A DNA stretch of 45,243 nt from Jimgerdemannia flammicorona (lineage: Eukaryota): the NCBI GenBank assembly GCA_003990765.1, contig RBNJ01000063.1, forward strand, positions 1-45,243, in the 5' to 3' direction. Below are positions 1 to 45,243 of this stretch, one piece after another (position 1 is the stretch's first letter; the number at the start of each line of letters is the position of its first letter). The notes under the pieces were generated by a model that ran no database searches, had not been told where the DNA came from, and saw only the letters and a list, made by a program, of their open reading frames with translations. The translations under genes and the position numbers were made by a program.

Positions 1-492
1 CTTATTATTATTAATTTATTACTACTTGATAATTCTTTAAATAGTATAATATATAGTATAAAATAGAAATATAAATAAAAAAAAAAATAAATATTTGATT
101 ATAGTATCTGAATTTAATTCTCAAATATAATATAGTCTTATAAATAACAGTTATTTCAGTAATATAAAAAATTTTAACAACTACTAAAGATTTTGCAGAT
201 ATCAAAATATTCATAATCATCAAAATCCTAATAGATGTTAAAAGATTTAATATTTACAAAAAAGTAACTTATAACTTAGCTATCTTATAGCTAGTAAACT
301 TATATAAATATCTCAGTATCTATAGTAAATAAATCTCAGATTAAAATAGTTTAAAAGTAAAGAGAAAGCAAAAGAACTATATAGTAAGTCTGTAGATAGA
401 TATACTTCAAACTTATCTATTACTATATCTTAAGAACTCTGCAAAGTTAAAAAAGATCAAGTTTTTAAAATATAGAAATCTAATATACTTAT
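1..492 (+). mobile_element. Highly degraded AT-rich LTR remnant of an older Gypsy-A-related element (continues at 23356)
   Basis: Patchy similarity to the reverse complement of the Gypsy-A LTR (aatctcagattaaaatagtttaaaag vs aatctaagagataacaagacagtttaaag). A matching PBS/leader resumes at ~23382. Confidence 0.4.
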
Positions 493-2051
493 TGTTATAT
501 AGTAGTTACTGAGTTCTTCAAATATACCAGATTCTCTTCAAGGTGTATCTCTTAGATTAACTCAAGTTTGTTATAAGCAAGTTCTTATTGGAGTGTCTTC
601 CCAAGGTCTTATAGTCCTCAAACTTCTTATCTTTAAACTGTCTTGTTATCTCTTAGATTGCTTGTAAGAAAGTATATATATTGCACTAAGTAGACTAAGT
701 AGACTGACTTTATTTCAGAGGAAATAAGAGAGGTATTTATACAAAATATAATTCAATAATTGCTAAGATATAAAGCTAAATATAAATTCCAATAACTAAA
801 ATAAAATACCAGAATAGAAAAAACTGCTAAGTTCCAGAGTCAGTACTGATGATTATACAGATTCAGGATACTGATATAATTTTAGTAGTATAGGAAAATG
901 ATACTGGAATAATTCAGTATCATATCAGAATACTGGTGTTAGCATTATTCAGTATTACTAAAGGACTTTAGAGCAGAATTTTCAAGATCATAGGGGCTTC
1001 ATTCTCATCAGAGGTTATAATGTCTTCAAAGAAGATGAGGTCTGTAAATTTGTCATTAATCACATAGGTCACATGTTTCATGTATATTACATATCTCACA
1101 TATGTCACATGGGATGATGTCATTGCCGATGACATCATCACATTCAGCAGCAGTGAGAATAAGGAGGTCTGGGGCTCTCTAGTTTATGAGGTTCTCTTCC
1201 ACAAAATAGAAGACAAATGTGGGGTCTTGGAGAGGTCTAATCTGGATGCTTGGGCCTTGGAATACTGAGATCAATCCTTGTAGAAATTGGTCTGGATTGT
1301 CCTGGAGGATGGGATGCCAGAAGTCTTCTACTTCATCACTATTGAGAGTGATAGTGAACTGGGCTTCTATAGCCACCCTGGCTTCTAGTGCATTGATATG
1401 GTAGACTAATAGATATCTGAAATCTGAGACTCTAACATACTCTAAGTTGGGGATCGACCATGGTGCATGTCTGAAGATCTGATAGATCTTCTTAGCTATC
1501 CTTGTTTCATATATCTATGGGAGTAGCATCTTGTAGCTCTTGAGTGCTGGCCTGTGGGAACTCCCAGCAGAAGAGGTTTCCTATTTTGTACTCCTACCAT
1601 ATTTGGAGGCATTTGGTAGCAATGGTGATCCTTGTTTCCATTTTACAGTAGTAGAGGATATAATGATAAGAGTCACTAGTACCTAGGTTGACACTAGGAG
1701 TCCTTTTTGAGCAGATCCTCATGGCTCTTCTGATGTCTTAGAACATCTTTTCTTTAACTGAGGTACCTTGATAGTTCCTTGATCTTGAGGTTTGGTGAGC
1801 AGTAGGCATTTTATTTGTAGTAAGTCTTTGAGCTATTTTGGGATTGGTGGGTCTTGCTGGTTACTGCTACTGCAGTTCCTTGATCCTTCTTTTATATTCC
1901 TCAAGATACTCATACTGTGATCACAATGACTTACAGTTGGTCATCATTACTCATCTTATATGCTGTATGATCTTCTTGTGATCCAATCTAGTAGCTTGCA
2001 AGAAAAGGCTGTCTCCTATACTGATGTCATCATTCAGAGATCACTATTATA
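493..2051 (-). repeat. Gypsy-A 3' LTR
   Basis: Colinear with 21792-23355 over its full length; ends tgttata...tattata (decayed TG...CA); abuts the PPT. Confidence 0.92.
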
Positions 2052-2061
2052 TCTTCCTCCT
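2052..2061 (-). other. Polypurine tract of Gypsy-A
   Basis: Minus strand reads AGGAGGAAGA immediately before the 3' LTR. Confidence 0.8.
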
Positions 2062-2369
2062 AAATAAAGATCTTCTTGAATGTCCTTATTCATTGATTTA
2101 GTCCTGAAAAATTTACTGATTCTATAACCTCTGGTAAGGGGTCAAAAAGTAGTATTTATGGACTGGTGTCTTCTCTTTATATTTTGGCATGATAGTGAAG
2201 AGTCACTCCTTTTATATAGAGTAAGGGCCTGATTCTAATCTTGACCAATCAGTTGATGGTTCAAACTCCTCTGGCTTCGAAAGTCTTATGGATGAGTAGT
2301 TACTGGTGCTGTATCTCTTAGAGAATGATCCAGACAGATAGCCTGCTGGTCATGAGACATACTGTTATG

Positions 2370-3479
2370 ATTTATAGATTAGAACCTCACAGGTAGTCAT
2401 TATATTTTGCTTCTCTTATATAGGTTCATGATACTTCTTGAGTCTGTTCCTATGTACCATGATAGGTAGTATGGTTCCTGAGATTTTTCTAAGCCAGAAA
2501 GTAGTTCTCTTAATATCTTGCACATAGAAGAGTCTTTTCTATTTGGACTCCAGTTTTCACAACTATGAGGCTTTTACTATATTTTGATATAATAGGACCT
2601 TTTCTCCGATTTGGATGGGTTCTAGGGTCTTGTGATTCTTTTCTACATTCTTTCTTATCAGTACTTATAACTTGGTGATATAATCTTCAGCCTTCTTTCT
2701 GATTTGGTGTAGTCTCTGAATTTCTGCATTGACCTATCTCTAAGTTAGGTCTAGATTTATAGCTGAGATTCCATCAGAATCTTCTTCTCTGAAGAGCAGT
2801 TCTCTTGAGATAAAGTGTGTGCTCTGTGACCATATGTCTTATAGAACAGAGAGGGCAGTTGGGAGGTAGTTATCTAAATTCTCATATATCTCTGAGATCT
2901 TTGTCAGGATGTTCTTAAGAGTCTTATTGATTCTCTCTATCTGTCCATTTCCTTGAGAGTGGTATGCAGTAGTCTTGATGTGCTGAATCTTGTATTTCTG
3001 ATACATTATCTCATAGAATCCATTGACAAATTTTGTACCACAGTCTGTTGTGATTTACTTCAGTGTCTTGTAGTGGCAGATGATTTCTTAGTATAGGAAG
3101 TTGGCTATAGAGAGGATATTGGCTTCTTGTAATGCTCCTGCTTTTATCCATTTTATAAAGAGGTCTACAATAACTATAATATAGCAGTTTCTTGATAGTG
3201 TTACTGATAGTGGCCCAATGATATCCATTGCAATGTGGTGGAAGGGGATAGGCTCAATTCTTGATGACCCAGATGTCTGGTCTTGCTGATCTTATTTCTG
3301 TTTTTGGCACTTATCATACTCTTTGATATATTAGTGCAGGTCTTCTTCTATTTTGGACTACTACATAGTTCTTTTTATCTTGTTGTATATATTGGTTCCT
3401 CCTAGATATCCTTGCTTATGTACTTCCTTTATTACTTAATACTTCTTGTATTTGAGTATTATTAGCTTTTCTCCTTTTC
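2370..3479 (-). pseudogene. Gypsy-A integrase (degenerate)
   Basis: Minus-strand translation shows PFHHIAMDIIGPL, IVIVDLFIKW, TDCGTKF, TTAYHSQGNGQIERINKTL and a decayed GPF module (KLESK*KRLFYV); many premature stops. Confidence 0.88.
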
Positions 3480-3495
3480 TGAGTGTAGTATTGTC

Positions 3496-3497
<2 letters not shown>
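3480..3497. repeat. 18-bp target-site duplication, left copy (tgagtgtagtattgtcta)
   Basis: Identical to 17517-17534; directly followed by a poly(T) tract at 3498-3543. Confidence 0.95.
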
Positions 3498-3526
<29 letters not shown>

Positions 3527-3648
3527 CTTTTTCTTTTTTTCTTGGGCGTCAACAGCGATGTGACTGATTCATGCGAGCGGGGGTGGGTGACCGGGAATGG
3601 GAATGTACGTGATGATGGGCGCATCATGATTAAAAAAAATTTTGCAAG

Positions 3649-3773
3649 GGGTATGGGATGGCGTTCTAGACTTGGCAGGGGATTTTCTGAGTCAGGATTT
3701 AAGGGAGGATATCACCACCGCACGGGTACATGTCTCCCAGCTCAATCCCGACTCAAGCACTCGATCGTGGTGA
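3649..3773 (+). pseudogene. Candidate orphan terminal exon of a host gene (VWDGVLDLAGDFLSQDLREDITTARVHVSQLNPDSSTRSW*)
   Basis: CpG-intact host-like DNA; G-rich intron-like upstream stretch ending ttgcaag, then 40 open codons to TGA; no upstream exons in the window. Confidence 0.35.
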
Positions 3774-3865
3774 CACAATGCCCGAGATCTCTTTAGTGAG
3801 AGAGCCAGGAGAAATATGTTTTCGTTGATGATGATGTGACGTAGACTGCTGTAGTGATTGTTTAC

Positions 3866-3927
3866 AGTATAGTACTATGTTTTGACATAATTATGTAGTA
3901 TAGTACTATGTTTTGACATAATTATGT
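3866..3927. repeat. Perfect 31-bp tandem duplication
   Basis: agtatagtactatgttttgacataattatgt occurs at 3866-3896 and 3897-3927. Confidence 0.95.
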
Positions 3928-4295
3928 GTATATTTGTGAGATCATGTCAAAGGTGCAAAGCAGTCAGTGAGAGTGGTATGAGCTCACCTTTATAAGCAAG
4001 TAGATTACATTGTTAAGATTGGTAAACTCCTATAATATACAAGTCTCTCACTATATTTGGATGAGTATTTTGGCTTGAAACTTGAAAAACGATCTCTGTT
4101 ATACTAGAATCTAAATTTATTATAGTATACTTGGTCAAAAATTAATATACTGCTAGACAGAATTTAGTTTTTTTTTTTTTTTAAGATATCTATTATACTA
4201 AGTAATACTCTATAATAGTAAATATATAAGATTAGATAATTTAAAGTATATATAGTAAAAGAGAACTTATATATTTTATCTCTTTATATATATAG

Positions 4296-4890
4296 TTTAT
4301 TTTTATTTTTATTTTTATTTTTATTTTTATTTTTTTATTTTATAGACTCAAAGTTCTGCAGATTGTTATTAAAAGAGAATCTAGATTATATAGACCAAAA
4401 CTCTCCTCCACTACCTATTAAACACTATATTTTTATTAAATCTAGGCTAGCTATTATCTAGTAGCTTAACTATATTAAATACAGTAGAGCAAAGTTATCT
4501 ATATCTCATTTTATACACTATACTCTTCTTACTACCAGAGAGTAAACAACTATATATCTATAACTGAAGGCATATGTCTGAAACTCTAATATATGTACAA
4601 GGTTATGCCTAAGCTAATTCATATAGCTTCTGCTACTCTAAAGAGAGTGATAAGTAAAAAAAAACTCTCTTCAAAGTATAGAATAGTGAGTAGAACCTAG
4701 TTCTCTCTAATGAGATAAATAAAAAACTTATATATGAGATGAGAGAAGACCCCCAATACCTCACTACTTAAACCTGTAGACCTTAATCATATTACTATAT
4801 CAGCTTTTAGTTTCAGTTAAATACAGCCAAGATATCTAATTTGGATAATCATAGGCCCTCTGACTATCCTCAATAACTAGGGCCTAACTC
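4296..4890 (-). mobile_element. Older 5'-truncated copy of the 1.2-kb poly(A) retroelement
   Basis: 4342-4890 is colinear with ~16344-16890 but has more C>T/G>A changes; (TTTTTA)n tail at 4296-4341. Confidence 0.85.
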
Positions 4891-4894
4891 TATA

Positions 4895-5267
4895 TAGTAT
4901 TTCTAATAAATCAAAGGTCCAATTTAATTCAATTTGAATTAAATTAAAGGCCAATTTAATTTGAGGTCTAATTTGAACTCTATTTTTTAAAATTGAATAA
5001 CTCAATGTATATCTAAATTTGATAATCTTTAGCTTGTTAGATTCCTCTTATATAGGAGAATCTAATAAGCTAGAAATCATTAAATTTAGACATATATTCA
5101 TTAAGTTATTATATTTTGAAAAATAGAGTTCAAATTAGACCCTCAATTTAATTTGAATTTAATTCAATTCAAATTTGATTCAAATTAAAAAATCCCTAAT
5201 TTGATTTGATTTGAATGACTCTTAATTTGATTTAATTCAAATTGATTCAATTCATTTAAGAGCACTA
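4895..5267. mobile_element. MITE/foldback-like palindromic element
   Basis: Long imperfect inverted repeat centred near 5051 (ggtctaatttgaactctatttt ... aaaatagagttcaaattagacc; ttagattc ... gaatctaa) with many aattcaaatt-type subrepeats. Confidence 0.65.
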
Positions 5268-6183
5268 GATAGATATATCTAATGATCAATAATGAAATAA
5301 TAGATATTTTATCTATAAAAGAACAATTGAACTGATCTTGAATTACTATTGGTTATATATTAATTAAATATTTTAGAATGTAATCTAGAATGCAGAAGTA
5401 GATATGAGTAAGTCAAAAGAAGGTTCTTTATAATAGCTCTCCTTTGATTGTAGTAATATTAAGCCACATATGAGACAAAGATTAGAAAATCATTACTTAT
5501 CTTAATAAGTCTTAACAAGGATATGAACCAGGGCCAGACTCAACTGAGATCAAAGGTCAGATATGCTGGATAAAAGTTGGAGAATATATATGCCTGATAA
5601 TTAGAAATATAATTCTATTTTTAAATAATACTTAAATAATTATTAAAATTAAAAAATACTAACAAATACTTAAGATCAAATGAGATAAAAATTTTCAATC
5701 CAGATAAATCATAAGGTACTTTTTAATAAACTTTATAAATAATCTTCAATATTTAGAATAATAATATTTAAATATATAAGATTATTAAAAGGACATCTCC
5801 AGGTATATCTTAGTTTATATCCAAGTACTATTTGATCTATTATAACCTTCAGAATTACATAACTAAACGTATATTGAGCCTCTTGAGATCCCCTTGAGCG
5901 GCATTTCAATTTTGGCCAGGGAGCGTGAAGCTCAGTCATTTGTCATCAATGACTTGAATTATTAAGAGTGCATCATGTGTATAGGTATAAAAAAAACACG
6001 CTCTCCTCGCACACAGGAGGCCCGCTTGCATTTCTAATATACACACGGGGCCATATTATATACTCACAGAACCATATTGTTTCATCATTCATCTCACCCA
6101 CATCACATAATGTCAACATTTTCCATACAAGGGAATAATGGAGAATCCATCCACAACCCCGCCATCCCTCACCTCCTACCCTC

Positions 6184-7511
6184 TCAGTTCTTCTTCAAGG
6201 GCGCGAACTGCATCGAATCCTCGTAGTTCTTGGGGTCAATTTCGCGGAACCACGGCAGAATCGGCGGCAGGTTGTCCGGCTGGAGGTCGGGGTAGTGATC
6301 GCGGATCGCCGCTTGGACAGTGCGGTAAAGGACCTACAGCGTTGTGTTTGGAGGGGACCAACGAGGAACGTATGCGTAAGTGTATGTTTGGACAACGAGT
6401 GAAACGGAACGAGGAAGTGTGCCTAAAAACATAAAACGATCCATGACCCTTCCAAACAAAATGACCCCACGCGGTGACAACCCCTCGGAAAACCCACCTG
6501 GCTCCCCGCCGGCGCTAAATGCAGCCCGTCGCTCAAGAAATCGCTCAGCGGACGCCCACCGTTCACCCCCTTAACCCTCTCTCCAAACAAGCTCATTTGC
6601 GGCCCAACCTTGGTCACGACCGCCTTCCTTTCCTCCTCCTCAGCATCATACTCCCGGTCGACCTCTTTCATAATTGCAGCCCATACATCGACAACAGGCA
6701 CGCCGAGCCTAGCGCCAGTCTCCTTCACGGCACGGACGTACTCAAACGTGACGCGGGACAGACGATCGGGTTCCCTGCCTTCGCGGCGGCATCGCTCGGC
6801 CCATGTGTCCTCGTCTAGGACTGGCGGCGTGATGAAGAGGAGGCGCGTGTCCGGGTTGTAGTAGGGCGAGATGGGCGACTGAGTGAGCGAAGCGAGGATC
6901 TCGAGGTTGGAGACGTAGCGCGAGAGGGGGACGTGCTGGGAGGAGCCAGGGAGAGCCGCGTCATTGGCGCCGAAGAACACGGTTAGAAGGAGAATGTTGG
7001 AGCAAGTGGGGGCCGTGGTTGTTGGGAGGAGTTGTTTGAGGATGGGGATCGCCCAGTTCGTGTTGTAGCCTGGTGGGGCGGAGAAATGAACGGGTGGGTG
7101 AGGTATGCAACCACACTACGCGAAACCAGTGTATGAAGAGAATGGTTCTTCCACGTACCCGAAAACCCGCGGTTCATAACGTCGACCTTCCTTTGATAAT
7201 CCTAGCGCACACAAAAAAAAAAATCGGGTCCACAATGAGCGTCGCGTCGTCCCCGACACCAAACTCTAGAAAACCATCACTTCCTCCCGTACCTCCCATA
7301 ATCTCCAACACTCACATTAGCCAGCGAAGCTCCCCATCCAAAGTTCGGGTCGAAGCTGAGCTAATTCCCACGCCGAAAAGCAACTGTCAGTAACGCGGAG
7401 CGAGGCGCGCGGTCACAAAGAACAAAAAATAATGGTCGTCAAGTACACCTGGGTGATGGAGTCGCCAAACAGGACGATTTGGTTGTAGACGTGGTTCATC
7501 GTGATGCGCAT
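6184..7511 (-). CDS. IAH1: SGNH/GDSL hydrolase, isoamyl-acetate-hydrolysing esterase IAH1-like (5 exons)
   Basis: Spliced model with GT-AG introns gives IVLFGDSITQ, VMNRGFSGYNT, FFGANDAA and SDGLHL (all four SGNH blocks), ending ...QFAPLKKN*. Confidence 0.9.
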
Positions 7512-8467
7512 CTTTTGGTACTGAACCAGGAAACTCTCCAATTATACCAATTATAAATAATTTTGATCACGTGTTTTCAGATCTCTGAATCAGATCGTGA
7601 GGAATTCCTTCTGAAACATGGTTTGAGATATTGAGTTTTTCACAACCCAATACCTTTTATAAAGGGCTAGTCCTAGAGTAATTTTTTAGTGCTTTGAAGA
7701 GTTGAATTTAAAATTTAACCAAGGAACATTTATACATGATTTCAAAAGCTATCTAGTAGTATTATTGTTCGAGGGTTGAGAGATTGTGTGAAGCACATCA
7801 TCAAACAAGCAAAGAAGTATTATGCCAAACAAACAAAAGAAATGAAGACCACAAGATCAATAGGTATCATTAGTCTGGCTTTCTGTTTTAGGTATCAATT
7901 TTGTATTTTTATTTCACAACCAGATACGAGATAGAAATGGTGGATTGGAACGGGAGAGAAAACGAATTGAAAAGAATATAAGGCAAAATGAGCATGAAAA
8001 GGATCAAACGAGATGTGGCGACTTCGATAAGAGACAGTACACACGAGAAAAACAAGTGATTGATATGATACATAGCTCAAAGAACGTCAGTGCGTCCTCA
8101 AGCCACCAAATCGACAACAGCAGGTCCGAGTTGATGCCAGAAGTCACGAGTGATTTCACGTCAAGACCGTCGTGAGCTGACAGAGATCCGTGAGCAGCTT
8201 CGTCGGCAGACCGCAGAGAGGAAGAGGAAGAGAAAAGGAGATCCAGTAGTCAAGAAAAGGACGAATAGAGAGCAGCATGATGGAAGGAAAGAATCCGAGA
8301 AGACTCCTAACTTTCTTTAGATCCAGCAAGCCCATTCTACCGCGGAATTCTATCTACTAATTATCAAAGTAGCTAAGAAAAAGGAAATCCTATATACACT
8401 TTTACATTCCAAAATACCCCATCACCCATATCCACGTCTACAGAGCCACAACATTCCGCCTCCTATC

Positions 8468-10422
8468 CTATCGCCTTCCCGGGCTCGGCGTCCTAGGCCC
8501 ACTCCTCCGATCCCTCACGGGGCTCGCCGACCTCCTCCCGACATACGACGGACCGATGAGCCTGTTGGAGCGTGGCGGGGGGCTCAAGGACCGACGCGTG
8601 GGCCTATGACATACGCGAGCACAGAAGTTTCGAGAACACGTCAATTCGAATCCCACACACACCGCAAACCAAAACCCGCGCATCCCCAAAAGACTCACCT
8701 ATACGACCTCCCTGGCGACGTCTGCCTCTGCTCCAGATATCTCAGCACGGGCGACCTGCTGTTCCTTCTATACCCCGGCGTGATCACGTCTCTAGCGCGA
8801 TCGTACCCCCTAGGCGAGCTCCTCTCCCTGTACGGCGGGTACCTATCATGCTGCGGCGGGAGCGGGGGCACGCGACGATCGTAAGGGTCGCGATCGAAGG
8901 GGGACGATCCGTTCCGCGACGGGGGGTAATAACCCGCGCCTGGACGATCGTAGGATGTTGACGACGGAGGGTCGCGGTACGAGGACGGTGGGGGCGGTGG
9001 CGCGTAGGGGTCGCGGTCCGAGTACGGAGGACGGTCGTAAGAACGATCGTATGTGCTGCGAGGAACGGGCGGGAGCGGAGGTAGAGCGTAATCGCGACGG
9101 TATTCATCTCCGGGGCGGGAGTAGCGGTCTGAAGAGGGAATTGAGAGTGGTGGGGCGCGGTCGTAGGAGCGATCGTATGTACGGTCGTAGGCGCGATCGT
9201 AAGCGCGATCATAGGAGCGATCGTAAGAGCGGTCGTAGGAGCGATCGAGGGGGGGCGGGGGTGGAAGCGAAGGGGGACCATAGCGAGAGCCAGAGAGACG
9301 GTCGTAGGTGGCACGAGAAGTGTAGGCGCCCGAGATGGGACGGTCGTAGGTTGGAGTTGGTGGAGGACGGGAAGAGCGAGAAGAGTCGTGGCTGGTGGTG
9401 TCGAGATCAAGTGCATACATTGGGTACGGATGAGAAGGGATGGAATGGATTAGTTTGAGCCCCGGTTTGGTTTCATCGACGTCGTAAGAGTCACGTCGGA
9501 GAGCAGAGATTCGCTGAGCCATTCCAATCCACATCAAGCGGTATTAGGCCCAAGAAGTAATAGTCCATTTCACAAAGAATCAATCTGCGCGCCGTAATTT
9601 TCCACCTCCTCGCTGCATCATAAAGCACAAAAACCACAACCTCTTACCTAGTGCACTCCCTTGCAAAATGCCCGAGCCCACCGCATTTGAAGCACGCGCC
9701 GTCGCCACTCAGAGACCCGCGCTGCCTCGGCTTCCCACCGATCTCCGACAAAGCCAGCTCGACGCGAATGTGCTGGCCTAGGAAGTCGGTGCCGTTGAAC
9801 TGCTGGATGGCATCGTCACAGCTACGTCGATCTTCGTATTCCTTTGTGATGCAAACGTGAGGAGACAAGGAGGAGCAAAGAAGAGGCAGGCCAAAGGGAA
9901 AAGACATAATGAAAAAAAAAGAGGGCGAAGAGAGGTAGAAATGTGAAATGTGCAAAGGGGAGAGAGAGAGAGAGAGCCCATGATTGTCGAAGGGGAAAAG
10001 AGCAAAGGAATTTTGTGAGTGGGTCTGCTTCCTGCATTGATTGAGATGGTTGCGGGTTTAGCTTGAATCCGACGGAGAGAGAGCGGATACCAAAAAGAGC
10101 CCGGCTGTGAGCAGGCAAGTGATTGAAGAGCGCTTCCGTAGTCGCCAGGCTAACGAACCAGACGCGGTCACGGTCTCCAAAATCAGAGACTTCCTGCCTA
10201 GTGCGTAGCTCACCGTACTCAAGCAAGACGGATCCTGGAAAAATCCTCTTCCGTGACCAGAATCGGCTCAGATGACTCAGCTATGTCAGGAACACTTACG
10301 ACGAACCCGAACCCGTTCTTGGTCTCAATGTTGACAATCATACCGCACTTCCCAAAGTAGTCCTTGTAGTCCTCAGGCCTGGCGCGCTCGGGAACGTTGC
10401 CAATGTAGATCTTGTGGGGCAT
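8468..10422 (-). CDS. SR-type RNA-binding/splicing protein: RRM + CCHC zinc knuckle + R/D/S/P-rich tail (SRSF7/RSZ-like architecture; 4 exons)
   Basis: MPHKIYIGNV (RNP2), KNGFGFV|EYE (RNP1 split by an intron), CFKCGGLGHFAREC. Exons 10422-10300, 9841-9648, 9391-8699 and a final exon ending at 8468; GT-AG boundaries. Confidence 0.88.
9160..9248 (-). repeat. Coding 12-bp tandem repeat (YDRx)n
   Basis: Encodes DRSYDRSYDRSYDRAYDRAYDRTYDRSYDRA. Confidence 0.85.
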
Positions 10423-10732
10423 GATGGAACTTTTTGTCGTGTTGGTTGGAGCTGCCTGTATCCGCAAGAGCGAGCGAGGGAGTTCACAAGGGGATGCCGG
10501 CGGGTTGGAGGTTTGACGGAGGGGTGTTTGCTGACAATCTAGCATAGGATGTCACAATGCCGCGGAAGGGGAGCGAGCGGATGGGTCATTTTTTTCTGTT
10601 GTCAACACATCTAACGTCACAGACACATGACTGGTGAAGTCACATGGGCTGCCAGTCTTTGGTTCGGCTCTTTGGTTCGGCCCTTCTTTAGCCGTTCTAC
10701 CCCATTCCTTTCCTTTCCTCTCCCAACATACC
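10423..10732. promoter_or_regulatory. Short divergent (bidirectional) promoter/5'UTR region
   Basis: 310 bp between head-to-head start codons, with pyrimidine-rich tracts upstream of each ATG on its own strand. Confidence 0.55.
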
Positions 10733-11842
10733 ATGATTGCACGCTCTGCCCCGAGAGTCCCTCAGATCCTGCTTCACCTGGCAGGCATGGCTTCCTTCTC
10801 TTACTCCTTCTGGACCCTCGCCCACATGACTAACAAGGCCTCGGCCTCGTTTGGCTGGCACTTCCAGGTGAGCAACACTGGCTCGACTTGTGCGGCATCT
10901 GCTCCGTTACCAACTACGGCGCGTTATCTTATGAACTTTGGCGTCGTTCTGTGAACGTATGCACCACGGCTCTCTCGCTCAACTGTGCTCACCTCTTACT
11001 CCCCAATAGCACCTCACCATCCTCGGCCTCCTTTTCTCCACCGTAACGTTCATTATCCTGATTATACGGGACATTATGCCAGACTCAATGATAGGTGAGG
11101 ACAATATATAATTGAATTTTTATCGCCTCATATAGTAGCACTTCCTATCAGATGAAGAACTAATTCGCACATCGACAAACGATCCAGGTGCCCACGAATT
11201 CTTCACGGCCATCACCGTCCCGGTATGTCCAAACCACTGACCCGCTCCCATTCGCTCCTTCTCGAATATTCCCTTCAAAGAGCTCATTTTACCCACGTAC
11301 TAACCATCTTCCCTTTCGAAAATTCCCAGCTCGAGGGCCTCATCTCAATCCTTTATTGGTCTCTCCTTTACTACGACGAGCGCCTCCTCAAGCACCCCGA
11401 CGTCGCCGCCCTCCCCATCATTGTCGACCTCTCCTTCCACCTCTTCCCCGCCGTTCTTCTCTGGGCCGATTTCCTCTTTTTCTCCCGTCAGTTCGCCCGC
11501 TCCGCCCGCCACATCACCTACATCTTCGTATTCGGCGCCGCCTACTGCGTCTGGACTCACCTCTGCTTCCAACAGAATGGCTTTTGGCCCTACCCCATCC
11601 TCGAAAAGCTGCCCACGCCGTACAGGATCGCGTTTTTTGTTGCTTGCGCGGCGTTCTGTACTCTCGTATATGAGTTTGGTGAGTTAAGGGGGGGCTGCAG
11701 TGGGTGGAATAGAATCCCGGTCAAACCGGCCATCATTTTGCTTGATTTTCTTACCAAAACCACGCTGATTTTGTCATCAGGCGCCCGTCTTCACCGGTTC
11801 TTCAATAAACCTCTGGAGACCTTGACCAAAAAGATCCAGTAG
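10733..11842 (+). CDS. FAR-17a/AIG1-like multi-pass membrane protein (5 exons)
   Basis: FGWHFQ|HLTILGL, LEGLISILYW, DLSFHLFPAVLLWADF and NGFWPYPIL motifs; the Thr and His positions typical of the AIG1/ADTRP family are present; GT-AG introns. Confidence 0.88.
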
Positions 11843-12381
11843 TAGGTATAAAACAAGACCGAGTTCGTTTGCATATAGCATTTCATTTCGAGTAATACAA
11901 CCACATACAGATGTTTGTCTGGACATGATAGATTTTTATTTTCTGGCTTATTGTTACGATTAAGAATATAACCTATCCCGATTGTGTTCGTTGGGCCGAT
12001 TTCATTTGTGCGGAACGCTTCCACTTTGGCAATTGAAAGTACATAAATATATACATTAATTAATGCGACCAAACTCAGAAATTTGATCTGAGATGGGACT
12101 CCAGGGACAAAGTCGCTGACATCACAGCAACCATGTGACCAAAGCTGCCCCAACCCACCAACCCTCCTCCTCTCCCTCATCTCTCCCCAATTCCCCTCCC
12201 CCTCATTATTCCACGCGGACACACATTCGGCCCAATACCCCACTCGCCGATCGATTGCCTCGCCCGGACGCCCTGTCATTCGCTGGTTGTAAATATTTGT
12301 CTTACAAACCTCCCACTCCATTCCTTCCCCCTTTCTCCCTCCCCCCCTTCCCCTCCCCCACATCCCACTCTTTCTTAATAT

Positions 12382-15300
12382 ATGTATCAGCGCAGAGGCT
12401 GGCGATGGCGACCGGCAGCCTTGTTAGGCGTCGCGGCGTTGTGTGTGGTATGCGTCGCGCCGATGCCAGCGAGGGGCATGCCCAACGAGCGGAGGCTATG
12501 GCTGAGGTGAGCGAGGGCTTTGATTTCTTTGACACCCAAAGTAGATCTTAGGGTTTGAGAGGTACTTGCTTCGTTAACTTACGCTATGTTTTGTGTCTCC
12601 GATGTCTTTGTAGGGATGCCGCCAAGGTACGAAACGCGTAAAACCCCTATTTACTATTTTAAGGCAGATTCGCATGTGTTTCGTCGCTAACCTCAAAGCA
12701 CATGCTGCCCAGGAAATGTTCTATCACGGCTGGAACAACTACATGAAGTACGCCTTCCCGAAGGACGAGGTATGGAAGTCTAACAGGCTTCTAGGGCGGG
12801 CATTGTGGTTGGACCTGATCGGATATCCTCAAATCAAATGCCATTTTTGACACCTCGTATTGCGCCTTCAGCTGAACCCGATCCTTTGCAACGGTCGTGG
12901 GAGCGATAAGAAGAACCCGTAAGTTCACCTTCCCATCCGTGCCTTATATGAATTTTGTCGTGGATCGTCTTTATCTCATATCCCACGCCCCTTTCTCCTC
13001 GATATTCGATATCCTCGTGAACGCAGGTCAAACATCAACATCAACGATGCCCTCGGCGACTACTCTCTGACCCTCGTCGACACGCTCGACACGCTCGCGG
13101 TTGGTATCGGTTCTCTTTTTCGACATTTCCCTTGTAATGTGCCGCCCTGGCTACCACGCTTATTGACCCTTGCTCGTTTACATTATCAAACTCCACCCAG
13201 ATCCTCGGCGATCAGGCCGAGTTCGAGCGCGCCGTACGTTTGACGATTGCCACCGTCCATTTTGACCTCGACAGCCGCGTACAGGTCTTTGAGGCCAATA
13301 TCCGCATGTTGGGCGGGCTGGTGCGTTGCTGGGGCGAGGATCCCTTTTTTTTTTTTTTTTTTTTTCATAATGTTTTCTGTGACACGAATGCTGACCATAT
13401 CGTCTCGTACCTCATAGCTCTCGGCCCATCTACTCGCTACCGATCGCACGCTCGGGTACTTCATCAAAGACTACAACGGCGAACTCTTGGACATGGCGCA
13501 GGACCTCGCGAAGAGGCTGATGCCGGCGTTCCAGTTGTCTAGGACGGGGATACCGTATCCGAGGGTGCGTGTGGGACTCTTTGGCCTGGCTTTGGATGGT
13601 GTGTGATGTGAGGTCGAAGTTTTAGATTCGTGTGATGACTGATGTTTATTTTGTGTCGGGTTCGGCCTGGTATGGGTGTGTAGGTGAATTTGCGGTACGG
13701 CGTCCCTAAGACGGAGACGGTGGAGACATGCGCGGCAGGGGCGGGGAGCTTGATTCTCGAGTTCGGCGTCCTTAGCCGGTTGACAAATACCAGCATATAC
13801 GAGGTACACTTTTTTTTTTAAAAAAAAAAGTTTCGATATGCAATATCTCCCATCCTCATTCGTCATCCATCTCCCGCAGGACGCAGCCAAACGATCCCTC
13901 CACGCAATCTGGGACCGGCGCTCGGCCCTTGGGTTGGTGGGCAACGTGATCAACCTGCAGACAGGCCAGTGGATCCACACGGCGTCGTCAACAGGTGCCG
14001 GCATCGACTCCTTCTTTGAGTACATGCTCAAGGCCTACGTTCTATTCGGCGAGGATGAGTATCTTGACATGTTCCGCGAAGCCTACGGCTCCATCATGAA
14101 GTACATCCGCGACCCAACGGGATACCTCTACCGAAACGTCCACATGACCAACGGTGGGCTCATGAGCAGCTGGGTCGATAGCTTGAGTGCATATTTTGTG
14201 GGGTTGCAGGTTGGTTTTAGGTGGGGACCGGGGGTGGGGTGGAGCCACGAGGTGCGAGCTTGGGTGGTCGTGGAAAGTGACTGTTATATGGACTGGATGC
14301 CTAATGACTTAACGGTCATGGCGTGAAGGTTCGTTGCGCAGTACCGGGTTTTGATCCCAGCACGTGAAGAGAAATGATGAATATCTGTTTGGTCCGTGTT
14401 TCTGAGGCAGATTAGACCCTGTCACATGAATACACCATATTCTAAACTTTCTGACTCTTTGGCATGCCATTTTCCACGAACCGCCATTTTCCACGAATCC
14501 AAGAATTTTGTCATTATTATCGCACTGAAAAAGGATCCTGACCATCACGAATTCGTTTCAGGTCCTCGCCGGTGATCTAGACTCGGCCATCAAATCGCAC
14601 CTCTTCTACTACAATATTTGGCGCAAGTATCGGTCGCTTCCAGAGCGGTTTGACTTCTATCTTCGCAGTGTCAACATCGCCACTTACCCGCTCCGCCCGG
14701 AGTTCGTCGAGTCCACCTATTTCCTCTACCGCGCCACCCGTGACCCATTCTATCTGCGCGTCGGCGAGATGATCCTCGAGGACCTGAATAATACCACGCG
14801 CGTCGCGTGCGGGTTCGCCACCGTCGGTGATGTCATCGGGAGGAAGCTCGAAGATAGGATGGAAAGCTTTGCATTGAGCGAAACATTCAAGTATTTGTTT
14901 TTGCTATTTGATGTGGGTGAGTATGAGGAGAGGAACGGGGATGAAATGTATGGTGGTGAAGCTGTTGTGAAGTGATGGGCGGCAGAATGTGTATTAGTTT
15001 GGTTTTATTGGTTTTGTTATGGTGTTGTGCGTTCTAAATCAATTCACTTACTTCGCGACCTCATGGACCATTGCAGATCATCCTGTCAACACCTTGGATT
15101 CTAATTTCGTCTTCACTACTGGTATGTCTGATTTGCGTAAGTGTTGCAATACTCTTATGTGGTTCGTTTCACTCATACATCACCTCAAATTATTGATTGA
15201 TTCCAGAGGGCCATATATTGCCACTTCCACGGCAATACCTGCATTCGAAGCGACATCGACCGGTGCCGTTCTACTCTGATGACAACGACGCACTCACCGA

Positions 15301-15867
15301 GATCTCTGCCTTCCTCCCCTCCCCCAACTCCTGCCCCGTCTACCAACCCGGTCAAACACCCTCCCGGCACCACCACTACCACCGGCGTGCGCACCCCCAA
15401 AAACTCTCCCACACAAACATAGGCCTCACCCCCCTGACTGCCTTTTCCCGCCCTACCTACCCCTCCTCCTCCCCTTATACCGCCACCACAAGTACCACCT
15501 TCTCCCACCACGCCCACTCGGCCATCCTCTCCCGCCCCGACGCCGACTTCGCCCGCGAGCTCGTCGGCCTCGACGACGACCACATCCCGCCCCTAGACCC
15601 GCGTGGGTACTGCGAGGCCCCCAACCTCCTTCCGCAAACTGTCGAGCTCACTTTCGGGTACCCCGCCGGCACCACCAGCAACGGTAACAACCAGGCGGGA
15701 CAGCAAGGACACGCGCAACAGCAAGCTGCCGATACTCAGGACGTCGGCTGGTCGCCCACCGTCGTTAAGTTCCTCGGCGGGCTCGTCGCCACTACCCTGG
15801 CAGGGCTCAAGGTTGAGCTAACTAAGCGCTCGTCCAGGCAGGGCGCTGGGTACGACGTCACCAAAGG
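12382..15867 (+). CDS. MNL1: EDEM/Mnl1-like GH47 alpha-1,2-mannosidase; multi-exon, apparently 3'-truncated
   Basis: Signal-peptide-like start ([21 protein letters not shown]), [62 protein letters not shown]. The last exon ends at a donor (AAAG|gttagt) with no convincing downstream exon. Confidence 0.88.
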
Positions 15868-16135
15868 TTAGTAGCGACGCGCGGCGGTGCGCGGGCGTGC
15901 GGAGGGTGGTGAGAGGCAATTGTGGCGTGGGATACAGGTGGGTTCAACTTGTGGGGATATTCCGTGATGTCCCTGTTTGCTTACCTTAGGTTGGTGTTGG
16001 TAGATGGGTTTGTTTCTTTTGTTGGATGCGCCCAAGGGTATTGTCGCCTTTTTATTGTGGGCGCGTGCACCTTGGTTAAAATTCGGTAGTTAATATAATA
16101 GTCATTATCGCGGTACATGCTTGCCGAATGCCTCA

Positions 16136-16251
16136 TTTTCGTTTCTTTTTTCTTTTCTTTTTTTTTTTTCCCCCTATACATACATACATACATACATACA
16201 TACTACATTCATACATACATACATACATACATACATACATACATACATACA

Positions 16252-16289
<38 letters not shown>

Positions 16290-16297
16290 CTTTTTTT

Positions 16298-16330
<33 letters not shown>

Positions 16331-16343
16331 TTTTTTTTATTTT
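16136..16343. repeat. T-rich tract + (TACA)n microsatellite + long poly(T) tail
   Basis: T/C tract ~16136-16170, (CATA)n 16174-16251, poly(T) with rare interruptions 16254-16343. Confidence 0.95.
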
Positions 16344-17516
16344 AATGGACTCATGTTCCATGGAATTTTATTGGAAGGGAACCTAGACTATATAGGCCAA
16401 AACTCTCCCCCACCACCCACCAAGCACTGCCCCCTCATTAATCTAGGCTAGCTATTGTCCAGCAGCTCAACCATGCCAGGTGCAGCAGGGCCTATGTTGG
16501 CTCACACCTCATTCTGCGCACCATGCTCTCTCTACCACCAGGGGAAATCCAACCATATACTAATGACCAAAAGTGCACGCCTGAGAACCCAATATATATA
16601 TAAGGCTATGCCTGAGCCAAATAGAATAGCCTCTGCTATCCTAAAGAGAATGACAGGCAAAGAAAAACCCTCATCAAAGTACAACATGATGGGTAGGGCC
16701 TGGTTCTCCCAGTCAAGGTGAGTAAAGGACTTATATGTGAGGCAGGAGGAAGCCCCTAATACCCCACTACTCAAGCCTGCAAGCCTCAATCACATTGCTA
16801 TATCAGCTTCCAGTTCTAGTTGAGTATAGCCAAGATGCCTGAAATGGGTAGCCTCAGGCCCCCCGACCCCCCCTGATGACTGGGGCCTAACCCCACTGAC
16901 TGCTAAAAGAAGCTGAGAGTAACACCTACTACCTAACTACACCACACCAATCAAAAGGCCCCACCAAAGCAGTACCTGCCCCAGCCCCAATGACCGCTCC
17001 CAGCCTGGCACCTGACTGGTTCACCATTAACATTCTTCCTCCTATCTGTGATAGCCATCTCCTCTCCCATCCTGACAATACTCAAAAAGCAGTCACCTAT
17101 GCTAGAACTGTGCTCACTGGGAAGCTTGCCAAAGCCAGAGGGCCCCACCACAGGCACCGAAGACCTGCAGGTAACCTATACTGAGCACTTGATGCCCAAG
17201 GTTGGCCGACTCTCTATTAGTCCAAGATATACTGAGACAATACCTTGTTGACAATGGCAAAAGGAAGAAGGTACCACACCAAAATGGGTATACCCCAGAT
17301 ACAGCTGAAGGCACCAGAATCTGCAAAAAAGTGGAGGAAGCACCAATCTGATACTGATAAAGGGGCAACTCATCACTATTGCCCTCCTCTCACCATGCCC
17401 CTGCAGGCACAGCAAACCAACCTGAGGTAGAGAGGGTAATATTAGGGGAAAGAGGACTCAGAAGGTCATCTACCAAACCTTGTGACCAGTAAGATAGCAA
17501 AGAAAGGAGTTGGCCT
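16254..17516 (-). mobile_element. ~1.2-kb poly(A)-tailed retroelement, probably non-autonomous
   Basis: Poly(A) tail on the minus strand, second copy at 4296-4890, no recognisable RT/EN motifs; terminal motifs resemble the LINE ends; 5' end abuts the TSD. Confidence 0.75.
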
Positions 17517-17534
17517 TGAGTGTAGTATTGTCTA
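17517..17534. repeat. 18-bp target-site duplication, right copy
   Basis: tgagtgtagtattgtcta, identical to 3480-3497. Confidence 0.95.
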
Positions 17535-19100
17535 GTTCAAACTATTTCTAAGTCTGGTTGATGATAGTGATTGTCCAGGGTTTGAGATGGTTGGATATCT
17601 TCTACTGCCCAAGGTAGCTAATTAATCTATAGTATAACTCCTTATTCATATTGAATAATCTTGATGGAGGTATTTCAGGGTGTCCTTGAGAGTGCATCAG
17701 TATTGGTGTTGGTTCTTCCTGAGCAGTGCTTAACAGTATAGTCATACTCTTGCAGCCTGTAGATCTATATGGTATATATTCCTTTAGAGTTCAGAGTGTG
17801 GAATAGCCAGGCAAGAGCAGAATGATCTGTTTGAATAGTGAAGTATTTCTTAGCTAGATAGTAGTGGAACTTGTCTACTGCCCAAACTACTGCTAAGTAT
17901 TTGAGCTTGTATGTATGACTCATAGTTCTGTTCTGCTCCATGGGTACCTCAGTTTGTATAGGAGATGATATATTCATATCTATCTTTCTTCTGAGTCAGA
18001 ACTGATCTAAGTCCTATAGTGCTTGCATCTGTCTACAGGATGAATTCTAGATTCCAATCTGGTCTTCTGAGGATAGGTGCTTGGGTCAACCTGGTCTTGA
18101 GTTTATTGAAGATTTCTTAGCATTCCTTAGTCCATTTGAATTTAGTTTTCTTCTTCAGTAGCTTGTAAATAGGTACTGTAATATTGGAGTATCTTTTGAT
18201 GAATCTTCTATAGTAGCTGGCTAGTCCAAGAAAGGTGTGGACTTCTGTAGTTGTTCTGGGTCTTGGGTAGGCTGCAACAGCCTCAATCTTTATGGGGTCT
18301 GTGTGGATTCTGGTCTGGTTGATGAGGTGTCCTAGGTAGGCAATTTCTTGAGCTACAAACTTACATTTCTTGGGCTTGATGTAGAGGCCATACTCCTTGA
18401 GCTTCTTGAGGGCTAGCTATATATGGTTGATATATTCCTGCACAGTATTGCTGAAGATGATTATATCATCAATATAGACAAAGAGCCATTTTCCAATCTT
18501 GTTGCTGAAGACTCTATTCATTATTAACTAAAAACTTGCTAGGGTATTGCATATTTCAAATGGTATTTACAGGTAGATATAGGTGGCATCAGGTGTGATG
18601 AAGGCTGATTTCTCACTAGCATCTTGAGTGAGACCAATCTGATGGAAGTCTGAGAACAGATCTAAGGTGGTGTAGTATTTGGCTTCACTTCCAAGAGTAG
18701 TAAGGATTTCTTAAATATTTGACAAGGGCTGTCTATCCTTCTTAGTGATTGCATTGAGCTTCCTGTAGTCAATGTAGAGTCTTGGTGCAAACTCTCTAGG
18801 CTTGCTTTCTTTCTTTAAGGTAAGAATAATGGGTGAAGCCCAGGGACTAATAGCTTGCTTAATAATTCTAGCTTCTTCTATTTTCTTGAGTTCTGCTCAC
18901 AGCCATTCTCTGTAGGCAGGTAGTATAGGTCTGGCCTTCTGATAGATGGGCTTGGTATCACTAGTATCAACTTCATGGTAGTACTTGGGTTCTTGATTGT
19001 AGATATCCCTGAAGTCTGTAGCAAGTACTCCTTCATTCTGGTGCAGAATCTTAAGAAGTTGTTCTTCCAGGGGAAAGTTTTCTCCAATGATATATGTGTG
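17535..19100 (-). pseudogene. Gypsy-A reverse transcriptase and RNase H (degenerate)
   Basis: SPWASPII, RLYIDYRKLNAIT, FVYIDDIIIFS, FLGLASYYRRFI, TDASTIGLRSVL, TDHSALAWL, DALSR. Confidence 0.92.
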
Positions 19101-19165
19101 CTTATTCTGGTCTCTGTCTTTCTTATGCTCAAGTTTGGTAATCTTGGTAGTGGCATAGGCTCCTC

Positions 19166-19577
19166 TTCCAGTAGGTTCAAAGTCTTGTTCTTCTCTCTTG
19201 GTCTTAATGAGTTTGATGGCTTCAGTGATCTTGGGCTTCTTGATTTCATAGATCAGCATCTGGCCAATCCTGTTATACTTCTTGAATTCAAATGGAGTGG
19301 TGGGGTTGTGATTCCAGACTATGAGAAAGATCTCACCAGTGTAATCAGAGTCAATTACTCCTCTTTCAACTGAGATTTCACTTTTGGCCAGACTGCTCCT
19401 GGTCTTGATAATTCTGATATGATTCTCTGATAGCTTGACTCCAATTCCAGTGCCAAGTAGGATGGTGGTCTGTGGTTTAAGAGTAGTATCTTTAATGCTG
19501 GCAAGGTCTATTCCTATGGCTCCTTCAGTCTTGTATTCTGGGATCTTGGCTTCAGGGTAAAACTTCTTGACCTTGAG
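19166..19577 (-). pseudogene. Gypsy-A dUTPase domain (between PR and RT)
   Basis: KVKKFYPEAKIPEYKTEGAIGIDL, RSSLA, GVIDSDYTGEI, NRIGQMLI and REEQDFEPTG match the five trimeric dUTPase motifs. Confidence 0.88.
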
Positions 19578-19943
19578 AGTGATGTCTAATTCTTATTCCT
19601 CCTCATCATCACTATCAGCTTGAAGCTCAGGGAGCTGGTTATCTTCTTTGACTTTCCTTTTTACTTCAGCAGCTTCTTGCTCATGTTTCTGTTGGCAGAT
19701 TTTCCTAACTTCACTGATATAGGACCAGCAGTCATTCAGGTATTCAGAGCAGTATATCCTAGTACTATAGGGGCATCTTTCTTGAGAGGCATAGCTATTG
19801 ATGATCTTGTTATACTACTGCTCATCTGTGAGCTTGAGTGTCTTGTTCTTGTTCTTATTCACCAAGTGCATAAAGACTTCTGTGTCTTCTTTATCTCCTT
19901 TCTCTATGTCTGGTAGGACTTCTTTATGGACATTGATAGAGAC

Positions 19944-21735
19944 TCATACCTTTCTTCCTCTATAGTTGATCTGTATCTTCTGGGCATTGAGGTCAATGAT
20001 GGCCTTGGTCTTGTGAAGCCCTTGGTTGTCAATGAGGATATTATAGTTAGTGATACTTGTAACAATCATATCTACTGAGATGGTAAGTCCTCCTATCTTA
20101 ATAGAAACTTCTTGGATTTCGTCAAGAGGGGTAGCTTGTGTACCATCTGCTGTAACATATACTATCTTGGTAGACTCTTCAATGTCCCAGCCTAGGTGAT
20201 CAATTGTCTTCTTACTTATGAGACATTCTTTAGCACTAGTATCAATGATGGCATCAAAGATACAATCTTCAATCTGATATAAAGTATAGGCTGATATCTT
20301 ATGCTGGTCTTCAGATTCTTTGCCTGAGTCTTCTGATTCTTCCTGTATATTGTGAGCTTCTACAATCTTGTACTCTTGATTCTTGACAGTAGTTACAAGT
20401 TCTACTCTCAACTGCTGTCTGAAGGCAGGGACTTCAGCTAGCTGTTCAAAAGTAGCATTGACCTTTTGTTTCTTAAGATCCTTGTAGATATTATACTAGT
20501 AGATCTTGGTCTTATACAGCTTCTGTTCCTTCTTGCTTTCACTTTCTCCTAAGACTAGAGTAGTGCCTTCAATGATTTGGCAGATAGCTTCATCTAACTC
20601 TATGTCTTGATCAATCTCTTTGAGTTGAGTCTTGCTTTGAATAGTAATAGCTGGAGTCTTCTTTGGTCTTCCAACTGGCTTATTGTTGCTCTTCTTGTCA
20701 TAGGGCTTGAACTGGGTTCTAGTACCTTCAGTAGCAGGGTAGAATTCAAGCTCCTTATAGTATTCTTCATCATCAGTATCACCAATCTCCTTGATGACTA
20801 CTGTATTGATTTGTTCTCTAGTTCTACTAGCATTGCTTAGTTGGACTTTGTGTCTTATTTCAGTTATGCAATTCTTTACATAGTGGTCTTCTTCTCTACA
20901 TCTGAAGCATGTGATATTGCATTCTTCTATAGCAGCTGCAAATCTCTGCACTGGTCTTCTGTTGGCACTTCAGACTTCTCTAACAACATTACCAAGGTGT
21001 GCAGTCATCTTAATGAACTACTTGGCGAGTTCCTCTACTGGGTCAACTTTGACTATCTTGAGGATAGGTGGGGTTGGTTGTCTGTTTACAACTATAGCAG
21101 GTATAATACTAGTTGGCTTTGATGGCTCTATCTTGATACCAGTTATTTTCTCTATTAAGTATTCGGCAGGGTGTCTGGTAGTCCAATATCTCTATACAAA
21201 GATCACTTTCTGATCAAGGGTCAGTGCAGCTGGGGTAGACTGGATTGCTAGAGTAATTTCAGGGTAAACTCCTTTGAGGAAGATTTAATCCACTATTTGT
21301 TCCTTGAGGGCATCATCATAGCTAGCCAAGACAATCTAGTGGCAGATTCAGATATAGAATGAGTTGAGATCTTCACTGAGTCCCTGGCAGATAGTATTGA
21401 GTTAATCCTTGAGAGCTTGCTTGATCTCTTCAGTATAGTATGTTATTCTGAGGAAGGCCTTCATATTGGCAAGTTTGGCTACACTATTATCAGTAATAGT
21501 AGCTGCATTGAACTTATCTCTAGTAGGTCCTCTGAGGCTGACTGGTAGAAGGGTCAATTGTGCATCCACACCAAGGGCTCATATGGTAGCGAATTATTCA
21601 AAGTCTTCAATAAAGGTCAGGATTGACTCTTCAGTAGTATATCCATAGAATGTAAGGGAATGTATTTCCATCTTGTCTTGAATTCTTGCAGGGGTGACTC
21701 TTATAGTCAGGGTAGTTGTTATAGTGGTTGTTCAT
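19944..21735 (-). pseudogene. Gypsy-A gag (zinc knuckle) and aspartic protease
   Basis: CFRCREEDHYVKNC knuckle; AIIDTSAKECLIS (decayed DTG) protease motif. Confidence 0.85.
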
Positions 21736-21770
21736 TTTTCAGCTTGAAAGTGAGGGATTCATCTTGAATT

Positions 21771-21788
21771 ACCAGCCAATGGGTACCA
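21771..21788 (-). other. Primer-binding site of Gypsy-A
   Basis: TGGTACCCATTGGCTGGT begins 3 nt inside the 5' LTR; cognate tRNA not identified. Confidence 0.75.
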
Positions 21789-21791
21789 AGT

Positions 21792-23355
21792 TGTCACATA
21801 GTAGTCACTGAGTCCTTCAAATATACTAGATTCTCTTCAAGGTATATCTCTTAGACTAACTTAAGTTTGTTATAAGTAAGTTCTTATTAGAGTACCTTCC
21901 TAAGATCTTATAGTCCTCAAACATCTTATCTTTAAACTGTCTTGTTATCTCTTAGATTGCTTGCAAGGAAGTATATATATTGCACTAAGTAGACTGAGTG
22001 GACTGACTTTATTTCAGAGAAAATAAGAGAGATATTTATACAAAAGATAATTCAATGGTTGCTAAGATATAAAGCTAAATATAAATTTCAATAACTAAAA
22101 TAAAATGCCAGGACAGGAAAAACTGCTAAGTTCCAGGGTTGGTACTGATGGTTGTATAGATTCAGAATACTAGTATAATCTTGGTAGTATAGAAAAATGG
22201 TGCTGGAATAATTCAGTATCATATCAGAATACCAGTGCTGATATCATTCAGTATCACCAAAGGACTTTAGAGCAGAATGTTCAAGACCATAGAGGCTTTA
22301 TCCTCATCAGAGATCAGAATGCCTTCAAAGGAGATGAGGTCTATAAATTCATTGTCATTATATAGATCACATGTTTCATATATGTCACATGTCTTGTATA
22401 TGTCATGTGGGATGACATCATCATCAATGATGTCATTACATTTGGTGATAGCAGGAATAAGAAGGTCTGGAGCTCTCTAGTCTATGAGATTCTCTTTTAC
22501 AAAATAGGGGACAAATGTGGGGTCTTGGAGAGGTCTAATCTGGATACTTAGGTCTTAGAATACTGAGATCAATCCTTATAGGAATTGGTCTGGGTTGTTC
22601 TGAAGGATGGAATGCCAGAAGTCTTCTACTTTGTCACTATCAAGAGTGATAGTGGACTGGGCTTTTGTAGCCACCCTGGCTTCTAGTGTATTGATATAGT
22701 GGACTGACAGATCTCTGAAATCTGAGACTCTAATATACATACTCCAAGTTGGGGATCAATCATGGTACATGTCTGAAGATCTGATAGATCTTCTTAGCTG
22801 TCCTTGTTTTATATATATCTATGAGAGTAGCATCTTGTAGCTCTTGAGTGCTGGCCTGTAGGAACTCCTGGCAGAGAAGGTTTTTTATTTCATACTCCTG
22901 CTATATTTAGAGACATTCAGTAGTAATGGTGATCCTTGTTTTCATTTCATAGTGATAGAGGATATAATGATAAGGGTCACCAGTACTTAGGTTGATACTA
23001 GGAGTCCTTTTTGAGCAAGTCTTTATGGCTCTTCTGATATCTTGGAACATTCTTTCTTCAACTGAGGTATCTTGGTGGTTCCTTGACCTTGAGGTTTGGC
23101 AAGCAGCAGGCATTTTATTTATGGTAAGTCTTTGAGCTATTTTGGAATTGGTGGGTCTTATTGATTACTGCTACTGTAGTTCCTTGATTCTTCTTTTATA
23201 TTTCTCAAGATACTCATACTGTGGTCACAATGACTCACAGTTGGTCATCATTACTTATCTTATATGCTATATGATCTTCTTGTGCTCTGATCTGGTAGCT
23301 TGTAAGAAAAGACTGTCTTCTGTACTAATGTCATCATTCAGGGGTCACTGTTATA
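21792..23355 (-). repeat. Gypsy-A 5' LTR
   Basis: tgtcaca...tgttata; colinear with 493-2051. Confidence 0.92.
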
Positions 23356-24240
23356 TTATATAGTTATATATCTGCTATATTATAACTTGGTGCTCATTGG
23401 CTGATAATTCAAAATAAATTCTCAATTTTAAGCTGAAAAATAAATAACTACTATATATAGATCATCATTTATAGTATTTGTCTCTATACTATCTACTGTT
23501 AATTAGTTGTTCTAATTATTAGCCTTATTTTTATAAACTATCAGTATTGAATAATAGATGCTCTGCAAAGGATCATATTATTGAGTTAATAGCCAGATTA
23601 TTTCTTAGTTCAAGAGATAATATTATAAGAACTAATTACTGAAAAATACTAAATAAATCACTACTAAACAAACTGCTATATAGACTACTATCATCTAACT
23701 TTTGAAGATATTATTTTATTTATATCATCTATTATTAATTAGTTACTCTAATTATTAGTCTCATTTCTATGAATTATCAATATTGAATAAGTTATACTCT
23801 AGAAGAATATATTATTAAGTTAATAGTTAGGTTACTTCTTAGTTTGAGAAATAATATTATAAGAATTATTTACTTTTGATAACTTATAAATACTATCTGT
23901 TATAAACAAACTATTGCTCTACTGAAGACATTATATATAAACTATTACTTAAGTTAATTATTTGAAGAATATTATCTAATATATAAATATTATCTACTAT
24001 TCTACTGAAGATATTATATATGAACTATTTGAGTTAATTATTTGAAGAATACTGTCTGACTTTTGAAGATACAAATCTCATCTATTATAAATAAACTATT
24101 TGAGATAACATATAAATGGACTATTATGGAGAATTAAAAGATATTATATAAATATTTTATATATACATATCTAGTAGCAGTTTTTTATATTATATTATAG
24201 TTTTAGCCATTTAGTAATTCTGTTAGAGGATATTTAAAGA
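23356..24240 (+). mobile_element. Degraded LTR end, PBS and leader of an older Gypsy-A relative in opposite orientation, with internal direct repeats
   Basis: acttggtgctcattggctgataattcaaaataaattctcaattttaagctgaaaaa mirrors the reverse complement of 21735-21791; direct repeats at ~23537/23771 and ~23917/24000. Confidence 0.65.
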
Positions 24241-24862
24241 AGCTATACTTTTTAGTTGGGGGGTTTTTTTTTAAAAAAAATTGCCTTTTTTGGCAGACTT
24301 ATCAGCTAATCTATACTGATTAATTTAAGATTTAATTTATTATATAAGAATTCTTATAAATTTCAGCTTATTATAGAATAAATTCAAATTAATTCAAATT
24401 AATTTTTAGATAAATTTATTATATAATAAATTCAAACTGACTCAAATCAGTCATATAATTGGTAAATTTAAATCAGATTTGAATTTCTCTAACTTGATCA
24501 GAGTATTATTTTAAAGTAATAAGTAAATAAATAAATAAATTTAATTAATCTATTAGATAGTACTTTAAGCTAGTTTACTTAGCAGAACTGTAATAATTTC
24601 ACAGTTATATTTTAGTCTTAGTACTTTTTTGTATCTTTTTGCTAGTCTTTTCTTGTCTTTTCTTATATATTCTACTATATTTCAGTACCTTTTGAATATC
24701 TAGAAATCTTCTCTTAATATCAAGACATTATTAGAACATTTTTGTCTTTTCTTAATATTAAGTATCTTATCTTAGCTAGTTATAGAACCTTTTGGAATGT
24801 TATAGAATTCTATTAGTCATATTTGCTAAGAACCTATTTCTTGACTTTTCTTTTCTTTTCTA

Positions 24863-27800
24863 ATTTTTATAGTCACTTGGACTCTGCCATTTATTATCCA
24901 TCTATTAATAATTTTACAGTTTACCCTCGCACTACCCAATCCCCATAGGAGTACCACTTCTACTTACATAAACAAAGACCACTTTCTCACCCACTACCCC
25001 AACTCTCCCCCCACTCTGCCTATAGATTTATTCCACCAAATGATGCCTTCAACCCCCCTTCAACTCTCAACCTAGCCACCAGCCCATCAAGGTGTCTTCC
25101 ATAAGGCTACATCACCTCATCAGCCTAACCTCAGAGCCAAGTTTTCTCCCATCCTCAAAAACAAATAGCCAGTGACTGGCCAGCCCAACCCAAATGGCCA
25201 AAGCCTACTCTAATGTCAGCCATTCTTTCCCCACCCCCCCCTCCAGTCTACCCCTTAAATCCTCCCAATGTCCCCACACATCAGCTCTTCTGCACACTAC
25301 TCCCAGATGATCCCCAATGTTCTACCAAAAGGTACTAAGTACCTCACACTCTCCTAGCCAATGTTCAGGCATCTGTATATATCCCCCTTCCTGTCCTACA
25401 TTATAACACTCTTCACAGTCAAAGCAGCCTCCCTTGATAAGGTGACCGGAGCAGAAGTTGAGCATGACATTTCGCCTCAATATACACCACCAGACCACCC
25501 AGTACTTCGGTGGCAACCACCTCCTCACCTTGGCACTCCAGGCCCATATGCTATGCCAGTTCCACTCCTCACCAATTCCTATACCCTGCTAACTGCTAGG
25601 CCACAGATCCTGACCTGGTCCCTATTGGTATTCGATCCCATCACCAATGTTAAACTCAAGTAAGGGAATGCCCTCCAGTAACACTCAGTCCCATCACCAC
25701 ATCACTGGGTCCCAAGCCTCCTTCCCTTCATTTCTCCGTCACCTAATCCCAATGTAGCATACCCCCTCTGCCACTCCCCACCAGAAGCCTTTGTACCATA
25801 ATTGTCCAGAGTTCTGAAGGCCCACAAGCGCTAGGAGATCACCTGTTGAGCCTCTTGGAGAGGACCTCATCTCCTAGACTTTCTGCAGTAGGGGAACCCA
25901 ACTACTCCCTCTCAACTCCACCGCTCTCTTCAGCCACCAAGCTCTCAAGCAGTGCAGCCTCTTAGGAAAGTTGACCAGCCCAAGTCCCCCACTTACCACT
26001 GGTAAGGACAAGACCTCCCAGTTGATCTGACTCTGCCTTCCAGCCCAGATCCACCTCTTGGCCATCTTCATCAATCGCTTCACCACCCAAGCTGGAAAGT
26101 CCAGATGATAAGCCAGATACTACACCTTCGGCAGCCAATAGACATTCAGAATTGAAACGCATCCCATCAGAGACAATTGACAGCCCCCCCAGCTCTGCAG
26201 GGCCTCCTCCCAAATGCCAACCTGCTGCTCCCACCAAAGTCTGGACAGAACTGACCCATATACTGACAGATAGATACCCAAGTACCATACCACCTCACCA
26301 GCAGGGACAATCATACCAATAATCTCCCCACCCACTAGACCATTGCCTAACACCATTGTTTCACACTTATGCCAATTAAGCCTAGCCCCAGAGTTTGCCT
26401 CATACTACTCCACTGTCTCCTTGAGCTCCTCAACATCTGCAACTGATTCCAGACTGACCACCATATCATCTGCAAATGTCCCTACTTTCCACCTGATGCC
26501 AAAGATAGAGAGCCCCACTATCTTCTGCCTGATTCTGTCCATGAAGGGCTCCAGAGACAAAGTATACAAAATGGGAGACAGCGGGTCCCCCTGGGGCACC
26601 CCCCTACTCAGGGGAAATGCTACCCCTCGATGTCCATTACACATGAGTGCCGCCCTACTCCCTTCCAGTAGGCTGACCATGGTGGTCCTGAACTGTTGCA
26701 GGATCCCAATCCTGTCTAAAACTTTCGCCAACCAGACCCATCATACTCAGTCATAGGCCTTCTCCTGGTCCAAAAAGACCAGACGCCCATCAAGTCCACT
26801 GGCTCATACCCCTTCAATAACACCATGTACCTATGCTGTACTATCTCTGATGAGCCGGCCTCCAACAAAGCCATGCTGCTCCTCACTCAAGACTTGCTGG
26901 GCCACCTTTTGCAACCTTGTGACCACCACTTTGGTAACCAACTTTCTGTCTATATCCAGTAGCATAATTAGCCTCCAGTTCTTCCAGTCCTCTCAGCTTC
27001 CTTTGTTCTTATAAAGCAATATCACCAACCCTAGATCCTGTTCTCCCACCCATCTCCCTGTCTGTAGAATCCAATCACACAGTGCCATCATCTCTCCCAC
27101 TATTCCAGAGACTCCCACCATCCTTTTCCAGAAGTCCCAGGGCAGCCCATCCTCTCCAGGCACCATACCCAAGGTTGTTGCAGCAAGAACCTGGTAGATC
27201 TCCTCCTCTAGTACTGGCAGTACTAAGTCATCCAACCCAGCTGCTCAGGTAGAGTACCAATCCTCCAAAGCTTGATCAATGTCCTCAGCACCTACCCCAC
27301 CCTCCTCCTCACTCCACAATCCACTCTAATGCTCCTTTAACAATCCAAGAATGTCTTGTACTCTATGCACCAATGAACCATCAGCATTAAGCACCCCCTC
27401 TCACCTTTGCTGTACCCTTCTCACCTGAAGGGCCCTTGTAAGAAACTTCGAGGGCCACTCTCCTTCCTCCAGCCCCTGCCAACGAAGCCATGCTGCCAGA
27501 CCCTGGACCCTTGCCTCTTCCTCATTTCTCAGCACCTGTTGTAGTTCAGCCACCTCTATTTGTAACTGTATCAATTGCTAGTCCTCCTCTCTCTCCAATG
27601 TTGCCAGTCTTATCCAGTCCTCCAAGAGTCTAGATAATCTACATGATGCCCACCACACCTGCCACCTCCTCTGTCTCCCTGCCTCCATACCAGCCTCACT
27701 TCAGAAGGCCCTGGCCATCTCCTTCATCCTCATCTACTGAATATCAACTGTGACACCTCCTTGCCTCCAATACTCCACCTGCATTTGAATGACTTTGGCC

Positions 27801-30733
27801 CATTTACCCCACTGGATCTTATTATCTAGTAAGGAGGAATTGAGATGCCAATGTCCAGGCCCATCCCCACTCCCCCCAAAATGTCTCTGCCCCAAAAGCC
27901 CCCAATAATCTGACCAAGGACACCATTCTACCTCCAGTGACTTCCAAACATCCAGGCCCCAGTAGCTGGCTGTCAGAATCCAATCAATTCTCGTCCCCAG
28001 GCCCCTGGCCCAGTATATGTATACCCTTCTATTCCCCCAACATTCCCTACCCACATCCACCAGAGCACTAAGTCTTTCCACTTCCTCCCATGCTGTCAGT
28101 CCTCCACTCTGTCCTACAGCACCTCATCCCCCATCAGTTCTATCTCTCAATATGTCTCGGACCATATTGAAGTCCCTGCCAAGCACATCTACCCCAACCT
28201 CCACAAGAATCCCACTCTCCTATAGGCCTGTCACCCAATTCACCCACTCGCCCCATACTGCAGGGCAGTAACAGAAGCCCACCATAACTGACTCCCAACT
28301 TGTGCATATCCACTCTCCCTAGACCAATCTATCCCCCCAGCTCTGCATATCCCATATCTCCCCTCTGCCCTTCTACACCAGAATTCCAACCTTGCCCTTC
28401 CAAACTGCCCCACCTCCCCACTTCTTCGTCCATTCCAGTCTATCTAAGTCATCCTTACACCTGACATCCTGCAAGAGGAAGAGATCAGCCTCCAATCTCT
28501 TTAGCCAAGTAAAAATGTTCTTATGTTGATAAGTGCCCCGTAACCTATTCACATTTAAAGAAAAAATGTTGGTTGTACTATTCATAAGAAAAATCATATA
28601 GTTTCAGATGTGTCCTCTACTGCTCCATATCCACTTCCTCCTGTGCCCTATCCAGGTTGTGCTCAGCAATAGCTTCTGCCTCCTCAGTCCTCTTAGCCTC
28701 CAATTTAGCCAGGATTTCTGCCATCTCCCCATCCTCCTTTTCCTCAAACTCCTCGTGGTACTCCAAACAAGCCTCCTGCCAGAGCTGCAGTCCATACCTC
28801 TTAGTCCAACAGTAGGCAGTCCACTCACCTGCCACAACTGCCAGAGCAGCTTCCCTCTTCTTATCTATCTCATACCCCTCCTCTTCCAAGTACACTACTA
28901 GAATTTCTGTCTTCAATGCTACCACCACTCTATCTCCTTGTAGGATCCTTGCCCAATGCTCATCACTCATCCCTCGGAGGTTGACTTCCCCCAGCTCTTC
29001 AGCTGCCAAGTTGTTCATCATCCGGCATATCCAGAGCAAGATTCCCACCTCCTTCTCTCCTGGGGTCGCTGGCCTCCTGTCATCCAACATCATAGTATCA
29101 GCCCCTACACTCACTGACTCATTCCATCCCTCCTCCAGGACATCCACCAATTCCTCTTCCCCAGTTGCCTCTACCAATCCCCCCTTCTCTACATTTGAGA
29201 CTCCAAAGTGCACCTGCTGAGCACCATGCATCGGCACATCCTCCATCACTCTACCTTTCACCACTGGACCCCTTCTGATAGGGGAGAGGGTGAAGGTGAA
29301 TCCTCTCAGGTTTTCTCCCAAACCTCCAGTGTGCCATCTTCATATGGATTCTTGCTTGGTACCTTCATGGCCTCCACCTGTCCCTCCTCCTCATTCTGTC
29401 CACTACTAGCAGCCCAGACACTCACCTCAGCACCTCTAGTGGTTGTACTATTGCTTGCCTTCCTCATTGCCTCCACCCCCATTTTCGCCAACAATTCCCA
29501 CTGCCTTCTGTGCCCTTGGGACCTCTCCCACACCTCCTTGTTGATGCGGACTCACTTTCCTCCAACCACCTCAAGATACGTCACTGCCTTGAATGCCTTC
29601 CATGCTTTCGCTCTCCTCTCAACCACTCCACTCAACTCCTCTAGTACTTCTAGCAAATCCTTCTCCTCCTCCTCACTCCCCTTTACTCTCATCACCTTAC
29701 ACAAGATAGCCCCCCACATCATTACTGAGGGCCAGTCCTGAGCCTTCCCAGTAGCCTCCTGCCCAGCCAGCCGAATCCTGACGTCAACATCCCCTGTCTG
29801 GAGAGAGGTTCCTTCTCACACTCTGAACCCAATATTGACTACCTCCCCATACTCTGCCATAATCTCCTTGACTCTCTTCCTCATCTCTACAGCAGTAACA
29901 GTGGGAACTCCTTTCACCAGAAGCTACACCACTTTTGGATCTCATTGCAGGTATCTCACCATTAGTACACATACCTCACCTACTTTCATCCCAGTCTTCA
30001 AAGCCTCCTCCAGTAGCCCAGCCTCCTCAAATCCCACCTCCACCCCTTCTAGGCCCTTCAGGAACTTGACCAATGCTGCCCCACTCATCTGCTTCACAAT
30101 CAGCCCCAGAACCATTTTTGCTGTCACCACTAAGCCCCAGAAACACATCATGACTGCAAATTCTGAGATCGACTTCTTGAGTAACAGAGCCACTGCCAGT
30201 CCCATTATACCATCTACCAGGTCCCTGGGCCTCATGCCCTTCCCACTGCTCAGCTCACTATCAGCAGTCCCATTTAGATTTTTTTCCAGATCACCTGTTA
30301 CACCCCCATCAGTAGTCCCCGCCTCAGCCACTACCCCCCCAGCTCTACCCCTATGGCCCTCCAGAGAGGTACCCCCATGAGGTTACTGCCTGGTAGCCCT
30401 TACTGGTGCCTTTCCCCCCCTCAGCCAGCTCTCCAGTCCAGCTCTCTGTTGACCTCCCTTTACCTTCTCTGCAAAGCTCGCTCTGCCAGACCCTTGACCT
30501 CCAGCTCTGCCCCCTCCTCCACTATGTCCTCCTGCCAGCAGGCCCCTCATGCTTCCCCCCAAGCCAGGGCCTCTTCCCACTTGCTGCCATTCAAATGCTC
30601 CAGGGCCACCCTGCCCAGTATGCACCCCAGGATGCTCATTGGTTGCCATGATACTAGTAGCTTGTCTCCAGAAACTGTGTCGAAAGTATTGCTAAAAGAT
30701 TGTGTAACCTGAATGTTATCAGAGAAAGATGTG
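24863..30733 (-). mobile_element. Full-length L1/Tx1-like LINE, copy 1 (ORF1 ~30649-28617; ORF2 APE-RT ~28597-24960), degenerate, inserted in the Gypsy-B 5' LTR
   Basis: NIFSLNVNRL...LFLLQD (APE), GVPQGDPLSPILY, FADDMVV, YLGI, GGLGL; 3' end gagtccaagtgactat(A)n; 5' end matches copy 2. Confidence 0.92.
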
Positions 30734-31008
30734 CCTTTCAGATCTTTCTTTCAGATTCTGTATAAATATCCTTATTCTCTACTTAAATAAAGCTCAGAAT
30801 ATTTTCTCTCAGAATTCCTTTAAGAATATTTAAATCTACAAGTATCTCTTTAAGCTACTTTAGATTTACTAAAATTATCAGTCTTAACTACTTTCTCTTA
30901 AAGAAACTAAAACTATTACACTTGATAGCAGTAGTATTAATATACCTTATCTTATTAAAAAATCTTATACAAATTTAGAAACTAGTCACAACTAGTTATA
31001 TAAGCCCA

Positions 31009-34000
31009 AATGAGTTATGGAGAACTAGTTTACTATCTAGATCTCTTTGCTATAGAAGAAGCAGATAGTATAGAACTACAAGTCAATTTGGAGGATATGA
31101 TTACTACTATGGTCTATCAGATCTAACAACTTCAAGTACAACTAGAATATCAGAAAACCAAAACTATAGCTACATTATATCTTGCCACCATACTAATCAG
31201 TTTTAAGCTATCTAAGTCAAATATCTTTAATAGTCACTAAGAAGACCTAACTACAGATATATAGACCTTCTAATTAGACCAATACTTTGAACTTACAATA
31301 ATGAAAAAAGACATATAAGTTCAATTTACTGCTATACTTCTCTGAGAAAATATAGCTATCTGGTGATATAATTATATTATGACTACTATCTCCTATTTAA
31401 ACATAAGAATCCAAAATTGGAAATTCTTTAAGGAGACTCTCTACCAGTAGTTCAAGCCTGCTAATACTATTAAGCTAGCCTGAAATAAGCTAGTAAACAT
31501 TAAGTAACTCAAGTCTATATAAAGTTACAATATATAATTTCTATTAATCCTACTTAAGCTATCAGTAATAATAGAAGATGAAAAGATAAACTGCTATATC
31601 CAAGACCTGAAAGAAAATACATAAGTCAAGATTAATTTAAAAGAGCCACAGACTCTCAATGAGACTATGAGAATTGCTAATAGATTCAATATCATTACCT
31701 TTAGTAACTATTTTGAACCAGAATACTATAAGAAGAACTACTTTAAGAACTATTACAAGAATTAATCCAAAGTAGTTAGCTTAGTACCAATAGATTTAGA
31801 TGCTATAAATAAGAAAAATAACAAGCTTACTCTTAAAGAAAAAGATCACCTGAAAAAATCTAGAGCTTATTTATTCTACTATCAAATATAATATATTATA
31901 ACTAAATGTCCTAAAAAGATCAGTAAATCCTCAAGACCAGTTACTATATTGTCCAAAGATACATCTATCAATCTTACTATTAGTCAATCTGAACTCAAGA
32001 TTAAGAAGCTTCATCTGAAGGCTCAGATCTCTCAATATTAATTAGAAGGAGTTATTGGTCTTAATCTATACTCTGTTAAACAAATCACTATTTTGGCCAA
32101 AGATCAAACTCTGGTGTCTACTGGAATTGCAGTCCAATGTCCTAAAGAACATTATACTAGAATTGTACTATGATCAGGACTCAGTATCAAACATTATTTA
32201 GATATTAATGCTAGTGTTATTGATTTAGACTATTGAGAATAAGTTCAAGTCTTACTTATCAATCAGAAGGATCAAGACTATATAGTTAAGGAAGGAGACT
32301 GAGTTGTACAAATGATTCCAGAAAATACCAGTTAACCTAAGATTATAGAAGTCTAACAAGTATCGGAAATCAAGCAAGATCAAAAATATTTTAATAGTAC
32401 TAATCAAATAGTAAGTTTTACTAAAAACCAAGCTCAAGTTATACTCATTTTCAAAGGACTAGTCAAAGAAAAAGAAGTTTAAGTACTCATAGACAATAGA
32501 GTTATAGAGAACTTTATCAACTAGAATCTCATTAAAAATCTCAAAATTCTCATCAAGCTTGTACTCAAGAATAATAGTATAGTTATTATAGATAGTATAC
32601 TATATCCTATTGAGTCAATTGTAGTCAAACTATCAATCAAGATTCAGAAATATTGGAAATAAGTAGACTTTGAGATTATACTACTAAGAGATTATAATCT
32701 GATCTTAGAAAACTCTGACTTATCAAATATAACTCAAACATCAATTGGTATAAGAATGAAGTTACTTTACTTCAAGATAGAGTCAATATCACTATCAAGG
32801 CCTACAAGCAAAACCCAGATTGCAATACTGTCAGCAATACAGTATAAGAAAGTACTCAAGAAGGTAGTATATGCCTTTATTGCAATAATCTATCCTAAGA
32901 AATGAGACAAGAAACTATCAATTAATGAAAACATCAAGTTATTGCTTGAAGAATTTAAGGATATCTTTCTAGATAAGCTATCTGATCTACTATTTATATA
33001 AGAAGTTGATTATGAAATCAAATTAATTCCAGGAGCTATACTATTTAAGAAATATATATACTATATATCATCTCTCAAAATTGAAGCAGTCAAAAAAGAA
33101 CTAGAAGAACTACTTATATAATGAGCTATTCAATCAAGCAAATCTCCCTATAGCCCACCAATTCTATTTATCAAGAAGAAGAAGAATACTTTATAAATAT
33201 ATATAGACTACTATATACTTAATAAGCTTATAGTTAAGAACTGATATCTATTACCCTTGATTGATCAAATTTTTGATACTCTTAAGAATGCCAAGTACTT
33301 CACTAAGTTGGACCTTATATTAGACTACTACCAAATCTGAATTAAGCCAAAAGATATTCTCAAAACTATATTCATAACTTTCTTTAAACTCTATAAATTT
33401 CTAGTAATAGTATTTAATCTTACTAATATATTTACTATATTTCAGACTCTCATAAATAAGATATTCAAGGATTAACTATTTATCTTCTTATTGATATATC
33501 TTAACAATATTCTGATATTTAATATAACTAAAGAAGAATATCTCAAGCATATCTGAGTAGTTCTGAAGATCTTGTAAAAACACAAGCTTTATACAAAATA
33601 TAAAAGTGTGAATTCTTCAAAGAATAAGTTAAATATCTTGGCTACATTATCTCTGTATAAGAAATCTAAGTAGATCTATACAAGATAGAGATAATTTAAG
33701 AATGGTCTATTTTATCAAATCTCATAGAACTCTAGTTCTTTCTTAATCTAGCTAGCTACTACTATCACTTTGTCAGAACTTCTCTAATATTGCTGAGCCA
33801 CTGACTAATCTCATAAGAAAGACACCTCACTCTAATTACTATATATTCTATATCTGAGATCTCTTCTATTAATAAGTTTTCTAAGAACTCAAGAACTGCC
33901 TTACCTATACTTCAGTCCTATATAATATAGATCTAAGTCTAAAATTCACTTTTGCTACTAATACATCAAATTTTACCATTAGAGTAGTCCTGTTATAAGA

Positions 34001-34479
34001 TGATGGCAAGAGATATTACTCTATTGTCTTTGAGTTCTATAAGTTAGCTCTAGCTGAACAAAAGCTAGCTATCCATAAGAAGGAGTTACTAGCAATAATA
34101 TATATACTAGACCACTAGTGATACTATCTAGAAGATATTGAGTTTGATATTATTACTAATTATCAATCTCTCAAGTATATTAATACTCAATTTACTCTAT
34201 CATATCTATAAGCCAAGTAGAGTCTAAAGCTTCAAACCTTCAATCTAATGATAATCTATAAGTCTGGCAAAATACTTATAGTATCAGATATCTTATCTAG
34301 ATACTCAGACCTTACTACAATTATATAAGTCACCTTGGTATCTAAATTTTTAAACCAAATTAAGCAAGCTTATCAAGAATATACTATTACTACTAGAGTT
34401 TTCTTGAATAAGCTCAAGGATATATATATATACTATCAAGAATAATCTGATCTATATACTATTAAGACAAAGTCTATCT
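31009..34479 (+). pseudogene. Gypsy-B gag-pol, 5' part (gag, PR, RT, RNase H)
   Basis: VPIDLDA, decayed knuckle near 31870-31910, VLIDNRVIENFI (PR), SKSPYSPPILFIKKK, YFTKLDL, IYLNNILIF (YLDD), KELLAII. Confidence 0.85.
31993..32405 (+). pseudogene. Gypsy-B dUTPase domain (between gag and PR)
   Basis: LKIKKLH...GVIGLNLYS, VSTGIAVQCP, *SGLS, ASVIDLDY, VKEGD*VVQMI and QKYFNST are decayed dUTPase motifs I-V. Confidence 0.8.
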
Positions 34480-37400
34480 CATACTTTCTCTAGTAATATT
34501 CAGGTTATACAATCTTTGGCAATACTTTTGACATAGTTTCTGGAGAAAAGCTACTAGTATTATGGTAACCAATAAGCATTCTAAGGTACATACTGGGCAG
34601 GGTGGCCCAGGTATGTTTAACTGGCAGTATGTGAGAAGAGACTCTGGCTTAGAGAGAAGCATGAGGGGTCTGCTGATGGGAAGAATATAGTAGGGGAGGG
34701 GGCAGTACTAGAGGTCAGGGGACAGAGAGGACAAGCTTTATAGATAAGGTAAAGGGGGGTCAGCAGAGAGCTGGACTAGAGGGCTGACTTAGAAGAGACA
34801 AGGAGATAGTGAAGACTGCAGAGCAGTGGCCTCAAGGGGGAGTCTCTCTAGGGGGCCAGAGTAGTGGGGCTGGTAGTATAGGGGCTGAGGAGTAACTGCT
34901 GATGGAAGCATGATGAGTGATTAGGAAAAAAATCTAGATGGAACTACTAATGGTGAACTAAGCAGTGGGAAAGACATGAGGCCTAGTAATCTGACAGATG
35001 GTATAATGAAACTAGTGGTGGCACTATTACTCAAGAAGTTGATCTCAGAGTTTGCAGTCACCTTATACTTCTGGGGCTTAGCAGTAATGGCAAAAATAGT
35101 CCTGGGGCTGATTGCTAAGCAGGTGGCTGAAGTGGTATCTGTAAAGTTCCTAAAGGGACTGAAGAGAGTAGAGGTTGGCTTTGAGGAGGCTGGACCATTA
35201 GAGGAGATACTGAAGACAGGGTTGATAGTTGGAGAAGTATGTGTTCTAATGGCACACTACCCCAGAGTAGTGCAATTGCTGGTAAAGAGGGTGCCCACAG
35301 TAACTGCTGAGAAGATAAGGAGGAGAGTTGAGGAATCATGGCTGAGTATGGTGAGGTGGTCAATATTGGGTTTTAGGTCTGAGAGGGGACCTCATTTAGG
35401 ACTAGAGATGTTGATGTTTGAATTCAGTTAGTAGGGAAGAAAGCTATCAGAAAGACTAGGGACTGGCCTTTAGTGATAGTCTGGGGGGCTTTCTTATATA
35501 AGGTAATAAGGGTAAAGGAGAGTGAGGAGGAGGAAGAGAATCTGCTAGAGATACTGGAGGAGCTGAGTAGTACTATAGAGTGGAGGGCTAAGGCTTGGAA
35601 GGTATATATCAAGTCAACATATTTGGAAGTAGTAGATGGAAAGAGGATTTGGATAGATAAGGAGTGATGGGAAAGTTCTCAAGAATGCAAGAAGTAAAGA
35701 GAGCTATTGGCAAAACTGAAAAGCAGGATGAAGAAGAATGCTGGTAGCATTGAAATTATAAAGAGAGCCAAGGAGAGTATCTGGGCTGGTGAGGATAGAG
35801 AGAATATAGAGAAGAGGCCAGGAGGAGAAGAGGAGATAAAGGAAAATAACCCTTATAAGGATAGTACCTTTGAGGTCTGAGAGCTATCTCTGACCCCTAT
35901 ACTGCTTATTAAATAAGATCTAGCTTCAAGGGGCAGGGTGGCAGAGGATGTGCCCATATAGGGAGTCTAGAGAGTATACTTTGGAGTTCCTGAGGTAGTA
36001 AAGGGGGGGCAGGTAGTGGCAGTAGATGAGGATGAACTGGTAAATGTTCAGGAGGAGGAGTGGAATAAGGCTGTGAGCACAGGGGCTGATATCTCAATGC
36101 TGGAGAGAGGGTGGCCAGCAACTCTCAGAAGAAAGAAGGTGGGAAACCTACTATAGATATGTAAGATGATGAACAACTTTGCAGTAGAGGAGTTGGGAGA
36201 GGTGGACCTGTAAGTGATGAGTGATAAGTATTGTACATATATCCTATATAGTGAGGGAGTGATAGAGACACTGAAGGCAGAGATTCTTATAGTTTTCCTA
36301 GAGGAGGAAGGGTATGAGGTTGATAAGGAGAGAGAGGCTAGGCTGGTGGTTGTTACTAGTAAGAGGGCTGCTTTCTGTTAGGTAGAGTAGTATTCGATTG
36401 AAGCTCTGGCAGGAGGCCTGTCTGAAATATCATAAAGAATTTGAGAAGAAGAAGGATGGAGAGCTTACAGAACTTCTGGCTAGATTGGAGACTAAGAGAA
36501 CTAAAGAGGAGGAGAAAGCTGTGAAACATAATCTGAACCTAGCTCAAGATGAGATAAATATAGAGCAGTAGAGGATATACTTACTATTATACATTATTCC
36601 TTATAAATAGTATAACTAACATTTTCTCTTTAAATGTGAATGGGCTCTGGGGTTCATTTAATCAATGGAACATTTTTGCTTAGCTGAAGGGATTGGAGAT
36701 CAATCTCTTTCTTTTGCAGGATATCAGATATAAAGATGATTTGGATAAACTAGAATAGATAAAGAAATGGAGAGAGAAGGTAGTTTGAAAGGGCAAGATT
36801 GGGATTCTGGTCAGGAAGAGCAGAGGGGAGATATGGGATATACAGAACTGGGGAGACAGGCTGGTCTGAGATGAGTGGATTCACACTGATCAGAAACTGA
36901 TTATAGTTGGATCCTGTTACTGTTCTGTAGTATGGAGTGAGGGTGTAGAGTGGGTGAAGGGTCTCTAGGAGAAAGGAACTCTGGCAGAGACTGGAGTAGA
37001 TATGCTTGGTGGGGACTTTAATATGATCAGAGATATACTGTTAGATAGAACTGATGGAGGGTGGGGGGCAGAGAGAAGGAGTAGAGATTTGGAGGCATAG
37101 GAGAAAGTAGAGAGGCTGAGTACTTTAGTGGATGCTAGCAGGGAGTTGTAGAGTGACAGAAGGGTGTATACACATTGGACAAGTGGCCTGGAGATGAGAA
37201 TTGACTAGATTTTGACAGCAGACTACTGGGGTCTAGATGTTTGGGGGTCTCTGGAGATAGAATGGTATCTGTGGTCTGATCATTGGGAACTGCTGGGGCA
37301 GGGCCATTTTGGGGGGAGTGGAGATAGACTAGAACATTGGTATCTCAACTCCTCCCTGGTAGATAATAAGATACTGTAGGATAAGAGAGCTAAGGATATT

Positions 37401-40400
37401 TAGTGGAGAATAGAGGGGTGGATACAAGAAGGTGCCTCAGTTGGTATTAGGTGGATGAGACTGAAGGAGGCTGCCAGGGTCTATTGGAGGGAGGCAAGTG
37501 CAGCAGCTGAGAGACAGAGGAGGAAGAAGAGGTTGTGGGCCTTTGCTAGATTGATAAGACTATTGGAAGATTGAGCAGATTTGGTGGCCCTAGAGGGGGT
37601 GGAGGATTGGAGATTACTACAGATGAAAAAGAAGGTTGTAGAGTTACAACAGATATTATAGGAGGAGGAGGAAGTACAGGTGTAGAGTATGGCAGCACAT
37701 CTACATTGGCAGGAACTGAAGGAAGGAGAGAGGCCCTCTAAGTTTCTCATGAGAGCTCTTTGGGTAAGGAGGGTTCAGCTGAGATAGAAGAAGATTCTCA
37801 ATTCTGAGAGAACATTAGTACATAGTATACAAGATATTCTCAGATCACTGAAGGAGCAGTAGAGTGGCTTGTAGAGTGAGAAGAAGGGTGGGGCAGAAGA
37901 TGCTGCCACTGGTCTTACCTTAGAGGATTAGTGCTCACCACAGATAAAAGGGCTGAGCAACCTAGTAATGCCAGTACAGGAGGAGGAGATTCACCAGATT
38001 CTTGCTATAACTATGCTTGGTATAGTACCAGGTGAGAATGGCCTGCCTTGGGCTTTCTGGAAGAAGATGATAAATGTCTCCAGTATACTGAGAGAGCTAA
38101 AAGCACTCTGTGACTTAGTACTGTAGTCTAGAAGATGGATAGGAGAGCAAGATCTGGGGCTAGTGATACTGCTGTATAAGAACAAGGGTAAGAGAGAGGA
38201 CTGGAAGAACTGGAGGCTGATCATACTACTAGATATAGACAGGAAGTTAATTACTAAGGTAGTAGTAGTGAGGCTGTAGAAGGTGGCCCAGCAGATCTTG
38301 GGGGTAGAGTAGTAGGGATTTGTTAGAGGCTAACTCATTTGAGATGGCATGACTTGGGTATATATTATTATTAAAGGAATACAGACCTGTAGATTAGATG
38401 GGTACTTAGTCTTCTTAGATTAGGAGAAGGTATATAACTATATTCAGAGGATCTGGTTAGCAAAGATACTAGATAAAATTGAAGTCCCTCAACAGTTCTA
38501 AGTAGTAACCAATTGGCTATTCATTTTTGCAAGCAAATTTTCTTGTAAAAATTTTTAAATTTTTAAATTTTTTTTTAACTATAAATTTTCAATAAAATTT
38601 TTTTCAAAAAATTAATTTTAATTTTAATTTTTTTTATCTTATATTTATTAGTAAAAGTATTAAAAAAAAAAAAAAAAAAATTGAAAAATATTTTTAAAAA
38701 ATATTTTAGATTTTTTTTTAATTTTATATTTATTAGTAAAAAAAATTTTTTAAATAAAAATTATATATTATTTTTTTTTGTAAATAAATTTACCTGTATT
38801 ATAGCCTAAGGGATAATGATCAGCCTACTGAAAGAGAGTAGGGCTGCACTCATGTGTAATGGGCATCAAGAGGTGGTTTTTCCTCTAGATAGGAATATTC
38901 TCCAGAGGGACTCACTATCTCTCATTTTGTATATACTCTCCTTGGAGCCCTTAATAGATAGGATTTAGCAGAAGATAGAAGAGTTTTCAGTTTATGGTAT
39001 TGAGTAGAAAGTTGGTGCTTTTACAGATAATATAGTAGTTGGCCTGAGTTTGATTGCTAATGTTGAGGAACTCAAGAAGACTATAGAGTAGTATGAGGTA
39101 TACTCTGGGGCTAAACTCAATTAGTATAAGTGTGAAACAATAGTACTAAGTAATAGCCTAGTGGGGAGAGATATCATTGAAACAATTATCTCTACTGAGG
39201 AGATAGTGAGATACTTAGACATCTATCTGTCAGTGTATGGGTTTATTCTTTCAAAACTCTGATAGAAACAGTGGGTAGTTATCTGGAGAGAGGCCCTGCA
39301 GAGCTGGAGAGGCTGCCACTTATCTCTGGTAGAGCATATTTCCATCTTGAATACTTACTAGCTGCTGAAGTTGTGGTATCTGATATATTATCTAGACTTC
39401 TCAGTCTAAGTGGTGAAGAGACTGCTGAAACTGGCCAAGGGGTGGATCTGGATAGAGAGAAGGAGTCAGATTAGCTGGGAAATTTTGTCCTTACTGGTGA
39501 CTAGAGGGAGACTCAGGCTGGTTGACTTTCCGAAGAGGTTATACTGTCTGAGAACATGGTGGCTGAAGAGAGCTGTTGAGCTGGGGGGTGGTAGCTGGAT
39601 TCCTCTATTGAAGAAGGTCTGAGAGATGAGGTCCTCACTATGAGGATCTACAAAAGATCTTCTGTCCTTGGTTGGGCTTCAGAATAATGAGTATATACAG
39701 TTTAAGAGCTTCTGGTGGAGAGTTACTAATGGGGTATACCACATTAGCATTCATTGGGAGAAAGATGAAGAAGAAAGACTTTGAGATTCAGCAATGTGGA
39801 GATGGGATCAAGTGTTACTGGAGGGTATCCCCCTTGGTGAATTTGATATTAGTAATGAAGTTGAGTGCTAGAGGGGATTGGGGCAGGATCTGTGGCCTAG
39901 CAGATAGTAGTTGGTGGGTGTTGGCAAAGAGTAGGACTAGAACAGGATCTAGAACTAGAGTACTGAGATTTGGCAGTAGCTGCTACTGAAGTATTGAGTG
40001 GTCTGGTGGTACATATTGAGGAGGAATATCATACTCAACTTTCACTCTAGCCACTGGGAAACCTTTGACTATAAGGAGTACTACAATGTTGAACAGAAAG
40101 GGAGTTTTGTACAGATGCCTGAATATTGGCTAAGAGAGTACAAGGTGCTCAGTGACTTCTGGATAGTGGTTAAAAAGAGGTTGGATATCATGCAGAGGGG
40201 GGATAGTGTGAGGGATCAGTAGGAGGATCTGCAGGATAGATTGGTAAAAGGGGTTAGGAGAGAGTAGCTTACTTTAGAGTGAGTGCTGGCTGTATAGATA
40301 GAGTTGATAAGACACTAGCTGTATACATATGTTTGAGAATAAAAGATATCTGAGCTTAGGGGTATAACTATTGTGATGGGAAGGACTGATGGAGGATACT

Positions 40401-40630
40401 CTAATGGGTTGGTGGCATGGGTGAGAACTGCAGAGTGATCAGCAGTATTGTTTGATAGAGAAAATATGTAGACAGAGTGGGAGGAGAGTTGGAGTCATGG
40501 AAGATAGGGTGATTTTTAAGTATAAAAGAGTAGAGGAAGGGGGGGGAATTCCCCTATAGAGATTGAGTAGTGGGAGGAGATAATGTAAATTTATGTATAG
40601 ACTGGTAATAAATGACAAAGTCCAAGTAAC

Positions 40631-40706
<76 letters not shown>
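34480..40706 (+). mobile_element. Full-length L1/Tx1-like LINE, copy 2, with 73-nt poly(A) and 14-bp TSD
   Basis: Colinear with copy 1; gacaaagtctatct duplicated at 34466-34479 and 40707-40720; poly(A) at 40634-40706. Confidence 0.93.
38503..38805. mobile_element. 303-bp very AT-rich insertion in the LINE RT
   Basis: Absent from LINE copy 1; flanked by ctaag at 38498-38502 and 38806-38810; removing it restores colinearity. Confidence 0.7.
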
Positions 40707-40708
<2 letters not shown>

Positions 40709-40720
40709 CAAAGTCTATCT

Positions 40721-42010
40721 ATCTGATAATATAAACCTATACTATAAGATATTATAAGAATACTATGACTCCTCTCTGACTGGTCACCTTGAAATTGAGA
40801 AAACTATTAAGAATATTTAGTATTACTATTATTGGCTAAATATAGTTAAGAAAATCAAGAACTATATTGCTAGCTATAATCTTTATCAGTATAACAAGTT
40901 TACTAATTAAGTACTAGCTAGTTTATTACAACCACTACCAATTCTAACCAAGAAATTTAAATAAGTTACAATAGACTTTGTAATTTAACTAATATGAATC
41001 CAATCTAGTGCTGATGCTATTATTATATTTATTGACTGTTTAATAAAAACTATAGTTATTGAATTAAATACTACTATATCTGAGATTGCAAGAATATTCT
41101 TCAAGTCTATCTTCCATCACTATGGCTTACTATGAGTAATTATTAGTAATTGTGACTCCAAGTTTACTAGTTACTTCTAATAAACTTTATTTAAGATTCT
41201 GGGAACCCAACTAGCTATATTTACTGTTTTCTATCTGTAAACTGATAAATAAACTAAGTATATGAACAGAACTTTAGAATAGATACTCAGAAACTATATT
41301 TCTTATGAGTAAGATAATTAGAATTATTACTTAACTTATATAGAGTTTGTATATAATAATGCTATCTATCTATTGGTCTTTTTTCCTTTTTAGCTACTCC
41401 ATAGTTAAGATTCTGAGACTTCTGTAAGTTTAGCTCCTTTTAAGAAAAGCAGTTAAATATAATTCTCTATTGTCAAGAACCTTATAGATAAAATAGATGA
41501 GCTACTTAAGATTGCTACTATGAATCTCCAGAAGATCCAACAGTATCAAGCCAAGTATACTAATAAGAAATACTATAATATTACTTATACTATTAGAGAT
41601 CAAGTTCTACTGTTTATTGAAAATCTCAAGATATAATCTCAAGTCAACTGTCTATCAATCTAAGTATATTGAACTCTTTGAGATTACTGAATAAGTCTCT
41701 ATATTTTTCTACTATCTCAAACTATCTGAAACCATAAGAGTATATCTAGTCTTTTATATATCACACCTTAAGATTTAAAACTAGTTACCATCCTACTCTG
41801 GTTAAATTCTCAAGTTATCTACCTTTGTAATTATTAAAGACTATATTGAGTATGAAGTTAAGAAAATCCTTGATAAGTAAATCTACTATCATCATTCTGA
41901 ATATCTGATCAAGTGGATAGACTACTCTAAATATAGTATTATCTAGAAATTACTGATCAATCTCAAGAACTCTTAAGATCTAATTTAAGTCTTTGAGATA
42001 AAATATATTA
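40721..42010 (+). pseudogene. Gypsy-B integrase and chromodomain
   Basis: SPLTGHLEIEKT, LLQPLPI, IISNCDSKFTS, and EYEVKKILDK...EYLIKW...NLKNS. Confidence 0.85.
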
Positions 42011-42287
42011 TCTAATTCCTATAGTGACTTTCTTAGATTATCAATAACCTATAGTAATAACTAGTATCTTATATATTAGAAGTTTACTTTAAGACTCTGA
42101 AACTAGCAGAATATCTAGTGAATAAGAAGTTTACTGAAATGAAACTATAGGCTGAGTTCAAACTTCTCTCAGTTGATTAGTCTGATAATAGGCTCTCTGC
42201 TCTATAAAAATGATCAGTTCTTACCAATATACTGATATAAGTTTAAAAAATTTTGGTTAAATATATTTAGTCATATATAATCTAAGA

Positions 42288-42333
42288 TAAAGGAAGGAGT
42301 CCAAGTGACTATAAAAAAAAAAAAAAAAAAAAA
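42288..42333 (+). mobile_element. 46-bp extreme 5'-truncated LINE tail with 16-bp TSD
   Basis: taaaggaaggagtccaagtgactat+(A)21 flanked by catatataatctaaga at 42272-42287 and 42334-42349. Confidence 0.9.
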
Positions 42334-42500
42334 CATATATAATCTAAGAACTTAACAAGGTTATTAATTCTTAAGGAGAGAGAGATGTAATAATTTTACA
42401 GTCATATTTTAGTCTTAGTACTTTTTCACATCTTTTTGCTAGTCTTTTCTTATTTTTTCTTATATATTTTACTATATTTTAGTATCTTTTAAATATCTAG

Positions 42501-45128
42501 TGTAATGGTTCTAGTTTCTAAATGAGGAAGTAACTAGTTCTAGTGGTTCTAAGTAGCTCAAAGAGATACTTAAGAGTTCAAGTGTTCTTAAAGGATTTCT
42601 GAGAGAAAATATTCTGAGACTTTATTTATGAGAACAAAGAAGATATTTATACAAGATCTGAAAGAAGGATCTGGAAGGATCTGAGAAATCAAAGGAAAAT
42701 ACCAAGAGGAAAGTTCTCAGCAAAGATGACAAATGATGATAAATAAAGTTCTACAAGTTTTCAGGACAATCAGTAACTAGCTAAATAAGTACTAGAGAAT
42801 GCTCAGTACTAAGAAAGAATTTCTAAGCATTTGGAAAGTATCAGAAGATCATAGAATATTGAAGAAAGACAAAGAAAAGAAATAAACTATGCTAAAATGT
42901 TACATCTCCCCCTCCTTAAGAATTAACATCCTTGTTGAATTCTCAAAGTTATACATAATAAACAATAAGACTAAAAGAAACTTCAAATTAAATATACTGA
43001 CTCATTGGCAAGGATTGGCCATTCTTGTATAAGATGAGGGCCAAAGTATCATCTTGATCAGATGAGAACTGATTTGAACCTCATTGGTTGTAGGATTTAT
43101 AGGGTTCTTCTATATCTCTTATTTCTGATGCTATATCTCTTAGAGAGCTCTGATGTGTAATGTACCTGATCAGTATAGTAGGTCATCTACTATCCAAGGA
43201 GAGAACCTCATGGGCAGTCAATGAGTTCCTTTTTGCTCGAACTCTTGGATGAGGTCTTGAGAGTTCTTGAGATTGGTGGCAGGTTCCCAGGTGGCATCAT
43301 ATTTAGGGTAACCCATCTACTTGACTAGGTATTCTGTGCAATGGTATTGGACTCACTTGTCTAAGATTTTTTCAACTTCATACTCGATGTGGTCTTCAAC
43401 TATAACTAGTGCTGATGGTGTCAGAATTCAGCCAGGGTATAGGGGTGACTGATTCCAGGCCTTGAGTTGTAATATATGAAATACTGGGTATATACATATG
43501 GTTGTTGGCAAGTTGAGATGGTAAGACTAGGTGGAGACTTGCTTGGTGATCTCAAAGGGTCTAAGGTACTTGGGCTGGAATTTGGCTGACTGGCAGTTGA
43601 CTTGAGATTGAGTCTTGATATTGTTGGCTTTGAGTAGAACCATATCACCAATATTGTATATGATATCTTGCCACTTCTTATCTGCATACTTAGCTTGATA
43701 TTGCTGAGCCTTTTGCAGATTCATAGTGGTGATCTTGAGAAGGGAATCTATTTTGTCAATAAGGTTCTGAGCTATGGGGACTTGAGTGTGACTAGATTGC
43801 TGGAATTGGACTAGACTTGCAGGGGTCTCAGGATTTTGACTATGAAGTAGCTGAAATGGGAAAAGACCAGTTAATGATTGGTTGGCGTTGTTGTAGATAA
43901 ACTCAGCATAGATCAGATAGTGATCCTAATTATCTTGCTCATAAGACACATAGTTTCTGAGCATTTGTTCTAGTATTCTATTCATTCGCTCTATCTATTT
44001 ATCAGTTTGAGGGTAGAAGGTAGTGGACATCACGATTTGGGTTCCAAGGGTCTTAAAGAGTGCTTGCCAGAAGTGGCTTGTGAACTTGGGGTCGCAGTCA
44101 CTGATAACTACTCAGGGAAGTCTATAATGGCGGAAGACAGTCTTGAAGAAGATTCTTACAATTTCTGAGGCAGTGGCATTGGTTGTGGTTGGCTCAGTGA
44201 TTATAATCTTGGTGAGATGGTCCACAAACACAACAATAGCATCATAGCCTGTTTTGGTTCATGGGAGTTGCACAATGAAGTCCATTGTGACTTGTTCAAA
44301 CTTCTTAGTCAGAATTGACAAGAGTTGTAGAAGACCAGCAGGTGCTTGATTGCTTGACTTGTTTCTTTAGCAAAGATCACAGCTTTAGACATACTCCTTG
44401 ATTTCCTTGAGCATGTTTGGCCAGTAGTAGTCTTGTTGGATATTCTTGATGGTCTTCTCAGTTCCAAGGTAACCAGCTAGTGGGGAGTCATGATGTTCAT
44501 GAAGAATCTTGTACTGTAGTTCAGGGTTGGCAGGAATATATACTTTATCTTGATAGTATATGAGGTTGTCCTTGATGGTGTACTTTTCCTTGAATTTCTT
44601 GGTATTCCTTTGTAGAACCAGAGGGTCTTGTTTGTATACCTTCTTGATCTGATTGAGGAATTCAGGTGCCATGGTGACTTGTAAAATTGTTACAAGGTCG
44701 GGTCTTCTTGAAAGTGCATCTGGTACAACTAGAGTTTTGCTGGGCTTGTAGATAATGTTTGGGGTAAAGGTCTGAAGTAGTTGACTCCACTTGGCTTGTT
44801 GGCGAGAAAGAGTTGGTTGAGTGTTGATATACTGAAGGGACCTGTGATCAGTGATCACATCAAACTCAACTCCTTCTAGATAGTGTCACCAGGTCTTGAG
44901 AGTATGTATGATTGCCAGGAGTTCCTTTTCGTGAGTAGTCAGCTTTTGTTCCACTGGGGACAATTTTCTTGACTTAAAGGCAATAGTTCGGTGTCCTCAC
45001 CCATCATCTTGAGAAATGACTGCACCAATGGCAAAGTTAGATGCATTTGTAGTAACTGTAAACTTCAAGTTTGGGTCCATATTTCTAAGGATAGGGGTCA
45101 GATGGTTCTTGAGTTCTTGAAAAGCTTA
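42501..45128 (-). mobile_element. Gypsy-C: related chromovirus, 3' portion (RH-IN-chromodomain, PPT, 404-bp 3' LTR at 42501-42904), inserted in the Gypsy-B 3' LTR
   Basis: TDASNFAIGAV, ITDHRSL, VPDALSRRPD, HEHHDSPLAG, EYEVEKILDK...WEPATNL; PPT aaggagggggaga; LTR tgtaac...attaca homologous to the Gypsy-B LTR. Confidence 0.9.
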
Positions 45129-45243
45129 TTTTTTTTTTTTTTTTTATAGTCCCTTGGACTCCATCTTTATTACCAGTCTATGAATAAGTATACAATATCA
45201 CCACCCACTAACCAATCCCCATCGGGGGGCCCCACCCCACCTC
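45129..45243 (-). mobile_element. 3' end of a further LINE copy inserted in Gypsy-C pol (runs off the window)
   Basis: Poly(T) followed by atagtcccttggactc, the reverse complement of the LINE 3' terminus. Confidence 0.85.

Follow-up and report, generated by a model that had tools for sequence, protein, structure and literature searches.

The question raised by this locus, i.e., a window of 45,243 nucleotides comprising the whole stretch of DNA analysed, from Jimgerdemannia flammicorona or a close relative, is how four host genes, together with their introns and intergenic regions, came to lie inside the pol gene of a Gypsy retroelement. The boundaries of the gene-bearing insert are of the type left by target-primed reverse transcription (TPRT) and its internal architecture is that of a 3' transduction; both features are real. 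The 18-mer TGAGTGTAGTATTGTCTA is present in the window as two exact copies, at 3480-3497 and 17517-17534 (both on the plus strand), precisely where the first-pass annotation had located it, and a search allowing up to three mismatches returned no others; in a shuffle control, two or more matches were obtained in 0 of 100 shuffles. As the bases outside the two copies differ, the repeat is exactly 18 nt long. The left copy of this target-site duplication (TSD) encodes, on the minus strand, the residues LDNTTL of the Gypsy pol gene, and the right copy repeats it exactly. The insert enclosed between them (3498-17516) measures 14,019 bp.

The target was a single, once continuous Gypsy pol gene, and the element was already dead when it received the block. 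The insert plus one copy of the 18-mer amounts to 14,037 bp (3 x 4,679 bp), the removal of which restores the pol frame at a point that precedes the integrase zinc domain by 19 codons, so that the earlier claim of a rejoined Gypsy frame holds, with minus-strand frame 0 on both sides of the break, namely '..K*FE' followed by 'LDNTTL' (the 18-mer itself) on the right side, and 'LDNTTL' followed by 'RKGEKLIIL..' on the left side. When stops are translated as X, Integrase_H2C2 is recognised on the left side over residues 20-69 (27.7 bits for a cut-off of 25.5), while rve reaches 26.4 bits there, i.e., under the cut-off of 32.6; RT_RNaseH is found at 17768-17995, one frameshift away in this degenerate Gypsy copy. 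On the minus strand, the 3' part of the host element (493-3479) is composed of the 3' LTR (493-2051) and the integrase region (H2C2, rve), which is degenerate with many stops, while the 5' part (17535-23355) carries RNase H, reverse transcriptase, dUTPase, protease, the gag CCHC motif and the 5' LTR (21792-23355). The two LTRs are identical at 1356 of 1558 aligned positions (87%), and a possible 4-bp TSD of the Gypsy element itself, TTAT, is weak as the surrounding DNA is AT-rich. The flanks thus keep one order and one phase and lie within one pair of LTRs, and they belong to a single Gypsy element and not to two copies. A second Gypsy element of the window (43.4-45.2 kb) has no usable DNA similarity to the insertion site, with one 25-nt match, and serves as a guide at the protein level only.

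Read along the minus strand, the insert is ordered as follows: (i) a retroelement of 1,172 nt, hereafter E1, (ii) its A tail of 91 nt, (iii) a genomic stretch of 12,713 nt that holds four genes and their intergenic regions, and (iv) a terminal A tail of 43 nt. These measurements bear out the succession of retroelement, poly(A), about 12.7 kb with four host genes and second poly(A) that had been described for this strand at first pass. E1 (16345-17516, minus strand) is a non-coding poly(A) retroelement with a GC content of 0.49, is not hypermutated, and its 5' end adjoins the right TSD copy; its own tail (16254-16344, minus strand; about 91 nt) contains runs of 36 and 30, and corresponds on the plus strand to a T run scored at 16254-16343 as a repeat of period 1 with 90 copies. 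The terminal tail (3498-3540, minus strand; 43 nt, 29 of them pure) appears as a T run on the plus strand and directly adjoins the left TSD copy, so the second poly(A) does touch the TSD, as had been noted. Neither AATAAA nor ATTAAA occurs within the 580 nt upstream of this terminal tail, although fungal signals are degenerate; the tail starts in an A-rich AAGAAAAAAAGAAAAAG stretch, where internal priming could be its origin.

Four host genes lie in the block between the two tails, which is unmutated and has a GC content of 0.52. The gene closest to the terminal tail encodes a GDSL/SGNH esterase (6184-7499, minus strand; five exons, four GT-AG introns, 286 aa), with the blocks GDS, GFSG, GAND and DGLH in order. 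It is followed by an RRM and CCHC zinc-knuckle protein with a YDRS-repeat tail (8695-10422, minus strand; three exons, two GT-AG introns, 337 aa), the RRM domain of which is split by intron 1, and the spliced models of both genes are open. On the opposite strand lie a FAR-17a/AIG1-like membrane protein (main ORF at about 11156-11842, plus strand; 96.2 bits) and a GH47/EDEM-like mannosidase (about 12701-15871, plus strand), which covers residues about 24-638 of an 863-aa homologue. The two genes with the orientation of the proposed RNA have thus kept every intron, i.e., 6 of 6, all canonical GT-AG (4 of 4 in the GDSL gene and 2 of 2 in the RRM-CCHC gene). The EDEM gene is probably truncated in the block, judging from its sequence and that of its homologues: its last exon ends in AAAG followed by GTTAGT at 15866, and the exons for the PA domain, present in 4 of 4 full-length homologues, are absent from the window. 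The stretch that directly follows the tail of E1 (15867-16253, plus strand), with (ATAC)19 at 16176-16251, would then be an EDEM intron or else its 3' flank. The first-pass placement of E1 in an EDEM intron is thus plausible with respect to the exon end and the missing PA-domain part, but ..VT[KR]G is also the point where nine further gene models from Mucoromycotina stop, and a natural gene end there is possible. A search for the PA-domain part as a separate short model (P0004 residues 640-863 against shorter proteins) gave six matches, none named Jimgerdemannia.

Besides E1, the block contains a second, degenerate copy of the same element with its own tail (E2), and an A15 run at 4168-4182, both of which had escaped the first-pass annotation. 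E2 (4296-4893, minus strand) consists of a 5'-truncated element at about 4345-4893 and a (TTTATT)n tail at 4296-4343. It is identical to E1 at 383 of 554 positions (69%), the differences including 149 transitions and 22 transversions, and the identity rises to 95.6% in a purine/pyrimidine alphabet. The 5' 620 nt of E1 have no homology to 4894-5950, even in that reduced alphabet, so E2 either is 5'-truncated or had its 5' part replaced. The existence of E2 makes E a repeat family, and the A-rich tails of both copies together with the 5' truncation of E2 are the behaviour of a LINE-dependent retroelement family. For E1, Rfam gave no matches, a tRNA scan gave none and no SINE-type head was found. 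No TSD of their own was found at k>=7 for E1 alone or for the last stretch of the block, X2, alone, and only one TA-rich 9-mer for E2 alone; E1 and the terminal tail are of one polarity, and none of the 1,172 nt of E1 repeats the DNA that follows its tail. From these three observations, i.e., the lack of an own TSD, the shared polarity and the lack of such a copy, it follows that the insert has its 5' edge at the boundary of E or within it, which is what a transcript initiated in E would lead one to expect.

Between the GDSL gene and the terminal tail, E2 is part of a repeat patch. It is preceded by an AT-rich spacer (4894-5950, GC content of 0.24) with a palindromic stretch at 4907-5203 and is followed on the minus strand by X1 (4168-4295), which is short, AT-rich and ends in the internal A15 run, and by X2 (3541-4166), the last stretch of the insert before the tail. 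X2 is AT-rich from 3851, with a 31-bp tandem duplication at 3866-3932, while 3541-3850 is unmutated, unique-looking DNA with a GC content of 0.50; the 3' edge of the insert therefore falls in unmutated unique DNA and not at the end of a repeat. Two candidate roles for this patch were rejected. A use of E2 as a recombination arm was ruled out, E2 being hypermutated over its whole length and E1 not, and so was an old small insertion from E2 to X2 with the rest arriving later, there being no A tail at 4893/4894 and the last 310 nt of X2 being unmutated.

The reading we tentatively regard as the most likely is that the template was an unprocessed read-through RNA from E1, copied by TPRT. One LINE-type event would have placed into the dead Gypsy a 14,019-bp copy of another chromosomal locus, starting at E1 as a young 1,172-nt non-coding poly(A) retroelement and continuing past its 91-nt tail into the EDEM 3' region, EDEM, the AIG1-like gene, the RRM-CCHC gene and the GDSL gene, then across the old hypermutated repeat patch including E2 and about 310 nt of unique DNA. 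The 43-nt A tail would have been added at a staggered break, and it is this break that would have given rise to the 18-bp duplication. The transcript would have started in E1, and would have been neither spliced nor cleaved at internal 3'-end signals; we infer such a full-length RNA template, a promoter in E1, the full length of E1 and a donor locus. The 5' end of E1 at 17516 is thereby assumed to be the true end of the family, and it counts against this reading that the window has no other full E copy. The donor locus would be expected to show the same succession of E1, its tail, (GTAT)n and EDEM, and to have, upstream of E1, a TSD that starts GGTGTATG... The enzymes would have come from a LINE like the degenerate copies with APE and RT at 25.3-30.7 kb and 34.5-40.7 kb of the window; these LINE copies match RVT_1 (44.6 bits) and, weakly, Exo_endo_phos (20.9 bits, under the cut-off of 24.5), have an 80-nt A tail, and share with the last 20 nt of E a weak 3'-end pattern, AGTC[CT]A..ATAAAA.

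In its proposal that a short retroelement moved a multi-gene segment, the first-pass annotation is supported by the TSD, the tail, the element in the same orientation and the four genes, but not by the retention of 6 of 6 sense introns, as a 3' transduction through RNA predicts the loss of introns from genes in sense. A plain copy of an RNA is therefore doubtful, and an RNA intermediate that had undergone normal processing is contradicted. In mouse cells, marked intron retention has been linked to read-through into neighbouring genes (PMC9732411), and unspliced read-through RNA thus has a precedent as far as described there; the read-in retention in that report mostly affects first introns and not all of them, which counts against the complete retention seen here (PMC9732411). 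A read-through RNA must further extend beyond the 3'-end signals of both complete genes in sense, the tails of E1 and E2, and 15 AATAAA and 6 ATTAAA hexamers; that all these hexamers should be bypassed and the RNA then end without a hexamer within 580 nt weighs against it. The insert, at 14 kb, is also more than twice as long as the LINE copies of the window. Known L1 and SVA transductions range from tens of nucleotides to a few kilobases, and 14 kb is far beyond this. A copy-and-paste event would have left a 12.7-kb duplicate open to hypermutation, and as the block is unmutated, either the event is very recent or the block is single-copy.

Another reading keeps the retroelement ends and changes the template in between. 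TPRT would start on a shorter poly(A) or A-rich donor RNA (X2, perhaps to the GDSL 3' region) and finish on DNA, the nascent cDNA invading the identical donor chromosome, with DNA extension of about 10-12 kb (SDSA/BIR-like) joined across the staggered break. We consider it possible but rather doubtful, and judge it no more probable that LINE machinery relocates or duplicates a multi-gene block with introns and promoters in this way, through an RNA-to-DNA template switch or cDNA-primed break-induced synthesis. It accounts for the TSD and the A tail together with the 6 of 6 sense introns, the promoters and the intergenic DNA, no bypass of internal 3'-end signals is required, and the invasion need only take place somewhere in the stretch of about 2.8 kb that separates the tail from the last GDSL intron. 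In cell-culture assays reportedly described by Gilbert in 2002 and by Symer in 2002, nascent L1 cDNA recombined with genomic copies, which speaks in the same direction. This reading gives no reason, however, for copying to stop at a retroelement of the same orientation with an intact tail and without any upstream donor flank: the stop point at E1 becomes a coincidence, the odds of which are roughly the length of E1 divided by the range of plausible tract lengths. We also know of no documented case in natural genomes in which TPRT was followed by more than 10 kb of copying from a distant locus.

The retained introns would equally be accounted for by two successive steps, in which a small retro-insertion from E to X2 (e.g., a spliced or shortened read-through copy) makes the TSD and a later conversion or double crossover fills in the 12 kb by ectopic exchange with the parental locus, E and X2 acting as homology arms. 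The layout of an E arm, 12 kb and an X2 arm resembles a gap-repair product, and a reciprocal exchange would leave a single-copy block, consistent with the absence of hypermutation. But the first RNA must still join E1 to X2, which are 12.7 kb apart at the parental locus, so that read-through is required all the same; E2, only 69% identical to E1, is unusable as an arm, and more events are needed than in the other models, making this scenario improbable. An assembly chimera, in which a short TSD-flanked insertion is real and the gene block was added by two false joins in repeats, appears quite improbable. It draws on the 240-Mb genome of this species, reported to hold more than 77% repeats (PMC10386755), and on a search with the intact 231-aa dUTPase ORF of the host Gypsy, in which 2 proteins among 305 candidates matched at E<=1e-10 (61% and 37% identity), neither of them an identical match in another assembly, so that the search says little either way. 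Yet two false joins are required; the left one must fall in X2, the last 310 nt of which are unique-looking, or in the 43-nt homopolymer, both too short for a long-read overlap; the 45-kb window is gap-free; and a public J. flammicorona EDEM model maps at 100% / 99.55% (one 1-residue gap) to 14426-15868, with the same end, the junctions lying outside that match. Finally, the genes might never have been retro-inserted and stand at their ancestral place between two Gypsy copies, or be the cargo of a DNA transposon (Starship, Helitron or Pack-type), as their intact appearance and own intergenic regions would allow. This is highly improbable: the two Gypsy halves are complementary (IN on one side, RH-RT-PR-gag on the other), co-oriented and in phase, the 18-mer sits exactly at the break and the LTRs pair, whilst transposase, tyrosine recombinase, helicase and RT domains are absent from 118 of the 122 insert ORFs of at least 55 aa (the four left out run across the T tract). 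Over the same 118 of 122 ORFs, a test for Starships and DNA transposons returned no captain tyrosine recombinase or transposase Pfam domain, and neither end of the insert was reported to have a terminal inverted repeat.

Under the favoured reading of a read-through copy from E1, the insert is best compared with L1 and SVA 3' transductions, the general mechanism of which, i.e., read-through followed by TPRT, is outlined in PMC9917352. The likeness extends to the succession of element, own A tail, unique flank and second A tail within one long TSD (18 bp here), and to the same polarity of element and terminal tail. In contrast to these, the flank is here 12.7 kb long, its four genes are distributed over the two strands, 6 of 6 sense introns are kept, and the source is a 1.2-kb non-coding fungal element instead of L1. 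The SVA-mediated copies of AMAC1 studied by Xing in 2006 are said to lose the intron. A literature search on long or fungal 3' transductions gave nothing specific, from which absence from print is not claimed. Processed retrocopies and retrogenes made by LINE machinery likewise end in an A tail and are flanked by a TSD, the target being non-specific, but are intron-less single mRNAs without promoters, whereas introns, promoters and intergenic DNA are all found in the insert. L1-associated rearrangements and chimeric insertions share a TPRT start at one end, and their DNA-level copying would explain introns; those attributed to Gilbert in 2002, Symer in 2002 and Rodriguez-Martin in 2020 are reportedly local deletions, duplications or chimeras between L1 copies, in which a clean TSD is often missing, and we know of no description of a clean 18-bp TSD that encloses 12 kb of copied DNA from a distant locus. 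Gene capture by DNA transposons (Pack-MULEs, Helitrons, Starships) also brings intron-bearing host genes into a mobile unit, but here TIRs, captain, helicase and transposase are lacking and the ends are the 5' end of a retroelement and an A tail.

If the junctions are real, this would be either the largest 3' transduction by far known to us, with four genes complete with promoters and introns, or a case of TPRT finished on chromosomal DNA, and in both cases a working multi-gene block would have reached heterochromatin-like repeat DNA in one step through machinery of the LINE type. The locus bears as such on the scattering of genes among repeats in expanded fungal genomes and on the origin of dispersed segmental duplications. 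Should the reading with a switch to DNA be true, a 'retro' insertion with a clean TSD would be mostly a DNA copy, and repeat-rich genomes would have a new way of acquiring dispersed segmental duplications.

As a side observation on the repeats of the locus, the sequence context of the transitions could be tabulated, the RIP-like pattern data being those of three repeat pairs in one window. Between E2 and E1, the share of C that was changed is 67% when A follows, 39% when C follows and 31% when T follows. Between the two Gypsy LTRs, with 196 transitions and 6 transversions, the corresponding shares of variable C/T sites are 36% (A follows), 45% (C follows) and 5% (T follows).

The 18-mer TGAGTGTAGTATTGTCTA occurs as two exact copies in the 45,243-bp window (3480-3497 and 17517-17534), which lie 14,019 bp apart as the first-pass annotation had claimed, with no third copy in the window even at 3 mismatches and with two matches in 0 of 100 dinucleotide-preserving shuffles. 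Since the bases outside both copies differ on either side, this target-site duplication (TSD) is exactly 18 nt long. The left copy adjoins a 43-nt T run starting at 3498, 29 nt of it pure, i.e., the terminal A tail closing the insert on its minus-strand reading.

The host Gypsy element lies on the minus strand between direct repeats corresponding to its LTRs (493-2051 and 21792-23355; 1356 of 1558 aligned positions identical). Domain matches on that strand comprise gag CCHC, aspartic protease, dUTPase (83 bits), RT fragments and RT_RNaseH (17768-17995) to the right of the insert, and integrase parts to its left. In the left-side frame (minus-strand frame 0 from 3498, stops read as X), residues 20-69 match Integrase_H2C2 with 27.7 bits (cut-off 25.5), and residues 84-180 match rve with 26.4 bits, under its cut-off of 32.6. 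Frame 0 leads from '..K*FE' into the 18-mer (LDNTTL) on the right side and continues from the left-side 18-mer as 'RKGEKLIIL..'; the insert plus one TSD copy amounts to 14,037 bp, i.e., 3 x 4,679, and the phase of pol is therefore preserved. Domain order, common frame 0 and this divisibility by 3 uphold the earlier proposal of a once-continuous pol split between RNase H and integrase. Numerous stops, and a shift from frame 1 in RNase H to frame 0 at the insertion site, mark the host Gypsy as dead. Its dUTPase domain (PF00692), between protease and RT at 18897-19592 (-), sits in an intact ORF of 231 aa, the closest database proteins being merely 61% and 37% identical. A protein search for the same Gypsy copy in public Jimgerdemannia flammicorona annotations returned nothing usable. 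A second, unrelated Gypsy at 43400-45243 (-), with RNase H end, H2C2, integrase and Tf2-type SH3, extends past the window end, and no DNA similarity was found between it and the host Gypsy.

Read on the minus strand, the insert starts with a retroelement, E1 (17516-16345; 1,172 nt, GC 0.49), and its A tail of ~91 nt (16344-16254), followed by (GTAT)19 and DNA downstream of the last exon of a GH47/EDEM-like mannosidase gene (EDEM), then by four genes, namely EDEM (+), FAR-17a/AIG1-like (+), RRM+CCHC (-) and GDSL/SGNH esterase (-), an AT-rich patch (5950-3851, GC 0.24-0.31), ~310 nt of unmutated DNA (3850-3541, GC 0.50) and the terminal tail abutting the left TSD. This agrees with the layout and lengths first described, i.e., a 1.2-kb element, its poly(A), ~12.7 kb with four genes and a second poly(A). 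E1 gave no Pfam match in any ORF scanned and no Rfam or tRNA match. Missing from the first description is E2, a second copy at about 4893-4345 inside the AT-rich patch, oriented as E1 and followed by a degenerate (TTTATT)n tail belonging to it (4296-4343); beyond 4893 it is 5'-truncated or replaced. Recoded as purines and pyrimidines, E2 matches E1 positions 16355-16896 at 95.6% identity over 543 nt. With all four letters kept, the two agree at 383 of 554 positions and differ by 22 transversions and by 149 transitions, the latter nearly always C-to-T or G-to-A in E2. Because of this second, tailed copy, E is a genuine family of A-tailed repeats, which would be expected of a LINE-dependent non-autonomous element. 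E2 (old) was already inside the block when E1 (young) became its 5' edge; E1 lacks a separate TSD, and no donor flank lies upstream of it. The AT-rich patch also holds an A15 run (4182-4168). A palindromic, AT-rich stretch (4907-5203; arms of ~90-300 nt, 82-89% complementary) immediately precedes the truncated E2 and could be a foldback or a small inverted-repeat element, and the last transduced stretch before the terminal tail, X2 (3541-4166), contains an unexplained 31-bp tandem duplication (3866-3932; 2.2 copies, 97% identical).

The EDEM exon at 14529-14975 is 100% identical to P0001, an NCBI entry named 'LOW QUALITY PROTEIN: glycoside hydrolase [Jimgerdemannia flammicorona]', which maps onto 14426-15868 (100% / 99.55% identity, a single 1-residue gap); in the exon search (700 proteins at E<=0.001 among 1097 candidates), the following matches, from Glomeromycotina and other Mucoromycota, reach at most 79% identity. 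These matches assign the window to J. flammicorona or to a species very close to it. In all four full-length homologues (816-991 aa), the alignment stops at their residues 599-638, and their C-terminal PA-domain part has no match anywhere in the 45 kb at E<=0.01. At 15866 the last EDEM exon terminates as AAAG|GTTAGT, which would make a credible splice donor, and 5 of 16 aligned proteins extend >200 residues past the window's EDEM end point. Splice donor and missing PA part speak for the suggestion that E1 lies in an EDEM intron; against it, ten Mucoromycotina models (P0001, P0008, P0015, P0016, P0017, P0019, P0024, P0028, P0035 and P0066) stop at or within 14 residues of ..VT[KR]G in the same alignment (window 15840-15871), and one further model stops 7 residues after that position. 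Either a conserved intron cuts many models short at the shared end, or the protein naturally ends there in some Mucoromycotina, in which case the PA domain would have disappeared several times or in a common ancestor; relatives of these models run on into the PA domain. From these alignments, EDEM is probably truncated by E1. A protein search for the missing part in public J. flammicorona annotations gave nothing usable. A pure T21 run within the EDEM gene region (13345-13365) is unexplained.

Judged by the terminal A tail, any RNA intermediate would have had minus-strand sense, and two of the four genes are sense to it. The GDSL/SGNH esterase (286 aa; exons 7499-7449, 7360-7316, 7201-7159, 7069-6498 and 6333-6184) has the SGNH blocks GDS, GFSG, GAND and DGLH ordered over exons 1, 3 and 4, and four GT-AG introns of 88, 114, 89 and 164 nt. 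The RRM-CCHC gene (337 aa; exons 10422-10300, 9841-9648 and 9391-8695) is split by two GT-AG introns: one of 458 nt, which interrupts the RRM between GFGFV and EYEDRR (Pfam half-domains), and one of 256 nt. Its long C-terminal tail (8900-9330, -) consists of YDR[SA] repeats arising from a 12-nt periodic repeat (9157-9247) and is an SR-like or RD-like tail of low complexity.

In architecture, the insert is a 3' transduction as described in general terms for L1/SVA (PMC9917352), three of six defining features being present, namely one TSD, a 5' source element with its tail and a terminal tail; the RNA signature, i.e., sense introns spliced out, is absent. With its introns and promoters, it is no processed retrocopy; nor is it DNA-transposon cargo, since a search of 118 of its 122 ORFs revealed no enzyme domain and its ends bear no terminal repeats. 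The RNA-mediated 3' transduction initially put forward is backed by the TSD, the tails and the element-first order, but all six sense-gene introns are kept, which is evidence against a normally processed RNA since a Pol II transcript from E1 would normally lose them. Such a transcript would also cross the 3' ends of both sense genes and both E tails, as well as 15 AATAAA and 6 ATTAAA hexamers, with neither hexamer within 580 nt of its proposed end. Intron retention and the signals to be bypassed speak strongly but not absolutely against a normally processed RNA. Stressed mouse cells show marked intron retention, mainly of first introns, in association with read-through into genes downstream (PMC9732411).

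Given marks of target-primed reverse transcription (TPRT) at both ends, any such model needs a nucleic acid joining E1 to X2, 12.7 kb apart. The leading, tentative model, somewhat short of an even chance, is that a transcript started in E1, read through to X2 and then underwent TPRT into Gypsy; as E1 lacks its own TSD and upstream donor flank, the start of the insert would be explained by read-through from E, and only this model accounts without coincidence for a same-polarity retroelement there. A hybrid, in which TPRT starts and the cDNA then invades and is extended along the donor chromosome, would explain introns, promoters and signal bypass but leaves the E1 edge a coincidence, and appears rather unlikely. 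L1 cDNA recombination is reportedly known, and the AMAC1 copies, attributed to Xing in 2006, are said to be intron-less.

A short retro-insertion followed by gene conversion still requires the same RNA linking E1 to X2, plus further events, and is improbable; E2 was rejected as a homology arm for it, being hypermutated over its full length whereas E1 is not. A chimeric assembly is more doubtful still, as it requires two false joins, and one of these would fall in a 43-nt homopolymer or in DNA that looks unique. Non-retro explanations are very remote, and the remainder of the probability is assigned to no model. There is a substantial chance that the mechanism differs from textbook 3' transduction.

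Two degenerate, mutually inverted LINE copies are candidate machinery (25300-30700, -; 34500-40711, +), with RVT_1 at 44.6 bits and Exo_endo_phos at 20.9 bits, below its cut-off of 24.5; an A tail of ~80 nt ends the plus-strand copy. LINE and E 3' ends have a short AGTC[CT]A..ATAAAA pattern in common, a weak lead. The copies stand head to head, 72-82% complementary, with a weak APE; on their sense strands purines strongly predominate and C is scarce (in the plus copy, G is 0.30, C 0.12 and GC skew ~+0.46). The A-tailed 3' ends at 40598-40711 and 42287-42342 share ..AGTCCAAGT[AG]ACTATAAAA.., which at the ends of E1 and E2 is shortened to GAGTC[CT]A..ATAAAA, a hint that E uses the 3' end of this LINE family.

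The J. flammicorona (Endogonales) genome is given as ~240 Mb with >77% repeats in a review (PMC10386755). Three repeat pairs in this one window bear RIP-like transition hypermutation, a pattern that would be of note in an Endogonales fungus because a kingdom-wide screen reports such signatures as unique to ascomycetes (PMC12543289). The LTR pair (493-2051 vs 21792-23355) differs by 196 transitions and 6 transversions, CpG is gone, and its C/T sites vary in 36% of cases where A follows, in 45% where C follows and in 5% where T follows. The LINE pair (25726-28800 vs 36396-39770) differs by 655 transitions and 227 transversions, and in E2 vs E1 (4345-4893 vs 16355-16896) C before A is altered in 67%.

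What the first reader, a model, noticed from the sequence alone, without database searches (positions are those of the whole stretch)
3480..17534. 14-kb, four-gene host block inserted inside a Gypsy pol gene with TPRT hallmarks (candidate giant 3' transduction)
Seen: the same 18-mer lies at 3480-3497 and 17517-17534. Removing the 14,019 bp between them plus one copy rejoins the Gypsy-A frame between RNase H and integrase. On the minus strand the insert reads: 1.2-kb retroelement, its poly(A), ~12.7 kb of genomic DNA with four host genes, then a second poly(A) touching the TSD. Known: a long TSD plus poly(A) is the signature of L1-type target-primed reverse transcription, and described L1 3' transductions are usually much shorter. 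Inference: a short retroelement moved a multi-gene chromosome segment with its promoters, which now also sits between two LTRs and could be deleted or circularised by LTR-LTR recombination.
Basis: partly seen in the sequence, partly recalled or inferred. Interest (0 to 1): 0.92.

Follow-up and report, generated by a model that had tools for sequence, protein, structure and literature searches.

The report
Four-gene block inside fungal retrotransposon insertion
In a root fungus, a 12.7-kb piece of ordinary chromosome (three whole genes and most of a fourth, introns still in place) sits inside a jumping-gene insertion that split an older retrotransposon, most likely copied in as DNA rather than through RNA, although the junctions still need confirming on reads.

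Summary
The anatomy is real in the assembly. An exact, unique 18-mer at 3480-3497 and 17517-17534 brackets 14,019 bp inside the integrase ORF of one Ty3/Gypsy element of Jimgerdemannia flammicorona. The insert reads: T tract, 12.7-kb host block, second T tract, 1.2-kb tailed element X. Two other tailed inserts in the window have 16-bp duplications, so target-primed reverse transcription made this site.

The block holds intact GDSL, SR-like and FAR-17a genes and an EDEM gene cut in an intron; RNA contigs splice that exon to an exon absent from the window. Against a plain 3' transduction, five RNA-verified introns on the supposed transcript strand are retained, and two native mRNA ends are passed.

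Best reading (0.4): X inserted normally, then the block was copied as DNA into its tail. Rivals: unspliced 14-kb read-through RNA (0.3), misassembly (0.13), retroelement-primed DNA capture (0.12). No genome or DNA run was available, so donor, copy number and junction reads are untested. X is unclassified.

The parts
493..2051 (-). 3' LTR of Gypsy-A, polypurine tract on its inner side
   Evidence: 87% identical to 21792-23355; ends and PPT
2052..3479 (-). Gypsy-A integrase (H2C2 and core) and downstream part, decayed
   Evidence: Pfam Integrase_H2C2 and rve with stops read as X
3480..3497 (.). Target-site duplication, left copy (18 bp)
3498..3541 (-). Distal poly(A) tract: 29 pure bases next to the duplication, then a broken A-rich stretch that may be native to the block
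3542..3900 (.). Left end of the host block: unique, CpG-containing DNA of unknown role
   Evidence: 16 CpG in 359 bp; no Pfam or Rfam match; only low-depth contig cover in one of four RNA runs
4296..4890 (-). X': older, more decayed 3' fragment of the X family with a degenerate tail
   Evidence: 70% identity to X, mostly G/C to A/T changes
4921..5186 (.). Foldback (MITE-like) palindrome in AT-rich decayed DNA
   Evidence: self-inverted match, 80% over 272 bp
6184..7499 (-). GDSL lipase/esterase gene, four introns retained; mRNA contigs reach about 6000
   Evidence: Pfam Lipase_GDSL_2; joints in RNA contigs; open spliced frame of about 288 aa by best fit
8468..10422 (-). SR-like RNA-binding protein gene (RRM, zinc knuckle, RD/RS-rich tail), three introns retained; mRNA contig reaches about 8039
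   Evidence: Pfam RRM_1 and zf-CCHC; 381-aa open spliced frame; intron near 8603-8698 skipped in an X2 contig, the other two predicted from sequence
10733..11842 (+). FAR-17a/AIG1-like membrane protein gene, four introns
   Evidence: Pfam PF04750; joints; open frame of about 225 aa
12405..15866 (+). EDEM/Mnl1-like GH47 mannosidase gene, 5' part only; the PA-domain exons are missing
   Evidence: matches P0001 residues 10-594 of 816; P0001 has a PA domain at 688-771; open frame of 654 aa from 12713; RNA loose ends at 15866 and 15870
15867..16175 (+). Stump of the EDEM intron, with an alternative donor near 15937
   Evidence: the same 13-nt loose end behind 15866 and 15937 in X2; that 13-mer is not in the window
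16176..16253 (.). Four-base microsatellite, 19 copies
16254..16343 (-). 90-nt poly(A) tail of X
16344..17516 (-). Element X, 1,173 bp, CpG-depleted, AATAAA about 25 nt before the tail, class unknown
   Evidence: 6 CpG; no Pfam match; only two short unnamed ORF calls from metagenome contigs match it
17517..17534 (.). Target-site duplication, right copy
17535..21791 (-). Gypsy-A gag, protease, dUTPase, RT, RNase H and the first codons of the integrase (ATG at 17649)
21792..23355 (-). 5' LTR of Gypsy-A, primer-binding-site-like sequence on its inner side

Best explanation
Two steps. (1) Shown by anatomy: a LINE-type enzyme inserted the 1.2-kb tailed element X into the integrase of a dead Gypsy element and made an 18-bp target duplication. 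(2) Inferred: the long poly(A:T) tail of that insertion later broke or stalled a fork, and repair synthesis switched template to a gene-rich locus, copied 12.7 kb of DNA and returned to the other half of the tail. The switch could have used T-tract microhomology at both ends, or, at the right end, homology with another X copy in the EDEM intron. This leaves duplication, tail, block, tail, X, duplication, with all introns and upstream regions kept and EDEM cut in an intron. Whether the donor survived (copy) or was lost (move) is unknown.
For: Deleting only the block (3542-16253) leaves an ordinary 5'-truncated tailed insertion like the two others in the window (16-bp duplications at 34464/40705 and 42272/42334). 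Both ends of the block fall in T tracts. Five introns on the strand that would have been the RNA are spliced in RNA contigs yet present here: 6331-6496, 7068-7158, 7200-7315, 7360-7449 and 8602-8698; two more are predicted. The GDSL and SR-like contigs end inside the block. X has lost most CpG (observed/expected 0.09) while the gene region has 1.03; at none of the 31 listed variant sites covered by both X1 and X2 do both differ from the window (40 rows shown, 27 not shown). That fits an older X and a recent or protected block. Gap-filling capture inside elements is reported as the main origin of single-copy Pack-TIRs in animals (PMC8277862, passages).
Against: It needs two events where transduction needs one. 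No insertion of X alone at this site has been seen, and no donor locus (no genome). T-tract homology at the ends is also expected under the rivals. Unspliced stretches do occur in the RNA contigs (9812-10328; 14182-14588 at depth 15 against 180 for the mRNA contig), so intron retention is not an absolute bar to an RNA template. The decay contrast also fits a dead donor X carried along in a transcript.
Confidence: 0.4

Rival explanations
1. Giant 3' transduction: a copy of X in the EDEM intron was transcribed through 12.7 kb of flanking DNA; the unspliced RNA was tailed, or primed at a native A-rich stretch, and reverse-transcribed into the Gypsy in one event, truncating within X.
For: One event explains everything: X at the 5' end, both tails in the same direction, a pure 29-base tail touching the duplication, and a duplication of the same size class as the LINE insertions nearby. 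EDEM is cut where a donor X would sit. An LTR element in tomato moved more than 20 kb of the SUN locus (PMC6762207, passages).
Against: At least five sense-strand introns unspliced and two native mRNA ends passed, besides the tails of X and X'. The 60 bases upstream of the left tail are GC-rich with no AATAAA; the two native ends lack AATAAA as well, so that test is weak. X shows no coding signal and no known domain. A review gives human L1 3' transductions as up to 1.6 kb (PMC8232201, passages).
Confidence: 0.3
2. Assembly artefact: a true insertion of X alone in the Gypsy and a separate gene locus were joined through their T tracts.
For: Both ends of the block are low-complexity tracts; the right one is about 170 nt of microsatellite plus T. 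The genomes of this genus came from field-collected fruiting bodies and are over 77% repeats (PMC10386755, passages); that the assembly is short-read is my recollection. The genes show no decay and lie within RNA-level variation. The one cluster that holds this EDEM exon lists a single accession from this contig's assembly, so a donor copy is not in evidence.
Against: It needs two mis-joins that leave and re-enter the same tail. The left tract is only 44 nt with unique flanks, and the same contig crosses a 73-base A run with the matching 16-bp duplication on both sides; the inference that short tracts were read through is mine.
Confidence: 0.13
3. Retroelement-primed DNA capture: the enzyme nicked the Gypsy and laid down a short T tail from some polyadenylated RNA; that end annealed to an A-rich stretch of the donor, host synthesis copied 14 kb of DNA, stopped inside a donor-resident X and closed on the second nick.
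For: One event, introns kept, pure tail at the duplication. L1 cDNA invading distant DNA is proposed for cancer rearrangements (PMC7058536, passages), and a roughly 30-kb distant insertion mediated by L1 pieces is described (PMC10415145, section 17).
Against: Those rearrangements lacked target-site duplications, whereas this one has a clean 18-mer; the end inside a co-oriented tailed element would be coincidence.
Confidence: 0.12
4. The genes are at their ancestral place between halves of two independent Gypsy copies, and the 18-mer is ordinary homology between them.
For: The LTRs differ by 13%. No intact Gypsy-A relative was found to check against.
Against: The halves meet in frame with exactly 18 shared bases and no other overlap; 190 of 196 LTR differences are transitions; a 4-bp match flanks the outer LTR ends (weak in AT-rich DNA); EDEM is cut and its next exon is not in the 29 kb to the right.
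Confidence: 0.03

Closest known systems
Partnered 3' transduction by human L1 (PMC8232201 passages; PMC10415145 passages; PMC7058536 passages)
   Same: Truncated element at the 5' end, flanking unique DNA behind it, terminal poly(A), target-site duplication.
   Different: 12.7 kb against up to 1.6 kb in the review read; sense-strand introns and two native mRNA ends are kept; the partner element is unclassified; no source locus was seen.
Gap-filling capture in single-copy Pack-TIRs (PMC8277862, passages)
   Same: Host DNA lodged inside an existing element without transposition, with microhomology at the breakpoints.
   Different: There the recipients are DNA transposons of animals and microhomology is 1-36 bp; here the recipient would be the tail of a non-LTR insertion in a fungus and the filler is several genes.
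Rider-mediated duplication of the tomato SUN locus (PMC6762207 passages; PMC12449061 passages)
   Same: A retroelement-linked move of a large host segment (more than 20 kb) to a new site.
   Different: Rider is a Copia LTR element; here the hallmarks are a poly(A) tail and an 18-bp duplication, and the LTR element is only the target.
Class 1 templated sequence insertion polymorphisms (PMC5110952, parts 1-2 of 4)
   Same: Sequence from a distant locus with a target duplication and a poly(A) tract.
   Different: Class 1 has AATAAA shortly before the tail and a TTTT/A site; neither is present at the left junction.
L1-mediated complex insertion of about 30 kb in cell line H2009 (PMC10415145, section 17)
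   Same: Large distant DNA segment bounded by retroelement pieces.
   Different: Somatic, human, and without target-site duplication.

Membership tests
Non-LTR (target-primed) insertion | Target-site duplication of the size that the local LINEs make | tested here: met
   18 bp exact; 16 bp at two other tailed inserts in the window
Non-LTR (target-primed) insertion | Poly(A) tail touching one copy of the duplication | tested here: met
   29 T from 3498
Non-LTR (target-primed) insertion | Target is single-copy and continuous in the empty element | tested here: inconclusive
   Frame continuous across the site; spacing 229 nt against 213 nt in another Gypsy family of the window, which is too loose to exclude a native repeat; no intact relative found
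Non-LTR (target-primed) insertion | L1-type TTTT/A nick site | tested here: not met
   The site is not T-rich; it shares six bases with the start of the LINE2 duplication but not with the third one
Non-LTR (target-primed) insertion | X is a recognisable LINE, SINE or Penelope-like element | tested here: inconclusive
   No Pfam or Rfam match, no similarity to the window's LINE ORFs, only a short 3' motif shared with them
3' transduction | Partner element 5' of the unique DNA, same strand, own tail kept | tested here: met
   X at 16344-17516 with its tail at 16254-16343
3' transduction | Passage through a processed transcript: sense-strand introns removed, end at the next polyadenylation site | tested here: not met
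   Five RNA-verified minus-strand introns retained; two native mRNA ends inside the block
3' transduction | Source element at the donor locus, flank in register | not testable with these tools
   No genome held; metagenome scan with the EDEM exon found nothing
Gap-filling / template-switch capture | Filler is unprocessed DNA | tested here: met
   Introns on both strands, intergenic DNA and old repeats all present
Gap-filling / template-switch capture | Homology between recipient and filler at both breakpoints | tested here: inconclusive
   Both ends are T tracts, but the donor flanks are unknown
Gap-filling / template-switch capture | Recipient element existed before the capture | not testable with these tools
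   Needs an X-only allele; X is far more CpG-depleted than the block, which is compatible but not proof

The most novel reading that the evidence does not exclude
A fungal non-LTR reverse transcriptase copied a single 14-kb unspliced RNA, running through two working polyadenylation sites, and so moved three complete intron-bearing genes with their promoters in one step; retroposition in this lineage could then duplicate whole gene neighbourhoods and leave no loss of introns to betray it.
Probability: 0.3. Interest if true: 0.8.

Novelty: new variant of a known kind. Interest (0 to 1): 0.55.

Why it matters
Under either leading mechanism, tailed retroelements in this repeat-rich mycorrhizal fungus can carry or receive multi-gene segments with introns and promoters intact, which is a route to gene relocation that would look like an ordinary segmental duplication. 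The locus also offers a test of the repeat-restricted C-to-T decay in this genome: genes with normal CpG content sit inside an element that has almost none. It is one case in one unverified assembly, and large retroelement-linked moves are known in tomato and in human cancer cells.

Tried and rejected
Whole-genome search: no genome is held. Sequencing runs: five listed, none recorded as DNA; four of the five were laid, on 3542-16130 only, so neither junction was examined and no contig ran over either end. Donor or full-length EDEM: the search among longer proteins gave 2 hits of 1393 candidates, both Apophysomyces; the search for the missing C-terminal part gave 0 of 355 candidates, which is weak because it needs shared five-residue words; the metagenome scan with the last exon confirmed 0 of 432 pattern matches. 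Gene models on this contig and on a 23,691-bp contig both end at the same intron, so they do not locate the next exon. Intact Gypsy-A relatives: one viral-contig scan used the wrong frame and returned an unrelated locus (L001 has no DNA match to the window); the corrected scan found none. Identity of X: no Pfam match in six frames, no Rfam match in 3400-17700, two short unnamed ORF calls from a search with one of its six frames, one weak locus with no DNA match to the window, no codon periodicity in X versus X' transversions (9/7/7), no stable fold at its 3' end (z +1.9). A circular permutation, with the missing EDEM exon at 3542-4300, was considered and rejected. No separate duplication around X alone was found. 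Two RNA haplotypes at GDSL in X1 (depths about 260 and 330-360) could be alleles or two copies and were not used. Ten literature searches listed no fungal multi-gene non-LTR transduction; the library is open-access only, I saw listings for most hits, and I read no supplements.
Full report
Organism and data. A protein read from the last EDEM exon is 100% identical to a Jimgerdemannia flammicorona record, and a member of its cluster (RUS35514.1) lies on a contig of 45,243 bp, the length of the window. Everything below rests on the contig, on RNA-type contigs of four runs (X1 and X2 are RNA by the tool's guess) and on protein searches.

The target. Two LTRs (493-2051 and 21792-23355) bound a Ty3/Gypsy element on the minus strand, with a primer-site-like sequence and a polypurine tract in the expected places and a 4-bp match at the outer ends. 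Its gag, protease, dUTPase, RT and RNase H lie right of the insert and its integrase left of it. The LTRs are 87% identical, with 190 transitions and 6 transversions, and CpG is almost absent, so the element is dead and hypermutated. Without the insert it is 8.8 kb.

The duplication. The 18-mer is exact and occurs only at 3480-3497 and 17517-17534; chance expectation is about 3e-6. An integrase frame opens at an ATG at 17649, which overlaps the stop of the RNase H frame, runs 44 codons through one copy and continues on the left flank into the H2C2 domain. Only 146 of 1553 18-column windows are identical between the LTRs, so the duplication probably postdates most of their decay. Two more tailed inserts in the window carry 16-bp duplications: a full LINE at 34480-40704 and a 46-bp stub at 42288-42333. 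Target-primed reverse transcription at this site is therefore well supported.

The cargo. Between the two T tracts lie 12,712 bp: unique DNA with CpG (3542-3900), decayed repeats including an older piece of X and a foldback (4150-5870), and four genes. GDSL and an SR-like gene are on the minus strand, FAR-17a and EDEM on the plus strand. Best-fit splicing gives open frames of about 288, 381, 225 and at least 654 codons (boundaries fitted near the RNA joints, not all exact). EDEM aligns to residues 10-594 of an 816-aa Apophysomyces homologue whose PA domain lies at 688-771. In run X2 the exon ending at 15866 continues into 13 bases found nowhere in the window, and run X3 has a loose end at 15870 (24 further loose ends were not shown, so X1 is unknown there). 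An intact EDEM thus exists in the sources of those runs, and the right edge of the block is a break inside an intron. The genes are not decayed: CpG observed/expected is 1.03, and at 0 of 31 listed sites covered by both X1 and X2 do both differ from the window (40 of 67 rows shown).

RNA or DNA. If one RNA carried the insert it ran on the minus strand from X to 3542. On that strand RNA contigs skip four GDSL introns and one SR-like intron, all still present in the contig, and GDSL and SR-like contigs stop near 6000 and 8039. A mature transcript is excluded; only an unspliced RNA that passed both ends would serve. Some unspliced stretches do appear among the contigs, so this is a strong argument, not a proof. 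The left tail is 29 pure bases followed by a broken A-rich stretch, with GC-rich sequence and no AATAAA upstream; the native ends lack AATAAA too. Removing only the block leaves duplication, tail, X, duplication, the same plan as the two other inserts. I therefore rank a two-step history first (0.4): ordinary insertion of X, then repair synthesis that copied the block into its tail. The first step is read from the sequence; the second is inference from the retained introns and the T tracts at both ends. The single read-through event stays close behind (0.3) because it is more economical and explains why X heads the insert.

Artefact. Both ends of the block are low-complexity, the genome is highly repetitive and came from field material (PMC10386755, passages), and no second EDEM copy from this assembly appeared. 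Against this, two mis-joins would have to leave and re-enter one tail, and the contig crosses a 73-base run elsewhere with the right duplication on both sides. I give 0.13. That the contig runs through both ends of the block may also mean there is no identical donor in the sequenced DNA, that is, a move rather than a copy; this is inference about assembler behaviour and was not tested.

Element X. It has a tail, an AATAAA, a second copy in the block and relatives in two metagenome contigs, but no domain, no RNA family and no coding periodicity. It shares a seven-base motif just before the tail with three of the four LINE ends in the window, a weak hint that the same enzyme mobilises it. Its class is open.

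Comparison. The layout works like a partnered L1 3' transduction, but the processed-transcript test fails and the source was not seen, so I do not file it as one. Human L1 transductions are given as up to 1.6 kb in the review read (PMC8232201). Larger retroelement-linked moves are known: more than 20 kb at tomato SUN by an LTR element (PMC6762207) and about 30 kb in a cancer line, without target duplication (PMC10415145). Capture by gap filling is described for DNA transposons (PMC8277862). My ten searches listed no fungal case with a long duplication, two tails and several intron-bearing genes; I read passages or single sections of nine papers and no supplements.

Verdict. A real-looking and unusual structure, a new variant of known retroelement-linked gene movement, with mechanism undecided between DNA capture and unspliced read-through, on one unverified contig. 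Interest 0.55.

Noticed in passing
window 34464-40720: A full-length LINE with a 73-base tail and a 16-bp duplication splits a second Gypsy element in the region between RNase H and integrase, within about ten codons of the homologous place where Gypsy-A is split; the two duplications begin with the same six bases after the first.
   Followed up: partly
window 42272-42349: A 46-bp LINE 3' stub with a 21-base tail and a perfect 16-bp duplication.
   Followed up: partly
window 17640-17650: The Gypsy-A integrase frame opens at an ATG overlapping the stop of the RNase H frame, in a dUTPase-bearing element.
   Followed up: partly
window 493-2051 and 21792-23355: LTR pair with 190 transitions against 6 transversions and 2 CpG in 3.1 kb; the depletion stops sharply at gene borders.
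   Followed up: partly
window 9812-10328: The first intron of the SR-like gene appears unspliced in contigs of two runs, as expected of regulated retention in SR genes (that expectation is recalled); DNA in the runs is not excluded.
   Followed up: no
window 15937: A second splice donor in the EDEM intron joins the same downstream exon in run X2.
   Followed up: no
window 11329-13563: One X1 contig runs from FAR-17a through the spacer into EDEM, so the two transcripts may overlap or read through.
   Followed up: no
window 4921-5186 and 3866-3932: A foldback element abuts the 5' end of X', and a 31-bp tandem duplication lies at the edge of the CpG-containing stretch.
   Followed up: no
window 24846-30728: A second full-length LINE with endonuclease and RT domains, about 70% identical to the first and facing the other way, with a degenerate tail and no duplication found.
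   Followed up: partly
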